A DNA stretch of 32,000 bases. It comes from Nostoc sp. PCC 7120 = FACHB-418. GTDB taxonomy: Bacteria > Cyanobacteriota > Cyanobacteriia > Cyanobacteriales > Nostocaceae. A program made the translations under genes and the position numbers. Each line of letters starts with the position of its first letter. The first letter of the stretch is position 1. Below the pieces are notes generated by a model. That model was not told the origin of the DNA and made no database searches. It was given only the letters and a program-made list of their open reading frames with translations. Where the stretch lies: the NCBI RefSeq assembly GCF_000009705.1, contig NC_003267.1, positions 60,001 to 92,000 on the forward strand, read 5' to 3'. Positions 1 through 32,000 of the stretch are shown in pieces.

Positions 1-1
1 T

Positions 2-211
2 GACCAATTTGAAACTATCGACTCAACGCCCAATCCTCTTACTCACGGACAATTTTTAGGAAATTTTGGGGGAGAACTACCGGACGAAACTATTTGGAGA
101 CTTGCCCAAGGAGATGAGACAGCACTTTCTGATATTGCTGATGGTGGGACTAAACAGCAGGCTAGTGACATCTTTAACAGACTTAAGGAGCTAGGAGCAT
201 GGGAACCATAG
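2..211 (+). CDS. 3' end of an unidentified protein-coding gene (partial, 5' end outside the window)
   Basis: Frame 2 is open from the window edge for 69 codons (DQFETIDSTPNPL...RLKELGAWEP) up to TAG at 209-211. It is absent from the ORF track because it has no start codon. No recognisable motif. Confidence 0.35.
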   Translation, partial: DQFETIDSTPNPLTHGQFLGNFGGELPDETIWRLAQGDETALSDIADGGTKQQASDIFNRLKELGAWEP

Positions 212-367
212 AAGTAGTCATTAATTATATTTGTCTTAATGACGAAGCAAACGGCTTTTGTAGATATTCGCCTGAACTCACATCAAGGATTGAGATTGAT
301 GATCCGTCTTGGGATGGGTACACACAACTAGGAGTTCGCCAACCAAAAAATGCTGTCTTGTTGGTCG

Positions 368-449
368 GCAGAGGAGCAGGGGAGCAGGGGAGCAGAGGAG
401 AGATTTGTACAAGTTTCCCCCCTGCCCCTCCGCACCTCTGCCCCTCTGC
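368..449. repeat. G-rich octamer run (GGAGCAGG-like x4) followed by its C-rich complement; imperfect long hairpin or MITE-like intergenic repeat
   Basis: gcagaggagcaggggagcaggggagcagaggagag (368-402), a 14-nt loop, then cccccctgcccctccgcacctctgcccctctgc (417-449). A 9-bp perfect hairpin ccacgcaaa/tttgcgtgg follows at 456-474, and a HIP1 site at 485-492. Confidence 0.7.
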
Positions 450-597
450 TTGCCACCACGCAAAGTTTGCGTGGCGAAGCACTAGCGATCGCCTCTCCTC
501 TAGCTTGCCCTCTCCACACTCCTTTTTTCCGTGCCGACAACCACGAACGGTATTCTTTATATCTCTATGGCACTGCTATGAATTTGGAGTGTAAACC

Positions 598-1203
598 ATG
601 AACCGAACCGTAAAACTCAAACTGGATGCACCTGTCACCTATGCTGCTTTACAATCCTTAACCAACATCAGCCAAGAAACCATATTTCAAGCACTTGATG
701 GCAACGAGACAGCTGCCGCAGAGGTAGCAGATTTCCGAATCAAACAAACTCAACGCGCCCAAAATGCCAAAGCTGTATTCGGCAACTTAAACCAAGGGTT
801 ACAAGCAACTGAGGCAGTCATGGCTGAAGAAACCCAGTTTCTCACCACCGCAGGTGCAAGCATCAACAAAATGGCTGATGGTTGGTCAAAGGTCAGAGCC
901 AGCGATGCGCGTTTGGGCTATGGACTACAGCAAAAAGTTATTGCATCTGATAACCAACTAGCCCAAGAACAGTTCCGGCATGGACGGACGCTTAACCTAT
1001 TGGGGGAATCTCACCGCGCCGCCCTTAGAGTGATTGAGATTGATGCAACAAAGGCACAATCTCAGGTTTGGCAGCAGGTAAAGGATAAACAGCTTGGTCT
1101 TTCAGGAGCAGACCTAGCCAAAGAAACACTCAAGGACATTCACAGACACGGTTCTAACGCCATGCGCTCTGTGAAAGGTTTCTTTAGACGCTTGATTGAC
1201 TAA
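598..1203 (+). CDS. hypothetical protein, predicted alpha-helical, no recognisable domain
   Basis: 201-aa ORF with an ATG start, lying between two structured intergenic repeats. Same strand as the following genes. Q/A/K-rich helical composition. Confidence 0.55.
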   Translation: MNRTVKLKLDAPVTYAALQSLTNISQETIFQALDGNETAAAEVADFRIKQTQRAQNAKAVFGNLNQGLQATEAVMAEETQFLTTAGASINKMADGWSKVRASDARLGYGLQQKVIASDNQLAQEQFRHGRTLNLLGESHRAALRVIEIDATKAQSQVWQQVKDKQLGLSGADLAKETLKDIHRHGSNAMRSVKGFFRRLID

Positions 1204-1264
1204 CAAGTAAATTCCCAAGGATGAACCCTCAATACCGTTCAGCAAACAAATTTGCTCATGAGGG

Positions 1265-1392
1265 CAAGCAGGGGTGCAGGGGTGCAAGGGAGCAGAGGAG
1301 AAATCTTATACTAATTCTTCCCCTCTGCCCAATTCCTTCCCTCTACCTCTTCCTTCTCCTCTGCTCCTCTGCCCCCCCGCTCCTCTGCTGCC
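1265..1392. repeat. Second copy of the G-rich-octamer / C-rich-complement hairpin repeat
   Basis: gcaagcaggggtgcaggggtgcaagggagcagaggag (1265-1300), a loop, then a C/T-rich arm cccctctgccc...ctcctctgctcctctgcccccccgctcctctgctgcc (1320-1392). Same architecture as 368-449. Confidence 0.7.
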
Positions 1393-1465
1393 GAGAGCGA
1401 AGAGATGTCTTCACCGAACGATATTTGGTTCATCCTTGGGAATCAATCTTTACAGGGTTTGGCCA

Positions 1466-2032
1466 ATGCTGACCAAAAATGAGAAAACACCTATTTACTT
1501 CAATGCTGAGATTGTTGATGAGTCGCCTACATCTTTAACCGGGGATGAATACGACTCTCAACTCTTACAACAGGCGATCGCCTCCACTGACAGTTCTATA
1601 ACTATATTTCGTGGCATTGCCCAAGGTGCAGTTTTAGCTGGTTTTCAACTGGTTTCAACCCAATCGCTGTATCTGGCTGGCTGTGTAGGACTGTTCCCGG
1701 CAGTAGTAGCTGGTTTACCAGTAGGTGCTTCAGTAGCTGCCACTCTCTGCTACTTGCGTTTTGAAAAAAGTCTGATTCCCAAAATTACCAATCGTCAAAA
1801 GTTGGCTATTGGTGTCACTCGTACTGCAATGCTGGCTGCTAGTTCTTACAAGTTAACCGGGGATGCCCAACAGATGGACTCTATAGCCCGTGGCAGTTTT
1901 CAAGTATTTACCCAGCAGGTGAGAGAGTTTGAAGGTATTGAGCAACCTAGTCAAAATCATTTCGGCTTCTTGTTGGGGTTTTGGGTATGTGCAGCCCTGG
2001 CACTGTTTTTATTTTTACGGAAGAAGCGATGA
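1466..2032 (+). CDS. small integral membrane protein (3-4 predicted TM helices), unknown function
   Basis: In-frame ATG at 1466 (MLTKNEKTPIYF...). The upstream part of track ORF 1274..2032 is only the C-rich repeat arm. Hydrophobic segments include AVLAGFQLV..LAGCVGLFPAVVAGLPVGASVAATLCYL and a C-terminal FLLGFWVCAALALFLFLRKKR. Its stop overlaps the next start as ATGA. Confidence 0.55.
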   Translation: MLTKNEKTPIYFNAEIVDESPTSLTGDEYDSQLLQQAIASTDSSITIFRGIAQGAVLAGFQLVSTQSLYLAGCVGLFPAVVAGLPVGASVAATLCYLRFEKSLIPKITNRQKLAIGVTRTAMLAASSYKLTGDAQQMDSIARGSFQVFTQQVREFEGIEQPSQNHFGFLLGFWVCAALALFLFLRKKR

Positions 2033-3933
2033 TGAAAGATGTTAAACCGAGCCAATTAGATCAACGCTCCTACAGTCTGCCACCACGTTTAGGTTTGGTT
2101 ATTAAACTATCTGTGGCAGGTGCTTTAGTTTGTGGCATAGCTGCCCATATCGGTGACGGTATAGCCAAGAAGGACATCTGTTTCTACCCCAAATCAGCCA
2201 GAATCCACGATGCGCCCATACTCGCAGGTGAGGGTAATCCAGAAGAACTATTGCTGGGTAAAAAATATTGTCGCTACGAACAGCGATCGCAAATTCCCGA
2301 ACCATATTTGAAGGCTAACCAGTACCGCACCAGCAACCCAAACTATAACCCTTGGGCATTCCTCCAGCATGAAGGCTTGTATATATTCCGCTCACTGCCA
2401 GCCGACAATCCATTTAAGATTCATTTGGGTATTGCAGCGATCGCATTTGGAGGGATAGGTTTGTGGGCCACTAGTAAGGCACAAGATTATTTTAGTGATA
2501 TTCGACCGCATTACCGAGCTACCAAGCAATTTGAAGGTGTAAAAGCCTCTTACAGTGTCAAACTGGGTGAGCAATTGTTGGAACTATCTGGTAACGAATT
2601 GCTGAAATACTTGCGTGGTATCAAAATTGCGGAAGCCAGACAGCAGTTTATCGCCAGCATTACCCCACAACAGCAGACAGCCCTACTTATGGCGATGTCG
2701 GCTGACGATTATTATGAGTTTGGTCACTTGTTAGATGGGGGTCAAAGCTTTGAGAAATTTGAGCCACAGCAACAGCCAGCCGCACAATTACCACACGGCA
2801 CACCCGGCACTGTGCAAGAGCAAGTACAACAGTCAACGCTTGCACCTCAAGATGTACCAACAGGCGATTATCTTCACCTATCGGAGAGCGTTGCACTAAC
2901 TACTCTGCAAAGTATAGCCCGTTCTGATGGTTCTACTGCTTTAGTTGCTGCCCCAGGCTCAGGAAAATCCGTTGCCCTTGATTACCTGATTCGGAGGATT
3001 CTGGATAGTGACAATAGTGCTGATATTTGGGTCATCAGTGCCAAAAATGATAGCTTTTGTGGTTTACGGGACAAGGGTAAGGTAATTGTCTTTGATCAGG
3101 AGCAACCAGAAGCAACTAAACGCACAATTGATCACTTTTATGACTGCTACAAGCAACGTAAGCAGTTACCTGAACATAAACGGGAATCATTACCACCGTT
3201 AATTCTGATTTTGGATGATTGGTTAGTTATCGCTGACCAACTTAGTAAAGCTTTCTCGGACTGGAATTATGGAAGTAAGTTACTTGATGTCTTACTGATT
3301 GGTAGAGAGTTTAACACTAAGTTTTTTGCTTCCCTTCAGTCTTTTAATTTGGCTGCATTAGGTATTGAAAAGATGGATTCTCAAACTCGTCTCTGCCTCA
3401 ATTTACTGTTATTAGGTAACAGGTATATCAAAAATGGTAGGGAACAAGAATCTTATGGAGTGCTGGAGTTAATTTTAAATAGGGGTGACATTATCCCAGG
3501 CAAGCAAGAACGGGAAGACATTAAGTCTAGATACCTTCAGATAAAACCTATATCTTATAAAAATTTCCGTCCCATCTTGATTGCTTCTTTGGGTGGTTTT
3601 GTTGTGGCACTGATGCCTAAACTATCAAAGCAGTCCGATTCTATTGCTGATGAAATACCTTATGAGGATAGAGTTTTTGACTTAGAGTTTAATTTAGAAT
3701 TGAACGGTCAACAATTAAAACATCAACAACAATTAAGTGAAGCAGCCAATAAAGTTTTAGAATACTTCCATAATGTGAAAAATAAAGTACCTAAGACATT
3801 ACGTGATTTAAAGAAAGCTGACAGGCTTATCAGCTACTCAGAACAGGAATTAATTGCTGGTTTACAGGAATTAATTCAGGCTGAAAAGCTCTTAGCTGGT
3901 GAAAATAATACTTATTTATTACCTGATTGGTAA
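2029..3933 (+). CDS. membrane-anchored P-loop NTPase, FtsK/HerA/TraB-like (putative DNA translocase) with a C-terminal helical (possibly wHTH) tail
   Basis: ATG at 2029 overlaps the upstream TGA (ATGA). There are two N-terminal hydrophobic helices (LVIKLSVAGALVCGIAAHI and IHLGIAAIAFGGIGLWA). Walker A is AAPGSGKS (2950-2970) and Walker B is PPLILILDDW. The family assignment is by motif only. Confidence 0.6.
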   Translation: MMKDVKPSQLDQRSYSLPPRLGLVIKLSVAGALVCGIAAHIGDGIAKKDICFYPKSARIHDAPILAGEGNPEELLLGKKYCRYEQRSQIPEPYLKANQYRTSNPNYNPWAFLQHEGLYIFRSLPADNPFKIHLGIAAIAFGGIGLWATSKAQDYFSDIRPHYRATKQFEGVKASYSVKLGEQLLELSGNELLKYLRGIKIAEARQQFIASITPQQQTALLMAMSADDYYEFGHLLDGGQSFEKFEPQQQPAAQLPHGTPGTVQEQVQQSTLAPQDVPTGDYLHLSESVALTTLQSIARSDGSTALVAAPGSGKSVALDYLIRRILDSDNSADIWVISAKNDSFCGLRDKGKVIVFDQEQPEATKRTIDHFYDCYKQRKQLPEHKRESLPPLILILDDWLVIADQLSKAFSDWNYGSKLLDVLLIGREFNTKFFASLQSFNLAALGIEKMDSQTRLCLNLLLLGNRYIKNGREQESYGVLELILNRGDIIPGKQEREDIKSRYLQIKPISYKNFRPILIASLGGFVVALMPKLSKQSDSIADEIPYEDRVFDLEFNLELNGQQLKHQQQLSEAANKVLEYFHNVKNKVPKTLRDLKKADRLISYSEQELIAGLQELIQAEKLLAGENNTYLLPDW

Positions 3934-3947
3934 AGCATCTGTCGTAG

Positions 3948-4089
3948 TGCCGTAAGTTCTAGATGCTACCTTTAAGTGATTTATCCTCTTTGTACGGCAT
4001 AGTCTCAAATCACGGCATGGCTTACCAGCAAAGCATTTTAGCCTACGGCATATTTACGGCAAGTTACGGCAGGCACGAAACTCACGGCA
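3948..4089. repeat. Array of seven YACGGCA motifs (one inverted) immediately 3' of the ATPase gene; candidate protein-binding site array (clt, centromere or iteron-like)
   Basis: Motif positions are tgccgta 3948-3954 (inverted), tacggca 3993-3999, cacggca 4011-4017, tacggca 4044-4050, ttacggca 4054-4061, ttacggca 4064-4071 and cacggca 4083-4089. Three of them are spaced 10-11 bp apart. Confidence 0.75.
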
Positions 4090-4139
4090 GATATCTAGAT
4101 TGAATTAGTATTAGCTAAAAATCCCTAAATAAGAATTCA

Positions 4140-4295
4140 GAAGTCAGGAGTCAGAACTCAGTATTGATTTTAGACTACTAAGTAATGAGTACAATTTTAA
4201 AAGCTCATTTCTTGTAACTCAAATAAAATTTACTTACTTCTTGAAACTCCCATCTTTTAATAGATAGATTATTCTTAATTCTGACTCCTGACTTC
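4140..4295. repeat. Perfect 17-bp inverted repeat (gaagtcaggagtcagaa / ttctgactcctgacttc) enclosing 122 bp of AT-rich DNA
   Basis: The left arm at 4140-4156 is the exact reverse complement of the right arm at 4279-4295. It lies upstream of the 4355 CDS. The AGTCAGG tandem heptamers are typical of cyanobacterial short repeats. Confidence 0.8.
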
Positions 4296-4354
4296 CTTTT
4301 ATTACATTAATTCCTACAAATGCTTAATTAAACCCATCAAAAAAGGCATGAGTT

Positions 4355-5197
4355 ATGACAGTTTTTACAAGATTCCGTCAAGTTAATTTCTCAGCAATTG
4401 AAAGCCTTGCTCAAAATTTAAAGTCGGCGCTTCAAGAGATAGTCTCTCTAGAGAAAGATAAACAATACTTTTTTATCCAAAATGAAGCAATCTTAGTTCA
4501 CAAGCTTGTGAAAAATGCTGCTAACTCAATTAATCATTTGGTGCGTATAGATTTGGATAACCAAAAAGCTGTTGAAGTTGTCAAAACTGTAGTTAAGTAT
4601 TTACATACTGCCTATATTAGAGTTTCCAGAACTGCTGGTTATGTTGCACAGAAAGTAGAACGGTTATGGAGTGAGGCATTTAATCTGTTACCTTCAGGTA
4701 CGATAATACAGCCTGAACTGTTTGCGCCTAATGAAGTTAAATCTGTTGAAGAAAATAAAACTCCTATTCTTGGTGTTATTACCAAGTGGTTTAAGGATCA
4801 TGCTCAACGTTGGGCTTTTCAACAACAACAACAATTAGATAAACAGTATTTTGATTACATCAACAACGGTAAACCAAAGCCCCCGGTTGCAGTACAGCTA
4901 TGTCTTGATTTAGAAAGTGTTGCTCCTGCCAACCTTGTAGCCAAAATAGATGGTGATAACGGATGTTCAGAGGTTTATACTTTTGAGCAAATACACTGTT
5001 ACGGTTATCAAAAGCTGGAAGCGCTGAACAATCATACTTTAACTATCGACAGTATCAAGAATTTAACTCTACGGGCTGCGCGAAGACTGGCTAGTGAGTT
5101 GGGACTGCCTCAAAAAATCAATGGGCAGGATTTGAGAAAGGAGGCGCTGATTGCTTCTCTGCTGGACTGGTGGCAGCAGCAAGCTTACCAGTGTTGA
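4355..5197 (+). CDS. hypothetical protein with a C-terminal SAP/HeH (Rho_N-like) helix-extended-helix motif; possible DNA-binding protein
   Basis: 280-aa ORF. The C-terminus LTLRAARRLASELGLPQKINGQDLRKEALIASLL fits the L..aa.LA.elGl....G.rKeeLI..L pattern of SAP/HeH motifs. The rest is unrecognised. Confidence 0.5.
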   Translation: MTVFTRFRQVNFSAIESLAQNLKSALQEIVSLEKDKQYFFIQNEAILVHKLVKNAANSINHLVRIDLDNQKAVEVVKTVVKYLHTAYIRVSRTAGYVAQKVERLWSEAFNLLPSGTIIQPELFAPNEVKSVEENKTPILGVITKWFKDHAQRWAFQQQQQLDKQYFDYINNGKPKPPVAVQLCLDLESVAPANLVAKIDGDNGCSEVYTFEQIHCYGYQKLEALNNHTLTIDSIKNLTLRAARRLASELGLPQKINGQDLRKEALIASLLDWWQQQAYQC

Positions 5198-5228
5198 GCT
5201 ACGACAAGTTCTTTAACTGGGAGTAAAG

Positions 5229-5387
5229 CAGGTGGCGTTAGCGTAGTGTCAGGGGCGGGTGGCAATTATAGTAATTAATCCATGAGATATCTATTGCCCG
5301 TCCCTGACACCATCTGCTTTAAGCGGAGCGGCTACCAGTTCCTCGCCGAGTTGTTAACTGTCCGTTTTTAGCCGCCTAATATGGACA
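5229..5387. repeat. Structured intergenic element, copy A (shares 91-99 bp with 23694-23784)
   Basis: Core 5289-5387 is atctattgcccgtccctgacaccatctgcttta...ccagttcctcgccgagttgttaactgtcc...gcctaatatggaca. Copy A also has an inverted partner, gtgtcaggggcgggtggcaat (5246-5266), that pairs with attgcccgtccctgacac (5293-5310). Confidence 0.7.
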
Positions 5388-5521
5388 CTTCATCAGGGTA
5401 AAATAATCGGCTGATTTGGTATTTTCAGCTTTTAGAGGTGGATTAAAAAGTTTCTCAACCCTAGAGATTACACGTTATGGCTCTTATATGTACTGCGTTC
5501 TCTCACTCAAGATGTTCTTCT

Positions 5522-8500
5522 TTATCTCCACCATCGTGACACATCCTGAATAGCAGAAGCTGTATCTTTCATTGCTTGTTTACCACCTAAAGTAAATATC
5601 ACAGGAGTTAATGCATTTATATCACTCAGTAAATTTGGGCGAGTGTGAATAGATAAAATGTTCAAAGTATCTCGCCAGAGATCAAAAAGTGGAGTTTTTT
5701 GTATTTGTGAAAGTTTATCAGCCAAACTACTTATGGCATAGGCGCGCTTATGCGTAGACTGAATCTCCCTAGCAGCAGCCAGTGCCTCACTTAACAATTC
5801 AGGTGGCAGTAGAGTAGCCAAACTACTTAGAGTGTTGGCGCGATACTCCTCATTCTGAATCTCCCTAGCAGCAGCCAGTACCTCACTTAACAATTCAGGT
5901 GGCAGTAGAGGAGCCAAACTACTGAGGGCGTTGGTGCGATACTCCTCATTCTGAATCTCCTTAGCAGCAGCAAGTGCCTCACTTAACAATTCAGGTGGTA
6001 GTAGAGGAGCCAGACGGCTTAGGGCTTTGGCGCGATAATACTCATCCTGAATCTCCTCAGCAGCAGCTAGTGCCTCACTTAACAACTCTGGTAAGTTATC
6101 AGCCAAACTACTTAGGGTTTTGGCGCGATAATACTCATCCTGAATCTCCCTAGCAGCAGCTAGTGCCTCACTTAACAATTCAGGTGGTAGTAGAGGAGCC
6201 AGACGGCTTAGGGCTTTGGCGCGATAATACTCATCCTGAATCTCCTTAGCAGCAGCAAGTGCCTCACTTAACAATTCAGGTAGCAGTAGAGGAGCCAAAC
6301 TACGTAGGGCTTTGGCGCGATAATACTCATCCTGAATCTCCTTAGCAGCAGCAAGTGCCTCACTTAACAACTCTGGCAACTTATCAGCCAAACTACATAG
6401 GGCTTTGGCGCGATAATACTCATCCTGAATCTCCTTAGCAGCAGCAAGTGCCTCACTTAACAACTCTGGCAACTTATCAGCCAAACTACGTAGGGCATAG
6501 GCACGATAATACTCATCCTGCATCTCCCTAGCAGCAGCAAGTGCCTCTGGTAACAACTTTGGCAGTAGAGGAGCCAGACGGCTTAGGGCTTTGGCGCGAT
6601 AATACTCATCCTGAATCTCCTTAGCAGCAGCAAGTGCCTCACTTAACAATTCAGGTAGCAGTAGAGGAGCCAAACGGCTTAGGGCTAAAGCGCGATCATA
6701 CTCAGACTGAATCTCCTTAGCAGCAGCAAGTGCCTCTGGCAACAACTTTGGCAGTAGAAGAGCCAAACTACTGAGGGCTAAAGCGCGATACTCCTCATTC
6801 TGAATCTCCCTAGCAGCAGCCAGTACCTTACTTAACAATTCAGGTGGCAATTTATTAGGCAAACTACTTAGAGTGTTGGCGCGATACTCCTCATTCTGAA
6901 TCTCCCTAGCAGCAGCCAGTACCTCACTTAACAATTCAGGTGGCAATTTATTAGGCAAACTACTTAGAGTGTTGGCGCGATACTCCTCATTCTGAATCTC
7001 CCTAGCAGCAGCCAGTACCTCACTTAACAATTCAGGTGGCAGTAGAGGAGCCAAACTACTGAGGGCTAAAGCGCGATACTCTTCATCCTGAATCTGCCTA
7101 GCAGCAGCCAGTGCCTCACTTAACAATTCAGGTGGCAGTAGAAGAGCCAAACGGCTTAGGGCTAAAGCGCGATCATACTCATACTGAATCTCTCTAGCAG
7201 CAGCCAGTGCCTCTGGTAACAACTCTGGCAACTTACCAGCCCAACTACTTAGGGTTTTGGCGCGATAATACTCATCCTTAATCTGCCTAGCAGCAGCCAG
7301 TGCCTCACTTAACAATTCAGGTGGCAGTAGAGGAGCCAAACGGCTTAGGGCTAAAGCGCGATCATACTCAGACTGAATCTCTCTAGCAGCAGCAAGTGCT
7401 TCTGGCAACAACTCTGGCAGTAGAAGAGCTAAACTACTTAGAGCGTTGGCACGATTTGACTCATCCTGAAACTCCCTAGCAGCAGCCAGTGCCTCACTTA
7501 ACAATTCAGGTGGTAGTAGAGGAGCCAGACGGCTTAGGGCTTTGGCGCGATAATACTCAGACTGAAACTCCCTAGCAGCAACCAGTGCCTCACTTAACAA
7601 TTCAGCAGGCAGTAGAGGAGCTAAACTACTTAGAGCGTTGGCACGATTTGACTCATCCTGAAACTCCCTAGCAGCAGCCAGTGCCTCACTTAACAATTCA
7701 GGTGGTAGTAGAGGAGCCAAATTACTTAAAGCATAGGCGCGACCCTCCTCATCCTGAATCTCCCTAGTAGCAGCCAGTGCCTCTGGCAACAACTCTGGCA
7801 GTAGAGGAGCCAAACTACTTAGGGCTTTGGCGCGATAATACTCATCCTGAAACTCCTTAGCAGCAACCAGTGCCTCTGGCAACAACTCTGGTATTAGAGG
7901 AGCCAAACTACTTAAAGCATAGGCACGACCCTCCTCATCCTGAATCTCCCTAACAGCAGCCAGTGCCTCTGGCAACAACTCTGGCATTAGAGGAGCCAAA
8001 CTACTTAGGGCTTTGGCACGCTTATACTCATCCTGAATTTCCCTAGCAGCAGCCAGTGCCTCTGGCAACAACTCTGGCAGTAGAGGAGACAAACTACTTA
8101 GAGATCTGACGCGATTTGACTCATCCTGAATCTCCCTAGCAGTAGCCAGTGCCTTACTTAATAATTCAGGTGGCAGTAAAGGAGTTAAACTACTTAGGGC
8201 ATAGGCACGCTCTAACTCAGCTTGAATCTCCCTAGCAGCAGCAAGTGCCTCACTTAAAAACTCAGGTAGCAGTAGAGGAGCCAAACTACTTAGGGCGTTG
8301 GCGCGATTTGACTCATCCTGAATCTCCCTAGCAGCAGCCAATGCTTTCCTTAGCCCTAATTCTTTTAGGTTTGGTGGCAAATGATTGACTAGCTGTGTAA
8401 GCAAGTAGGCTTTATTTTCTGGGTTCGAGCTTTGTAGCACGTAAGCGAGTCCTTGCTGGGGAGTCCAGACATTTTTTTGAACTAACGCAATCAACAGTTG

Positions 8501-9967
8501 GGCTGGTAAATTAGCTGCCAGACTATTAAGGGATGCAATAATCAAAGCATAGCGACATTGCATCCCAATGACTTCAGGTAGGGATGTAAGAGTCCAGGAG
8601 CCTTCTGCCGATTGCCAAGCACGAGCAATATCAGTTACAAAATTGGCAGTTTGCCCCAAGCTCGCGCACGCTTCATACCAACCATTACCGCCTGCTGAAG
8701 TTTCCTCTTGTAAAAGTTGATGTATCTGATTTAATTGGTTCGCTTGCTGGAAATGCCAAGTTAAATGAGCATGAATATAATCATCAGCAGGTAATGTATG
8801 CCATTGCCCTGATTGAGTTTTTTCTTGATAACGGTCTAATAACGCCGAATGAGCAACAGTCAAACTGAATCCCAGTCCTGGTAGTTTTCCTGGTTGATTA
8901 GGAACTTTCTCTCCTATAAGTAATCCAATAGCTACATCGTGCATTAAGTCATGTAGCCTGTAAGTTGGTTTTTTGTCAAACTGTATTGTTCCCGTTTGCA
9001 GTAATGCTTTAGACCGTAATTGACGTAATATTGTCAAAGCTTGTCTAGGATTAACACCCCAAAGCGTTGCCGCCATTGCATGGGTAATAACCACATCTTC
9101 TGGTAAAACTCCAAACCAAGCAAATTGTTGTAATAATTCTGGAGTTAAAGAATTCAAGCTGAGATTAAAAGAAGCTACCAGAGAATACTTTTTGCGCTTT
9201 TCTTCACTACTACAATCTACAAACAAGTCAAGTGTATCTAAATGAGCTATTTCTGCCTTTAAATCTTTTAGCAATTCTTCCCAGGCTATTCCATCTGCTC
9301 GCTGCGCTGCTGCCAATTCTAACGCTAAGGGTAAATAACCAACCGTTTCTGCTAAAAGTTCCGCCTGCTGTTTTTCTGCTTGGGTAAATTGCTTCAGATG
9401 TGGTTGACTTTCTAGAAGCTTTAGCGATTCGCTCTTTGTCATCACGTCCAGATCATAGCGGCTTGCCGCTAGTATCACAGCCTCTCGTGTAGTTACAAGT
9501 ACCCGACAACCAGCACCACCTACTTGAAAATATTCAACGTGTTCCGGATTCCAAGCGTCATCTACCACCAGCAAAACTTTCTTATCATAAAGTAAGGTCT
9601 GCAAGTGTCTTTTTGCATCATCTGATTGAATGGGTTTATAGTTATTGTCTCCTAAAGCCAGAATCCAACTACTTAATAATGGCAACAAATCAGGTTTTTG
9701 ACCTAAAGTAGCCCACAAAACCCCATCTTTAAAATAAGCTTGAACCTCATTATCATGGGCTATAGCCGCAGCTAATGTTGATTTACCAATTCCACCTAAT
9801 CCATAAATGGCACTAACAACTAAAGTTCCTTGACTATTTGTTTCTTGCCCCAGTAAAACTGCTTTTACTGCTTCATGGTGTAAGGGACGTTCTACAAAAT
9901 TAATTGGTAAAGGTGGTGCTTGGAAAGGTTTTTCTAACTTTACCCGTTCTCCAACGGGCGGCTGTAG
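5522..9967 (-). CDS. NB-ARC (AP-ATPase/STAND) NTPase with helical linker and 28 tandem HEAT/ARM-like repeats. The reading frame is open up to the in-frame TGA at 9968-9970 and has no canonical start before the P-loop.
   Basis: Motifs are P-loop GLGGIGKST (9776-9802), Walker B KKVLLVVDDAW, RVLVTTRE, GLPL motif GYLPLALELAAA and MHD motif RLHDLMHDVA. These are followed by 28 copies of EALAAAREIQDEYYRAKALSSLAPLLPPELLS. The track ORF (9718) starts at a TTG after the P-loop, but the frame is open upstream to 9967. Confidence 0.85.
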   Translation of the reverse strand, partial: LQPPVGERVKLEKPFQAPPLPINFVERPLHHEAVKAVLLGQETNSQGTLVVSAIYGLGGIGKSTLAAAIAHDNEVQAYFKDGVLWATLGQKPDLLPLLSSWILALGDNNYKPIQSDDAKRHLQTLLYDKKVLLVVDDAWNPEHVEYFQVGGAGCRVLVTTREAVILAASRYDLDVMTKSESLKLLESQPHLKQFTQAEKQQAELLAETVGYLPLALELAAAQRADGIAWEELLKDLKAEIAHLDTLDLFVDCSSEEKRKKYSLVASFNLSLNSLTPELLQQFAWFGVLPEDVVITHAMAATLWGVNPRQALTILRQLRSKALLQTGTIQFDKKPTYRLHDLMHDVAIGLLIGEKVPNQPGKLPGLGFSLTVAHSALLDRYQEKTQSGQWHTLPADDYIHAHLTWHFQQANQLNQIHQLLQEETSAGGNGWYEACASLGQTANFVTDIARAWQSAEGSWTLTSLPEVIGMQCRYALIIASLNSLAANLPAQLLIALVQKNVWTPQQGLAYVLQSSNPENKAYLLTQLVNHLPPNLKELGLRKALAAAREIQDESNRANALSSLAPLLLPEFLSEALAAAREIQAELERAYALSSLTPLLPPELLSKALATAREIQDESNRVRSLSSLSPLLPELLPEALAAAREIQDEYKRAKALSSLAPLMPELLPEALAAVREIQDEEGRAYALSSLAPLIPELLPEALVAAKEFQDEYYRAKALSSLAPLLPELLPEALAATREIQDEEGRAYALSNLAPLLPPELLSEALAAAREFQDESNRANALSSLAPLLPAELLSEALVAAREFQSEYYRAKALSRLAPLLPPELLSEALAAAREFQDESNRANALSSLALLLPELLPEALAAAREIQSEYDRALALSRLAPLLPPELLSEALAAARQIKDEYYRAKTLSSWAGKLPELLPEALAAAREIQYEYDRALALSRLALLLPPELLSEALAAARQIQDEEYRALALSSLAPLLPPELLSEVLAAAREIQNEEYRANTLSSLPNKLPPELLSEVLAAAREIQNEEYRANTLSSLPNKLPPELLSKVLAAAREIQNEEYRALALSSLALLLPKLLPEALAAAKEIQSEYDRALALSRLAPLLLPELLSEALAAAKEIQDEYYRAKALSRLAPLLPKLLPEALAAAREMQDEYYRAYALRSLADKLPELLSEALAAAKEIQDEYYRAKALCSLADKLPELLSEALAAAKEIQDEYYRAKALRSLAPLLLPELLSEALAAAKEIQDEYYRAKALSRLAPLLPPELLSEALAAAREIQDEYYRAKTLSSLADNLPELLSEALAAAEEIQDEYYRAKALSRLAPLLPPELLSEALAAAKEIQNEEYRTNALSSLAPLLPPELLSEVLAAAREIQNEEYRANTLSSLATLLPPELLSEALAAAREIQSTHKRAYAISSLADKLSQIQKTPLFDLWRDTLNILSIHTRPNLLSDINALTPVIFTLGGKQAMKDTASAIQDVSRWWR
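5711..8347 (-). repeat. Coding tandem repeat, 28 units of 93-96 bp (31-32 aa), many units near-identical at DNA level
   Basis: The period is visible directly. For example, tcctgaatctccttagcagcagcaagtgcctcacttaacaa recurs about every 94 bp, and 6841-6936 is essentially repeated at 6935-7030 (protein units 15 and 16 are identical). Confidence 0.9.
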
Positions 9968-10384
9968 TCAAGTATGGTAGTTATGAGTGTGATGACCACC
10001 GATGTTTGTTGTACCTTTTTCAGTCTCTACTTTAGTTTGGTAGCCCGTACTGTTGTCATAGTTATTTTGGGTCATGTTGCTGTTGTCTAACAGTTTTCCC
10101 ACATTAATCTCTTGCGCCAGTGCTTGTACCTGGGAAGCAAATTGTGGCTCGTCATCCATCACATCTTGTAAATAGACTGCTAGACGCTCTAACTCTGACT
10201 TATTTCCTTGTTCAACCGCAGTTAGTGCTTTTTCTGCTCTTGGATTACCTCGTAACTTATTCCAAATTTTCTGACGTAACTCATCCATCTTCACAAGGGC
10301 TGCTTCAGTGAATTTCTCTATTGTCGTCTCAAAAGCTTTAGTAAAAGCAAGAGTAACGATTACACCAGCAGTAAGTGGTTCCAT
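9968..10384 (-). CDS. N-terminal module of the NLR-like gene (138 aa): hydrophobic first helix, helical bundle and N/Q/G/T/H-rich tail. It ends at a TGA in frame with the NB-ARC ORF.
   Basis: ATG at 10384 is preceded by GAGG 6 nt upstream. Sequence runs MEPLTAGVIVTLAFTKAFETTIEKF...DNSNMTQNNYDNSTGYQTKVETEKGTTNIGGHHTHNYHT. The stop TGA at 9968-9970 is in the same frame as 5522..9967. Confidence 0.65.
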   Translation of the reverse strand: MEPLTAGVIVTLAFTKAFETTIEKFTEAALVKMDELRQKIWNKLRGNPRAEKALTAVEQGNKSELERLAVYLQDVMDDEPQFASQVQALAQEINVGKLLDNSNMTQNNYDNSTGYQTKVETEKGTTNIGGHHTHNYHT

Positions 10385-11076
10385 GTACAACCTCATCAGC
10401 ACAGGATTCTATTAATTTATTACCACATATCTTCTGCTCTTAATTCCGCATTCCGCTAATGGGCTATTTCGTGTAATGAGGCCACGCAATGATCGTAGTT
10501 TTACATCCTCTTAGCTTTGCATTATTTATACTACATTTGTATTACAAAATCCTTAAATAAAAAATAAGATACCCTTATCTTTTATACGATGAAAACTACG
10601 ATTAAAACCGAGGATTCTTGACAACACCGATTTTCGGACATCTTCTGTCCGTTGCTGACTTATAGAATGTAGCTAAAGTCTTTACGGGAAATTCAGGGGA
10701 TATGGCTGGGCGTTTACCTATACTTCTAGCCCACATCTTATATTAGCTGTTCTTTATCATTAGTATCTGCATTTTGGTTAATACTTTACATAACGTATCA
10801 ATCTGCACGGTTTGCCTTGCTTCACATTGCATCTAGGTAATGTTAACTTATCGTTTAAGTAAGTTAAGACTGCAACCATCTTTCCCTTGGGCTAAAGGAC
10901 GATAGCCCTTGCACCTCTGTTTTAGTGAGCGCGGCAGAATTAGCATTTTGTCTTTTAGAGGTTTGGTTCACTAAGCTTTATGTATTAATCAGGGGAAACG
11001 CACCTTATTTCCTAACAAAAACTAATCAGGATTTCAAAATTATTTATGTAAGTGCAAAACTTGACACAAAGATAAA

Positions 11077-12443
11077 CAGAACAAATCGATTCTTTTGCTA
11101 ATACGTAAATTAGCTTATCTCTAATGAAATAACTGTTGTCTAAGGGTAAATTAGTTAACTATTTAGCCATGAGTAAGTAAGCTTATCCCTAAAAATAAGC
11201 AACAATCATAACTAAATTATTGATAGGCTAGTTTACGCTAAAGCTAGAACTCTTTCTAAATATTTATTGTCCATTGCTGCCAGAAACTGTTTATTTTTGA
11301 TTCCCCGTTTCACACGCTTCTCTTTACCTAAAAGATTTACTGCTATCTGCCGCATTACTGCAAAATTTTGTGGAGCATTATCTTTCCTAATCCGGCAGTC
11401 ATCTTCTTTTAAAGCTACATCTAATATCCAATGCAATGAATTTTCTATTCCCCAGTGACTGCGAACAGAATTAGCAAATTGTTTGGCATTATCTTCAAGA
11501 CTACTAATAAAATAACGAATCTCCACTGTTGTTTTAGCATCTACTTGCCGGACGGATTCTACCATCCCAATACTATTAAACTTTGACCAAGCTGAATCAG
11601 GGTCAAGTCGGGATTAGATTCCTGTTAACATCGCGTAGTTGCGGATTTCATGACGACCATGCCCATGTTCTTCTGTTTTGTATGTGCTATGTTGAAAATC
11701 TTGAAAACCTTTGCCTATCTCTGCTTTAAATAGTTGCTCTACTTCATCATACAGATTACCTTGATTCTTTTTGAGGGTAATTACATAATCTGCGTTTTGT
11801 TGGCTAATTAACTTCACAATCTCCTTCTGGCAACCGATGGCATCAATTGTCACAATACAACCAGATAGTTCTAATACTTTTATTAATTCGGGAATTGCTG
11901 TAATTTCATTTGATTTCTCATCCACCTTTACCTGCCCTAACACTAACTTATTTGTAGTTGCCCACGCACTTACCATTTGTATTGCACTTTGGTTACTGCT
12001 TCTATCATGGGAGCCACATAAAGTTTTGCCGTCAATTGCTACTACCTCACCATCCGTCCTGATCTTTATTGACTTTATCCAGTTTAAGAAACATGACTGA
12101 AATTGCTGTGAATCCAATTGTGCAAAGACTCGTGCAAATGTATCGTGTGATGGTATTCCATTTGGTAGCTCCAAAAACGTTTTCAACCACTCATATTTTG
12201 TGCAGCCATACAATTCAATTGCCACCCAACTGTCCGCTCCACATATCACTGCACATAAAGCAATGGTGAGAATGTCAATTAATTTGTGCCGTTTTGTCCG
12301 ATCTACTCTTGGATCTTCCATCTGTGCAAAGTGGTCAGTAATCGTGATTTTGGGCTTGAGCTTCATGAAGAGAGTGGTACGGTAGTTCTTCTTTTTTTCT
12401 CGCACTCTTGAATTTACTACAAAAATGAACCCACATTGCCCTG
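11077..12443 (-). mobile_element. ISAs1-family insertion sequence (ends tentative)
   Basis: It contains the ISAs1/H-repeat-type transposase. The right end ...cattgccctg (12443) gives the CAGGG terminus I recall for ISAs1. The imperfect partner is cagaacaaatcgattcttttgctaatacgtaaatt at 11077-11111, against cagggcaatgtgggttcatttttgtagtaaatt. No target duplication was found. Confidence 0.4.
11233..12366 (-). pseudogene. ISAs1-family (H-repeat-associated) DDE transposase, inactivated by one in-frame TAA
   Basis: Sequence reads MKLKPKITITDHFAQMEDPRVDRTKRHKLIDILTIALCAVICGADSW...IPSHDTFARVF, then RSHWGIENSLHWILDVALKEDDCRIRKDNAPQNFAVMRQIA. The two track ORFs (11614..12405 and 11233..11565) are in the same frame and are separated only by TAA at 11614-11616. 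Confidence 0.8.
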
Positions 12444-12633
12444 GCAGCCTACGGTTGCCACAAACCTCACCCCCCCCTCAAAACGATTATTATTATTTGC
12501 TTACTTCTGGACAGTCAGGAAAAAGCGTCCTTCTGCGTAGGCGCAGCCCGCCACAGGCATCACTATCCAAAAAAACTTTTTGGTTTACTGTAGATAACAC
12601 AACTCTTTTCTTGGTTCGTGAGTCAGGCAAATT

Positions 12634-13473
12634 ATGCAACTACATCGATTCGACAACATTCAGGAGTTCTGGCACTCCACTCAGGCTTACTTGCTCCAGC
12701 ATCAGGTAGAAAACAATGTTTTGCTCAGTATCTCGCATACCTTGTTGCATAACCCAGAACGTTATCTAGGCAAGCCTTATTTAGCAATTGTCCAAACAAG
12801 TGGTGAGATTCTGGCTGTTGCCATCCGCACCCCACCCCAAAAATTGATCCTATCCAAAGCCCAGAATATGGATGCCTTGCGGTTGATTGCTCAAGATTTG
12901 CGTCAAGAGCAACTGCCAGGAAGTATGGGACTGGCAACTGAAGCAGAAATATTCTCGCAGACTTGGCAAGCCCTGACAGGACAATTCTATCAACGGTCGG
13001 TGGTAATGAAAATTTACCAATTAACGGCAGTGCAAACAGTCTCAACGTCCAGAGGATATCTTAGACTGGCAACTGAAGGCGATCGCTCTATTTTGACTAA
13101 GTGGCTTTCTGCATTTTTATCTGAGATCGATGAGGCGGTGAGCGAAGATGTCGAACACCAGGTAGATAATCGGTTGAAACAGCAGAATACTTATTTTTGG
13201 GTTGATAGCACTCCAGTTTCAGTTGCGTCTAGTAAACAAGTGTTACCTACAATTGGTCGGATCAATTTAGCTTATACACCACCAGAGTATCGTCGTAAAG
13301 GATATGCCACTACCTGTGTCGCTGCATTAAGCCAAAAACTGCTAGATCAGGGATGCCGCCATTGTTTCCTCATAGCAGATTTAGCTAATTCCACAGCCAA
13401 TCATATTTATCAAGCGATTGGGTATCGCCCCTTAAGCGATTGGCACGAATACTCATTCACCTCCAAGCAGTAA
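12634..13473 (+). CDS. GNAT-family N-acetyltransferase (two-domain, catalytic GNAT fold C-terminal)
   Basis: 279-aa ORF. An acetyl-CoA motif-A-like segment PPEYRRKGYATTCVAALSQKLLDQG is followed by ANHIYQAIGYRP. Confidence 0.7.
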   Translation: MQLHRFDNIQEFWHSTQAYLLQHQVENNVLLSISHTLLHNPERYLGKPYLAIVQTSGEILAVAIRTPPQKLILSKAQNMDALRLIAQDLRQEQLPGSMGLATEAEIFSQTWQALTGQFYQRSVVMKIYQLTAVQTVSTSRGYLRLATEGDRSILTKWLSAFLSEIDEAVSEDVEHQVDNRLKQQNTYFWVDSTPVSVASSKQVLPTIGRINLAYTPPEYRRKGYATTCVAALSQKLLDQGCRHCFLIADLANSTANHIYQAIGYRPLSDWHEYSFTSKQ

Positions 13474-13848
13474 GCATAATAAAGCAATCGCTTCCAGGCT
13501 TGGGAAATAAATCAAACCAGAAATATTAATTTTTTCATCAGCTCTTAATCTTGTTTGCCATTGAGAGTACTTTAGATGCGTTCGCCCTGATGTATTAATT
13601 GAGGCAGTAAAATATTGATTCTCAGTAATATATAGATATTGTCTAGGTAAAATAAATGCCTTTTTAATATACTTTTAAAGCTATTTAACCTAGATATATT
13701 TTTACTAACAAATGGGTATAACTTTTAACTAATTTATTTAGCTAAACTTTCGCACGAACGTAAAGATGTTGGCTGTTACGTATTCTCTCGTAGCTTGTTT
13801 CAGAAATCAAATATGATTCCCATAGCAGATATAGCTGTGCTTCACATT

Positions 13849-15048
13849 TCAAATAGCTTGTTTTAAATTAGAAGCTGTCTTTTCTGGATTACCGGAAAAT
13901 GGGAAAACTAAAATACTCTGAATATTGGGATTATTCACTAATTCTTTTAAACGACTAAGCTGCTTATCTGTAATTGCAATTCCAGCATATTTTTGGGCGT
14001 AATTTAGTTCTTCAGTAAAATTCTTATCATTATATGCTTGAATGAATACTCGGTCTACACCCCACTGTTCCCAATCAGCCGCAAAATATTTTTTAGCCCA
14101 ATAAGGGTTATGATGACAAATATCAAAACTTACCAAAGAATTCGCTTCTTTCATCGAGCTTGTCATTTGTTGTACAAACTTAGTTAAATGCTTAGTTCTG
14201 TCAGTTTTTCCCGGTAATTCAGCATAATATCCTAGATAATCATCCCATTGAACTGCATCAACATTAGGATATTTCTTAACGAACTCAACTGAAATATTTT
14301 TGAAGAAAGTAGCAACTTCTGGTTTCTCTACATCAAGTACATAATGGTCAATCCCGGCATAAGTTTTATCTATTCCTGGCACCATCCAATTTTTAGCAAC
14401 AGCTAAATCAAAAATCGGACTATTTTTATCTATTTTAATTCCCTTCTCAAAATAAGCATGAACTTGCATTCCTTGTTTATGTGCTTCATCAATCAACCAA
14501 TTTAACCATTTTTCTTGAAATTGGTTAGGACAACTGCTATATCCTAAAGTTTGCTGCATCACATCACTTTTGTACATCGTACAACCATTACCCCAAACAC
14601 CATGAATAATGGTATTGATACCTTGAGAACGATAGTAGCGAACTCTCTGACGAATCGTTTGCTCATCGGCATTATTTGTAGCTTGATAACGACTTAAATA
14701 AATCCCTCTAATTAGTTTTTTCTCCCAAGGATTTGGAGGTAATACTGTTTTTCTCTCTTGTGTTATTGTGCTTGAAGCTTTGTTATTTTTAGAAGCTACA
14801 TTTACAGATGTAGGTAAAGAATTCTTTGGAGTTGCAGAAGCAGTGGGTATGGAAATTGAGGGGGACGTTGGAGTAGGATTGAAAATTGGGATATTTATTC
14901 GTTCATCCTTGGATAAAAATCTGCTGAACATATCTAAATTTTCTGCTTGACTGAACCACCAGTAACCACCTCCCGCGACAGCTAGTATTACGGATAATGG
15001 AATATTTAGGCACCCACATCCACTACGGTCTTTTTTTTGGTGCGGCAT
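13849..15048 (-). CDS. membrane-anchored glycoside-hydrolase-like protein (GHL10/YngK-type TIM barrel), tentative
   Basis: 399-aa ORF with an N-terminal TM segment (LNIPLSVILAVAGGGYWWF) and a Ser/Thr/Pro-rich linker. IRGIYLSRY...YYRSQGINTIIHGVWGNGCTMYKS...LIDEAHKQGMQVHAYFE resembles the GHL10 family pattern. Confidence 0.5.
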   Translation of the reverse strand: MPHQKKDRSGCGCLNIPLSVILAVAGGGYWWFSQAENLDMFSRFLSKDERINIPIFNPTPTSPSISIPTASATPKNSLPTSVNVASKNNKASSTITQERKTVLPPNPWEKKLIRGIYLSRYQATNNADEQTIRQRVRYYRSQGINTIIHGVWGNGCTMYKSDVMQQTLGYSSCPNQFQEKWLNWLIDEAHKQGMQVHAYFEKGIKIDKNSPIFDLAVAKNWMVPGIDKTYAGIDHYVLDVEKPEVATFFKNISVEFVKKYPNVDAVQWDDYLGYYAELPGKTDRTKHLTKFVQQMTSSMKEANSLVSFDICHHNPYWAKKYFAADWEQWGVDRVFIQAYNDKNFTEELNYAQKYAGIAITDKQLSRLKELVNNPNIQSILVFPFSGNPEKTASNLKQAI

Positions 15049-15868
15049 ATTAATTTCAATATTATCAGTTAATCTCGCTATATATACAGATTACTACCAT
15101 TGTAGATTTACCGAAGAAGAATTCAGAATACATCTCTCATAAAATATTTTCAGAGTGAATCTTCACAAATCAAAATCGAGAGTAAATGTATCATCATCAG
15201 GTTTTTCTGATGTTTGAGGTATAACGGTAACCAGATACCACCTGAGTCACAACGCGCAATTATTACTGAGACGAAAGCAAATATTAAGATGAACTACCCC
15301 TGGCTACTTCGTTGAGCCAGGGGTTTCTACATCCCCTAGCGTAGCCTGAGATTTTTGACGTTTCCTTTGACCCAGTTGCTTCATGCTTCCCGCAGTTTTG
15401 CGGGTACGTGAAGTAGAGCTAGAATCATCTACGCCTTCGAGACTCGTTCCAAATCCCGGTAGTCTTCCTGAGTGCCAAAGCAACATAACCTCGCCAGAAG
15501 CGATGTCACGCTGCTGAGTGTAGTTACAATTAGAGCAAATATGCACTCTCTGGTCTAAAGTTTTCTTTTCCTGATGCCCACATTTAGGGCAAGTTTGTGA
15601 TGGTTTTATCTTCTTAGTTGGTGCTTCAGAAAACACACCACTAAAATCATCCAACTTAGCCTTGAGGGATTGTTTTATCATCCCCATACCAACATCAAGA
15701 ATTGATTTGTTCAGACCAGATTTTTGCTTCTTGCGTTTACCCTTTTTAGCTTTGGCACTCATATTTTTGACTTCTAGTTGTTCAGTTACCACCGTGCTAT
15801 TACCGCTAATTATTCGTGTAGTAACTTGATGAACCCAGTTCTGACGCTGATTAGCTACTTTTCTATAT

Positions 15869-17181
15869 GAGAACTCCACAAAAAAGATGATCCAATAGCT
15901 ATGCTGGTTTAGCAAAAATTTCCACAAACCATTTTTTGAGATTGGGGAGGCGGTTAATCTGGGTTTCAATTTCTTCCATAGCTGAAGTTGTAAGTTTAAC
16001 TCCTGTGGAGTAAACTTTTTCTACCAGTGTGACAACCGGATTTTTACCCTTAAATGTGAGAGTTTGGGCGAAATTCAGTACGGTCTCAACGGTGTCAAGT
16101 AAACTACCATTCCAATGCTGTTCTAACCAACCAAAGCAACGTTCTATTGGGTTGTATTTGCTATGATACGGCGGATAATAAGCAAGTTGTAACGTCAGTT
16201 GAGATGATGTGCTAAAATCTACAACCCGCTTCATAAACTGAGTGCGACGAGAATGATTTTCCGGTCCATTATCTTGATTAATTACCAGTTTTTGAATATG
16301 AGCAAATCGGTGTTTGACATTTTGCCACCAGCTTTCAAGCAAGTCAACAATACAATCAGCAGTTAATTTGGAAGAAACGAAAAATAAAAATAACTCGTTG
16401 TACTCAGGTATAAAAATGCCGTAGGGAATCAGAGTCATCTCGGTCGGAAAGTCGTGGTCTAATGAGGTAGTTGGGATTCGAGTTTTACCACCTCGGTCAA
16501 ACTCTCCAATCTTGACTGCCACCTTCGCATCAATGGAGATCCGGAGAGTATGAGGGTCATTATCAGCTTCAGTATTAATTTGCTCGACTTGTTCAAAAAT
16601 GGCTTCTGTTTCTGGAATCTTCTTGATAGGCTTGGTTTTCAGAACTCGTTTTAAGGTATAACCCAAATCATTCAATCGTCGTCGAATTGTCTCTGATGAA
16701 GGTAGTTCTTTGTCACTGTAACCAAATTGTTCAATTAGTTGACGACGTACAACACTTGCCGTCATGCGTGTATATAAGCGTGTACTCTTAAAACTGGGGT
16801 CAGTTTGAGTTTGTGGGTCTACTAACGATTTAATATCCTCCAACAAGTTTGGTAATTTTGTTTCCACCCGCTTACGTCCACTACGCTCAAAACCATCAAT
16901 AAAAGGCTTGCCACTCTCCAACTCCTGCATCCCTTTACGGATAGTACGCCTATTCCATCCCAACTCGCGTTCTACTAAAGTCTGTCCACCAATTCCCAAA
17001 CCTTTGACCACTTCTGCCATGAATTGTCGTCGGTCGCTTCCCTTGAGTTTTTTCGCTGTTTTGATGTAAAGAGATTTTAGGTTCTCTGTGAGTTGAATGA
17101 TAGATTTTGGAGACATGAGGTAGGCTGCACACTGAAATTATCTTTCTCTGATCATAGGATCAATCATTCTGTGCAGTTCTC
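15869..17181 (-). mobile_element. IS630-superfamily / ISAzo13-like insertion sequence nested inside tnpB
   Basis: Terminal inverted repeats are (t)gagaactccacaaaaaagatgatcc at 15868/9 onward, against the reverse complement of 17181 downward, gagaactgcacagaatgattgatcc. It is flanked by TA (or TAT) on both sides (15866-15867 and 17182-17183). About 1.31 kb with a single transposase ORF. Confidence 0.85.
15899..17116 (-). CDS. DDE transposase, IS630 superfamily / ISAzo13-like
   Basis: 405-aa intact ORF with an N-terminal HTH region. DDE-region motifs are ISIDAKVAVKIGEF, VINQDNGPENHS and YYPPYHSKYNPIERCFGWLEQHW. Confidence 0.85.
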   Translation of the reverse strand: MSPKSIIQLTENLKSLYIKTAKKLKGSDRRQFMAEVVKGLGIGGQTLVERELGWNRRTIRKGMQELESGKPFIDGFERSGRKRVETKLPNLLEDIKSLVDPQTQTDPSFKSTRLYTRMTASVVRRQLIEQFGYSDKELPSSETIRRRLNDLGYTLKRVLKTKPIKKIPETEAIFEQVEQINTEADNDPHTLRISIDAKVAVKIGEFDRGGKTRIPTTSLDHDFPTEMTLIPYGIFIPEYNELFLFFVSSKLTADCIVDLLESWWQNVKHRFAHIQKLVINQDNGPENHSRRTQFMKRVVDFSTSSQLTLQLAYYPPYHSKYNPIERCFGWLEQHWNGSLLDTVETVLNFAQTLTFKGKNPVVTLVEKVYSTGVKLTTSAMEEIETQINRLPNLKKWFVEIFAKPA

Positions 17182-18009
17182 TATAACTTACTAATCCGCG
17201 ATTGAACTTTCTTCCATCTCCTAGAAGCTTTCTGTCTTTTCTTGTAATTAGGTGAACGCTTACGACGTTTGGCTTTACTTAATTGTTTGATTTTCTTCTC
17301 TGCATTCCTAAAAAATCTAGGGGCAGAAATTAACCCGTTTTCTTCTCCGTTAGTCCAAGCAATTGCATCATTGCAACCCAAATCAATTGCAACCACACCA
17401 CTATCTGTTTTACGGCTACTTCTCAGCATCTCATCATCTACATCCAAAACTATAGATGCGTACCATTTACCATTGCGGTGAACTATGTCTAGTGCTTTGG
17501 GATGACCCCACAACCTAGACTTACCCCGCATTTGTATAGAACCAATCTTAGCTAGTTCTAGATAGCCGTTATCGCCTGTACTATGACATTTCCATCCTGT
17601 AAAAGATGGGTAGCTCCAACCAGAATAGCGGCGAATTGATTTGAATTTAGGATAACCACCTAGACCTTTGAAGAAACGTTGGAATGCTAAATCAACACGT
17701 TTTAATGTTGATTGCAATGATTGGGAATTTATTTGTTTATATTCAGTCCAAACTTCCTTAAAATCTGGTAGGCAATTTTGTTGATCAAAGTACGAAACTG
17801 ACTTACCAAATTTCTTGTAAGACGTAATTCTATTAGACACTGCGGCATTGTAGAGTTCTTTATGAAGTCTCCGGTGATAGTGCAATAAATCATTCACTTT
17901 CTTGGTTGGATATAACCTAAAAGTTGCTCTACGCAATGCCACTAAATATCACCCCCTGTAGTAATCAAGACTCATGGTATAGTACCATTGGTGAAATTCA
18001 GTTGTCAAC

Positions 18010-18432
18010 ATGAAAACTCAGTTTAGAAAAGCGTCCCATGCTGTTTTTAGCATTCACTTACACGTTGTACTTATTGCCAAATATCGTAAAGAAGTTATTA
18101 CACAGGAAATACTTGTTAAGTTACAAGAAGTATTCAACCGTGTTTGCGAGAAACGTAAATGCTTGCTTACTGAGTTTAGTGGCGAAGACAACCATGTGCA
18201 TTTGTTGATAGACGTGCATCCTGACAACAATATTTCACAGCTAATTGGTTCACTCAAATCAGCATCAAGTCGCATTATTAGAAAAGAGTTTCAAGATTAT
18301 CTAAAACAATATTATTGGAAAGAGAAAGACCCTAGTTTTTGGACTGATGCCTACTCTGTCAATTCAGTGGGTGGCGCACCGCTAGAAATAGTCAAAGAAT
18401 ATATCCGTTCTCAGGACAAACCCGAAAGATAA
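18010..18432 (+). CDS. tnpA: IS200/IS605-family Y1 (HUH) transposase TnpA
   Basis: 140 aa, with HUH motif NHVHLLIDV and catalytic-Tyr region FWTDAYSVNSVGG. This is the typical size and layout. Confidence 0.9.
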   Translation: MKTQFRKASHAVFSIHLHVVLIAKYRKEVITQEILVKLQEVFNRVCEKRKCLLTEFSGEDNHVHLLIDVHPDNNISQLIGSLKSASSRIIRKEFQDYLKQYYWKEKDPSFWTDAYSVNSVGGAPLEIVKEYIRSQDKPER

Positions 18433-18451
18433 TGTTGTCAAAAGCTCAACT

Positions 18452-18495
18452 GTCCCATTGGTTGTTTTACCTGCGGTAAAAATTACCAATGGGAC
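18452..18495. other. Subterminal imperfect palindrome of the IS200/IS605 element (candidate left-end hairpin recognised by TnpA, or tnpA terminator)
   Basis: gtcccattggt (18452-18462) pairs with accaatgggac (18485-18495). An inner stem is ttttac/gtaaaa (18465-18470 and 18476-18481). Confidence 0.6.
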
Positions 18496-18550
18496 GTTTC
18501 GCTTTTGACCCGCTTACATCCCCTCCCTGCTAAAAGCTGAGGAAGGGGAA

Positions 18551-18724
18551 TTACGCGGTTCTTGTTAAATTACGTAACCGAGCTAGAGCATTACTTGTTG
18601 CTGGTTGGCTTAACCCCAATCTGAGAGCGGCGCGAGTGACGTTCTGCTCAGTCATCAGTGCATCAAAAACTACCAGCAAATTTAAATCTATCCCGGCTAA
18701 ATTGATGTGGTGAATATTACTCAT
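18551..18724 (-). pseudogene. LysR-type transcriptional regulator, N-terminal HTH fragment only (truncated at the IS boundary)
   Basis: [53 protein letters not shown] is the canonical LysR wHTH. The frame ends after 57 aa, where the IS200/IS605 end begins. No effector-binding domain is present on the far side of the IS. Confidence 0.75.
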
Positions 18725-18806
18725 ACAAATTATCCATTGGACAAATATATCATCCCTGATCCAGGATGAAATTATCACTGTGGTCGTAATTAGGACAACG
18801 ATTTCC

Positions 18807-19529
18807 ATGAGCAAGCAGATTCTCATGATTGTGGCCAACCCTTCCATTTCAACTACTTTGGGTGTGCCTGTCGGGTTTTGGGCATCAGAACTGATACATC
18901 CTTACGATGTATTTACAAAAGCTGGCTTGCAAGTATTTATTGCTAGTCCCCAAGGGGGCAAAGTGGAATTTGATAATTTCAGCGATCCTCGTGATGCTTC
19001 TGGTTATTCCCAAGATGACACACTGTCACTGGAGTATATTCAGCAACCCAAATTCATGCAATTACTGGAAAATACACCTGCGATCGCCAGCCTCAACCCG
19101 GATGATTTTGATGCAATTGTGGTGTGCGGTGGGCAATCCCCTATGTTTACTTTTCGTCAAAACACCGTTTTGGTGGATCTGTTTCTCAAATTTTACGCAG
19201 ATCACAAACCCAGTGCAGCTTTATGTCACGGTACCTGTTTACTATTAGAAGCTAAGTTAAACAATGGCTCACCTCTGATTCAAGGCAAAACAATGACGGG
19301 GTTTGCTAATAGCGAAGAAGATTATGCGGATCATGTCGTTGGTCAAAAAGTCATGCCATTTCGCATTGAAGACGAAGCCAAAAAGTTAGGTGCTAACTTC
19401 GTCACTAAAGAAGCTTTTGCACCTCATGCTGTCAGAGATGGACATCTGATCACGGGACAACAACAGAACTCTGGGACAGAAACCGCCAAACTCGTCTTAG
19501 ATGCGTTGGGGATTACAGGAGTCTCATAA
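18807..19529 (+). CDS. DJ-1/PfpI-family (class I glutamine amidotransferase-like) protein
   Basis: The ATG at 18807 ([12 protein letters not shown]...) is preferred over the track GTG at 18780. Nucleophile-elbow motif [10 protein letters not shown]. Divergent from the LysR remnant. Confidence 0.75.
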
Positions 19530-20164
19530 TGAAGATTGCATTTATCGGTATTGGACAAGTCGGTTCTGCATTAGCTAGTCAATTACTGTCGTTAGACCAC
19601 ACTGTAACTATTGCTGCACGCAACTCTAATTCAGATAGTGTCAAAACGGCTTTAGCTAAATATCCAGAACTACAAGTTTCTTCTCCCCAAGAGGCGATCG
19701 CTCAAGCTGAGGTGATTTTTCTAGCTACCCCGTTTACTGCTAATCAAGCAGCTTTAGCAGAAGTTGGGGATTTATCAGGCAAAATTCTGGTTGATTGCAC
19801 TAATCCTGTAGGGGTAAATCTGACTCACGGACTCAAAAGTGAACAATCCGGTAGTGAACTTGTTCAAAGTTTTGTACCTCATGCCAAAGTAGTCAAAGCA
19901 TTTACGATTTATGGCTTTGAAAACTTTGAACATAATACCTATCCTGGTTATGGCAACCTCAAACCTGCTATGTTAATTGCTGGGAATGATGTCCCCGCAA
20001 AGCAAGTTGTCTCTACTCTCTGCCAACAACTGGGTTGGGAAGCTGTTGATGTGGGCAATCTTTCTATGAGTTTGCATCTAGAACACATGACTCTGCTGTG
20101 GATTAAAATGGCCAGAGTTCAAGGTCGGGGAGCTAATTTTGTGTGGGCGATGCTTCAGAGGTAA
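19529..20164 (+). CDS. NADP-dependent oxidoreductase, NADPH-dependent F420 reductase (NpdG)-like
   Basis: Rossmann N-terminus [19 protein letters not shown]. The start overlaps the upstream stop (TAATG), indicating an operon with the DJ-1-like gene. Confidence 0.7.
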   Translation: MKIAFIGIGQVGSALASQLLSLDHTVTIAARNSNSDSVKTALAKYPELQVSSPQEAIAQAEVIFLATPFTANQAALAEVGDLSGKILVDCTNPVGVNLTHGLKSEQSGSELVQSFVPHAKVVKAFTIYGFENFEHNTYPGYGNLKPAMLIAGNDVPAKQVVSTLCQQLGWEAVDVGNLSMSLHLEHMTLLWIKMARVQGRGANFVWAMLQR

Positions 20165-20212
20165 TTTTGAATTTTGAAATGTTTTGACAATCGTTCCCGC
20201 ATGAATACCTCC

Positions 20213-22258
20213 TCAAGCCGACTGGCTTTGGGTTTGACTGGGAGCTAATCTCAGCATCACTTTGGCCTGTTTACCAAAACCCTGACTAAAAGCTGACTGA
20301 ATTTCTGTGGAATTATAAACTTCTTTCAGCTTTAATTTCAGGTCAGGAACATTTTCAATCTCCAAAGAAATGTTCACGAATTTCGGTGTTGTCTCTACAT
20401 GAAATAATCCCGCATTCTGACTCAAAAATTCGGCTGTTGTCACCGAACATTTAGCTAAGGATTTTTGCCATTCTTGGGCATATTTTCTTTGGAAATAAAC
20501 ATTCCCTAAATTTTCTTTAATTAACGGTGATTGCGGTTGTTGTTTTGGCACTGATTCTTTGCTAGTAGATCCCAGGGTTTGCGGCTTATCTGTTGTGCTT
20601 TTTATCCCTTGTGGATTATCTTGATTCTTTAATTTTCGTTGTTCAATAAAAGACAAAGCTAGCAGTCTATTTTTATGTCTATCTAGTGCTTCTTGATATA
20701 GCTCCCAAGCTTTTTTAGTAATTGCTAATTCAGTGGGTTCAATCATTTTTACTATTGCTCGCCAATCTCCTAAAGTAAACTCTGACATTCTTTCGATAAA
20801 AGTCATGAATATAGCTTTGTAGATTTTGGCAGGTTGAGCATTTTTCAATCTCTGTTCGTACAACATATCGTAGACCATTTCTAGTCTAGTTCCTGACACA
20901 GATAAGTCAATTTCTGTGAGGTCAATATTCAGGCTATGTCTGATGCGAATTCTGTAAGTTTTCTCCAGGATAGGTTCTGTAGTTTCTTTAGTCGTAAACT
21001 CAACTGCTTGACCGCAATTCGGGCAAATGGCTTCGTGGTGTTCAATCAGTAAACCGTCTTCACCGATTTCTCCATCCACAATCGCTAGTTCATGAGACAG
21101 AGGTTTAAAAGCATGGGTGCAATGTGGGCATTGAATTAAACCCAAGGAACTTGAGGCGGTAAGAGTTTTGGCTTCTAAGCTCCATTGACGCTGCTCGTCT
21201 GGGAGTCCGTGCTTTTTCCAGTTGTCTGTTACGTCTATGATCACCGCCGTTGGTTTGAGTGTGTGTGTTCTCAACACCCTTCCTGTCATCTGAAGCCATA
21301 AGGTGGAGCTTTCTGTTGGACGCACACAGTAAATACACTCGATGTTGGGACAATCATATCCTTCTGTTAATATTTCGTAATTAGTAATTACTTGGGTTTC
21401 CCCACCACGGAATCGTTCTAAAATTTGAACTCTTAATTCTGGCGGAGTTTCCCCATCTAAATGTTCGGCTTTAATTCCATTACGGCGAAATTTTGCCGCC
21501 AACGCTCTACTATGTTCTAAACTACAGGCGAATATAACTGTCCGCAAGTTTTTTGCATATTTTAAGTAATTTTGAAATATTTCATCTACCCCGATTTGAC
21601 TGGTGACAGCAACTGCTAGTTCCTTGGCTCTAAAATCCCCGCGAGACTTTTTTACCCCAATAGTAGAAATAGTTTGGTTGGTGGTAAATAATCTAAATTT
21701 ACTTAAATATCCCTCTTTAATTAATGTTGATGTGGATATGCCTACTACTAAATCATCAAATAATTCTTGAAATCCTTGACCGTCGATTCTTTGGGGCGTG
21801 GCAGTTACACCCAATATCTGGGCTTCTTGATAATGTTCTATTAGCCTTCTATATGATGATGCGCTGCTGTGATGTGCTTCATCAAACAGTAATAGTCCGA
21901 TGTTTAATGGTAGTTCTAATATATCTCTTCTGGCTAATGTTTGAATACTAGCTACTTGAATCCTCCGCTCTGGATGCGCCGCACATCCTCCTTTAATTAT
22001 GCCTACTGGTTCCCCTACAATCTGTTCTAACTTTTCGGCGGCTTGAGTAATTAATTCAATGCGGTGGGCGATAACTAATACCTTTTGCTGTTTTTGAAAA
22101 AATTTCTGACAGATATGAGCAAAGCAGATGGTCTTACCTGCTCCTGTGGGTAACTGAGCCAGTACCCTTCTATTTCCTCGTTTCCAAGAGTTCCAAATAT
22201 CCTTTATCCATTGATGCTGATAATTTCTTAGTTCGTAGATGCAGGCTACTTTGGTCAT
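20213..22258 (-). CDS. SF2 DEAH-box helicase (RadD / type III restriction Res-like core) with a Cys4 zinc ribbon and a roughly 240-aa uncharacterised C-terminal extension
   Basis: Motif I LPTGAGKT, motif II LLLFDEAHH, motif III GVTATP, motif VI LQMTGRVLR. The zinc ribbon is CPHC...CPNC. The C-terminal region has no recognisable motif. Confidence 0.8.
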   Translation of the reverse strand: MTKVACIYELRNYQHQWIKDIWNSWKRGNRRVLAQLPTGAGKTICFAHICQKFFQKQQKVLVIAHRIELITQAAEKLEQIVGEPVGIIKGGCAAHPERRIQVASIQTLARRDILELPLNIGLLLFDEAHHSSASSYRRLIEHYQEAQILGVTATPQRIDGQGFQELFDDLVVGISTSTLIKEGYLSKFRLFTTNQTISTIGVKKSRGDFRAKELAVAVTSQIGVDEIFQNYLKYAKNLRTVIFACSLEHSRALAAKFRRNGIKAEHLDGETPPELRVQILERFRGGETQVITNYEILTEGYDCPNIECIYCVRPTESSTLWLQMTGRVLRTHTLKPTAVIIDVTDNWKKHGLPDEQRQWSLEAKTLTASSSLGLIQCPHCTHAFKPLSHELAIVDGEIGEDGLLIEHHEAICPNCGQAVEFTTKETTEPILEKTYRIRIRHSLNIDLTEIDLSVSGTRLEMVYDMLYEQRLKNAQPAKIYKAIFMTFIERMSEFTLGDWRAIVKMIEPTELAITKKAWELYQEALDRHKNRLLALSFIEQRKLKNQDNPQGIKSTTDKPQTLGSTSKESVPKQQPQSPLIKENLGNVYFQRKYAQEWQKSLAKCSVTTAEFLSQNAGLFHVETTPKFVNISLEIENVPDLKLKLKEVYNSTEIQSAFSQGFGKQAKVMLRLAPSQTQSQSA

Positions 22259-22666
22259 AGCTTCAGAAATTAGTTGGATTTTTTACTTACACCAGGCTTG
22301 CTAGATTATAAAATTATTTGGACAAAATATAATAATAATAATTGATAAAATATTTATTATTCGTCAGCCTCCCTTGGAAAAGTTCCAGGTATTTTGAGAG
22401 GTTCTATTAGGCACAGACAAATACTATAAATAGACAATACTAACCGCATCCAATGATGAAAATTTGTCAACGGTTTTTTGATATAATTTTGCTCATTAAT
22501 TAATCTAACTTTAGAAATAACAAATATCTATTGAAAATAACTTTCTTGAGTGGGGTAGCTGTTGGAGAGGGGACAGAAAACTAATAGCAGAACATTCCCA
22601 TTCCACCAGACTCAAGAGCAACTTCCCGAACCCCTCCCTTCTTTGGTCACGCGCTTAGTACCATTC

Positions 22667-22695
22667 TTGACTGGATAATTACTTTATAGTACAAT
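22667..22695 (+). promoter_or_regulatory. Near-consensus sigma70-type promoter (TTGACT, 17 nt spacer, TACAAT)
   Basis: The -35 element TTGACT is at 22667-22672, followed by a 17-nt spacer, then the -10 element TACAAT at 22690-22695. It lies in a 630-bp ORF-free spacer and points toward the 3' end of the 22891 gene. Confidence 0.4.
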
Positions 22696-22701
22696 TATAC
22701 T

Positions 22702-22761
22702 AATAAGTACCTCCTTAGCTGGCCTAGTATCAAGCCCTACCTCTGAGTGGGGTTTATTTTT
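22702..22761 (+). ncRNA. Candidate ~60-nt small RNA bounded by the promoter above and an intrinsic-terminator-like hairpin
   Basis: The predicted TSS is about 7 nt after the -10 element. The stem is ccctac (22735-22740) / gtgggg (22747-22752, one G-U pair), followed by tttattttt (22753-22761). The body contains a CCUCC motif (tacctcctta). Prediction only. Confidence 0.25.
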
Positions 22762-22890
22762 ATCAATATCCTGATTGCCGACTAACAGTTACACCCAAGT
22801 CAACTACTAAAACTAGGTAAAAATCAATGCTTTGTTCATAACAATTGATGTTGTTGTCAATCTGTTTCTGTAGTTGATACTGATAACAGA

Positions 22891-23535
22891 TTATGATGCG
22901 TCAGATATTACTTGACCAATACGCTTGAGAATCTGCAAAATATTGTAGAGTTCTTTGACAGATGTAAACAAAGCAAACACCCGTGACAAGTCATATTGTG
23001 GTGTGCCTGCTTCTCGCTTTACTTTGATAAATAGAACATCGTCCCCATTCGTTACCATCCCAAACACAGGTTTATCTGGTTGAGGGTTAGCCATTAGATA
23101 AGCTAGGGCTTGCGGTACAGCCGACCAAATCGAAAGTGTGGTTTTTTTAGACTCTAATACCATCACCCACAACTGATTTTGTAGTATCAAAACATCAATC
23201 CGACCACGCAGCACTTCCTCGCCATCATCCAGTACTAAATCCACAGATGATTCTGCTTTAATCCTGAATGGTGGATCGTAAAATCCAGACAGTGCTAGTA
23301 ACGGCGACACCACTAGCAACATGACTGTTCCTTCTAATAAATCACCTTCACCACGGTGGTATAGATATCTGCGTCGCAGTACATCCAGGGACGCTTTTTC
23401 TGCTTCCGTAATTTCGGGTAGTTCACTCTTCCACTCTGGGAAAAAATCCTCTGACTCAATGCGGACTAAACCAAAGCGGGTTAGAGCTTCACTCAAACTG
23501 GTAATCGCTTCTGTGATTGCTGTTACCTGTGTCAT
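22891..23535 (-). CDS. PD-(D/E)xK nuclease-fold protein, HsdR N-terminal-domain-like (stand-alone)
   Basis: 214 aa. GRIDVLIL...WVMVLESKK supplies a D...E-x-K signature in the expected strand context. The family is common as solitary genes in cyanobacteria. Confidence 0.6.
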   Translation of the reverse strand: MTQVTAITEAITSLSEALTRFGLVRIESEDFFPEWKSELPEITEAEKASLDVLRRRYLYHRGEGDLLEGTVMLLVVSPLLALSGFYDPPFRIKAESSVDLVLDDGEEVLRGRIDVLILQNQLWVMVLESKKTTLSIWSAVPQALAYLMANPQPDKPVFGMVTNGDDVLFIKVKREAGTPQYDLSRVFALFTSVKELYNILQILKRIGQVISDAS

Positions 23536-23693
23536 TTTTTCTTCGCTGCTAGTGTTCGCTTCTGGCTGACGCTTTGTTTAACTGAATCGACTGGATTTCT
23601 CTTCATGTTTAATCTAATTGTATTACTTTATTACATTCGGCTAAATTTCTGGGCGATGAACTCCGGTTGATCGTAGACCATCGCTTTGCTGGC

Positions 23694-23784
23694 ATCTATT
23701 GCCCGTCCCTGACACCACCTGCTTTAGACTCCCAGTTCTTCACTGAGTTGTTAACTGTCCATAAAGAGTCGCCTAATCTGGACA
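23694..23784. repeat. Structured intergenic element, copy B (direct repeat of 5289-5387)
   Basis: atctattgcccgtccctgacaccacctgcttta matches copy A at 32 of 34 positions. ccagttcttcactgagttgttaactgtcc matches at 26 of 29. The gcctaatctggaca block also matches. Same orientation as copy A, 18,405 bp away. Confidence 0.7.
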
Positions 23785-23972
23785 GTACGCTAAACCCTTA
23801 ATGAATACCCAACCGCCAGACTCATCAGGTAATATGCGAGTGCAAGAAAGCTTTTAAGGGTAATTTTTCCGAAATGAGATAATGTAGTAATGTAGATTAT
23901 TTTTGTAGTATAAGAGCGGGGAAAAAAGATGAGTGTCTTTCTAGCTGTCCGGGTTCTCTTCAAACAAACCAA

Positions 23973-24083
23973 CACAAGGCGCACAGATTTGCATTCAGTC
24001 CTCCATTTACAGGAATGATACTCGAATTAACAGACACTAACTGCCTTCTGCTATAAAAAGTGTCCGCCTCTGTGCGCCTTGTG
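23973..24083. repeat. Perfect 14-bp inverted repeat (cacaaggcgcacag / ctgtgcgccttgtg) with an 83-nt spacer, upstream of rsgA
   Basis: 23973-23986 is the exact reverse complement of 24070-24083. The right arm ends 32 nt before the rsgA ATG. Confidence 0.8.
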
Positions 24084-24115
24084 CATAGCAAGCAGCACAC
24101 ATCGAGGAAATATCA

Positions 24116-25177
24116 ATGAATTTGGATTTATTAGGCTGGAGTGACTTTTTTACTCACAGTTTCGTACCCTATCGCCAACAAGGATTTAGCGTTGGTAGAG
24201 TTGCTATTGAATACAGAAATACTTACATCGTCTATAGCAAACAAGGCGAACTAGCAGCAAAAGTTACAGGGAAACTGCGACATCAAGCTACTCAACCACA
24301 AGACTTTCCCGCAGTTGGAGACTGGGTAATCATTCAGACGCGAGAGTCAGAAGGATGTGCTACCATTCACGGAATTTTGCCCAGAAAAAGTAAGTTTTCA
24401 CGGAAAACAGTTGGTAGTAAAACCGAAGAACAAATTGTTGCAGCTAATGTTGACACCGTGTTCTTGGTTTGTGGACTTGATGGCGACTTTAACCCTAGAA
24501 GAATAGAACGCTATCTAATTTTGGCTTGGGAAAGTGGGGCAAATCCAGTCATCGTTTTAAATAAAGCTGACCTGTGCAACTCTTTAGATGAGTGTATATC
24601 TGAAGTGGAAGCTGTTGCCATTGGTGTACCAATTCTAGTATTAAGTGCTACCAACAATCAAGGAATAGATACTTTGAAAGCATACCTCCAACCAGGACAA
24701 ACAGTTGCTTTGTTAGGGTCTTCTGGTGTGGGTAAATCTACAATCACTAACCAACTCAAAGGTGCATCAGTGCAAGCTGTGCAACCAGTGCGCCAAGGTG
24801 ATGACCGAGGTAGACACACCACTACAAATCGAGAATTGATATTACTGCCAACAGGCGGTTTAATTGTTGATACCCCAGGAATGCGAGAAATTCAAATTTG
24901 GGCAGGTGATGAAAGTTTGCAAGAAACTTTTGCTGACATCGAAACCTTAGCCCCAGAATGTCGCTTTCGCAATTGCCAGCACCACAACGAACCCGGTTGT
25001 GCAGTGCAACAAGCATTACTTGAGGGTGAACTTGATTATTCCAGATTTCTGGGCTACCAAAAATTGCAAAAAGAACTTAACTATCTTGTCCGCAAACAAG
25101 AACAAAGGGCGCAATTAGCCCAGAAAGAACGCTGGAAGAAAATTCATAAAGCCATGCGAAATCATCACCAGTATTAA
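24116..25177 (+). CDS. rsgA: ribosome small-subunit-dependent GTPase A (RsgA/YjeQ)
   Basis: Circularly permuted GTPase order: NKADL, then [10 protein letters not shown], then RGRHTTT, then DTPGMRE. The C-terminal zinc knuckle is [16 protein letters not shown]. Confidence 0.9.
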
Positions 25178-25677
25178 CATCTGATCAGCTTTAATAACCC
25201 TGACTTCTTCAAGAAGTCGAGGTTCTAACCACTCTCATTTGACAACTGCCTACAGGCAATTTTTTTGAATCTCTGTATTGTTAGAGTGATATCCTCCTTT
25301 CACAGCAATACTTTCAGAGATTACGTGGCGGCTCATATCAGGCTCTCTACTTTCACCCCAACTTGTTTGAAAGCATAAGGTAAGTCAATTGCTCATCTTA
25401 TGCTTTGAGTCATAACAGCAGCGATCACGCCTGAGAAGACAAAATAAGACATTATTGGCTGGTTTACCCACTGCTGTTACTATATTGCACCCAACTGAGA
25501 ACCGCTATATTAGTAATTTACTGCGATCACCTATTCAAAATTTAGGCGCGAAGCTCCACAAAGTCAAACTCATCGAAAGTCCAAATAACTCTTGTGAAAT
25601 TTACTGCACAGATACAGAATCAAATGCTGTTAGTGCAGTTCAAAATCAACCAGTATTAGCAAGAATTTAAAACTTGT

Positions 25678-25701
25678 AGAGACGCAAAATTTTGCGTCTC
25701 T
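25678..25701 (-). terminator. Palindromic hairpin agagacgcaaaa/ttttgcgtctct, 20 nt past the adhesin stop; likely intrinsic (possibly bidirectional) terminator
   Basis: Perfect 24-nt palindrome. On the - strand it is followed by acaagttttaaatt. Confidence 0.55.
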
Positions 25702-25721
25702 CTGGTTTGAAAAATTAGGGA

Positions 25722-28700
25722 TTAGGGAGCAATAAAGACTTCACCGTCTTGGGTATTAGTTATCTGATTATCATTACTGATGGTTACATTAACACTACCA
25801 GAGCTAAAAATGGTAATACTAATACCATATCCCTGAATTTGATCAATTACATTGTTGGATAGTTCTACTGTTGAACCAGCAGCATCAAAAATTTCAAAGT
25901 TAATACCGTCAGTGAAATTGGCATCTCCAGCATCAGTATCCCTGATATTGCTAATTATGTTAGTAGCGATTTGGAAAGTAGCTGTACTAGTGCCATTGAG
26001 TTGGAAATTCATACCATCGCCATTGGTGATAGTATTGATAGTATTTCCAGCAGCAGTCACATTACCAGCCACCACATTATCAAAAGCTTGGAGGTTAATA
26101 CCTGATGATGTGATATCAGCATCTACCCCTGTAATTTGATTATTGTTGAGGCTAACACTGGTTAAGTTAGTATTTGCTCCTAACTGTACATCCATAGCAG
26201 TACCATTATTACTGATGGTGTTGTCATTAATTTGCAATGTGCCGATTGTATCAGATAAACTTACACGAATATCATTAAAGTTCTCCGTCAGTTGATTGCT
26301 ATTGACAGTTAAATTTGTTGTGCTTGAAGTGTTAGCGATCGCAATTCCATTATGATTGTTATTGCCATTAGCGATATTCTGGCTAACGCTGACTGTACCC
26401 GTCACTTCCGATAAGCTAATGCTTTCTTGTTGAGCATCAGTAATGGTATTGCTATCAACATTGATAGTCCCATTAGCATTTTCTACTTGAATACCTTGCT
26501 CACCTGCATTTGTAATGTTGTTATTAATAACTTGGGCATTATTGACACCGTTTAAATTGATGCCATCTCGAAAAGAATTACTAATGGTGTTCTGATCAAC
26601 AGTTACAATGATTGTATTATCTGGAGTTTTGTTGAAAGCATTAATGCCAGTTCCTTGAATATCAGAGATATTATTTCTGGCAATATTTACAGTTGTATTG
26701 ATATTAGTGTTGGAGTCAAAGTTATCAAAGAATTGTAAATCAATACCATTTCCTTCTGTAGTGATTTGAGAAATAGTATTATCTGTAATATCAATACTCC
26801 CAGCATTATCACCACCAGCAAACTGCATATAAATACCATTACCCACAGGAACTTGGGAAATGTTGTTATTGGCAACTGTAATCTCAGCTTTGGCATTATC
26901 AAATACTTCTACATTGATGCCTTCAGTAAAGTTGAAGTCTCCAGGATCAGTATCTTGAATATTGCTAATTGTGTTACCTGCAATATTGAATGTAGCTGTA
27001 CTGCTCCCATTGAGTTGGAAGTTCGTTCCATCCCCATTTGTCATATTGCTGATAGTATTATCGGAAACTTCAAAATCACCAATAGCAGCATTATCATAAG
27101 CCTGGAGATTGATACCTTGAGATGTAGTTGATGTAGCTGTACCTGTAATTTGGTTATTGTTAATAGTGGCGTTGGTGAGGTTGGTATTTTCTCCTAACTG
27201 CAAATCTATAGCAGTACCAGAATTCTCAATGATATTATTATTAATCTCGACTGTACCAGTCGTATTAGATAAACTCACACGAATGTCATTAAAGTTTTCT
27301 GTTAGTGTATTGCCATTGACTAAGAGATTGCTTTCACCTTGAATATTAGTAATTGTAATGCCATTATGATTGTTATTGCCATTAACAATATTCTGGCTAA
27401 CGCTGACTGTACCCGTCACTTCCGATAAGCTAATGCTTTCTTGTTGAGCATCAGTAATGGTATTGCTATCAACATTGATAGTCCCATTAGCATTTTCTAC
27501 TTGAATACCTTGCTCACCTGCATTTGTAATGTTGTTATTAATAACTTGGGCATTATTGACACCGTTTAAATTGATGCCATCTCCAGAAGAATTACTAATG
27601 GTGTTCTGATCAACAGTTACAATGATTGTATTATCTGGAGTTTCGTTGAAAGCATTAATGCCAGTTCCTTGAATATCAGAGATATTATTTCTGGCAATAT
27701 TTACAGTTGTATTGATATTAGTGTTGGAGTCAAAGTTATCAAAGAATTGTAAATCAATACCATTTCCTTCTGTAGTGATTTGAGAAATAGTATTATCTGT
27801 AATATCAATACTCCCAGCATTATCACCACCAGCAAACTGCATATAAATACCATTACCCACAGGAACTTGGGAAATGTTGTTATTGGCAACTGTAATCTCA
27901 GCTTTGGCATTATCAAATACTTCTACATTGATGCCTTCAGTAAAGTTGAAGTCTCCAGGATCAGTATCTTGAATATTGCTAATTGTGTTACCTGCAATAT
28001 TGAATGTAGCTGTACTGCTCCCATTGAGTTGGAAGTTCGTTCCATCCCCATTTGTCATATTGCTGATAGTATTATCGGAAACTTCAAAATCACCAATAGC
28101 AGCATTATCATAAGCCTGGAGATGGATACCTTGAGATGTAGTTGATGTAGCTGTACCTGTAATTTGGTTATTGTTAATAGTGGCGTTGGTGAGGTTGGTA
28201 TTTTCTACTAACTGCAAATCTATAGCTGTGCCATGATTGCTAATGATATTGTTGTTAATTTGTAACGTACCAGTGGTAGTAGATAAATCTACTCGAATAT
28301 CATTGAAGTTTTCCGACAAATTATTATTGGCAATTGTCAGATTTATATCACCTGTAGTATTAGCGATATCAATGCCTGTACTATTATTGCTACCATTAAT
28401 AGTGTTTTGATTAATAGTAGTTGTGCCTGTAACTTCGGTTAATTTTATAGCTTCTTGGTTATTATCAGTTAAGGTGTTATCACTAATATTTATCGTGCCA
28501 GTAGAGTTTTCTATGAAAATACCTCGATTACCTGAATTAGTAATACTATTGTTAGTAATTGTAGGTGAAATTACTTGAGATAGCTGTATGCCGTCTCCAG
28601 TTGTATTACTGATGGTATTATTAGTAATACTGCTTGTATCACTGACATTTGTGAGCAAGATGCCTGTACCAGTGATATTGTTGATCAAATTATTAGTAAT

Positions 28701-30185
28701 TTCAGTAGTGCTGACTTGAGATAGATTGATTGCATTACCAACAACATTGTTAATAGTATTGCTGTGAATGATGGTTGTTCCAGCAATATTTTCTAGATAA
28801 ATACCTTCTCCAAAAGGATTACTAATCTTATTATTGTCAATGATGACATTGCTAATATTAATACCCTGTATACCTCTTGCGCCCTCATTACCAGCAACTT
28901 GCAGATTAAATCCAGAAATCACGGAATTATTACCCAAAGTAATCAGTCCGTTTCCACTATTAACAGTTCCAGTAATTGTTGGATGTATCCCGCTACCGGA
29001 TAAAGGTAAAGTGACGATACCTAAACCCTTGACGTTAACTACTTGTACAGGGCTACTAGAGAATACGCGTACATCATTGGGAATTGTAAATGGTGGAAAG
29101 ACAGTATTTTCATCAGAACGGACATAAATTACATTGTCTGCTTTAGCTACCGCCAAAGCTTGAGCAATTGAGCCATAAGGTGATTCAAACGTACCGTTAC
29201 CAGTACCACCAGGAGCTACGTGAATAATGATTAATTGCTCACTATTATCAGTATTATTTGTAGGAGTATCAATACTATTCGTAGAACCTTCCTCCTCTGG
29301 TTCAACCATTGCTGCAAAAACATCCGTTCTATTTTCCACAGCAACTAGGATGGTAGCTTGATTGTCTACTGATTGCGCCATTCGTGTTAAAGCACTATTT
29401 TTAGATGGCTTACCTCTTCTTGCACCGCTACCAGGGAAATTAGCACCGATACTAAAAACTAGTCTCGTGTCAAATAAGTCATCATTTTGCAGAGACAGAC
29501 TGAAACCCAAAAAATCATTAGGACGAGCTTCTATTCTAGTTTTCCAGCCAAACGCCTCCCGTGATTCTCCGCCAGAGTAGTAGTACACGCCTGCATAACC
29601 CCGCAAGTCTCCACTACCCAGACTAGCTAGTCGTGTTCCAACTTCCGCATCGACACCGGACATAGCCACTTCTAAAAAGCGCGATCGCTGTACCATTAAG
29701 GAATCACCCTGAAAAAATGGCAGATTCGCCTGTTCAACTTGGTTTTCTGAACCATTCAAAGGAAGATAGGCGTTAAAACGAAAATCCCAAACACCTAAAG
29801 TTTCAAAACCCAATCCTAATTGATCAAAATTACTCTTTCCAGTATCACGAGTAGAGTAAGAGATATAACCACCAATGACACGATTAGCTTCTTCACTAAA
29901 AATTCGATGTCCTAATAAGATATTGGTAGCTAAATTTGAGTCATTGTCTAATAAAAGTTTGCCCTGTAGAAAAGTTAGACTATTTCCTGGTATTTGCAAA
30001 ACAGGCAAAAATCCCTCAAAACTACTAAAAGATTCATATCCTGCACCTTCAGTGGTGTAGCGTACTCCCACACGGGGTGTAAACACTTGTGCTGTCGTTG
30101 ATGCGGGTGTTTGAGCAGATACTGTAGAAGCAGAAACCAACACCCCTAAGAAAGCTATGTAGCCTAAATATTGCAGATTATTCAT
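25722..30185 (-). CDS. inverse-autotransporter-type outer-membrane protein with a right-handed parallel beta-helix (PbH1) repeat passenger; putative adhesin
   Basis: Signal peptide MNNLQYLGYIAFLGVLVSASTVSAQ (ATG at 30185 preferred to the track TTG at 30215). A beta-barrel region (GLGFETLGVWDFRFNAYLPL, GVDAEVGTRL, LRGYAGVYYYSG) resembles intimin/invasin beta-domains. About 1150 aa of N-x-I-S/T-N-x-x-G-x-G-I repeats follow. Confidence 0.75.
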   Translation of the reverse strand: MNNLQYLGYIAFLGVLVSASTVSAQTPASTTAQVFTPRVGVRYTTEGAGYESFSSFEGFLPVLQIPGNSLTFLQGKLLLDNDSNLATNILLGHRIFSEEANRVIGGYISYSTRDTGKSNFDQLGLGFETLGVWDFRFNAYLPLNGSENQVEQANLPFFQGDSLMVQRSRFLEVAMSGVDAEVGTRLASLGSGDLRGYAGVYYYSGGESREAFGWKTRIEARPNDFLGFSLSLQNDDLFDTRLVFSIGANFPGSGARRGKPSKNSALTRMAQSVDNQATILVAVENRTDVFAAMVEPEEEGSTNSIDTPTNNTDNSEQLIIIHVAPGGTGNGTFESPYGSIAQALAVAKADNVIYVRSDENTVFPPFTIPNDVRVFSSSPVQVVNVKGLGIVTLPLSGSGIHPTITGTVNSGNGLITLGNNSVISGFNLQVAGNEGARGIQGINISNVIIDNNKISNPFGEGIYLENIAGTTIIHSNTINNVVGNAINLSQVSTTEITNNLINNITGTGILLTNVSDTSSITNNTISNTTGDGIQLSQVISPTITNNSITNSGNRGIFIENSTGTINISDNTLTDNNQEAIKLTEVTGTTTINQNTINGSNNSTGIDIANTTGDINLTIANNNLSENFNDIRVDLSTTTGTLQINNNIISNHGTAIDLQLVENTNLTNATINNNQITGTATSTTSQGIHLQAYDNAAIGDFEVSDNTISNMTNGDGTNFQLNGSSTATFNIAGNTISNIQDTDPGDFNFTEGINVEVFDNAKAEITVANNNISQVPVGNGIYMQFAGGDNAGSIDITDNTISQITTEGNGIDLQFFDNFDSNTNINTTVNIARNNISDIQGTGINAFNETPDNTIIVTVDQNTISNSSGDGINLNGVNNAQVINNNITNAGEQGIQVENANGTINVDSNTITDAQQESISLSEVTGTVSVSQNIVNGNNNHNGITITNIQGESNLLVNGNTLTENFNDIRVSLSNTTGTVEINNNIIENSGTAIDLQLGENTNLTNATINNNQITGTATSTTSQGINLQAYDNAAIGDFEVSDNTISNMTNGDGTNFQLNGSSTATFNIAGNTISNIQDTDPGDFNFTEGINVEVFDNAKAEITVANNNISQVPVGNGIYMQFAGGDNAGSIDITDNTISQITTEGNGIDLQFFDNFDSNTNINTTVNIARNNISDIQGTGINAFNKTPDNTIIVTVDQNTISNSFRDGINLNGVNNAQVINNNITNAGEQGIQVENANGTINVDSNTITDAQQESISLSEVTGTVSVSQNIANGNNNHNGIAIANTSSTTNLTVNSNQLTENFNDIRVSLSDTIGTLQINDNTISNNGTAMDVQLGANTNLTSVSLNNNQITGVDADITSSGINLQAFDNVVAGNVTAAGNTINTITNGDGMNFQLNGTSTATFQIATNIISNIRDTDAGDANFTDGINFEIFDAAGSTVELSNNVIDQIQGYGISITIFSSGSVNVTISNDNQITNTQDGEVFIAP
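26347..28229 (-). repeat. Near-perfect 1014-bp (338-aa) tandem duplication inside the adhesin gene (about 1.86 units; a third, diverged unit flanks it)
   Basis: 26347-27215 equals 27361-28229 apart from a handful of substitutions (for example tctcgaaaag vs tctccagaag, gattgatacc vs gatggatacc). The track shows identical antisense ORFs offset by exactly 1014 bp (26687/27701 and 26766/27780). Confidence 0.9.
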
Positions 30186-30240
30186 TAGTAAACCCTGGTA
30201 AATCAATGAAGCCAAAAGTCGGAAGTTAGACTTTTTATGG

Positions 30241-30292
30241 TGATTAAAAAAAATAAAAAACTAACCTAGAGACGTTGCAGTGCAACGTCTCT
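30241..30292 (-). terminator. Intrinsic terminator of the phoX-like gene
   Basis: Hairpin agagacgttgca-g-tgcaacgtctct (30268-30292), 14 nt after the stop. On the - strand it is followed by aggttagttttttatttttttt. Confidence 0.75.
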
Positions 30293-30305
30293 CAAAACCC
30301 AAAAA

Positions 30306-32000
30306 TTAAACAAACCTACTGGTAGAATTTTTACGGCGAATCCCAATTACGCAAGGACGAGGAACACCTGTAGATTGTCCTAGTCCACCGTCGGCTGTGG
30401 GCATATTACTAGGCCAGCTACTACCACGCGGTACAGTGCGAGTCTGATTAAATGTAGTGCCGTTCAAATCCAACATTTCAATGCTGCGACTGAGTATCGT
30501 ACCATCGTTAATCGGGCAATCTTCCCCTGGGTGCTGCACAGAAACAATCAGAGTATCACCCAAAAAAGTTGGGCCTGTGATTTCACAACGAACTGGCCCA
30601 TAGCCAAAAGGTATGACTTTTCCAGCATCAGCCCCACTAGTAGGAATGTAAAATAGCCAGTTATTACCAAACACACCCGTAAAGTTGGAAACATTACCCG
30701 CAGCACTATGATTAATGGTGTTTTGATTACCAGACGCACCAACATTAAAACCGTTGTGGGTGCTGGTGGACATATCAGTTACACCCCAAACGTTACCTTG
30801 GTTGTCAAAAGCCAAGTTATCAACGTTAGCAAAACCCGCACCACCAATTGAACCAGCTTCCCCACCTTGAGCGAATTTTTGCCATGTAAAGGTTGTACCT
30901 GTACCATCGGCACTACCTTCAATAATTTTGTATAATCCGCCTGATTGTTGGGTAGCGTTGACATTACCGCTTAATTTGGCAACTTGGAAAATACGGGAAT
31001 CGGGATAACCATCACTACCAGGTGCGCCATCAGTATAGGCAATGAATACTTCTTTAGTTGTGGGGTGAACTTCGATGTCTTCAGGACGGGCGGTGGGAGT
31101 TCCCCCAACTAGATTAGCTGCGAGAAAGGCATCACAGAGAATAGCACCTTGGGAGGTGTAAAAATTCTGTAATGTCTTGTTCTGATAACCTGGAAGTGCA
31201 GTAGCTTCGTTGGTACGTGTACAGCTAAATGTACCACCATCAGTAGTTTGCCCAGCGATACCGTTACGTCTAGGTAAGGGTAAAAGACCGTTTCTTTGGG
31301 CTGAACCTAAAGCGGCAAATTCCACGGAGGAAAGGGTGGTGGGAGGAATAGGATTAGTAGGAGTAGTTAATAGTAGAGGTATCCATTCCCCTGTGCCATC
31401 TGGGTTGTATTTGGCAACGTAGAGAGTACCGTTTTCAAATAAAGCGCTATTGGTTTTACTGCTGATTGTGCCAACATTACCATTGCTGACAAATTTCCAG
31501 GTGTGTCCACCGCGTCTATCATCACCCAGGTAAGCAACTAATTTTTTACCTGCTTCTACCCGCATGGCAATGTTTTCATGACGATAACGACCTAACCAAG
31601 TATGCTTTTTAGGACGAAAATTAGGATTTACGGGGTCAATTTCTACCATCCAGCCGTATTTTTCGCCAACTAAACCGAAGGTTGTGCCTGTGGTTCCTGC
31701 TGTATAACCGACTTGTGTCCCATCTGGTTTAACGGCTTCTGTTACACCCATAAAAAATGGGCCACCGCCTTGAAAGTTTTCTTCCGCCGATAAGATAGTT
31801 CCCCAAGGGGTTGTACCACCAGAGCAGTTATAAGCAGTACCAATGATTTTGTTACCCAGTCCATCAGAACTGAGGTTAAATACTTGTGTAGCGGCTGGGC
31901 CAGTACCTTCTAAATAGTTTTGGTCGCCTTGTTGATAACTTCGTCCACCCCAAGCCGTGATACTCTGATATCCATCACTTCTTTGACTGTTGATGCCTAA
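30306..32000 (-). CDS. phoX: PhoX-family (DUF839 beta-propeller) alkaline phosphatase, partial (5' end outside the window)
   Basis: The frame is open from 31751 to the window edge (...NCSGGTTPWGTILSAEENFQGGGPFFMGV...). Motifs are NCxGGxTPWGT.L..EEN, VDNLAFDNQGNVWGVTD and IVSVQHPGE. The track ATG at 31751 is internal. Confidence 0.8.
   Translation of the reverse strand, partial: LGINSQRSDGYQSITAWGGRSYQQGDQNYLEGTGPAATQVFNLSSDGLGNKIIGTAYNCSGGTTPWGTILSAEENFQGGGPFFMGVTEAVKPDGTQVGYTAGTTGTTFGLVGEKYGWMVEIDPVNPNFRPKKHTWLGRYRHENIAMRVEAGKKLVAYLGDDRRGGHTWKFVSNGNVGTISSKTNSALFENGTLYVAKYNPDGTGEWIPLLLTTPTNPIPPTTLSSVEFAALGSAQRNGLLPLPRRNGIAGQTTDGGTFSCTRTNEATALPGYQNKTLQNFYTSQGAILCDAFLAANLVGGTPTARPEDIEVHPTTKEVFIAYTDGAPGSDGYPDSRIFQVAKLSGNVNATQQSGGLYKIIEGSADGTGTTFTWQKFAQGGEAGSIGGAGFANVDNLAFDNQGNVWGVTDMSTSTHNGFNVGASGNQNTINHSAAGNVSNFTGVFGNNWLFYIPTSGADAGKVIPFGYGPVRCEITGPTFLGDTLIVSVQHPGEDCPINDGTILSRSIEMLDLNGTTFNQTRTVPRGSSWPSNMPTADGGLGQSTGVPRPCVIGIRRKNSTSRFV

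Follow-up and report, generated by a model that had tools for sequence, protein, structure and literature searches.

The region analyzed here (the window) is a 32,000-nt stretch of Nostoc sp. PCC 7120 = FACHB-418 (GCF_000009705.1 NC_003267.1:60001-92000), and all positions are counted from its first letter. An earlier note on this DNA described four co-directional open reading frames, which are indeed present at 598-1203 (201 aa), 1466-2032 (188 aa), 2029-3933 (634 aa) and 4355-5197 (280 aa). The four do not, however, make up a natural unit: 34 related loci define a longer conserved set, comprising a ParM-like gene, ParR-like small genes, g88, g63, g132, g201, g188 and the gene of an ATPase, to which the gene at 4355-5197 is accessory. 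The other three are the final genes of a ~10-gene operon conserved on plasmids of filamentous cyanobacteria, and the segment 598-4089 is the distal half of this plasmid operon. The features of the region are as follows.

2-211, + strand: 3' end of g132, truncated by the start of the window; aligned to NIES-3756 L001:14370-14768, with KELGAWEP before the stop
199-594, + strand: g82-like small lineage-specific ORF, frameshifted here by a 154-bp insertion
327-480, no strand: hairpin MITE-like insertion of 154 bp with 50-nt inverted arms and 8-nt GCAGGGGA-type internal repeats
598-1203, + strand: g201, a conserved soluble 201-aa protein and the first of a portable trio, as judged by conservation across loci
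~1219-1426, no strand: hairpin MITE-like insertion of ~208 bp between g201 and g188, with 36-nt inverted arms
1466-2032, + strand: g188, an integral membrane protein by hydropathy (block ~48-97, C-terminal anchor 164-186)
2029-2508, + strand: ATPase residues 1-160, with TM1 (21-41), an extracytoplasmic domain and TM2 (131-149) (hydropathy; AF2 pLDDT ~80)
2509-2865, + strand: ATPase residues 161-279, long helices and then a Q/P-rich linker modeled at low confidence (AF2 secondary structure, pLDDT 28-53)
2866-3633, + strand: ATPase residues 280-535, RecA-like P-loop motor of the FtsK/HerA superfamily (pLDDT 85-94; Foldseek)
3727-3933, + strand: ATPase residues 567-634, predicted C-terminal winged-helix domain of tail type A (...SYSEQELIAGLQELIQ...NTYLLPDW) with H-H-H-beta-beta topology
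3948-4089, no strand: array of seven YACGGCA repeats (motif counts), the proposed cis-acting recognition site of the tail
4355-5197, + strand: lineage-specific downstream gene, 280 aa here and 332 aa in relatives, outside the conserved module

The ParM-like gene that heads the operon lies outside the window, 2.3 kb upstream of its start. It is the first gene, and the ATPase gene the last, in 26 of the 34 loci, with the genes overlapping or closely spaced, and five or six small soluble proteins of unassigned function are encoded ahead of the g201/g188/ATPase trio. The operon head qualifies as a ParMRC system: it matches MreB-like_C above threshold and ParM_N weakly, 9-bp tandem repeats lie upstream of parM, and the small ORF that follows the ParM-like gene appears to be RHH-like from its sequence. 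The trio itself is not a known ParMRC component. The earlier note had recognized no relaxase, T4SS, integrase or partition gene; family searches bear this out for 598-5197, except that for partition the statement fails at the level of the operon, which a ParM-like gene heads. The mobile-element context that it had supposed is evident once the replicon and the related loci are examined, in the form of a plasmid setting. In the PADLOC models of anti-phage defence, the ATPase gave only a weak P-loop match to mad8 (E 1.6e-4) and its partner proteins gave none.

At the upstream edge of the window, g132 has homologues in 26/34 loci, always upstream of g201. The g82-like ORF is probably not a core part of the operon; its intact form of 82 aa (L001:14756-15004) occurs in only three loci (cluster 26). 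The insertion at 327-480 is missing at the NIES-3756 site, which is otherwise 94% identical. The one at 1219-1426, which is flanked by a 17-nt perfect inverted repeat, is missing from NIES-3756 as well, where the gap between g201 and g188 is 55 nt. Both MITE-like elements are specific to the Nostoc sp. PCC 7120 replicon.

The 201-aa protein shows 80–93% identity among loci with differing motors and 28% identity to its counterpart on plasmid pNPM5. Family and profile searches with it returned no family match and no PDB match. Its sequence contains a single proline. The 188-aa protein, found in 30 of the 34 loci, had been described as a membrane protein, in agreement with its hydrophobic residues ~48-97 and 164-186, and its gene is coupled to that of the ATPase through an ATGA, as noted earlier: the ATPase start codon (2029) overlaps the TGA of g188 (2030-2032). 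The gene at 4355-5197 is of a different kind. It is restricted to ten closely related type-A loci, while types B and C carry other downstream genes, and its product has a 49-residue internal deletion relative to the 332-aa relatives; the copies in L007, L008 and L012 are truncated at the C terminus. The HeH/SAP-like tail once attributed to this product found nothing to match it in Pfam, NCBIfam or the PDB profile search, and the whole protein gave neither a family nor a PDB match.

The ATPase is anchored by the two transmembrane helices that had been proposed for it, TM1 at about 21–41 and TM2 at about 131–149, between which lies an extracytoplasmic alpha/beta domain of ~85 residues with conserved Cys51 and Cys81. 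The positive-inside rule predicts an N-in/C-in topology. Over 29 loci with differing motors and tails, residues 1–160 are 78–97% identical. The motor carries a Walker A motif (307–314), a Walker B motif (391–397) and an invariant R426. Both Walker motifs hold up: in AAPGSGKS, G310, G312, K313 and S314 are invariant among 40 homologues, and LILILDDW falls on a predicted strand, with an hhhhDD/EE motif on strand 391–396 of the model. R426, likewise invariant among 40 homologues, is a candidate arginine finger, the model being that of a monomer.

The assignment as a membrane-anchored FtsK/HerA-type ATPase holds at the level of the fold, with Foldseek top matches and subthreshold Pfam matches behind it. 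In the PDB, the AF2 model comes closest to EccC (4nh0), EssC (4lya), TcpA (6o1x) and FtsK (6t8o/2ius), with modest E-values of 2e-5 to 3e-4. KaiC and DnaB score about 10-fold weaker than the FtsK-clade matches in the fold search, and the discrimination of a predicted FtsK-HerA fold from these two is moderate. In Pfam, DUF87/HerA appears below threshold in 26/40 close and 17/54 distant members of the family and FtsK_SpoIIIE in 9/40 and 3/54, respectively; subthreshold AAA_10 matches also recur among the 94 members. The gathering threshold of FtsK_SpoIIIE (PF01580), the Pfam family that holds FtsK, SpoIIIE and TraB, is reached by no member, and the window protein does not match it; nor is the Ftsk_gamma threshold reached in the family. 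The ATPase thus falls in no curated family. A fold search of BFVD returned packaging ATPases of the A32-like and FtsK-HerA kind from giant viruses and virophages (1e-6 to 1e-4), and PHROGs gave just a weak terminase P-loop match (E 0.009). The family counts 603 representatives at 50% identity, one member of which is labelled a MarR-family regulator by its source.

The C-terminal tail of the ATPase is predicted to be a structured domain, and the winged helix suggested earlier at about residues 570–634 stands at the fold level. In a fold search with the tail, every top PDB match is a winged-helix domain that binds DNA (TMt up to 0.85, rmsd 1.5–2 Å, E 0.02–0.15). Across the loci, tail types are reassorted against motor types.

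Directly past the ATPase stop codon, a 142-bp segment contains seven of the nine YACGGCA copies in the whole 32 kb. One copy is inverted (3948) and six are direct (3993, 4011, 4044, 4055, 4065 and 4083). The array at 3948-4089 is missing from the description in the earlier note. It is kept in 12/12 loci with a type-A tail, including those whose proteins are just ~52% identical. Counted as 6-mer copies in a span reaching from 30 nt ahead of the ATPase stop codon to 250 nt past it, the motif occurs 5–8 times against 0.04–0.14 expected. Where the tail is of another type, a different repeat occupies this position, AGACAC(C) in 6–10 copies or GACAGA in 4–7 copies, and a distant member has GGTGTAGA in 10–12 copies (counted over a slightly wider span, from 60 nt ahead of the stop to 300 nt past it). 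Four tail/motif pairs were found. Past the ATPase gene, no array was seen in tail type D (L015, L022), in L043 or in the phage homologue. The conservation of repeat units versus spacers is 0.98/0.78 for YACGGCA, with further values of 0.95/0.60 and 0.91/0.31; the repeat columns are far better conserved, and the repeat units are under stronger constraint. Two other roles were considered for the array. That of a centromere was rejected, since this replicon has a distinct parC-like array of 9-bp tandem repeats upstream of parM, and that of an oriT was rejected with the mobC/relaxase region more than 13 kb away in locus L002.

The repeat type tracks the tail type in all 34 array-bearing loci, and it does not track the motor type, the ParR-like variants or the downstream genes, which are variable. 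Tail and array are adjacent, so co-inheritance alone would yield their association. The modeled fold of the tail and this pairing are consistent with a tail that would bind the array.

The named hosts of the operon, from Nostocales, Oscillatoria, Microcoleus, Phormidium, Leptolyngbya and Stenomitos, are all filamentous. Six or more plasmids bearing the trio operon can reside in a single strain. Several co-resident plasmids of a single strain differ in tail and repeat type, while two strains harbor co-resident plasmids of the same type (FACHB-3891, B + B; Mojavia, C + C). Of 48 carrier plasmids, 36 were typed with a MOB relaxase, i.e. as mobilizable or conjugative; the relaxase genes are far from the operon and of varying MOB type. 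The operon is also present on the complete 41-kb relaxase-free plasmid pNPM5, and the trio occurs in Nodularia siphophages of 139–147 kb, where the g201 homologue (L044:5176-5817) is 29% identical over its full length (E 1e-20) and the g188 homologue (L044:6906-7448) is 33% identical (E 5e-29). These phages lack a relaxase, and no ParM was found within 9 kb on either side of the ATPase match. The relaxase-free plasmid and the phages without a nearby ParM suggest that the trio can occur independently of relaxase and ParM. The 28–41 kb plasmids examined showed no capsid, portal or other virion genes.

FtsK and SpoIIIE are septum-anchored RecA-like hexameric pumps whose C-terminal winged-helix (gamma) domain reads 8-bp motifs. 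The cyanobacterial ATPase resembles the FtsK/KOPS and SpoIIIE/SRS systems in combining a RecA-like motor with a winged-helix tail, and FtsK structures are among its best fold matches. FtsK, however, has four TM helices and alpha and beta motor subdomains, reads skewed motifs spread over the genome rather than one local array, and is encoded on the chromosome, whereas the present ATPase is encoded on mobile elements. TcpA of the Clostridium perfringens plasmid pCW3 has two N-terminal TM helices and a single compact FtsK-like domain, as here (TMt 0.40–0.43), but works with a T4SS and a relaxase and has no known sequence-reading tail or repeats. The coupling proteins VirD4, TraG and TrwB share the FtsK-HerA superfamily, the two-TM N-terminal anchor and, often, a location on mobilizable plasmids; unlike them, the cyanobacterial model has no all-alpha domain and reaches no Pfam or NCBIfam T4CP model. 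EccC and EssC, the best-scoring solved structures for the motor, also have a two-TM N-terminal anchor, but they contain three tandem ATPase domains, act on protein substrates and have no winged-helix tail. TdtA of Thermus thermophilus likewise belongs to a mobile element and is an FtsK-HerA ATPase associated with the membrane, thought to push dsDNA out of the donor in transjugation (PMC5365140). In contrast to the present protein, it is HerA-like, paired with NurA, and lacks a DNA-binding domain and cognate repeats (PMC5365140).

The closest parallel is TraB, an FtsK-like membrane translocase whose C-terminal HTH recognizes 8-bp clt repeats and which acts with Spd membrane proteins (PMC4447253, PMC5365140). 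Its homologues have been reported in Actinobacteria only (PMC3548315). In both cases the gene is carried by plasmids and, at the level of predicted fold and architecture, a single polypeptide combines a membrane-associated N terminus with an FtsK-like motor and a C-terminal (w)HTH. In both systems, short direct repeats (8 bp in clt, 7–8 nt here) lie at or overlap the 3' end of the gene and their specificity differs between plasmids, small membrane partners are made from translationally coupled genes, and the hosts are multicellular and filamentous (PMC4447253, PMC5365140). The analogy with Streptomyces, which the earlier note had drawn, gains strength from the plasmid context and from the clt-like array of 7-nt repeats past the gene, an array that differs in sequence from one tail type to another. 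The differences are that the cyanobacterial ATPase does not reach the PF01580 threshold, that its host is diderm and its two-TM anchor holds a folded periplasmic domain, and that its gene sits inside a ParM-led operon on plasmids most of which also carry a relaxase.

Our tentative reading, which we hold with slightly less than even confidence, is that the ATPase is a sequence-addressed dsDNA translocase working like TraB/clt and moving the DNA of mobile elements across septa. The trio comprises the soluble protein of 201 aa, the small protein integral to the membrane and the membrane-anchored FtsK/HerA-superfamily ATPase, with the predicted order of a TM helix, a periplasmic domain, a second TM helix, a helical linker, a RecA-like motor and a C-terminal winged helix. 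The winged helix would recognize the YACGGCA array just past its own gene, and this recognition would load the motor, presumably as a hexamer, onto its own replicon. The loaded motor might then drive double-stranded plasmid DNA through the cytoplasmic membrane, most likely at the septum between adjacent cells of the filament, which would result in cell-to-cell transfer or spreading; the ParM-like filament encoded by the operon head may bring the plasmid to the pole. That the ATPase binds DNA, forms hexamers, translocates DNA, resides at the septum and has this biological role is what we infer. The need for dsDNA to enter a plasmid-free neighbor across two membranes and septal peptidoglycan counts against the transfer reading, and the MOB relaxase of most carriers would offer another route of transfer. 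The lack of an array in tail type D, in L043 and in the phage homologue and the modest fold-search E-values also weigh against the reading. A bolder version, in which the trio, with ParM filaments feeding plasmids to it, is a dedicated cell-to-cell DNA-spreading machine of multicellular cyanobacteria, a septal and sequence-addressed dsDNA pump that moves plasmids and even large siphophage genomes between filament neighbors, is doubtful.

The shared operon with ParM speaks as much for maintenance as for transfer, and a role in maintenance is the first rival to be weighed. Here, the ATPase would bind the array and tether or pump plasmid copies at the division septum together with ParM/ParR/parC, by FtsK/SpoIIIE-type clearance or polar anchoring, so that both daughters keep the plasmid and no transfer takes place. 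The position of the ATPase gene at the end of a ParM-headed operon with overlapping or tightly spaced genes (26/34 loci) favors this, as does the use of short oriented repeats (KOPS, SRS) by FtsK and SpoIIIE, and differing tail and repeat types on co-resident plasmids are expected of functions that avoid incompatibility. Yet the same-type pairs in FACHB-3891 (B, B) and Mojavia (C, C) go against the last point; a ParMRC system is self-sufficient, with its parC-like array here separate; host FtsK already clears septal DNA without sequence specificity; and the large Nodularia siphophages carry the trio with no ParM within 9 kb and in no recognized plasmid-partition context. We consider maintenance as the sole function rather unlikely.

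Still less probable is an unconventional, TcpA-like type IV coupling protein that delivers the single strand bound by the plasmid's relaxase to a T4SS whose genes lie elsewhere in the cell, which would make the operon a mobilization function. A P-loop domain preceded by two N-terminal TM helices is how T4CPs are built, pCW3 TcpA ranks with the best fold matches, TrwB_AAD_bind appears below threshold in 4/40 members, some homologues bear the NCBI name 'type IV secretory system conjugative DNA transfer family protein', and 36/48 carriers were typed mobilizable or conjugative. But the T4SS-DNA_transf, TraG-D_C and TrwB models all stay below threshold (P-loop_TraG, E 0.17; NCBIfam, none), VirD4/TrwB structures are missing from the top 50 fold matches, and T4CPs are not known with a sequence-reading winged helix and cognate repeats. 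The distant relaxase genes of differing MOB types, the operon on a relaxase-free plasmid and the trio in phages also speak against it, and TcpA homologues have been reported in Firmicutes only (PMC3548315). A function other than DNA transport, either as a T7SS-like exporter of the small proteins encoded upstream or as the virus-type packaging ATPase of a cryptic membrane-containing element, seems very improbable. EccC and EssC do head the PDB fold matches, there are the giant-virus and virophage packaging ATPases (A32-like, FtsK-HerA) with matches of 1e-6 to 1e-4, and five or six small soluble proteins precede the trio; against this, model and alignment show a single ATPase domain where EccC/EssC have three, the winged-helix tail and its matching repeats suggest a DNA substrate, and the 28–41 kb plasmids examined carry no virion genes, with PHROGs giving the weak terminase P-loop match (E 0.009).

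We found no description in the literature of a cyanobacterial plasmid system of motor, tail and array. The tails matched with their 7-nt repeats would be ready-made orthogonal parts for DNA addressing, and the arrays are a simple marker for annotating carrier plasmids. Were the role one of maintenance only, the ATPase family would still represent an uncharacterised and testable class of sequence-directed translocases. To our knowledge, dsDNA conjugation in which one FtsK-like pump recognizes a cis-acting repeat locus is known only from mycelial Actinobacteria. Should the bolder version hold, TraB-type conjugation (relaxase-independent, double-stranded) would have its first case outside Actinobacteria, and its first in a diderm. 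If the same logic were confirmed in this independent, apparently sequence-unrelated system, it would indicate that DNA spreading evolved convergently in multicellular bacteria. A TraB-like system would also provide a first mechanistic handle on the persistence and movement of the many 30–100 kb plasmids of Nostocales, and cyanophages could possibly exploit the same route; under the bolder version, this would be a new way of phage spread without an extracellular stage.

The genes at this end of the window surround an ATPase and a repeat array; the four at 598–5197 are co-directional, as an earlier note on this DNA had described:

2–211, part of g132, an upstream gene of the conserved operon, inside which the window starts
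598–1203, g201, 201 aa
1466–2032, g188, 188 aa, a membrane protein
2029–3933, the ATPase, 634 aa
3948–4089, the array, seven copies of YACGGCA within 142 bp directly 3' of the ATPase stop codon (3933)
4355–5197, gene 4, 280 aa

The start codon of the ATPase overlaps the stop codon of g188 (the predicted ATGA coupling), and the membrane nature of the g188 product is confirmed by hydropathy, with a hydrophobic block (residues ~48–97) and a C-terminal anchor (164–186).

The conserved set of genes is not the four-gene module of the earlier note: it runs upstream to a ParM-like gene, and gene 4 is lineage-specific. Two replicons, AP018218.1 (287 kb) and CP183820.1 (107 kb), encode precisely this ATPase sequence. 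In both, examination of the region upstream, which the note had advised, finds the ParM-like gene followed by ORFs of 136, 53, 88, 63 and 132 aa; on the 107-kb replicon, the series is headed by an RHH copy-control gene. Other plasmids of filamentous cyanobacteria carry the set too: the gene order is the same in pNOS3756_2 of Nostoc sp. NIES-3756 (94% DNA identity), in ~30-kb Tolypothrix and Nostoc plasmids and in pNPM5. It also recurs in one chromosome, that of Nostoc piscinale. Related loci were collected with the conserved N-terminal 257 residues of the ATPase as the query, and a census was made over 34 of them, in all of which the operon genes share one strand.

Operon genes in the 34 loci (counts are minima because several loci are cut upstream)
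ATPase, 34/34
g188, 30/34
g201, 27/34
ParM-like, 26/34
g132, 26/34
g88, 24/34
g63, 21/34

Gene 4 is restricted to 10 closely related loci of this census, all with the type A ATPase tail defined below, and has lost 49 internal residues in the window; in other lineages, the genes 3' of the ATPase are unrelated singletons. The HeH/SAP-like tail ascribed to it finds no support in Pfam, NCBIfam or a profile search of PDB sequences. Being lineage-specific, often truncated and without profile support, gene 4 was rejected both as a module member and as a HeH/SAP protein. Neither the four proteins nor the upstream operon proteins have a match above threshold in Pfam, NCBIfam, PHROGs or PADLOC, and g201 and gene 4 have none in profile searches of PDB sequences. 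The reported absence of relaxase, T4SS, integrase and partition genes holds for the four proteins, which reach no curated family; a partition-type gene, the ParM-like one, does lie upstream of them. A promoter and terminator scan gave nothing above shuffled expectation.

The AlphaFold2 model of the ATPase has a mean pLDDT of 73.5 (85–94 for residues 280–535). Its N-terminal half consists of a first transmembrane helix (~21–41, clear by hydropathy), an ~85-residue α/β domain with conserved Cys51 and Cys81, a second transmembrane helix (~131–149, from the model), long helices and a Q/P-rich linker. The C-terminal half is a compact RecA-like domain, a short linker and a helix-helix-helix-hairpin domain. 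The positive-inside rule places the α/β domain, by prediction, outside the cytoplasm. Both transmembrane helices and both nucleotide-binding motifs had been anticipated: Gly310, Gly312, Lys313 and Ser314 of the Walker A motif (AAPGSGKS) are invariant in 40 homologues, and the Walker B motif (LILILDDW) lies on a predicted strand. The assignment to FtsK/HerA-type ATPases is upheld at the level of fold. In a Foldseek search of the PDB, EccC, EssC, TcpA (the pCW3 coupling protein) and the FtsK motor rank highest (E 2e-5 to 3e-4, target-normalised TM 0.35–0.49), matches to KaiC and DnaB are weaker by a factor of about ten, and no VirD4/TrwB structure is among the top 50 matches. A profile search of PDB sequences with the ATPase family returned P-loop matches only. 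A Pfam scan of 40 close and 54 distant members gave subthreshold matches only; among the most frequent specific ones are DUF87/HerA (26/40 close, 17/54 distant) and AAA_10, with FtsK_SpoIIIE in 9/40 close and 3/54 distant members and TrwB_AAD_bind in 4/40 close members. An exhaustive profile search yields 603 representatives at E<=1e-3. The ATPase therefore belongs to an uncurated family of considerable size within the FtsK-HerA superfamily.

The C-terminal tail (~65 residues) has a predicted fold of its own. When the last 96 residues are modelled alone (pLDDT 70–79 over the final 60), the top PDB matches are all winged-helix DNA-binding domains (Rpa2-WH, Z-alpha, MntR, MarR/MepR, LexA, Zur), as expected of the FtsK-gamma- or TraB-like domain for which a check had been suggested. 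The TM-score reaches 0.85 with an rmsd of 1.5–2 Å over 60–66 columns; the E-values are only 0.02–0.15 because the domain is short. The family as a whole is a mosaic that combines three or more unrelated membrane modules at the N-terminus with several motors and at least four tail types (alignment A5; L035, which is pNPM5, and L036). A change of N-terminal module is accompanied by a change in the g201 and g188 proteins; in pNPM5, their identity is 28%. The N-terminal membrane part is 78–97% identical in loci whose motors and tails diverge, and g201 is 80–93% identical across the same kind of loci, a steadiness in sequence that points to a conserved envelope partner.

The repeat type always follows the tail type.

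ATPase tails and the repeats found after the stop codon
Type A, ...SYSEQEL...LPDW: YACGGCA; 12 loci
Type B, FKVNGERFTVEQIKGWMYEIV...KLNQI: AGACAC(C), 6–10 copies; 13 loci
Type C, FKVKG.RFSSEELKRLFNELV...NTIEI: GACAGA; 8 loci
Fourth tail, in a distant metagenomic member: GGTGTAGA/CTACACC, 10–12 copies; 1 locus

YACGGCA occurs 9 times in the window, 7 of them in the array, with ~4 expected per 32 kb. The same array is present in every relative with the same tail, even behind ~52% identical proteins with a different N-terminal membrane module, and the type C array often starts within the final codons of the ATPase gene. Tail types occur in shuffled combinations with motor types (as judged from the Walker A context) and with variants of the ParR-like protein. 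Repeat units are more conserved than spacers (0.98 vs 0.78, 0.95 vs 0.60 and 0.91 vs 0.31). Linkage contributes to the association of tail and array, the two being adjacent. Three cases lack an array directly after the ATPase gene: members with tail type D, a single distant member and the homologue in phages. Loci L015, L022 (type D) and L043 have a different, HTH-like tail, and the 300 nt that follow the gene contain no repeat cluster. In the Nostoc piscinale CENA21 chromosome, a second AGACAGAC-type run, the same motif as in the array behind its type C ATPase, lies inside the 3' end of a ParR-like 137-aa ORF (L005:7290-7375).

Other roles for the array were rejected. The window's replicon carries a distinct parC-like run ~230–350 bp upstream of parM, made of 9-bp tandem repeats (AATAGATCC x3, ATTACATCC x2–3, plus a second block; L038:5412-5535, outside the window), and the repeat type is not matched by the ParR-like variant. 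In a 29.6-kb plasmid, more than 13 kb separates the array from the mobC/relaxase region, the likely oriT. On these grounds, the array is neither a partition centromere nor an oriT. Nor is it an operator of the downstream genes, which are variable in types B and C, or a set of replication iterons, the rep genes being on the other side of the operon.

The mobile-element context on which the earlier note's reading depended is present: both plasmids and phages carry these genes. By tblastn, the ATPase is found on 48 PLSDB plasmids (30 mobilizable, 12 non-mobilizable, 6 conjugative), all from filamentous cyanobacteria. The named hosts across all searches, Nostocales, Oscillatoria, Microcoleus, Phormidium, Leptolyngbya and Stenomitos, are likewise all filamentous. 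In a viral structure library, the ATPase best matches a protein of a Nodularia siphophage (E 5e-21), and nine Nodularia phage records (139–147 kb) encode counterparts of g201, g188 and the ATPase, with the gene order preserved. These carriers are large lytic-type siphophages.

The trio in Nodularia phage vB_NspS-kac65v151 (L044, NC_048756.1)
5176–5817, g201 homologue, 29% identity, full length, E 1e-20
6906–7448, g188 homologue, 33% identity, E 5e-29
8986–11124, ATPase homologue, 28% identity over 531 residues, E 9e-44

Behind the ATPase gene of this phage there is no short-repeat array, and the 9 kb flanking the phage ATPase match on each side contain no ParM gene. The three genes thus form a self-contained unit found in two kinds of mobile element.

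Cell-wall enzymes recur on module replicons (L035:22217-27302, in pNPM5; window 13849–15048, minus strand; L005:17428-21911; L043:2370-3701) and include a GHL10 glycosyl hydrolase, an M15 peptidase, SH3 and peptidoglycan-binding proteins, an M23/DPBB giant protein and a GH108/C39 protein. They may be linked to crossing of septal peptidoglycan, or their presence may be a coincidence. The window also holds other features:

327–480, hairpin MITE-like insertion, frameshifting a minor 82-aa ORF
~1219–1426, hairpin MITE-like insertion between g201 and g188, splitting an intergenic hairpin
5522–9718, minus strand, 1398-aa NB-ARC (STAND) protein
11233–18432, IS-rich region
11233–12405, split ISAs1-like DDE_Tnp_1 transposase
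15304–15969 and 17181–17942, two IS605 OrfB/TnpB-like fragments
15899–17116, ISAzo13 transposase
18010–18432, IS200-type Y1 transposase

The two insertions are related, rich in 8-nt GCAGGGGA/TCCCCTGC-type repeats and absent at the homologous NIES-3756 sites; Rfam on 1–5600 gave only subthreshold miRNA-precursor-like matches, on these hairpins. The NB-ARC protein contains several tens of tandem short degenerate helical repeats (...LPELLSEALAAAREIQDE.YRA.ALSSLAP...), whose number differs between two module-bearing replicons (1366 vs 1460 aa). The product of 25722–30215 is a beta-helix protein; considered as a relative of the 1516-aa TMP/M23 protein that is encoded close to the chromosomal copy, it proved to be unrelated.

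The membrane anchor, the FtsK-like motor, the predicted winged helix, the array and the coupled membrane partner lead us to favour, tentatively, a sequence-addressed double-stranded-DNA translocase, which would transfer or spread DNA across septa. A role in maintenance or segregation together with ParM is unlikely: the phage copies and the separate parC-like array both weaken pure segregation. Still less probable is a TcpA-like coupling protein serving relaxase-mediated mobilisation: no T4CP model is matched, and the putative DNA-reading tail, the phage copies and pNPM5, which carries the module without a relaxase, also speak against it. Packaging or functions unrelated to DNA seem very improbable.

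The favoured translocase would share its design with the TraB/clt/Spd system of Streptomyces (PMC4447253, PMC5365140): a membrane anchor, an FtsK-like motor, a predicted winged helix, a coupled small membrane partner and a plasmid-specific array of 7–8-nt repeats at the gene's 3' end. FtsK/KOPS shows the same design more distantly. TraB belongs to the Pfam FtsK_SpoIIIE family, whose sequence test the ATPase fails. It would be a mistake to classify the ATPase as a homologue of TraB; judged by architecture, it is TraB-like in its putative mode of working. TraB homologues have been reported only from Actinobacteria and TcpA homologues only from Firmicutes (PMC3548315). A 2025 preprint on cyanobacterial ParMR notes an atypical, mostly plasmid-borne ParM clade and mentions neither FtsK nor the ATPase of the module, and full-text literature searches found no description of the module. 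The ATPase module would belong to a kind of system already known, the sequence-directed FtsK-like DNA pumps of mobile elements. With a low but real probability, it is the earliest known example of TraB-type DNA spreading in a phototroph that is both diderm and multicellular.

Follow-up and report, generated by a model that had tools for sequence, protein, structure and literature searches.

Why should seven copies of one short word lie within 142 bp of Nostoc DNA, directly behind the stop codon of an ATPase gene? The window, by which we mean the whole 32-kb stretch of DNA that was analysed, contains nine copies of YACGGCA on both strands, compared with 4.06 ± 2.09 in dinucleotide-preserving shuffles. 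Seven of the nine are packed between positions 3948 and 4089, where about 0.018 would be expected (shuffle mean scaled to 142 bp), and the two others lie at 2794 and 16417. This clustering is not a chance event. A sequence-only reading of the locus had pointed to these seven copies, and its coordinates, counts and spacings all proved correct on recount. The first copy is inverted as it had reported (3948-3954 on the minus strand), the copies at 4044, 4055 and 4065 are separated by 11 and 10 bp, which is helical-repeat spacing, and its expectation of 0.07 per hexamer on both strands is right arithmetically (2 x 142 / 4096).

The stop codon of the ATPase gene (TAA, 3931-3933) is followed 7 bp later by the start of the array, in which a degenerate inverted copy precedes the seven exact ones (Table 1). 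Successive direct copies are spaced 18, 33, 11, 10 and 18 bp. The fifth of them represents a 10-bp expansion of the array. The DNA of the window is AT-rich. In the ORF list of the window no reading frame of at least 50 aa covers the array, and Rfam and tRNA scans of the whole window gave no match.

Table 1. Positions of the array, the ATPase gene and its parts, and the upstream operon genes in the window
Feature	Position (nt)	Strand	Basis or remark
p201 (201 aa), upstream operon gene	598..1203	+	
p188 (188-aa membrane protein), upstream operon gene	1466..2032	+	
Gene of 634-aa membrane-anchored P-loop ATPase	2029..3933	+	ORF; annotated start of relatives is the ATG equivalent to 2029
N-terminal membrane module, aa 19-158	2083..2502	+	AF2 secondary structure, hydropathy
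ATPase core, aa 285-530	2881..3618	+	AF2 pLDDT 80-93; P-loop
C-terminal tail, aa 566-634, candidate wHTH specificity determinant	3724..3930	+	AF2, homology, tail/motif class
Whole array: 2 inverted copies, 38-bp gap, 6 direct copies	3940..4089	.	
Degenerate inverted copy TGTCGTA	3940..3946	-	Exact TGCCGTA in most relatives, at +6 on the minus strand
Inverted copy TGCCGTA (TACGGCA on the minus strand)	3948..3954	-	Kept at +14 in nearly all ACGGCA-class loci
Direct copy 1, TACGGCA	3993..3999	+	Relatives, +59/60
Direct copy 2, CACGGCA	4011..4017	+	Relatives, +77/78
Direct copy 3, TACGGCA	4044..4050	+	Relatives, +110/111
Direct copy 4, TACGGCA	4055..4061	+	Relatives, +121/122
Direct copy 5, TACGGCA	4065..4071	+	+131/132; only in the window, L001 and L012
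Direct copy 6, CACGGCA	4083..4089	+	Relatives, +140/150

We examined the region behind homologous ATPase genes and found the array on at least 17 Nostocales plasmids. Four loci (L001-L004) have the same array after ATPases of 89-96% identity, and an alignment of five plasmids showed invariant motif copies between variable spacers. The same layout follows ATPases that are only about 51% identical, on pNPM5 and pNPUN04, and it is present on pNPM4 and pNSMS103, whose ATPases are related in the C-terminal half only. Across 17 distinct arrays the motif columns, whose definition is partly circular for this comparison, were 97% conserved and the spacers 76%, a contrast reached in none of 5000 permutations. 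The gene that comes next differs each time in L005-L008, being a response regulator, hypothetical genes, or hsdR on the other strand. The check proposed in the sequence-only reading, conservation downstream of homologous ATPases, thus gave a clear positive answer, whichever gene comes next.

These neighbours bear on the gene at 4355-5197. The array sits in the intergenic region upstream of that gene, and it might be an operator or promoter element for it, or a site for its protein product, which has a HeH/SAP-like C-terminus and had been named earlier as a possible binder. The closest group alone has homologs of the gene (74-100% identical to that of L001); most of its members carry them complete or almost complete, L004 and L020 as short fragments only. 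No homolog is present in L005-L008, where the array is kept before unrelated or opposite-strand genes. In the window, an extra miniature element of about 180 bp parts the array from gene 4355, and a scan of the array region for promoters and terminators gave no signal above background. The protein is no longer a plausible partner because its gene is absent from many array-bearing plasmids, and a role of the array in its expression or as its binding site is highly improbable.

The gene directly upstream encodes an ATPase of 634 aa, 96.5% identical to its counterpart on plasmid pNOS3756_2 of Nostoc sp. NIES-3756. A TTG at 1981 is a possible alternative upstream start. In the AF2 model (mean pLDDT 71.9), a transmembrane helix at aa 19-40, coinciding with a Kyte-Doolittle peak of 2.14 at aa 21-39, is followed by a small extracytoplasmic domain (aa 47-123) and a second long hydrophobic helix (130-158); a long helix then reaches to about residue 210 and leads into a disordered linker. 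Helices and hydropathy together give the protein an N-terminal membrane anchor, and C35, C51 and C81 are the invariant cysteines of this module, which recombines independently of the remaining ATPase. The core, joined to the tail by another linker, contains the Walker A sequence GSGKS (aa 310-314, nt 2956-2970) and then a Walker-B-like LILILDDW; its residues G310, G312, K313, S314 and D341 are invariant. When the model was compared with the PDB by Foldseek, the top matches were EccC (4nh0), EssC (4lya), FtsK (6t8o and 2ius) and TcpA (6o1x, with 6o1w also among the best), at E values of 2e-5 to 1e-4 and TM scores of 0.36-0.49 normalised to the target. These matches assign to the core an FtsK-like RecA/ASCE motor fold.

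Profile searches left the protein without a curated family. The window ATPase did not match PF01580 (FtsK/SpoIIIE) at E<=1, and six of 21 family members did so below threshold in every case (best E 0.0028). Sub-threshold matches of the 21 members comprised HerA/DUF87, AAA_10, FtsK_SpoIIIE, VirB4/TraC, EccCb and CedD. The core reached none of the curated thresholds for FtsK, TraB or T4CP and has no NCBIfam family. When PDB sequences were searched with the ATPase and its tail, by phmmer and with profiles, nothing beyond P-loop-level or insignificant matches emerged. No Pfam, NCBIfam, PADLOC or PHROGs model was matched above threshold by the ATPase, p201, p188 or the 4355 protein. On the fold matches and the sub-threshold HMMs, therefore, we place the ATPase in the FtsK-HerA superfamily, outside every curated family. 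The family is sizeable, with 133 protein clusters at 50% identity reaching E<=1e-30, and its named members all come from filamentous cyanobacteria.

The tail of the ATPase is the candidate reader of the word. It forms three helices and a beta hairpin in the full-length AF2 model (pLDDT 81-86). The window tail itself matches no Pfam wHTH model, and a tail-only AF2 model had a pLDDT of 57 and found nothing below E 2.9 in Foldseek. It is, however, 35% identical over 66 aa (E 4e-6) to the tail of the distant family member L048, which passes the Pfam HTH_IclR model with 26.2 bits against a cutoff of 22 and weakly matches MarR, HTH_24 and HTH_27. By this homology we regard the tail as a candidate winged helix.

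An oriented word of 7-8 bp adjoining an FtsK-like motor invites comparison with FtsK and SpoIIIE, which are likewise membrane-anchored ring translocases, and in which the C-terminal winged helix (FtsK gamma) reads an oriented 8-bp word. The array could then be a polarity signal of the KOPS or SRS kind, steering the translocase around the replicon, and the sequence-only reading had drawn the KOPS analogy. KOPS are dispersed and strand-skewed over a whole replicon, whereas the Nostoc word is confined to one site. On the complete 41-kb plasmid pNPM5, eight of 15 copies lie in the 141-bp array and the other seven compare with 5.3 expected by chance; the window outside the array has two copies where about four are expected, and in the flanks of all loci the words occur at background frequency. 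Six tails gave no match to the FtsK_gamma Pfam model at E<=10. The analogy fails because the word is neither dispersed nor skewed on the plasmid, and a polarity signal seems to us extremely improbable. A genome-wide count of the word had been suggested as a check on its specificity to the locus; in the window as on complete pNPM5, YACGGCA outside the array is at chance level.

We then compared the same site behind related ATPases with different tails of about 70 residues, and found AGACACC, GACAGA, CGCCGGRA, TGGGGTC or YGCAGAA in place of YACGGCA. ATPases about 85% identical in the N-terminal half and carrying another C-terminal half are followed by a different word at the same place. The words found include AGACAGA on Fremyella plasmid14, AGACACC in Nostoc UHCC 0870 and TCTAGATA palindromes on pCENA543a. 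The survey was enlarged by 30 loci from species-representative genomes. A word cluster lay within 260 bp of the ATPase stop codon in 36 of 39 loci (18 of the ACGGCA class, 12 of AGACAC(C), 6 of GACAGA), and in 29-30 of 40 it was the densest 6-mer cluster of the whole 3-32 kb locus. The layout is mostly that of two inverted copies, a gap of 35-45 bp and about six direct copies. In the blueprint common to ACGGCA and AGACACC, the inverted copies fall at +6 to +16 and the direct ones near +60, +70-80, +102-111, +112-122 and beyond. It is not universal, because GACAGA arrays have no inverted copies; all of theirs are direct, the first lying within the last codons of the ATPase gene, and L028 has three copies inside the ORF. 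Two loci depart from their class: L010 has a GACAGA-like tail but TCTAGATA palindromes replace the expected array, and in L038 the array is truncated.

As a test, we predicted that distant homologs with novel tails should carry novel words after the stop codon. Three of five did, each with inverted copies first and then a direct run. L044 from Dulcicalothrix (37% identity) has CGCCGGRA, with eight of the nine copies of the locus in the array; the metagenomic L046 (34%) has TGGGGTC, with all ten of its copies there; and L048, also metagenomic (30%), has YGCAGAA, with ten of 11. L050 from Microcoleus has a different tail type and no array. L051 has a wHTH-like tail, yet an array was absent from the 700 bp examined. 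L021 and L024, with other tail types, also have no array.

To see what the word covaries with, we divided the ATPase into N-terminal module, core and tail. Tails are at least 52% identical within a motif class and at most 44% between classes (67% if L010 is counted), whereas cores of different classes are up to 97% identical. Two natural swaps illustrate this. L028 (GACAGA) and L026 (AGACACC) agree by 94% in the N-terminus and 97% in the core but by 41% in the tail, the breakpoint lying just before the tail (94-97% identity up to about alignment position 505, 33-47% thereafter); L022 joins a window-type core to a GACAGA tail and a GACAGA array. Conversely, L005-L008 and pNOS3756_2 have only the core (78-82%) and the tail (61-63%) in common, and the word is still ACGGCA. 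ParM, p136, p53, p88, p201, p188 and the ATPase N-terminus are all common across motif classes. In loci with other words, p201 is 75-91%, p188 61-79% and the ATPase N-terminus 77-86% identical, and p88, p63 and p132 are present there as well. p201 and p188 are co-operonic with the ATPase and do not determine specificity.

From these comparisons of domains and neighbours, no coding segment other than the tail changes every time the word does; the word therefore appears to follow the tail, and not the core, ParM, the other operon proteins, Rep or the relaxase. The argument is weakened because the DNA that encodes the tail is at most about 200 bp away from the array and physically linked to it, so that the joint inheritance of tail and array partly reflects linkage rather than function.

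The operon in which the ATPase lies suggests a different binder. The first base of the window falls inside this operon, and the first 5.5 kb or so is 94% identical to pNOS3756_2 and 87-89% to other Nostoc plasmids. On the related plasmids a divergent small HTH regulator is followed by ParM/StbA, several small ORFs, the 201-aa protein, the 188-aa membrane protein, the ATPase and then the array. The rest of the window consists of cargo and IS elements, with patchy plasmid matches. Since ParM/StbA heads the operon in most relatives, and type II centromeres are arrays of short direct repeats (parC is summarised in 10.1101/2025.06.27.661541), the array might be a parC- or parS-like centromere bound by ParR or another small protein of the operon. 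As in ParMRC systems, the repeats are plasmid-borne, short and direct. However, parC is located at the parM promoter, where ParR binds it, whereas the Nostoc array lies at the far end of the operon and is independent of the ParM/ParR type. ParMs 84% identical to that of L001 (ACGGCA) accompany AGACACC arrays in L031 and L034, and L005-L008 have ACGGCA without a detectable homolog of the L001 ParM, p136, p53 or p88. The parM promoter has repeats of its own, which follow the ParM type (ACATCCAT-like, six to eight copies in L001), and YACGGCA was not found upstream of parM. L005 and L011 have a common leader with AAGCCAGAA, yet their downstream arrays differ. With ParM uncoupled from the word and the parM promoter carrying its own repeats, the parS-like alternative in the sequence-only reading was not borne out, and we hold a centromere to be very unlikely.

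The same reading had allowed for iterons, that is, a replication origin or a site of copy control to which the plasmid's Rep protein would bind. Iteron origins are indeed clusters of direct repeats, and on pNPM5 the module sits a few kb from the Rep gene. The words of 7-8 bp are short compared with the usual 17-22 bp, and nearly the same Rep occurs with two different arrays: CyRepA1 of pNPM5 (ACGGCA) is 94% identical over 928 aa to that of L033 (AGACACC). Other ACGGCA plasmids have an unrelated 716-aa neighbour in place of CyRepA1. On pSYSA, moreover, replication control by CyRepA1 was mapped to an sRNA region directly upstream of rep (PMC10899382). We can give iterons very little credence on this evidence.

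Some family members bear the NCBI name 'type IV secretory system conjugative DNA transfer family protein', the FtsK-like coupling protein TcpA is among the best fold matches, and the closest plasmids are typed MOBF/MPF_T. Accordingly, one may ask whether the array is an oriT or relaxosome site and the ATPase the type IV coupling protein of conventional single-strand conjugation. The combination of inverted and direct repeats, and an array RNA that folds modestly better than its shuffles (z -2.4), would suit this, although folding as single-stranded DNA was unremarkable (z -0.9) and arrays of the GACAGA class are without inverted copies. pNOS3756_2 encodes a full T4SS; its own canonical T4CP, with a VirB4-like ATPase, VirB10 and a MobF relaxase, lies at 25-44 kb, and these conjugation genes are more than 30 kb from the array. 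Carriers of the array are MOBF, MOBP, MOBV or free of a relaxase, and the motif follows the ATPase tail and not the relaxase type. On pNPM5 the module is present without relaxase or T4SS, the plasmid being classed as non-mobilizable. The conventional route is thus unlikely to account for the array. Two further candidates were considered and rejected: an RNA or ssDNA structural element, since pairing between motifs accounts for the z of -2.4 and inverted copies are missing from the GACAGA class, and an anti-phage defence system.

The array probably serves the ATPase encoded directly upstream as its cognate cis-acting recognition site, similar to the clt loci of Streptomyces plasmids. By analogy, the locus is best read as a candidate clt-like site at which a TraB/FtsK-like membrane DNA translocase would recognise the plasmid or be loaded on it. 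All the comparative evidence agrees with this lead of the sequence-only reading, in which a clt-like array at the 3' end of an FtsK-like gene is paired with a candidate wHTH reader: conservation of the array, covariation of motif and tail, the FtsK/EccC/TcpA-like core and the homology of the tail. In addition, N. paludosum FACHB-159 has three modules of three classes (L014, L026 and L028), as would be expected of self-recognition by each plasmid rather than of a host factor. The winged-helix tail would read the 7-8 bp word YACGGCA, and about six direct copies, several of them one helical turn apart, would dock the tails of an oligomeric, probably hexameric, ring. Docking on the direct copies would give the motor a single, oriented loading site on plasmid dsDNA, and the membrane-embedded N-terminus would put this event at the membrane or septum. 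From there the motor could either drive the plasmid across, which is what Streptomyces TraB does at clt, or keep it in place. As for the pair of inverted copies at the front, they may serve to load another ring that faces the opposite way, or they may delimit the site. We infer in this scheme the binding, the oligomeric state, the DNA translocation and its outcome (transfer, intrafilament spread or segregation).

The likeness to TraB/TraA and clt of Streptomyces plasmids (pSVH1, pWTY27, pJV1, pIJ101) extends to many features. Those translocases are also proteins of 600-700 aa that combine membrane segments near the N-terminus with an FtsK-like ATPase and, at the C-terminus, a winged helix, which is a candidate by homology in Nostoc. 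The plasmid pWTY27 needs traA together with a 175-bp clt, 16 bp of which belong to traA while the other 159 bp follow it; 7-bp repeats, both direct and inverted, occur in this clt, and the 688-aa TraA with two TMs binds it (PMC3583192). The Nostoc array is likewise a putative cis site of about 150-175 bp with direct and inverted repeats of 7-9 bp at the 3' end of the translocase gene, and the three copies within the ORF of L028 recall the 16 bp of clt in traA (PMC3583192). In TraB of pSVH1, it is helix alpha-3 of the C-terminal wHTH that reads the 8-bp repeats (PMC3583192, PMC4447253, PMC5365140), and the Streptomyces proteins pump unprocessed dsDNA (PMC3583192, PMC4447253, PMC5365140, PMC3429521). 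In both settings each plasmid's protein has its own word, the host is multicellular and filamentous, and the operon partners are small, uncharacterised and partly membrane-bound, comparable with the Spd proteins (PMC4447253).

Differences from TraB/clt were also evident. The hosts are Cyanobacteria here and Actinobacteria there. The Nostoc core stays below the FtsK_SpoIIIE/TraB HMM thresholds and is FtsK-like at the fold level only, and its N-terminal module has an extracytoplasmic Cys-containing domain. The Nostoc operon is headed by ParM, and its array follows a conserved blueprint of two inverted and then about six direct copies. TcpA of the Clostridium plasmid pCW3 resembles the ATPase in having two N-terminal TM segments and an FtsK-like core. 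It works with a relaxase and a T4SS, and to our knowledge no repeat array lies downstream of its gene. The Nostoc-type module, by contrast, occurs on plasmids without relaxase or T4SS and elsewhere beside a separate canonical T4CP.

Cyanobacterial plasmids are numerous and mostly without recognisable conjugation genes. Transmissibility has been demonstrated only for pCC7120alpha, and a conjugation mechanism of an unknown kind has been suspected (PMC8600333, quoting Smillie et al. 2010). Relaxase-independent transfer of dsDNA by an FtsK-like pump that reads clt has been established experimentally only in mycelial actinomycetes (PMC4447253, PMC3429521). Our literature searches found no TraB-like or FtsK-like system described on cyanobacterial plasmids, nor this module. 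What was known before is a translocase with its cognate array, in TraB/clt; what appears to be new is a cyanobacterial ATPase with a putative cognate repeat array of its own. The module is common in filamentous cyanobacteria and offers a predicted pairing of protein and DNA that comes in at least six specificities in nature and includes natural domain swaps, a ready-made system for asking how a winged helix acquires a new specificity. The module may also explain the spread or inheritance of plasmids in multicellular cyanobacteria, and it is a possible source of cis and trans parts for cyanobacterial vectors. Should its role be no more than to tether plasmids to the membrane, it would still represent a partition device of a new kind.

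A bolder proposal, which we put forward tentatively as a possibility and doubt more than we believe, is that this widespread ParM-led module carries plasmid DNA, double-stranded and unprocessed, through cell-cell septa or from one filament to another with neither relaxase nor T4SS, and that it is an independent cyanobacterial counterpart of TraB/clt whose tail-plus-array cassettes serve as plasmid 'address labels' for coexistence.

Single strains were found to hold more than one copy of the module built around the membrane-anchored ATPase, and the copies differ in the class of both the ATPase C-terminal tail and the array of short repeats that follows its stop codon. Three copies are present in Nostoc paludosum FACHB-159 (loci L014, L026, and L028), and four in the Mojavia pulchra metagenome-assembled genome (L021, L027, L032, and L039). 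The presence of different classes within one strain suggests that a tail and array class acts as a kind of compatibility group or address group.

Two loci depart from the usual arrangement. Plasmid pCENA543a encodes an ATPase with a GACAGA-like tail (54-67% identity), but the region after the stop codon (2920-2995) is occupied by TCTAGATATCTAGA palindromes; no GACAGA cluster was present anywhere in the 7 kb of this locus examined. Here the array has apparently been replaced by other sequence. At L021 the tail is of a different type, HTH-like 'NQTQIIKILW...', and no array is present. One perfect inverted repeat, TTCGACAGAGATTCTGTCGAA, lies about 80 bp past the L021 stop codon (at about 9965-9990), and may represent an alternative mode of recognition.

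The N-terminal part of the ATPase, a membrane and extracytoplasmic module (amino acids 1-275, window 2029-2850), contains three invariant cysteines. It is 77-86% identical among loci, including L009, L023, and L026, whose ATPase cores are unrelated by BLAST. The N-terminal module recombines independently of the core and tail. The cores themselves fall into two very different subtypes, the window type 'SAKNDSF...LILILDDW' versus the 'LDPHGTEVEW' type.

Small elements were recognized around the array and within the operon (see table). The miniature element beyond the array looks like a MITE-like insertion, since it is missing from four related plasmids. The GC-rich hairpin mini-elements account for the greater length of the spacer between p201 and p188, the two genes upstream of the ATPase gene, relative to that in pNOS3756_2, and they give rise to spurious low-complexity ORFs at 199-594 and 1221-1472. 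Small ORFs have also been called across the arrays of two relatives, as a CDS annotated by NCBI in pNOS3756_2 (7992-8123) and, in Dulcicalothrix (7997-8320), as one of the contig collection's gene calls; both are probably spurious products of repeat DNA. In the parM promoter region of pNOS3756_2 (1806-1950), between the HTH regulator gene and parM, we found 6-8 copies of an ACATCCAT-like 9-bp repeat. These copies are separate from the ATPase array and are candidates for a parC site or an operator.

Coordinates of elements and accompanying genes (window positions unless pNPM5 is named)
Feature	Position	Strand	Remarks
Hairpin mini-elements (two), GC-rich	340-450, 1240-1390		operon intergenic regions; GGAGCAGGGGAGCAGAGGAGA pairing with its own inverse
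Miniature element, ~180 bp	4125-4305		between array and gene 4355; 25-29 nt terminal inverted repeats (GAAGTCAGGAGTCAGAACTCAG...)
1398-aa ORF	5522-9718	minus	NB-ARC/APAF1-type STAND ATPase matches
Split ISAs1 transposase	11233-12405
GHL10 gene	13849-15048
Nested IS structure	15304-18432
IS200 tnpA	18010-18432		adjoins split IS605-type tnpB
Peptidoglycan-active gene cluster	pNPM5 20589-29834		SH3-domain protein, M15 metallopeptidase, family 10 glycosylhydrolase-like protein, PG-binding protein

The plasmid-borne cell-wall remodelling genes could be functionally connected to the co-carried pump module. Within the nested IS structure, the IS605-type tnpB is in two pieces (17181-17942 and 15304-15969), interrupted by an ISAzo13-family transposase gene (15899-17116). 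Close to its C-terminus, the 1398-aa ORF matches the IS4 transposase N-terminal domain strongly over a short stretch; the ORF is either an unusual fusion or the result of reading through into what remains of an IS. In pTCL26-01_C (12098-13941), a 156-nt ORF is repeated in nine tandem copies with a period of 211 bp, annotated as identical 51-aa hypothetical proteins.

Follow-up and report, generated by a model that had tools for sequence, protein, structure and literature searches.

The locus at positions 5522-10402 (minus strand) of the window, that is, of the whole 32,000-nucleotide stretch of DNA that was analysed, encodes a small effector and, directly behind it in the same frame, a large NLR-like sensor. 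It is best explained by programmed readthrough of the UGA between the two, by which a single frame would probably yield two products, the free effector in abundance and, rarely, a sensor of 1620 aa that joins effector, motif and NLR. On translation the interval gave 1627 codons, with a single internal stop besides the terminal one, an in-frame TGA at 9968-9970 (minus strand). The initial annotation had read the interval as one giant NLR-like gene in three parts and the TGA as a defect in need of repair. The giant gene is real, but it is not a single tripartite ORF, since the TGA ends a separate effector gene. Instead of being a defect, this TGA is the conserved natural stop of a widespread 138-aa effector and lies in a recoding-like context.

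The effector and the NLR-like sensor

The effector gene (9968..10384, minus strand) had 138 codons and a TGA stop. Its likeliest real start was the ATG at 10384 (MEPLT...), which matches the homologues; the GTG at 10402 was disfavoured. We recovered 283 homologues, nearly all 134-150 aa long and aligned over their full length. An identical protein (P0121) was present on 23 contigs, and the draft assembly GCA_014696775.1 carried the same 138-aa gene, annotated separately and ending at the same stop.

Residues 1-99 of the effector (10088..10384, minus strand) form a putative Bell-like helical domain. Its N-terminus, MEPLTAGVIVTLAF, has an acidic residue at position 2 followed by a hydrophobic helix 1, and a 'MEPIS'-type N-terminus has been described for Bell, Hell and Bab domains (bioRxiv 10.1101/2024.11.07.622273; 10.1101/2020.01.06.895854). 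The AF2 model of the effector contained five helices (residues 6-18, 27-44, 48-58, 63-78 and 80-95; mean pLDDT 71). The domain had no Pfam match, and a Foldseek search of the PDB library with the AF2 model returned none either. Its Bell-like identity is suggested by the N-terminal motif, the size, the helical prediction and the gene pairing. The G/N/Q-rich, BASS-like tail (residues 104-138; 9971..10075, minus strand; MTQNNYDNSTGYQTKVETEKGTTNIGGHHTHNYHT) was conserved across the family as MTQNNYDNSTGYQTKVE..GTTNIGG.H.H (alignment A1) and its composition fits the published description of such motifs. Residues 100-138 were disordered in the AF2 model (pLDDT<50). From sequence and model, the effector is a putative protein of the pore-forming type, Bell-like and with a C-terminal amyloid-signalling-like tail.

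The sensor reading frame (5522..9967, minus strand; 1481 codons and a stop) was adjacent to the effector gene on the same strand and in the same frame, open from the TGA, with a gap of 0 nt to that stop. It began with a linker (9908..9967, minus strand; LQPPVGERVKLEKPFQAPPLP) that recurred in other loci at this position with the pattern L[QEK]S[SP]E.ER[AT]K.NPP and was present without a stop in a fused homologue (P0016). An NB-ARC nucleotide-binding domain followed at 9257..9874 (minus strand). Its match to PF00931, which scored 74.7 bits where the cut-off is 23.5 (E=9.2e-21), bears out the NB-ARC claim of the initial annotation. The five motifs quoted there were all found, in the right order on the minus strand: the P-loop GLGGIGKST (9776-9802, residues 56-64 of the extension), Walker B LLVVDDAW (9551-9574, residues 132-139), RNBS-B/sensor 1 RVLVTTRE (9482-9505, residues 155-162), the GLPL motif GYLPLAL (9320-9340, residues 210-216) and, outside the NB-ARC match, the MHD motif LHDLMHDV (8933-8956, residues 338-345). 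In a sequence search against solved structures the sensor matched AfsR (8e-20), Apaf-1 (5.7e-13) and also plant NLRs. The protein is an NLR-like STAND NTPase of the NB-ARC/AP-ATPase type. The closest NOD homologue of the window, P0001 (82% identical), had a different N-terminal arrangement.

Between the MHD motif and the repeats lay a helical region (8348..8932, minus strand) that was conserved in homologues and weakly matched the APAF-1 helical domain (PF17908; 18.3 bits, under the cut-off of 22.8). The C-terminal cap (LSQIQKTPLF...DVSRWWR; 5525..5719, minus strand) was conserved in P0016, P0003 and P0018 and was modelled by AF2 with low confidence.

The intervening segment (5720..8344, minus strand) consisted of 28 tandem repeats of 31 or 32 aa, predicted to form a HEAT-like alpha-solenoid. 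Tandem Repeats Finder detected 27.7 copies with a period of 96 at 5720-8344 and 82% nucleotide matches; mean pairwise identity was about 70% for protein and 77% for DNA, and one pair of adjacent repeats only was 100% identical. The number and length of the repeats given earlier were correct, but at about 70% protein identity they are not 'near-identical'. Per-column entropy placed the variable positions of the unit at 11, 13, 14, 17 and 24. No Pfam model matched the repeats, HEAT and ARM profiles gave nothing significant at E-values up to 10 (the best was HEAT_EF3_GNC1, E=0.47), and a PDB sequence search detected designed repeat proteins only, with marginal E-values. AF2 produced a solenoid of helix-turn-helix units for the last eight repeats (pLDDT > 90). 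Foldseek matched this repeat model to the PP2A A subunit (TM 0.65) and also to Pumilio, SF3B1 and VPS35, which points to a HEAT-like solenoid fold. Earlier statements that the sensor repeats are not TPR, WD40 or LRR and that a long alpha-solenoid is combined with a helical N-module proved right. The repeats are not, as had been proposed, an uncharacterised class of sensor repeat: an exhaustive search returned 4,339 representative clusters, with NB-ARC, NACHT, AAA_16 and KAP NTPases as the attached domains, and repeats so widespread do not make a new class.

The effector-sensor junction

The comparison set comprised 80 genome loci, with 41 in class A and 35, the window included, in class B. Class A partners had their own start codon and occupied any of the three frames (13/2/26 loci), and in 39 of the 41 loci the effector tail motif was repeated at the N-terminus of the partner (z 3.5-32, all but one above 6). 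Partners in all 35 class B loci lay in frame 0, their frames open directly from the stop, and z for the effector motif at the sensor N-terminus was about 0. The window itself gave z=-0.9 when the tail was compared with the first 160 aa after the stop; the motif is not repeated on the NLR, and both partners would carry it only via a readthrough fusion.

No start codon after the stop was conserved across the 35 class B loci. The first canonical start after the TGA in the window was a TTG at 9718, downstream of the P-loop, and the window and L064 had no canonical start codon ahead of the P-loop. In the other class B loci ATG, GTG and TTG codons were scattered without a shared position, often merely 5-14 codons before the P-loop. 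As no start codon belongs to the sensor itself, readthrough of the effector stop is probably the only way in which it is made. The stretch between effector and sensor contained no terminator, and its promoter signal was no better than chance. P0016 is a homologue in which the effector domain runs through the linker into the NB-ARC with neither motif nor stop, and in which the hairpin described below is degraded. The existence of this natural fusion indicates that an effector-NLR fusion is a viable architecture. A scan of metagenomes with the junction DNA detected 29 loci. In 28 of them CTN-NAG came after the stop and the frame extended for 113 codons or more. The junction united at least 11 upstream effector clusters, an alpha/beta hydrolase among them, with at least 25 sensor clusters, which included NB-ARC with TPR, NACHT and protein kinase.

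The stop and its context, TGA CTA CAG (9962..9970, minus strand), were conserved in class B. The stop was TGA in 31 of the 35 loci and TAG or TAA in the remaining four; it was followed by the base C in 34, by a CTN codon in 34 and by a second codon NAG in 31. Under a relaxed pattern, TGA stood upstream in 45 out of 45 distinct junctions and a sense codon in none, which suggests that both products are needed. UGA is the leakiest stop, and termination is weak in the context UGA-C (PMC5289835). Type II readthrough in viruses has UGA-CUA as its motif (PMC13517186).

A predicted RNA hairpin with a 7-bp stem (GCCCGUU/AACGGGU) and a GGAG loop was located at 9942..9959 (minus strand). It begins 9 nt past the stop (8-nt spacer), at position +12 relative to the U of the UGA; in MoMLV, VEEV and CTFV the structures that stimulate readthrough likewise lie at +12 (PMC13517186). 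Its RNAfold energy in the window was -11.1 kcal/mol. Mean hairpin energy was -8.1 kcal/mol in class B, against -4.3 after synonymous-codon resampling and -1.9 in class A. In alignment A2, 87.4% of the cells were paired, a value reached by none of 500 shuffles, which gave 79.9% and ignore phylogeny; slid-register controls gave 7-39%. One pair of the hairpin covaries (CG 17, UA 12), perhaps through a small number of independent events, and RNAalifold returned no consensus structure for the junction alignment. The conserved stem has a length of only 5 bp in most loci. Several loci, among them L051 and L013, lacked it and yet kept the in-frame arrangement, and L050, L052 and L057 kept a hairpin despite a different encoded peptide. 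Entropy inside the hairpin was 0.62, 0.44 and 0.22 at codon positions 1, 2 and 3, so that third positions were the most conserved. From codon 11 on, ahead of any start codon, it was 0.76, 0.72 and 1.04, the normal coding pattern.

Expression of the sensor

We suggest that a cell-death or immune module of the Bell/amyloid-motif/NLR kind, with two products, is encoded here. Translation would start at the ATG at 10384, and most ribosomes would end at the TGA and release the 138-aa effector, with its Bell-like helical, putatively membrane-targeting domain and amyloid-signalling-like tail. A minority would pass the UGA and add the 1481 codons, giving as sensor a 1620-aa fusion in the order effector, motif, linker, NB-ARC, 28-repeat HEAT-like solenoid and cap. 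Readthrough would be favoured by the leaky UGA-C/CUA context and by the hairpin 9 nt downstream, and would probably involve a near-cognate tRNA such as tRNA-Trp; with Trp at the UGA, the expected junction peptide would be ...GTTNIGGHHTHNYHT-W-LQPPVGER. A ligand on the variable face of the solenoid would cause the NB-ARC to oligomerise as in Apaf-1 and plant NLRs. The oligomer would cluster the N-terminal motifs and nucleate an amyloid fold, on which the abundant free effector would be templated, and the templated Bell domain would damage the membrane and kill the cell. Such readthrough would set a low sensor-to-effector ratio. The motifs of effector and sensor would always match, because one DNA copy serves both.

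We found no mention of readthrough at such loci in the literature searched, and bacterial UGA readthrough has been reported at only 1-6% (PMC13517186). The four class B loci with TAG or TAA, which are less leaky stops, count against readthrough. Besides SECIS, no case of UGA readthrough stimulated by a hairpin is known to us from bacterial chromosomes.

It is possible, though unlikely, that the locus consists of two ordinary genes, with the sensor translated from a non-canonical or internal start or by termination-reinitiation and the hairpin serving as a standby, processing or other regulatory site. The NCBI annotation (PGAP) starts the sensor at an ATT (P0002, MNFVERPL), the purine-rich hairpin loop (GGAG, GGGGAA) looks Shine-Dalgarno-like, and co-transcription has been proposed for collinear Bell/NLR pairs (10.1101/2020.01.06.895854). 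However, the ATT of the window was absent elsewhere, and no post-stop start, whether canonical or ATT, was conserved across the 35 loci. Independent initiation explains neither the frame-0, open-from-stop arrangement of class B, given that partners with their own start use three frames, nor the coding-type substitution pattern that begins directly 3' of the hairpin, and it would leave the sensor without a motif for contact with the effector. We consider it improbable that the junction is mainly a recombination or cassette-exchange site for the shuffling of effectors and sensors, with the hairpin acting in DNA or RNA recombination. Such a site would fit the sharing of one junction of about 45 nt by at least 11 effector and at least 25 sensor clusters, the stronger conservation of the junction nucleotides than of the flanking coding sequence, and the differing N-terminal arrangement of P0001 despite its 82% identical NOD. 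It would explain neither the translation of the sensor nor the strictly kept stop in a leaky context, and a role in recombination is compatible with readthrough and so not a true alternative.

The lone in-frame TGA within an otherwise open frame of 1626 codons and the IS-rich surroundings could also be read as a pseudogene, a single tripartite NLR ORF killed by a nonsense mutation. This reading is already contradicted and very improbable: hundreds of small homologues have the stop at the same position, 35 + 28 loci have downstream frames intact over hundreds of codons, an independent assembly carries the same sequence, and an open frame of 1481 codons in an AT-rich genome would not last without selection. 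Bacterial SECIS elements are hairpins immediately downstream of UGA, and the hairpin here is directly 3' of the UGA. Recoding of the UGA as selenocysteine through a SECIS-like hairpin, or ribosome bypassing of the stop, nevertheless seems highly unlikely. TAG or TAA replaces the UGA in four class B loci, the UGA codon sits in a disordered linker, and the junction matched no Rfam family, SECIS or other, at E-values up to 10. A survey of bacterial selenium use names cyanobacteria only for orphan SelD (PMC5029168). For bypassing, no matching take-off and landing codons were evident.

Beyond this locus, we lean slightly towards the view that filamentous cyanobacteria possess a portable recoding cassette (UGA-CUA, 8-nt spacer and hairpin) by which one frame gives both an amyloid-tailed effector and a rare NLR, kinase or NACHT fusion sensor. 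The cassette would have converged on the viral type II signals, would replace the duplicated motif and would allow modules to be shuffled.

Neighbourhood, known systems and significance

The IS elements, helicase and nuclease listed in the initial annotation are present in the window: a split IS4-like transposase (11233-12405), IS200/IS605 TnpA and TnpB, the latter split by an ISAz013-type insertion (15304-18432), a helicase (20213-22258) and a PD-(D/E)xK-like ORF (22891-23535). The last two, however, lie 10-13 kb off, and the immediate neighbours were IS debris, a GNAT acetyltransferase and a GHL10 hydrolase. The case for a typical defence island is consequently weak, as no recognised defence system adjoins the locus. 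When the effector, the sensor and the NOD by itself were checked with PADLOC, no defence model matched. An immunity or cell-death role is nonetheless the most reasonable reading of the sequence, as had been suggested, with the qualification that the sensor class is not uncharacterised.

The Bell/BASS-NLR pairs of Dyrka et al. (bioRxiv 10.1101/2020.01.06.895854) resemble the locus in several respects: the effector is helical, measures about 100 aa, is acidic at position 2-3 and has a hydrophobic helix 1. Also in common are a G/N/Q-rich C-terminal motif of about 25-35 aa, a same-strand NB-ARC NLR directly downstream with internally conserved repeats, and a filamentous cyanobacterial host. Close relatives of the effector (L015, L038 and others) belong to textbook pairs in which the motif is duplicated on the NLR. 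Unlike in these pairs, the NLR of the locus has neither a motif nor a start of its own and lies in frame behind a stop with UGA-CUA and a hairpin. Dyrka et al. (10.1101/2020.01.06.895854) make no mention of stop codons or readthrough, and because they defined the pairs via motif duplication, the class B type would escape them. Bab/Agp of E. coli likewise combines a small Bell-related effector, with a 'MEPIS'-type N-terminus and a C-terminal amyloid motif, with an adjacent sensor, and has been shown experimentally to be an antiphage cell-death system, with amyloid-controlled abortive infection (bioRxiv 10.1101/2024.11.07.622273). It differs in being two conventional separate genes and in its shorter Babybell domain (about 80 aa).

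Apaf-1, plant CC-NLRs and AfsR share with the sensor significant sequence similarity and an NB-ARC with P-loop, Walker B, RNBS-B, GLPL and MHD. In plant CC-NLR resistosomes a helical membrane-type effector is N-terminal, placed as in the proposed fusion. The sensor of the locus differs from all of these in carrying 28 HEAT-like repeats, not WD40, LRR or TPR, and in that its effector would also occur free. The Avs/bNACHT sensors, to which the locus had been likened, have a similar tripartite effector-NOD-sensor logic, and some members carry a MEPIS-type N-terminus (bioRxiv 10.1101/2024.11.07.622273). The likeness does not extend to the NOD, which in the locus is NB-ARC and not NACHT or Avs-type STAND, nor to PADLOC, which found no hit. 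Its Bell-like N-module and amyloid-like tail place the locus in the Bell/BASS-NLR world and not with Avs/bNACHT.

For the junction, the likeness is to type II viral readthrough, with UGA-CUA in Sindbis, ONNV and PSIV and, after an 8-nt spacer, a structure at +12 in MoMLV, VEEV and CTFV (PMC13517186). The coat/A1 UGA readthrough of Q-beta similarly gives a short abundant and a long rare product with a common N-terminus (PMC13517186). Those cases are from eukaryotic viruses or an RNA phage, whereas the locus concerns bacterial chromosomal genes of immune type and a short hairpin. Fungal NLRs form either a two-gene amyloid relay (HET-S/NWD2) or a single effector-NOD-repeat polypeptide (the HeLo/HELL 'all-in-one' NLRs), and their repeats are, like those of the locus, highly conserved internally with few variable positions. 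The cyanobacterial locus, unlike these, would yield both architectures from one frame.

Programmed readthrough of stop codons has been amply described for viruses and eukaryotes. For bacterial chromosomal genes, cases besides selenocysteine are, to our knowledge, almost unknown. If the proposal is true, bacterial immune sensors would have a new mode of expression, in the form of a conserved readthrough cassette that dozens of cyanobacterial NLR-type loci share. The cassette would explain why many Bell-domain genes lack a motif-bearing partner and why the annotation of many NLR genes gives a partial gene, a pseudogene or an odd start. Gene callers and defence-system finders split or mis-start such genes, and surveys therefore probably undercount and misdescribe the class. 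Amyloid signalosomes face two design problems, namely how much sensor to make per effector and how both motif copies co-evolve, and readthrough would solve them in a simple way.

The effector and its stop codon

The locus at 5522-10402 of the window (minus strand) spans 1627 codons in conceptual translation, with one terminal stop and one internal, in-frame TGA at 9968-9970 (minus strand). The ORF 5′ of this TGA, counted from the ATG at 10384, was used as the effector query and had 283 homologues, nearly all of 134-150 aa and aligned over their full length. The identical 138-aa effector was present on 23 contigs and has its own gene call in the draft assembly GCA_014696775.1. Since the small ORF is a widespread protein of its own, the TGA is the natural stop codon of the effector family and not a lesion. 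The initial annotation had treated it as a defect to be repaired, which the uniform end of the homologues contradicts.

The effector begins with MEPLTAGVIVTLAF. Its AF2 model has five helices in residues 6-95, followed by disorder in residues 100-138. The tail, MTQNNYDNSTGYQTKVE..GTTNIGG.H.H, is conserved family-wide in the alignment, and a readthrough peptide across the stop would read GTTNIGGHHTHNYHT-X-LQPPVGER (X, stop position, expected to be Trp). Bell domains have been described as helical effector modules of ~100 aa in which position 2-3 is acidic and the first helix hydrophobic; a bacterial amyloid signalling sequence (BASS) of ~25 aa comes after the domain, and in filamentous bacteria an NLR gene is its partner (10.1101/2020.01.06.895854). 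The window effector matches this description, including the conserved tail and the NLR pairing, and it shares a ‘MEPIS’-type N-terminal motif with the experimentally characterised effector Bab (10.1101/2024.11.07.622273). From these features and the gene pairing we take the N-terminal module to be a Bell-like effector, which profile and fold matches could not confirm. Pfam gave only a weak DUF7607 match in 9 of 28 family members. When the effector model was compared with PDB by Foldseek, no match had E<1, and no fold-level tie to Bab or HeLo emerged.

Met104 (10073-10075), which opens the tail motif, is nearly invariant across the effector family and aligns with the methionine at which NLRs bearing the motif are initiated in canonical pairs. 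This residue may serve as an internal start or be a relic of the way the arrangement came about.

Two classes of loci and a shared junction

We compared 80 genome loci encoding effector relatives. Of these, 41 form class A, in which the partner starts at a codon of its own and the three frames are distributed 13/2/26; in 39 of the 41 the effector tail motif recurs within the partner's first 160 residues (z 3.5-32 against shuffles, all but one above 6). Class A is the canonical amyloid-signalling pair. Class B comprises 35 loci, including the window, whose partners lack the tail motif (z about 0), always lie in the effector frame and are open from the stop for up to 1481 codons. No ATG, GTG or TTG precedes the P-loop in the window or in one further locus (L064); in the other class B loci these codons are scattered with no common position, often 5-14 codons before the P-loop. 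The class B stop is TGA in 31 of 35 loci. A C directly follows the stop in 34 loci; CTN is the first codon past it in 34 and NAG the second in 31. The linker peptide just past the stop, L[QEK]S[SP]E.ER[AT]K.NPP, is conserved across the class.

Two further arrangements were recorded. One protein (P0016, L115 551-3523) is a natural fusion of a Bell-like domain straight onto linker and NB-ARC; it keeps the linker at the same place, exactly the tail motif and stop are gone, and the hairpin is degraded. In Fischerella sp. PCC 9431 (L003 3688-5109) a diversity-generating retroelement, with bAvd and reverse transcriptase beside a gene of FGE-sulfatase fold, lies immediately upstream of a class B locus of the form effector-TGA-protein kinase.

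In the window a hairpin with a 7-bp stem (9942-9959, minus strand) starts nine nucleotides past the stop. The stem is GC-rich (consensus GCCCG-N8-CGGGC). Paired cells made up 87.4% of the 35-sequence alignment against 79.9% in column shuffles, none of 500 shuffles being as high, and only 7-39% when the partner was slid by 1-3 columns. One pair alternates between C-G (17) and U-A (12) and another shows G-C inversions, covariation that could reflect few events. Three loci (L050, L052 and L057) encode another peptide (SSESASDK) and still have a hairpin, one register over. Mean folding energy of the 36 nt past the stop was -8.1 kcal/mol in class B, compared with -4.3 when the same peptides were re-encoded with local codon usage and -1.9 in class A loci. 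Codon-position entropy, calculated on 19 distinct sequences from one sensor clade, was 0.62/0.44/0.22 inside the hairpin, the third position being the most conserved, and returned to a normal coding pattern (0.76/0.72/1.04) from codon 11, 5′ of any start codon. The stem is missing in a few class B loci, and RNAalifold found no consensus structure in the junction alignment. The window contains no tRNA genes.

A metagenome scan for junction DNA recovered 29 loci, 28 of them with an in-frame extension of at least 113 codons. Over all loci, clustered at 60% identity, the junction joins at least 11 upstream to at least 25 downstream clusters. On the upstream side are several Bell-like subfamilies, whose tails differ, and one alpha/beta-hydrolase; among the downstream modules are NB-ARC with TPR, NB-ARC with the window repeat, NACHT and protein kinase. 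Under a relaxed pattern, all 45 distinct junctions are preceded by TGA and none by a sense codon. In one locus (L100 683-1951) the TGA and hairpin follow a module of ~300 aa resembling an alpha/beta-hydrolase rather than a Bell-like effector, so the cassette is not confined to a single kind of effector.

The sensor frame and its surroundings

The NB-ARC domain was recovered by Pfam (E=9.2e-21), all five motifs quoted in the initial annotation were found in the right order, and the nucleotide-binding domain (NOD) region resembles by sequence search the solved structures of AfsR, Apaf-1 and plant NLRs. Tandem Repeats Finder placed the repeats at 5720-8344 (minus strand; 96-bp period, 27.7 copies), and counting units of 31 or 32 aa reproduced the annotated number of 28. 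Their description as near-identical is overstated, since identity is about 70% in protein and 77% in DNA. Each unit is predicted by AF2 as a helix pair of 14 and 12 residues (pLDDT >90), and the solenoid model superposed best on HEAT proteins (Foldseek; PP2A A subunit, TM 0.65). The repeat had no match in Pfam, where E values up to 10 gave nothing meaningful, in NCBIfam or among natural PDB sequences, the PDB sequence search returning designed proteins only. A word-indexed homologue search with the repeats yielded mostly short contig-end fragments, and the census was taken from an exhaustive search instead. This showed the repeat to be common (4,339 representative clusters at E<=1e-3, 906 at E<=1e-30), mostly in proteins of 1000-3200 aa. 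Among five matches sampled, four carried a STAND-type NTPase (NB-ARC twice, NACHT, AAA_16) and one a KAP P-loop NTPase. Variability among the 28 window units peaks at positions 11, 13, 14, 17 and 24, where the longer helix begins and along one of its faces. Such a pattern of few variable positions is that described for internally conserved NLR repeats (10.1101/2020.01.06.895854), and the variable stripe suggests a ligand-binding surface. PADLOC matched neither the sensor, the NOD alone nor the effector, and NCBIfam gave the locus proteins only sub-threshold matches, from NB-ARC-containing TPR families.

The defence-island setting proposed initially is weakly supported: the region is rich in mobile elements and has no recognisable defence island. 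On its upstream side the locus has a split IS4-like transposase, a GNAT acetyltransferase, a GHL10 hydrolase, an interrupted TnpB and an IS200-type TnpA, and beyond TnpA are DJ-1 and F420-oxidoreductase genes, a ResIII helicase with partial similarity to type IV restriction models and an HSDR_N/PD-(D/E)xK-like ORF. The IS4-like transposase (11233-12405; DDE_Tnp_1 and DDE_Tnp_1_assoc) forms two ORFs of 110 and 263 aa and is probably frameshifted or decayed. The IS200/IS605-type element (15304-18432) comprises a Y1 TnpA (18010-18432) and a TnpB gene whose N-terminal (17181-17942) and C-terminal (15304-15969) parts are separated by an inserted gene for an ISAz013-type DDE transposase (15899-17116). 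Downstream of the locus, five plus-strand ORFs at 199-5197 (131, 201, 252, 650 and 280 aa) had no match in Pfam, NCBIfam or PADLOC except one weak mad8. The first 3 kb of the window has 47% GC against 35-36% in the next 2 kb. A right-handed beta-helix protein of 1497 aa (Beta_helix, NosD) is encoded at 25722-30215; two opposite-strand ORFs, exactly 121 aa each and spaced by 1014 bp, point to long DNA repeats inside it.

The homologue search found a draft contig 99.99% identical to the window DNA and one protein fragment 100% identical, matches from which the source was identified as Anabaena cylindrica. In the draft, this ISAz013 copy is instead next to a ThiF/JAB/E2 (ubiquitin-like conjugation) operon, and the assemblies therefore diverge beyond window position 17186. 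GCA_014696775.1 also departs from the window at 8581-8586 (L001 11319-11532), exactly where the pre-repeat helical region begins; its contig ends 213 bp past the divergence, and the protein there (P0002) has 444 aa, ending ...TLTSREA. Most likely the assembly broke at the repeats, and such breakage would account for the ‘partial’ annotation of many homologues. Non-coding DNA just 5′ of the effector (10540-10879) has ~86% identity to unannotated DNA on several Nostocales plasmids (Trichormus variabilis, Nostoc sp. MS1) and could represent a dispersed repeat, a MITE or conserved regulatory DNA. The locus itself was not found in the plasmid collection searched.

Proposed readthrough and competing explanations

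Programmed readthrough of the UGA is the simplest reading that covers all of these observations, and we hold it to be moderately probable on evidence that is all comparative. The NCBI annotation starts the sensor at an ATT, which would make it an independently initiated protein. We consider this doubtful, as no start codon is conserved and independent initiation leaves unexplained both the absence of the motif from the sensor and the universal frame-0 layout open from the stop. Decoding of UGA as selenocysteine is unlikely: TAG and TAA variants occur, the codon sits in a linker, and Rfam matches nothing at the junction. The junction may plausibly also take part in module shuffling, which would complement readthrough. 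A pseudogene is ruled out by conservation, and frameshifting because effector and sensor share one reading frame; ribosome bypassing was considered and rejected, as take-off and landing codons that match are not evident. A scan for promoters and terminators found nothing above chance.

Several features of the junction have counterparts in known readthrough. Among stop codons UGA leaks most, and in bacteria termination is weak at UGA-C (PMC5289835). UGA-CUA corresponds to the type II readthrough motif of viruses, and natural UGA readthrough of 1-6% is documented in bacteria (PMC13517186). Counted from the U of UGA, the window hairpin begins at +12, as do the stimulatory structures of MoMLV, VEEV and CTFV (PMC13517186). 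Bell/BASS-NLR pairs, bacterial NB-ARC proteins and internally conserved repeats are already known; neither the founding papers nor the related literature searched mention a conserved in-frame stop with such a context and hairpin.

Under programmed readthrough, most ribosomes would end at the UGA and free the 138-aa effector, and a few would go on to produce a 1620-aa effector-motif-linker-NB-ARC-solenoid-cap protein. In a possible variant, translation would begin inside the effector at Met104 and readthrough would yield a motif-NLR protein that lacks the Bell domain. In the main reading, a ligand bound by the solenoid would drive NB-ARC oligomerisation, clustering the motifs and seeding an amyloid fold, which may convert the free effector pool and lead to membrane damage and cell death. 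We infer the steps from ligand to death by analogy with canonical pairs, Bab/Agp and Apaf-1 or plant resistosomes, the amyloid and membrane steps being extrapolated from related systems. If readthrough does operate, the sensor-to-effector ratio would be low and a single copy of the motif would serve both partners.

What the first reader, a model, noticed from the sequence alone, without database searches (positions are those of the whole stretch)
5711..8347. Sensor repeats are near-identical at DNA level, with variation confined to a few codons (concerted evolution plus hypervariable surface positions)
The 28 units share long, identical nucleotide stretches, and units 15 and 16 are identical. 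This points to recent unequal recombination. Amino-acid variation clusters at unit positions 11, 13, 14, 17, 18 and 23-26. It occurs as recurring cassettes (DESNRAN, DEYYRAK, SEYDRAL, NEEYRAN, DEEGRAY), while the EALAAA.EIQ and ELLS framework stays invariant. The same pattern is described for the rapidly diversifying WD40/ANK/TPR repeats of fungal NLRs. It suggests a recombination-driven, ligand-binding surface that can change specificity quickly. It is also an assembly hazard, so the copy number could be wrong.
Basis: seen in the sequence. Interest (0 to 1): 0.65.

Follow-up and report, generated by a model that had tools for sequence, protein, structure and literature searches.

The report
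Shuffling repeat sensor of cyanobacterial NLR
The 28 tandem helical repeats are the sensor arm of a cyanobacterial NLR-like ATPase: they vary mainly at a few exposed positions, and the array is the only thing that differs between otherwise identical copies of this locus in other assemblies, which is the recombination-driven receptor diversification already described for fungal NLRs.

Summary
The array is real. It has 28 in-frame units of 93 or 96 nt (window 5690-8344, minus strand). It forms the C-terminal arm of an NB-ARC STAND (NLR-like) protein. "Near-identical" is overstated: mean pairwise nt identity is 82%, synonymous divergence is about 0.25-0.3, and the longest exact repeat is 116 nt.

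- **Variable sites.** Variability peaks at unit positions 10, 12, 13, 16 and 23.
- **Selection.** For four sites chosen beforehand from other species' arrays, dN/dS is 1.9 (1.55-2.36), against 0.43 for the other sites.
- **Structure.** AlphaFold2 gives helix-turn-helix repeats. The variable residues lie on the face of helix B opposite its hydrophobic face. The nearest solved proteins are artificial alphaRep binders, randomised on the same helix.
- **Concerted evolution.** Arrays in other Nostocales are each homogenised around their own framework, with 4 to 30 units.
- **Same locus in other assemblies.** In eight, the flanks are 100.000% identical to the window and every difference lies in the array. 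These are unit losses at the longest exact repeats and short conversion-like tracts at variable codons. Assembly error is not fully excluded.

This is a new member of a known kind. Separately, a conserved UGA-C hairpin joins the upstream small gene in frame to this NLR.

The parts
5690..8344 (-). Array of 28 tandem units of 93 or 96 nt (31/32 aa, consensus ALAAAREIQDEYYRAKALSSLAPLLPPELLSE). This is the sensor solenoid of the NLR-like protein.
   Evidence: AlphaFold2 on units 17-28 gives helix-turn-helix repeats with mean pLDDT 81. Foldseek hits are HEAT solenoids. The best PDB sequence hits are alphaRep proteins.
5525..5689 (-). C-terminal cap of 55 aa (LFDLWRDTLNIL...DVSRWWR) that follows the last, degenerate unit. 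The stop codon is at 5522-5524.
   Evidence: The cap is conserved in the orthologues L002, L003 and, more distantly, L005. It is not modelled with confidence (pLDDT below 50).
8345..9967 (-). NOD module: linker with PFQAPPLPINFVERP, Walker A (GLGGIGKST), Walker B (LLVVDDAW), the ARC/APAF-1-like helical part and a pre-repeat helical region. It has no ATG, GTG or TTG before the Walker A. The public annotation uses ATT at 9904.
   Evidence: (Pfam NB-ARC E=2.4e-9; APAF1_C weak). About 985 homologues, nearly all cyanobacterial NB-ARC proteins.
9935..9970 (-). Conserved 36-nt element TGACTACAGCCGCCCGTTGGAGAACGGGTAAAGTTA. It begins with the UGA stop (9968-9970) of the upstream small gene, followed by C, and is predicted to form a nested hairpin. 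It is in frame with the NLR.
   Evidence: Among 55 instances, 49 of 51 stay open for at least 100 codons in the stop's frame, against 0 of 51 in either other frame. One stem pair covaries: C-G 34, U-A 20, U-G 1, C-A 0 (Fisher 4e-14).
9971..10384 (-). Upstream small gene of 138 aa (MEPLTAG...). It has a helical N-terminal domain and a disordered Asn/Gly/His-rich C-terminal motif (NSTGYQTKVETEKGTTNIGGHHTHNYHT). It is a candidate Bell-like executioner with an amyloid-signalling-type motif.
   Evidence: the 120 homologues listed, of 218 found, are nearly all 134-150 aa; helices 6-95; residues 99-138 have pLDDT below 50. In L030 the same motif recurs at the N-terminus of the adjacent NB-ARC-TPR protein.
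6830..7041 (-). 116-nt exact direct repeat at offset 96 (6926-7041 and 6830-6945), spanning units 14/15/16. It matches the site of the one-unit difference (unit 15) seen in L019 and L024.
7426..7719 (-). 102-nt exact direct repeat at offset 192 (7618-7719 and 7426-7527). It matches the two-unit difference (units 8 and 9) seen in L024, L025 and L026.
6162..7559 (-). 72-nt exact direct repeat at offset 1326 (7488-7559 and 6162-6233). It matches the 14-unit difference (units 10-23) seen in L022.

Best explanation
The array encodes the C-terminal alpha-solenoid sensor of a STAND/NLR-like NB-ARC ATPase of a heterocystous cyanobacterium.

Structure. Each 31/32-residue unit is a HEAT-like helix-turn-helix. 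Helix A (PELLSE-ALAAAR) and the buried face of helix B (R14, A15, L18, S19, L21, A22, L25) form an invariant scaffold. The N-cap residue (position 10) and the exposed face of helix B (positions 12, 13, 16, 17, 20, 23, 24) vary. Stacked over 28 units, they would form one long, tyrosine-rich stripe. I take that stripe to be the ligand-recognition surface.

Evolution. Because the units stay about 80-99% identical at the DNA level, homologous recombination inside the gene keeps adding and removing units (unequal exchange or slippage at exact repeats of 72-116 nt). It also copies short tracts from one unit into another (gene conversion). This re-sorts a limited set of cassettes at the variable codons while homogenising the framework. 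Selection favours amino-acid differences at those codons.

Signalling. By analogy with other STAND proteins, ligand binding to the solenoid would release the NB-ARC module for nucleotide-dependent oligomerisation. Signalling would then pass to the small helical protein encoded immediately upstream, either as a separate protein or as a read-through fusion.

Shown here: the anatomy, the site pattern, the recombination signal, concerted evolution across species, and array-only differences between assemblies. Inferred: that the stripe binds a ligand, which ligand it binds, the immune or cell-death role, and the activation steps.
For: - Architecture.
- Site pattern: the five most variable codons carry 21 non-synonymous and 0 synonymous alleles. 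The other codons carry 33 non-synonymous and 27 synonymous (Fisher 7e-5).
- Selection: dN/dS is 1.94 (1.55-2.36) at a-priori sites 10, 12, 13 and 16, against 0.43 for the rest. It is 2.3-18 at the same sites in L002, L003, L007, L008, L012, L013 and L016.
- The same top variable positions recur in independent arrays.
- Structure: helix B spans positions 11-24 and helix A spans 27-32 plus 1-6 in the AlphaFold2 model (pLDDT 81). The variability moment lies opposite the hydrophobic moment, p=0.0006 in the window, and likewise in five other arrays.
- Tyr makes up 42% of residues at positions 12, 13 and 16.
- The nearest solved sequences are alphaRep binders. Their randomised positions 18, 19, 22, 23, 26 and 30 lie on the concave surface and make the contacts in crystal complexes (PMC3754942; PMC4613692).
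- Recombination.
- Concerted evolution: within-array identity 76-83% against 46-58% between arrays. The APL variant at positions 22-24 is found in 15 of 28 units here and is absent from the top variants listed for L002 and L003.
- Copy number ranges from 4 to 30 among relatives (at a laxer cut-off, counts 5 in L003).
- Same locus elsewhere: flanks show 0 mismatches over 7.5-17.7 kb in eight assemblies. All 4, 5, 11 and 1 mismatches lie in the array. The unit maps are 28, 28, 27, 28 and 14 units, plus partial arrays lacking units 8, 9 and/or 15. Every variant tract confined to a single stretch has an exact donor in another unit and mostly hits variable codons; the three scattered changes in unit 26 of L020 have none. 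Deletion sizes equal the offsets of the longest exact repeats.
- The L018 changes are a subset of the L020 changes in separate assemblies. The 8-9 difference is shared by three assemblies, one of which has diverged flanks.
Against: - No ligand, phenotype or expression data exist.
- Coordinates of the model were not available. Exposure on the concave side rests on helical-wheel statistics and on homology with alphaRep. The register against alphaRep is ambiguous by one residue.
- dN/dS between units of one protein is not a standard population test.
- Synonymous divergence of about 0.25-0.3 between units shows that homogenisation is far from complete.
- Window versus L002 arrays (75% identity) are no more different than L002 units are among themselves (76%).
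- Differences between assemblies could be collapse or polishing artefacts at repeats. Two contigs from one project (L022, L024) disagree with each other.
- The gene has no canonical start. In one assembly it is interrupted by an IS.
- There is no hit to any PADLOC defence model.
Confidence: 0.7

Rival explanations
1. The array is stable, and the differences between assemblies (and perhaps the copy number in the window) are assembly or polishing artefacts. Assemblers collapse at the longest exact repeats. Mis-mapped reads during polishing write one unit's bases into another.
For: - Deletion end-points coincide exactly with the longest exact repeats, which is also where assemblers err.
- Variant tracts always copy another unit, as mis-polishing would.
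- Two metagenome contigs from one project give different arrays (L022 and L024).
- Many assemblies break in or before the array.
Against: - All k-mers of 117 nt or more are unique in the array, and the two collapsed contigs carry k127 names.
- Four assemblies give 28 units.
- The five L018 changes recur within the eleven L020 changes in a separate assembly.
- The 8-9 difference is shared by three assemblies from different sources, one with 0.4% diverged flanks.
- Arrays of 14-30 units occur in relatives, some on contigs of 6-10 Mb.
Confidence: 0.2
2. The solenoid is only a structural spacer or scaffold. Its exposed positions vary because they are unconstrained, and recombination merely spreads neutral variants.
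For: - Variable positions are solvent-exposed, where constraint is weakest.
- The overall dN/dS of the unit is 0.48.
- The N. linckia orthologue (L005) has a degenerate, non-homogenised repeat region with the same cap.
Against: - Neutrality caps dN/dS at 1. The a-priori sites give 1.94, with a lower bound of 1.55, and values above 2 in seven other arrays.
- There are zero synonymous alleles at the five most variable codons, against 27 elsewhere.
- Codon alleles differ by 2-3 nt (TAT, GAG, TCA).
- Strong Tyr enrichment is typical of binding surfaces.
Confidence: 0.12
3. The gene is a decaying pseudogene. It has an in-frame stop upstream, no start codon and IS elements around it. The array drifts because nothing depends on it.
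For: - There is no ATG, GTG or TTG before the Walker A.
- An IS605-type element is inserted in the gene in one assembly.
- The neighbourhood is IS-rich.
Against: - 1481 codons are open after the stop, with no frameshift.
- The framework codons are under purifying selection (dN/dS 0.27-0.43).
- The stop-plus-hairpin junction is conserved in 55 instances, with the frame kept open in 49 of 51. It is therefore a feature and not damage.
Confidence: 0.06
4. Variation at the few codons is produced by a targeted mutator such as a diversity-generating retroelement.
For: Variation is focused on a handful of codons.
Against: - No reverse transcriptase or template repeat is present among the annotated genes of the locus.
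- Every tract confined to a single stretch is an exact copy of another unit and not an adenine-specific change.
- Alleles recur as cassettes.
Confidence: 0.02

Closest known systems
Fungal NLRs with highly internally conserved (HIC) WD40, ANK, TPR or HEAT repeats (HET-E/D/R and the NWD family, Podospora anserina)
   Same: Both have the NLR architecture and repeats kept similar by reshuffling within the gene. Both show repeat-number polymorphism between strains and positive selection on a few positions of each unit that map to the interaction surface (PMC4986451; PMC13449251). The Psim-like similarity here is 0.83, above the 0.7 cut-off used there.
   Different: This one is bacterial and has an NB-ARC module with a 31/32-residue HEAT-like unit. 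Mean pairwise aa identity is 75%, below the 85% used by Dyrka et al. 2014. No allorecognition or other phenotype is known. The HEAT class was left out of the 2026 survey across the tree of life.
alphaRep artificial binders and the natural PBS-type HEAT-like repeats they were designed from
   Same: Both have a unit of about 31 residues with two helices, and an Asp N-cap and Arg in helix 2. alphaRep proteins are the best PDB sequence hits (E=4e-4). Variability is concentrated in an i, i+1, i+4, i+5, i+8 pattern on the second helix. In alphaRep this is positions 18, 19, 22, 23, 26 and 30, on the concave binding surface.
   Different: The match is weak. Pfam HEAT models do not hit. The register is ambiguous by one residue: 3 of 6 positions coincide in HMMER's alignment and 6 of 6 after a one-residue shift. 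The framework sequences differ, and the units here are 31 or 32 residues long.
Bacterial Bell-domain / amyloid-signalling-motif (BASS) / NLR gene pairs (Dyrka et al. 2020)
   Same: A small helical protein with a C-terminal Asn/Gly-rich motif is encoded immediately upstream of an NB-ARC NLR in a filamentous cyanobacterium. In L030 the same small-protein family shares its motif with the N-terminus of the adjacent NLR. In L004 and L002, orthologues of this NLR share a motif with their upstream gene.
   Different: The window's NLR has no N-terminal motif of its own. The two ORFs are instead joined in frame through a UGA-C hairpin element. The Bell assignment was not tested against a Bell profile, and Foldseek gave no significant match.
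Antiphage STAND NTPases (Avs, bNACHT)
   Same: Both are STAND ATPases with a C-terminal repeat sensor, and variable N-terminal effectors occur across the family: TIR, caspase, CHAT, trypsin and EAD4. Named from my own knowledge and from the reference list seen.
   Different: There is no PADLOC model hit and no evidence of phage defence. Avs sensors are not reported as internally homogenised arrays (own knowledge).
Bacterial contingency loci (tandem-repeat copy-number variation inside genes)
   Same: Both show in-frame gain and loss of repeat units between otherwise identical genomes.
   Different: The units here are about 96 nt and encode a folded module. The changes include conversion tracts and do not switch the gene on or off.

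Membership tests
STAND / NLR-like NB-ARC (AP-ATPase) proteins | NB-ARC nucleotide-binding module with Walker A and Walker B motifs | tested here: met
   Pfam NB-ARC hit with E=2.4e-9, bits 37.3 against a cut-off of 23.5. GLGGIGKST and LLVVDDAW were read in the translation.
STAND / NLR-like NB-ARC (AP-ATPase) proteins | C-terminal superstructure-forming repeat domain | tested here: met
   28 helix-turn-helix units with alpha-solenoid Foldseek hits.
STAND / NLR-like NB-ARC (AP-ATPase) proteins | N-terminal effector or adaptor domain on the same polypeptide | tested here: inconclusive
   None is present after the stop codon. A 138-aa helical protein lies upstream in the same frame, separated by UGA-C. 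Fusion by read-through is inferred only.
HIC-repeat NLRs (concerted evolution plus diversifying selection) | High internal conservation of units (85% aa identity or more, Dyrka 2014; or Psim of 0.7 or more, PMC13449251) | tested here: inconclusive
   The Psim-like value is 0.83, which meets the 0.7 criterion. It was not computed with T-REKS. Mean pairwise aa identity is 0.75, and only 30 of 351 pairs reach 0.85.
HIC-repeat NLRs (concerted evolution plus diversifying selection) | Repeat-number polymorphism between strains | tested here: met
   28, 28, 28, 27 and 14 units, plus partial arrays lacking units 8, 9 or 15, all with identical flanks. Read-level confirmation is lacking.
HIC-repeat NLRs (concerted evolution plus diversifying selection) | Positive selection on a few positions per unit | tested here: met
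   dN/dS is 1.94 (1.55-2.36) at a-priori sites, against 0.43 at the rest. This used the Nei-Gojobori method only.
HIC-repeat NLRs (concerted evolution plus diversifying selection) | Selected positions lie on the interaction surface | tested here: inconclusive
   They lie on the exposed face of helix B by helical-wheel statistics and by the secondary structure of the model. No coordinates and no ligand are available.
HEAT-like / alphaRep-type repeats | Two-helix unit of about 31 residues forming an alpha-solenoid | tested here: met
HEAT-like / alphaRep-type repeats | Significant match to curated HEAT profiles | tested here: not met
   No HEAT family hit at E<=0.01 in Pfam. Only spurious hits were found (Nterm_IS4, RhoGAP). 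The PDB alphaRep match is weak, E=4e-4.
Bell / BASS / NLR amyloid-signalling pairs | Matching short motif at the C-terminus of the effector and the N-terminus of the adjacent NLR | tested here: not met
   The window's NLR region after the stop (LQPPVGERVKLEKPFQAPP...) has no copy of the motif. The feature is met in the related loci L030, L004 and L002.
Diversity-generating retroelement targets | Nearby reverse transcriptase and template repeat; adenine-specific changes | tested here: not met
   No RT is present in the locus. The variant tracts copy other units.
Known antiphage defence systems (PADLOC 2.0) | Match to a defence-system protein model | tested here: not met
   No hits for the NLR or for the small protein.

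The most novel reading that the evidence does not exclude
The receptor array is re-sorted on the time scale of culture-collection sublines, which have zero substitutions in up to 17.7 kb of flank. A clonal filamentous cyanobacterium would then carry a shifting repertoire of NLR specificities, as a contingency locus for an intracellular receptor. In addition, the receptor is made as a programmed UGA read-through fusion with a Bell-like executioner, through a conserved UGA-C hairpin found at 55 such junctions. One mRNA would yield both the free executioner and a sensor that carries the executioner's templating motif.
Probability: 0.3. Interest if true: 0.85.

Novelty: new member of a known kind. 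Interest (0 to 1): 0.6.

Why it matters
- **A bacterial model for NLR sensor diversification.** NLR sensors that diversify by repeat reshuffling have been studied almost only in fungi. This is a bacterial example with a simple two-helix unit and a clear set of variable positions. Other assemblies of the same locus appear to have caught the process in action. One cluster member is named Nostoc sp. PCC 7120. If the strains are lab lines of a genetically tractable Nostoc or Anabaena, rates and consequences could be measured directly.
- **A natural counterpart to engineered binders.** The array shows a natural version of the alphaRep design principle: a fixed HEAT-like scaffold with a randomised face on helix 2.
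- **A practical warning.** This repeat family is not covered by Pfam. It attracts spurious names in the source annotations (ribosomal protein L17, regulatory protein), and it breaks or shortens short-read assemblies.

Tried and rejected
- **Exact-protein look-ups.** The 1460-aa and 1366-aa products were not on record.
- **PLSDB plasmid search.** It returned only distant arrays at 73-77% identity and did not find the source.
- **Genome-contig scan.** It found orthologues but not the source species.
- **Pfam, NCBIfam and PADLOC.** They gave no family for the repeats, the cap or the small protein. NCBIfam hits were only to NB-ARC-like parts of TPR proteins, far below cut-off.
- **Foldseek on the small-protein model.** Nothing significant.
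- **Rfam on the junction.** Nothing.
- **Register against alphaRep.** I tried to fix it by correlating entropy and hydrophobicity. It stayed ambiguous between two offsets.
- **Nonsense-mutation reading.** I first took the 144-aa ORF to be an N-terminal domain cut off by a nonsense mutation. I rejected this because nearly all of the 120 homologues listed are stand-alone proteins of 134-150 aa and the stop is conserved.
- **DGR-type mutagenesis.** Rejected.
- **Literature on PCC 7120 substrains.** The search found nothing about this locus.
Full report
**1. What is there**

Tandem Repeats Finder reports a single array at 5720-8344 (period 96, 27.7 copies, 82% matches). It lies inside a minus-strand ORF, 5522..9718. 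No ORF of 100 aa or more lies on the other strand.

The translation shows, in order:
- the Walker B motif (LLVVDDAW) and the ARC region of an NB-ARC ATPase (Pfam NB-ARC E=2.4e-9; APAF1_C weak);
- a helical region;
- 28 units of 31 or 32 residues (consensus ALAAAREIQDEYYRAKALSSLAPLLPPELLSE);
- a 55-residue cap.

The Walker A motif (GLGGIGKST) lies upstream of the first canonical start codon, in the same frame.

Homologues are about a thousand NB-ARC proteins, among the listed hits nearly all cyanobacterial. Their N-termini carry EAD4, TIR, caspase, CHAT or trypsin domains. The protein is therefore a STAND/NLR-like receptor and the array is its sensor arm.

**2. Check of the observation**

The 28 units, the cassettes and the list of variable positions are correct. 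Three statements are too strong:
- **"Near-identical".** Mean pairwise identity of units 1-27 is 0.816 at the nucleotide level (0.69-0.99) and 0.75 at the protein level. The synonymous difference per site is 0.24-0.28.
- **"Variation confined to a few codons".** The framework codons carry 27 synonymous alleles.
- **"Framework invariant".** There are A1V, I8F/M and S31P variants, and positions 6 and 20 also vary.

Units 15 and 16 are identical over a full period only in a shifted register (a 116-nt exact repeat at offset 96). Phased at ALAAA they differ by one base.

**3. Pattern of variation**

- The five most variable codons (my positions 10, 12, 13, 16, 23) carry 21 extra amino-acid alleles and no synonymous allele. 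The other 27 codons carry 33 and 27 (Fisher 7e-5).
- To avoid choosing sites from the data being tested, I took the sites that rank highest in arrays of other species. Positions 10, 12, 13 and 16 recur in L007, L008, L012 and L013, and three of the four in L016.
- At these four sites the window array gives dN/dS = 1.94 against the array-wide dS (bootstrap over units 1.55-2.36). The remaining sites give 0.43.
- The same sites give 2.3 to 18 in seven other arrays. They give about 0.5-1.1 in the two least homogenised arrays.
- Tyrosine makes up 42% of residues at positions 12, 13 and 16 (24% in the family).

**4. Structure**

AlphaFold2 on units 17-28 plus the cap, from a single sequence, gives mean pLDDT 81 over the repeats. 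The repeats form a regular helix-turn-helix pattern:
- helix B spans unit positions 11-24 (11-22 in some units);
- helix A spans positions 27-32 plus 1-6 of the next unit;
- position 10 is the residue just before helix B and is D, N or S in 25 of 27 units.

Foldseek finds HEAT solenoids (SF3B1, PP2A-A, karyopherins), designed helical repeats and alphaRep. TM-scores are low, as expected for differing superhelical curvature.

I therefore tested exposure by helical-wheel statistics. The variability moment of helix B is significant (p=0.0006 by permutation in the window). It points 165-180 degrees away from the hydrophobic moment in all six arrays tested. The variable residues thus occupy the solvent face of helix B and not the core.

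The best sequence matches among solved structures are artificial alphaRep binders (E=4e-4). Their randomised positions 18, 19, 22, 23, 26 and 30 were chosen from natural variability. They lie on the concave surface and make the contacts in crystal complexes (PMC3754942; PMC4613692). Three of the six coincide with the variable positions here in HMMER's alignment, and all six coincide after a one-residue shift. The register could not be settled. That the stripe is the ligand-binding surface is an inference.

**5. Recombination and concerted evolution**

Within the unit alignment, 432 of 1035 pairs of informative sites show all four gametes. Rmin is 12 in 96 nt, and incompatibility rises with distance (PHI-like permutation p<0.0005). 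Cassettes occur with many different heads and tails.

Fifteen related loci were fetched from other genomes.
- Complete relatives have 4 to 30 units at the stricter cut-off (one search counts 5 in L003).
- The closest orthologues have 25-26 units (Spirirestis, 87% identical NOD) and 4-5 units (Nostoc flagelliforme). Both have the same cap.
- The N. linckia orthologue has a degenerate, non-homogenised repeat region.
- Units are 76-83% identical within arrays of high internal conservation. They are 46-58% identical between arrays of paralogues and distant orthologues, and each array has its own framework consensus.
- A variant at positions 22-24 (APL) occupies 15 of 28 units in the window. It is absent from the top variants listed for the two closest orthologues.
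- Between the window and its closest orthologue, homogenisation has not outrun divergence (75% between arrays, 76-81% within).

**6. The same locus in other assemblies**

Looking up the 138-aa upstream protein returned ten other assemblies of this locus.

In eight of them, everything outside the array that could be aligned is identical to the window. There are 0 mismatches and 0 gaps in 7.5 to 17.7 kb.

All substitutions lie inside the array: 4 of 4, 5 of 5, 11 of 11 and 1 of 1. The array makes up only 13-25% of the aligned length (chance 3e-4, 4e-5 and 3e-9 for the first three).

Unit maps against the window:

| Locus | Record | Units | Differences from the window |
|---|---|---|---|
| L017 | CP183476.1 | 28 | unit 19 K16L (3 nt); one synonymous change in unit 22 |
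| L018 | CP183820.1 | 28 | unit 26 K6E; unit 27 T17A and T23P |
| L020 | GCA_014696765.1 | 28 | the L018 changes plus more, so that unit 27 becomes a copy of unit 26 |
| L019 | AP018218.1 | 27 | unit 15 absent; unit 6 YY to EG (4 nt) |
| L022 | ERZ926301 | 14 | units 10-23 absent |
| L024 | ERZ926320 | partial | units 8, 9 and 15 absent |
| L025 | GCA_003514525.1 | partial | units 8 and 9 absent |
| L026 | JGI 3300014786 | partial | units 8 and 9 absent; units 1 and 3 fused; flanks 99.4-99.6% identical |
| L023 | JGI 3300030446 | partial | one base in unit 15 |

Every variant tract confined to a single stretch is an exact copy of the corresponding stretch of another unit; the three scattered changes in unit 26 of L020 have no single donor. 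Most tracts hit variable codons. The sizes of the three deletions (96, 192 and 1326 nt) equal the offsets of the exact repeats of 116, 102 and 72 nt found beforehand.

This is what unequal homologous exchange and gene conversion would produce. It is also what assembly collapse and mis-polishing would produce.

Points against artefact:
- No k-mer of 117 nt or more is repeated in the array, and the two collapsed contigs carry k127 names.
- The L018 changes recur in L020.
- The 8-9 difference is shared by three assemblies, one of them from a diverged strain.

Points for caution:
- L022 and L024 come from one project and disagree.
- I could not see reads.

I put about 0.2 on the differences being mostly artefacts.

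Names attached to near-identical proteins include Anabaena cylindrica FACHB-170, Nostoc sp. UBA8866 and Nostoc sp. PCC 7120 = FACHB-418. Two records are replicons of 104 and 107 kb. The identity of the flanks suggests sublines of one strain or a recently shared plasmid. This was not established.

**7. How it most likely works**

- **Shown:** an NB-ARC STAND protein whose sensor is an alpha-solenoid of 28 HEAT-like units. A fixed scaffold with a variable, tyrosine-rich, exposed stripe on helix B. Recombination among units. Homogenisation within lineages. An excess of amino-acid change at the stripe. Differences between assemblies confined to the array.
- **Inferred from established knowledge of STAND/NLR proteins:** the stripe binds a ligand. 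Binding releases the NB-ARC module for oligomerisation, and a cell-death or other effector is then engaged.

The candidate effector is the 138-aa protein encoded immediately upstream. It is helical over residues 6-95 and has a disordered Asn/Gly/His-rich tail. The 120 homologues listed, of 218 found, are nearly all stand-alone proteins of 134-150 aa.

- In L030 the same tail motif recurs at the N-terminus of the adjacent NB-ARC-TPR protein.
- In L004 and L002, orthologues of this NLR share a motif with their upstream gene.

This is the Bell/BASS/NLR arrangement of Dyrka et al. 2020. The window's NLR lacks its own copy of the motif.

**8. Comparison with what is known, and novelty**

High internal conservation with reshuffling and site-specific positive selection is established for fungal NLR repeats (PMC4986451). 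It has been noted for WD and TPR repeats of bacterial NLRs, including cyanobacteria. A 2026 survey found HIC repeats associated with ATPase domains in all domains of life, but left HEAT repeats out (PMC13449251).

This locus is therefore a new member of a known kind. The additions are:
- the alphaRep-like unit;
- agreement of the variable sites across many cyanobacterial arrays;
- the array-only differences between otherwise identical assemblies.

It is not a member of any PADLOC defence family. It is not a DGR target.

**9. Side finding at the 5' end of the gene**

The stop of the small gene is UGA followed by C (window 9968-9970 and 9967). It opens a conserved 36-nt element (9935-9970) predicted to fold as a nested hairpin that includes the stop codon.

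A pattern scan found 51 further stretches in metagenome contigs. Across 55 non-identical instances:
- The frame of the stop stays open for at least 100 codons in 49 of 51, against 0 of 51 in either other frame.
- The downstream product has a P-loop in 43.
- 29 of those 43 have no canonical start at least 30 codons before the P-loop.
- One stem pair that the pattern left free covaries: C-G 34, U-A 20, U-G 1, C-A 0 (Fisher 4e-14).
- Four instances have one extra loop base. This changes the reading frame across the 3' half of the element while its nucleotides stay conserved, and the frame is restored downstream.

UGA with +4C is documented as an inefficient terminator in bacteria (PMC5289835). 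There is no Rfam family for the element, and I found no paper describing it.

The simplest reading is programmed read-through that fuses the small protein to the NLR. This is untested.

Noticed in passing
window 9935-9970 (minus strand); also L003 4437-4473, L005 9995-10030, L027 7421-7456, L029 7415-7450, L031 6427-6462, and L034-L084: A conserved element, TGAC-N5-YCGYCYG-N5/6-GAACGGRY-AAAGTYA, starts with the UGA stop of a small upstream ORF and joins it in frame to a downstream STAND NTPase (sometimes a kinase or CHASE2 protein). Among 55 instances, 49 of 51 stay open in the stop's frame against 0 of 51 in the other frames. One stem pair covaries (C-G 34, U-A 20, C-A 0). 29 of 43 downstream P-loop ORFs lack a usable start. 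It looks like a UGA read-through signal. There is no Rfam family and I found no paper on it.
   Followed up: partly
window 9971-10384 (minus strand): A 138-aa protein with a helical domain and a disordered C-terminal motif NSTGYQTKVETEKGTTNIGGHHTHNYHT. Of 218 homologues found, the 120 listed are nearly all stand-alone proteins of 134-150 aa. In L030 the motif is repeated at the N-terminus of the adjacent NB-ARC-TPR protein, as in Bell/BASS amyloid-signalling pairs. There is no Pfam family (weak DUF7607) and no significant fold match.
   Followed up: partly
window 8586 (insertion point); L001/L021 11800-12012: In assembly GCA_014696775.1 (A. cylindrica FACHB-170) the NLR gene is identical up to window 8586, 240 bp before the array. 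It then runs into unrelated DNA that starts an ORF with a weak HTH_OrfB_IS605 match (E=0.0036), and the contig ends 200 bp later. This is either an IS insertion into the receptor gene or an assembly break.
   Followed up: partly
window 17186 onward compared with L001/L021 1-3200: Upstream of window 17186 the FACHB-170 contig carries Prok-E2_D, Prok-JAB and ThiF genes (a ubiquitin-like conjugation set). The window carries OrfB_IS605 and Y1_Tnp genes there instead. The breakpoint lies next to an ISAZ013-type transposase.
   Followed up: no
window 11233-12405 (minus strand): An IS4-like DDE transposase is split into two ORFs (263 and 110 aa; DDE_Tnp_1_assoc plus DDE_Tnp_1). It is probably frameshifted. 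It lies between the small gene and an acetyltransferase gene.
   Followed up: no
window 5690-8344 and homologues P0121-P0238: No Pfam model covers this repeat family. It draws spurious hits (Nterm_IS4, RhoGAP, Ribosomal_L17, Stanniocalcin), and some homologues carry names such as 'ribosomal protein L17', 'SAM-dependent methyltransferase' or 'regulatory protein'. The same repeat type also follows NACHT-type ATPases, and it occurs in proteins labelled Chloroflexus and Planctomycetota.
   Followed up: no
L005 (Nostoc linckia z4) 9998-13624: This orthologue has an 83% identical NOD, the same kind of upstream small gene and UGA-C junction, and a related C-terminal cap. Its repeat region is degenerate, with only 1-3 units recognisable. 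The homogenised state can therefore be lost or gained between close relatives.
   Followed up: partly
L004 (Rivularia) and L002 (Spirirestis), upstream of the NLR: These orthologues of the NLR start with a short motif that matches the C-terminus of the upstream gene product. In L004 the upstream protein ends ...QQAGDNAKQIGEIGSAGTINL and the NLR starts MVDQKAGNNAVQFGEIGSVGEININ. The upstream protein in L004 looks like the end of a CHAT/caspase-like protein, which was not tested.
   Followed up: no
window 20213-22258 (minus) and 25722-30215 (minus): The first is a ResIII/DEAD helicase that matches PADLOC type IV restriction and PbeA models (E=8e-39). The second is a 1497-aa right-handed beta-helix protein. 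The NLR sits in an IS-rich region on what other assemblies record as a replicon of about 104-107 kb.
   Followed up: no

Follow-up and report, generated by a model that had tools for sequence, protein, structure and literature searches.

Organisation of the locus

The stretch of DNA analysed here, called the window, covers 32,000 nucleotides of Nostoc sp. PCC 7120 = FACHB-418, and all the features described below were located on its minus strand (Table 1). A first open reading frame, ORF1, encodes an N-terminal module (N-module) that ends in HNYHT and is closed by a single in-frame TGA. Past this stop, the same frame reads LQPPVGERVKLEKPFQAPPLPINFVERP... and remains open for 1,481 codons, until a stop at 5524-5522. 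This second part, ORF2, encodes an NLR-like polypeptide in which an NB-ARC domain is followed by 27.7 repeats of 32 residues. The repeat units are neither TPR nor WD, and the array is presumed to form the sensor region. The NLR is called with different lengths among strains despite the same start codon, consistent with a varying repeat copy number. Between ORF1 and ORF2, we detected no terminator-like site and no promoter-like site better than chance. IS elements are present near the locus.

A first reading of the window, made from the sequence alone (the sequence-only reading), had reported the lone TGA between ORF1 and the NB-ARC frame, a C following it, the hairpin cccgtt-ggag-aacggg at 9958-9943 and the lack of any ATG, GTG or TTG ahead of the P-loop. 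All these observations hold: the codon following TGA is CTA, the first in-frame candidate start is a TTG lying downstream of the P-loop, and the flanking G and T extend the hairpin to 7 pairs, beginning after an 8-nt spacer. Gene callers start the NLR either at this TTG (9718-9716) or at a forced ATT (9904-9902). One caller switched to a genetic code in which TGA means Trp and bridged the stop. The apparent W at the stop position in P0393 is a gene-caller artefact, with a TGA underneath.

Table 1. Position of the genes, domains and RNA features of the locus, numbered from the first nucleotide of the window
Feature	Position	Strand	Remarks
ORF1, 138-aa N-module	9971..10384	-	Opened by ATG 10384-10382; product of termination at the TGA
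Helical globular domain, residues 1-97, hydrophobic N-terminus MEPLTAGVIVTLAF	10094..10384	-	Predicted, AlphaFold2 model
Disordered G/N/Q-rich C-terminal tail, residues 100-138 (...MTQNNYDNSTGYQTKVETEKGTTNIGGHHTHNYHT)	9971..10087	-	Predicted, pLDDT below 50
In-frame TGA, proposed recoding (readthrough) site	9968..9970	-	Sequence; equivalent stop conserved in the family
8-nt spacer CUACAGCC, +4 C plus CUA codon	9960..9967	-	Length constant across junctions
Stem 1	9942..9959	-	GCCCG (9959-9955) pairs with CGGGU (9946-9942); 8-nt loop UUGGAGAA
Candidate stem 2, 3' arm UUCCAA	9920..9925	-	Pairs with loop UUGGAG 9954-9949; flexible pseudoknot finder
ORF2, 1,481 codons, frame of ORF1, NLR-like part	5525..9967	-	No canonical start before the P-loop
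ATT, forced start of the NB-ARC gene in the NCBI annotation (MNFVERP...)	9902..9904	-	P0001; calls in L002/L003/L005
NB-ARC NTPase domain	9257..9874	-	Pfam PF00931, E=2.4e-21; weak APAF1_C match too
P-loop GLGGIGKST	9802-9776	-	Inside the NB-ARC
TTG, first in-frame canonical start after the TGA	9716..9718	-	84 codons past the stop, downstream of the P-loop
Tandem array, 27.7 copies of a 96-nt (32-aa) helical repeat (LPELLSEALAAAREIQDEYYRAKALSSLA...)	5720..8344	-	

Conservation of the stop codon

An identical ORF1 with its stop was retrieved from at least 10 independent assemblies, closed plasmids included, produced by different projects and on different platforms; the one assembly that was aligned over the junction (L001) showed 100% identity. 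About 61 distinct junctions were collected from many cyanobacterial genera, 59 of which were tabulated. Among the latter, the stop codon is TGA in 56 cases, TAG in 2 and TAA in 1, the +4 base is C in 54, and the stop is followed by a CUA codon in 32 and by CUG in 20. Only 3.1% of the ordinary long-ORF stops at the same loci are TGA followed by C. This weak termination context (UGA with C at +4) is common to the window and the family. Frame 0 extends past the stop over a median of 598 codons, the medians in the two other frames being 10 and 14 (maxima 79 and 99).

In a survey of 80 species-representative genomes, about 35 loci were found with a stop, then C, followed in frame by the pattern L(Q/E)(S/P)(S/P)x(G/R)ER(A/T)K(L)NP; frame 0 is open there for hundreds of codons and the P-loop lies near codon 51. 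The stop itself is conserved in all the collected junctions, with one natural sense variant (GAG, L125) that gives a fused protein. Orthologues of the window NLR at 85-90% identity (L122, L123) carry the stop and the pseudoknot described below in canonical form. The in-frame TGA is thus neither an artefact nor recent, and the window holds one copy of a stop-plus-pseudoknot signal conserved across filamentous cyanobacteria. We found no prior description of this signal in the literature.

A pseudoknot at a constant distance from the stop

Beyond what the sequence-only reading had seen, the hairpin turned out to be half of a conserved pseudoknot. The canonical element is a compact H-type pseudoknot: a 5-bp stem 1 follows a constant 8-nt spacer, and stem 2 results from pairing between bases of its loop and a stretch situated 9 nt past stem 1. 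Compensatory versions were observed for stem 1 (GCCCG/CGGGC, GUCCG/CGGAC, GUCGG/CCGAC, GUCAG/CUGAC) and for stem 2 (GGGGA/UCCCC, CGGCA/UGCCG, CCGGA/UCCGG, GCGGA/UCCGC). In the pseudoknot stems, 98.7% of the cells are paired, versus 16-55% with a slid partner. In four pairs both bases vary, and the covariation score is above that of all 500 shuffles (0/500 reach it). The pseudoknot is present in 54 of 56 junctions, versus 18% of shuffled sequences. A covarying structure about 8 nt 3' of the stop is thus conserved at the family level; the window has stem 1 and only a weak candidate for stem 2.

Metagenomes were scanned using the pseudoknot alone as a query, no stop being specified. All 27 matches (27/27) have a TGA exactly 8 nt upstream, preceded by an ORF of 134-187 codons and, in most cases, followed by a long ORF. 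Likewise, every new match of the covariance model comes with a TGA. A 1-nt loop insertion in L070 is compensated a few codons later; in L123, which has the same 9-nt loop, the RNA is read in an identically shifted register and the ORF stays intact. The peptide changes in these cases, but the RNA and the frame are kept. The pseudoknot loop is purine-rich (GGAG/GGGGA) and resembles a Shine-Dalgarno sequence.

The window copy is a weaker variant of the signal. Its match to the covariance model R1 (9929-9961) scores 20 bits with E=0.029, canonical copies reaching 45-62 bits. The hairpin taken alone is not exceptional (RNAfold z-score of -0.56 versus shuffles), so that its significance comes only from the comparative data. 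Its stem 1 can be extended to the 7-pair hairpin, with which the candidate stem 2 competes. Since this stem-2 variant is shared by three sequences only (the window, L068 and L081), it is weakly supported.

The N-module and relatives lacking the signal

The 138-aa module, whose affiliation had gone unnoticed in the sequence-only reading, is a member (P0121) of a large family of small proteins, namely 283 clusters of cyanobacterial proteins of about 134-150 aa. Residues 1-97 are modelled by AlphaFold2 as all-helical with pLDDT values of 70-87. No significant fold match in the PDB and no Pfam family were found for this domain; its match to DUF7607 (E=0.0012) lies below the cutoff of that family, and some homologues in UniRef are named 'NACHT-NTPase and P-loop NTPases N-terminal domain'. 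The N-terminus 'MEP..' (MEPLTAG...) resembles the MEPIS motif of Bell/Hell/Bab domains (bioRxiv 10.1101/2024.11.07.622273). By architecture only, the modelled domain may be described as Bell/HeLo-like. The tail motif is conserved in the family and aligns collinearly with the motif at the N-terminus of P0016, a homologous NLR. Predicted to be disordered and G/N/Q-rich in composition, it is a putative amyloid signalling motif.

Relatives devoid of the RNA element proved to be two-gene effector/NLR pairs sharing an amyloid-type motif, the NLR having its own ATG and a copy of the C-terminal motif of the effector. In these two-gene NLRs the P-loop is found at codon 72 or later, whereas in readthrough-type loci it lies near codon 51 and the NLR has no motif of its own. 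The pre-stop motif of L100 matches N-terminal motifs of independently started NLRs. In P0024, the stop and the motif were deleted together, which left an all-in-one fusion with a decayed pseudoknot. As in the pairs, the window encodes a NOD partner with C-terminal repeats, here the NB-ARC and its array; the arrangement with one motif at the effector C-terminus and another at a separate NLR N-terminus was not found in the window, where there is one copy only, upstream of the stop.

Translation of the frame beyond the stop

Between the pseudoknot and the P-loop, dN/dS is 0.22-0.29, and it is 0.31 over only those codons that lie upstream of any ATG, GTG or TTG. The same-frame ORF downstream of the stop is under purifying selection and, in the window, has no canonical start before the P-loop. 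Judging from these sequence comparisons, the region past the stop is translated in frame 0. An in-frame ATG, GTG or TTG more than 15 codons before the P-loop occurs in about half of the junctions, so that independent initiation is possible at individual loci. At loci other than the window, in-frame starts are sometimes there by chance.

An alternative is an ordinary two-gene operon, with ORF1 ending normally, the NLR started at ATT 9904, at TTG 9718 or at the CUA/CUG next to the stop, and the RNA structure serving another role (coupling, mRNA stability or pausing). We consider this unlikely. The annotation by NCBI and other callers agrees with it, as do the early in-frame starts of about half of the junctions and the Shine-Dalgarno-like loop. 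However, the window offers no ATG, GTG or TTG before the P-loop, and neither a start codon nor a Shine-Dalgarno-to-start spacing is conserved at a fixed position in the family. Purifying selection in frame 0 already acts upstream of every canonical start, and virtually every junction preserves the frame relative to the stop, with compensated indels within the element. Moreover, an exact 8-nt distance from stop to structure would be purposeless for downstream initiation, and readthrough-type NLRs lack the N-terminal motif of their independently initiated relatives.

Other explanations of the stop

Another possibility is that the family uses readthrough while the window copy is decaying, its canonical 3' arm having been lost by recombination with another NLR clade. 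Little or no full-length protein would then be made, and the NLR part would be turning into a pseudogene. The low covariance-model score and the replaced stem 2 would fit such a decay, as would the neighbouring IS elements and an IS605-type insertion that disrupts the NLR of one sister strain, which implies that the gene is dispensable in culture. Yet the frame of 1,481 codons is free of stops, UGA-CUA, the spacer and stem 1 are retained, stem 1 being even extended to 7 pairs, and two further species have preserved the variant (L068, with a 1,432-codon ORF, and L081). Decay of the window copy therefore appears rather improbable.

The chances are very slim that the UGA encodes selenocysteine and that the hairpin is a SECIS element. 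A hairpin lying a few nucleotides past a UGA would suit this explanation, but the same element follows TAA in L057 and TAG in L069 and L083, each with a long intact ORF, and Rfam gives no match at E<=10, whether to SECIS or to any other family. The pseudoknot covaries and has a variable loop, unlike a SelB-type hairpin, and the UGA falls within a linker rather than a redox motif. Furthermore, the Sec trait was undetected in Cyanobacteria (PMC1794560).

An error of sequencing or assembly, or a nonsense mutation recently acquired by this strain alone and making a simple pseudogene, both envisaged by the sequence-only reading, would account for a bare in-frame stop and nothing else, and is practically ruled out by the junction being identical in at least 10 assemblies and by a stop found at the same position and in a conserved context in about 60 junctions of many genera, with a downstream frame under purifying selection. 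No lineage-specific stop, relaxed constraint or sense-codon pattern among orthologues, as expected of a pseudogene, was observed. The phase-variation-like switching proposed in the same reading lacks a substrate, no repeat or homopolymer being present at the site. A -1 or +1 frameshift was also rejected: no X XXY YYZ heptamer precedes the stop and the shifted frames stay open over a median of 10-14 codons.

A proposed model of programmed readthrough

The explanation put first by the sequence-only reading, a programmed readthrough producing both a free N-module and a full-length NLR, is supported by the comparative evidence, from which we infer both the readthrough and its efficiency. It is likely that the locus forms one translational unit interrupted by a programmed leaky stop.

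One mRNA would carry ORF1, with its Bell-like helical domain and G/N/Q-rich motif, and the NB-ARC/repeat ORF, which the sequence places in the same frame. The majority of ribosomes would terminate at UGA 9970-9968 and release the free 138-aa protein. In a minority of ribosomes, a near-cognate tRNA, that of Trp being the likeliest, would read the UGA, a step suggested by comparative genomics and attributable to the weak RF2 context UGA-C(UA) and to the structured RNA placed at the mRNA entry channel, 8 nt past the stop. The stimulator would be the compact H-type pseudoknot in most members and, in the window, a hairpin of 5-7 pairs whose second stem is doubtful. Readthrough is known to be favoured by C at +4 and by UGA-CUA (PMC7026636), a spacer of at least 8 nt is typical of stimulatory structures (PMC13517186), and E. 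coli ribosomes read past the UGA of Q-beta at a rate of 3-5% (PMC13517186). The readthrough product would be a fusion of 1,620 aa comprising the N-module, the motif, the NB-ARC and the repeats.

By analogy with Bell/BASS-NLR, HET-S/NWD2 and Bab/Agp, a trigger sensed by the repeats would cause the NB-ARC to oligomerise and the N-terminal motifs to cluster. The clustered motifs could nucleate an amyloid fold templating the abundant free 138-aa proteins, whose helical domain would attack the membrane and lead to cell death or abortive infection. Readthrough would thereby stand in for the second gene of the classic pair, providing the sensor with an identical copy of the effector motif and fixing a high effector-to-sensor ratio.

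Taken at the family level, it is fairly probable that a widespread gene family of filamentous cyanobacteria uses pseudoknot-stimulated readthrough to make an abundant amyloid-motif effector and a rare effector-NLR fusion. If true, NLRs would have a third architecture, intermediate between two-gene amyloid pairs and all-in-one proteins, in which effector and sensor are coupled in a new way, sharing the same motif at a set stoichiometry. Bacterial ribosomes would, for the first time, be known to respond to a structured readthrough signal outside phage genes, and dozens of cyanobacterial genes would offer a natural bacterial model for structure-stimulated readthrough. It would also explain how many cyanobacterial NLRs apparently without a start codon are produced; such NLRs, on which gene callers force ATT or internal-Met starts, would be systematically mis-annotated. 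Finally, simple mutational steps would link the two-gene and all-in-one architectures, and both a deletion derivative (P0024) and a sense-codon derivative (L125, GAG) are observed.

Comparison with known systems

The pairs formed by Bell-domain/BASS proteins and BASS-NLRs (bioRxiv 10.1101/2020.01.06.895854), by fungal HET-S and NWD2 and by E. coli Bab and Agp (bioRxiv 10.1101/2024.11.07.622273) resemble the window in their small helical effector ending in a G/N/Q-rich motif. Proteins of the ORF1 family themselves build pairs of precisely this kind, with matching motifs. As in these two-gene pairs, the window effector adjoins a protein made of an NB-ARC and repeats, in filamentous cyanobacteria. 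Unlike them, the window NLR has neither a start codon nor a motif of its own, the sole copy of the motif being upstream of an in-frame stop. Stop codons and readthrough go unmentioned in bioRxiv 10.1101/2020.01.06.895854 and 10.1101/2024.11.07.622273. The proposed readthrough product has the effector-NOD-repeat architecture of all-in-one NLRs, and P0024 is a genuine all-in-one protein derived from the same family. The all-in-one form has no stop (nor, in P0024, an amyloid motif), whereas the window keeps its stop, so that two products are expected from it.

Programmed readthrough is textbook knowledge for viruses and is now accepted in animals. To our knowledge, structure-stimulated stop-codon readthrough has no demonstration in a bacterial cellular gene, and we know of no 3' RNA stimulator for the bacterial cellular genes subject to readthrough. 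In E. coli, the weak UGA-C context is used by prfB (RF2, CUU UGA CUA) and a downstream structure by dnaX (tau/gamma). Like the window locus under the proposed model, these are bacterial cellular genes that make two products or regulate expression by recoding; they differ in shifting frame, by +1 in prfB and -1 in dnaX, whereas the window continues in frame 0 with no slippery heptamer, its other frames closing within tens of codons. For readthrough of bacterial cellular genes, essentially one example is given in a review, SacB of B. subtilis (PMC7026636).

The coat/A1 gene of coliphage Q-beta is similar in that a UGA is read by bacterial ribosomes at a few percent (PMC7026636, PMC13517186) and that a minor extended protein is needed together with the major short one. 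It differs in being a phage gene with unrelated biology and no downstream pseudoknot known to be required. The gag-pol junction of murine leukaemia virus likewise combines a leaky stop, an 8-nt spacer and a pseudoknot (PMC7026636, PMC13517186); its short product is abundant and the fusion extended at the C-terminus is rare, in a ratio fixed by the RNA. It differs by its UAG-G context, by eukaryotic ribosomes with eRF1 and by a larger pseudoknot, the cyanobacterial signal combining UGA-CUA/CUG, bacterial ribosomes and chromosomal or plasmid genes. There is no sequence relationship between the two signals. The cyanobacterial pseudoknot, with 5 bp plus 4-5 bp and an A-rich 9-nt loop 3, is much smaller than that of the virus, and its size is closer to that of luteovirus frameshift pseudoknots.

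The junction in the window

On re-inspection, all the features that the sequence-only reading had described at the window junction were present: the 138-aa N-module (ORF1), the downstream frame with the NB-ARC (hereafter the NLR), the TGA between them and its context, the P-loop and the hairpin. Their coordinates are collected in the table, together with those of features in loci fetched from other genomes or contigs (L-numbers). The +4 base at the TGA is C and the next codon is CTA. The interval between ORF1 and the NLR contains no terminator-like site, and no promoter-like site above chance. The hairpin exists, but its single-sequence fold is not significant: taken alone, it is no better than shuffled sequence (z=-0.56). 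Its folding energy was therefore dropped as evidence, and the hairpin gains weight only through the comparison with other loci.

Features of the window and of related junctions
Feature	Locus	Position	Strand	Remarks
ORF1 (N-module), 138 codons	window	ATG at 10384	minus	ends ...GGHHTHNYHT
In-frame stop TGA	window	9970-9968	minus	directly after ...HNYHT
NLR frame, 1,481 codons past the TGA	window	to stop 5524-5522	minus	starts LQPPVGERVKLEKPFQAPPLPINFVERP...
NB-ARC domain in NLR frame	window		minus	Pfam E=2.4e-21
P-loop GLGGIGKST	window	9802-9776	minus	
TTG	window	9718-9716	minus	earliest in-frame ATG/GTG/TTG past the TGA, beyond the P-loop
Repeat array inside the NLR	window	5720-8344	minus	27.7 copies of a 96-nt (32-aa) unit
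Hairpin	window	9959-9942	minus	readable as GCCCG(UU)-GGAG-(AA)CGGGU; 8-nt spacer after the stop
IS200/IS605-type insertion in the NLR	L001 (A. cylindrica FACHB draft)	7320-7532 (~ window 8640)		NLR broken after ...SWTLTS
Pseudoknot RNA read in two registers	L070	5418-5474		
Pseudoknot RNA read in two registers	L123	1234-1290		
Pseudoknot RNA read in two registers	L119	851-905		
GAG variant junction	L125	1001-2182		N-module and motif fused to a transmembrane/GUN4-domain protein, not to an NLR

A sequencing error, or a stop peculiar to this strain, is ruled out. At least 10 assemblies (Anabaena/Nostocaceae strains and metagenomes), among them the closed plasmids CP183476.1, CP183820.1 and AP018218.1, encode an identical 138-aa protein and therefore share its stop; in a draft A. 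cylindrica assembly, the sequence across the junction matches the window at 100% identity. In that A. cylindrica strain, an IS200/IS605-type element is inserted further down in the NLR; its TnpB-like ORF opens with MLVFETKLEGTNEQYQLLDEAIKTARFVRNACLR and the contig ends within this ORF.

Otherwise near-identical strains differ in the called length of the NLR. Counted from an ATT start, it is 1460 or 1492 aa; counted from the TTG start, it is 1398 aa in the window and 1366 aa in L004. This points to a polymorphic number of repeats in the presumed sensor. Two adjoining ORFs of 110 and 263 aa (11233-12405, minus), some 850 nt upstream of the N-module, would by their position be the counterparts of a pair of genes that were called as DDE_Tnp_1 transposases in L004, L007 and L008. 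The window also encodes a right-handed beta-helix protein of 1,497 aa (25722-30215, minus) and a PhoX alkaline phosphatase (30306-31751, minus), both unrelated to the finding.

Two classes of junctions

A script-based analysis of 80 loci from species-representative genomes separated two classes. In class B, the classic pair, ORF1 ends with TAG-T, TGA-A or TAA, and in most loci a short spacer containing stops separates it from the NLR. The NLR starts at an ATG of its own and carries a separate copy of the effector's motif; its P-loop lies at codon 72-83 or later. In L025, for instance, the effector ends with NQDNAKGWQTKVEGGTVYQGEINIHH and the NLR starts with MNQSNQDNSQGWQNQVGGGTVYQGEINFYN; L044, L045, L049/50, L060 and L073 are similar. 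Exceptions as to the spacer are L036, L045, L079 and L082, where the NLR starts in frame 0, 3-15 nt past the stop, with no stop in between. Low-level readthrough at these four loci would also give a fusion, and they may mark an evolutionary route between both architectures.

In class A, to which the window belongs, the ORF1 stop is followed by C. Past it, an in-frame L(Q/E)(S/P)(S/P)x(G/R)ER(A/T/V)K(L)NP is conserved, no further stop interrupts the frame for hundreds of codons and the P-loop lies near codon 51; there is neither trace of a second motif in class A NLRs nor room for one. The partners vary on both sides. Several N-module families and several pre-stop motifs are found upstream; downstream, the partner is an NB-ARC/TPR protein, a member of another P-loop clade or even a non-NTPase domain. 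L122 (Nostoc linckia) and L123, whose NLRs are 85-90% identical to that of the window, are also class A, with different N-modules and ORFs of 1,032 and 853 codons. At the class A junction of Iphinoe sp. HA4291-MV1 (L012/L014; L014 5415), a non-NTPase ORF of ~154 codons follows, with TPR-like remnants further downstream, possibly a truncated or rearranged system.

Class A NLRs are systematically mis-annotated (window, L013, L015, L122, L123 and others). Gene callers start the window's NLR at an ATT 64 nt past the stop (9902-9904) or at the TTG (9716-9718). Across the class, the start is a forced ATT, an internal TTG or the Met of GMGGVGKTE, or else a TGA=Trp code is applied (protein P0393 on L124).

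A pseudoknot follows the stop

The layout of the RNA element was read from codon-formatted junctions. From 5' to 3', it comprises the stop (usually UGA), an 8-nt spacer, typically CUACAGUC, the 5' arm of stem 1 (G[CU]C[CGA]G), a loop of 8-9 nt (NNN-GGGGA-A), the complementary 3' arm of stem 1, loop 3 (AAAGUUAAA) and the 3' arm of stem 2, UCCCC, which is paired with the loop. The element is an H-type pseudoknot, and both of its stems covary. Stem 1 covaries as GCCCG/CGGGC, GUCCG/CGGAC, GUCGG/CCGAC, GUCAG/CUGAC, GCCUG/CAGGU and GCUGG/CCGGU, and stem 2 as GGGGA/UCCCC, CGGCA/UGCCG, CCGGA/UCCGG, GCGGA/UCCGC and GCGA/UCGC. In an ungapped alignment of 33 sequences, 98.7% of cells were paired, vs 16-55% with a slid partner; four pairs had changed on both sides, and the covariation score was reached by none of 500 shuffles. 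The proportion was 93.3% in a MAFFT alignment including the window. Using a permissive finder, both stems were detected in 54 of 56 junctions, vs 18% of shuffles. Rfam returned nothing around the junction at E<=10. A third helix between UGACU and loop 3 was dropped, being not kept in the L051-L055 group.

The window copy has a canonical stop, context, spacer and stem 1, and the covariance model scores it at 20 bits (E=0.029). The 3' arm of its stem 2 is replaced by the coding sequence of the window's NLR clade (..EKPFQAPPLP). A candidate substitute stem 2 pairs UUGGAG with UUCCAA (9954-9949 with 9925-9920) and is common to the window, L068 and L081, three sequences only. With this change, the window copy may work less efficiently or be in decay, against which stand its canonical stop, context, spacer and stem 1.

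Association of the structure with the stop

Metagenomes were scanned with a pattern that begins at stem 1 and leaves the stop out. All 27 matches have a TGA exactly 8 nt upstream, followed by CT[AG] in 25; a 134-187-codon ORF precedes the stop save at contig ends, and in most of them a long frame-0 ORF continues past it. With the covariance model, matches were found only at class A junctions (118 sources); those outside the training set (L022, L087 and second junctions in L067 and L100) all have TGA. The combination of stop and structure, whose conservation in relatives the sequence-only reading had proposed as a check, is conserved. Directly ahead of the stop stands a pyrimidine in 53 of 54 junctions, and among 392 long ORFs from the same loci only 3.1% end in TGA-C.

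No copy of the element was found in viral contigs, and the junction is not represented among PLSDB plasmids. A tRNA scan of the window and 26 loci gave no linked suppressor or Sec tRNA. Opposite the L015 junction (5378-5468, minus), ARAGORN calls a 'tRNA-???' whose anticodon has four bases; this is probably spurious, because it is not called in L061, which has the same element, or in L014, where the element is near-identical.

Translation in frame 0 past the stop

Between pseudoknot and P-loop, differences fall mostly at third codon positions, with a dN/dS of 0.22-0.29. When each comparison was limited to codons that precede the earliest ATG/GTG/TTG of either member, dN/dS was 0.31 over 59 pairs. 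In L070, one extra loop base is offset by a deletion a few codons further on; the 9-nt loop and the shifted register are shared by L123, whose 853-codon ORF is intact. The 8-nt loop gives the peptide ..ERERAKLNP.. and the 9-nt loop ..GTGKVKSP.., with no loss of the RNA pairs or of the overall frame. Together with the low dN/dS past the stop, this indicates that the RNA is constrained as RNA and that frame continuity from the stop is also selected.

Several proteins retrieved by the searches (P-numbers) come from such junctions, and the derivatives among them agree with the readthrough model. P0024 (990 aa, on three contigs) has a true all-in-one architecture: motif and stop were deleted together in the DNA, and the pseudoknot remnant, a decayed copy of the 9-nt-loop register, has indels and scores 28 bits. 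P0314 (on L125), the only sense-codon variant found, has GAG at the stop position, a largely intact structure and a different C-terminal domain in the fused protein. The apparent Trp of P0393 was rejected as a further variant: the DNA has TGA, which the original gene caller bridged. A protein query spanning the junction, meant to detect sense codons at the stop, retrieved NLR N-termini of the two-gene type and deletion derivatives, but no other bridged protein. In the short proteins P0243 and P0244, apparent deletion derivatives, the N-module start (MEP...) is joined straight to the pseudoknot-encoded linker (MEPPERERVKLNPP... and MEPLTAGAIAVGTIVGVKLNPP...).

Alternatives to readthrough

The NLR could be initiated independently downstream of the stop. 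We regard this as improbable, since it leaves unexplained the fixed 8-nt distance from stop to structure, the universal continuity of the frame, the selection on codons with no start ahead of them and the absence of a motif on the NLR side. Decoding of UGA as selenocysteine with a SECIS is very unlikely: the same element also occurs behind TAA and behind TAG, with the ORF intact in both cases, and Rfam gave no SECIS match. Frameshifting is excluded, because frame 0 continues past the stop, the other frames are closed and a slippery heptamer is absent; ribosome hopping was dropped on the same frame-0 continuation and closed frames; A-to-I editing of the UGA was dropped as well, the site having no TadA-like UACG loop.

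The N-module family

The family comprises 283 clusters of cyanobacterial proteins at 90% identity, and nearly all of the best 120 of these are 134-150 aa long. At 50% clustering, 271 representatives reach E<=1e-10; of those listed, the majority are short too. The alignment is conserved at the N-terminus (MEP(L/V)T..I.TLAF.K) and in a C-terminal motif (MTQNNYDN(S/A)xG(Y/W)QTKVEGGTxYIG). In an AlphaFold2 model of the N-module, residues 1-97 are predicted to form a helical domain (pLDDT 70-87) and residues 100-138 a disordered tail. Searching the PDB with this model using Foldseek gave a best E of 1.4, and no fold was assigned; five N-module types and two homologues had no Pfam match above cutoff, and PADLOC matched neither the N-module nor the NLR part. 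By architecture only, the N-module is a putative effector of the Bell type that bears an amyloid signalling motif (BASS) at its C-terminus, an architecture named in bioRxiv 10.1101/2020.01.06.895854; bioRxiv 10.1101/2024.11.07.622273 describes a 'MEPIS' N-terminus.

Proposed mechanism and comparison with known systems

What can be read directly at these junctions is a single frame that goes on coding past one conserved stop, with this stop in the weakest bacterial context and a conserved structure at the canonical distance from it. With programmed readthrough, a minority of ribosomes would decode the stop by a near-cognate tRNA (Trp for UGA), yielding two products: the effector alone (138 aa) and a fusion of 1,620 aa in the order effector, motif, NB-ARC, repeats. 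By analogy with BASS, HET-S and Bab systems, the oligomerised fusion would nucleate the amyloid fold of the shared motif and convert free effectors, which would then damage the membrane.

The design of the signal agrees with the published background on readthrough, which is favoured by C at +4 and by UGA-CUA (PMC7026636). Stimulatory structures are located at least 8 nt past the stop, and the UGA of Q-beta is read by E. coli ribosomes at 3-5% (PMC13517186). In open-access papers and bioRxiv preprints, the Bell/BASS papers among them, neither readthrough nor an in-frame stop or a pseudoknot was found described for Bell/BASS systems. We thus know of no earlier description of readthrough in these systems from that literature, which does not prove priority. 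With moderate to high confidence, and on the comparison of sequences, the locus appears to combine two known kinds of system, programmed readthrough and pairs of an NLR with an amyloid effector.
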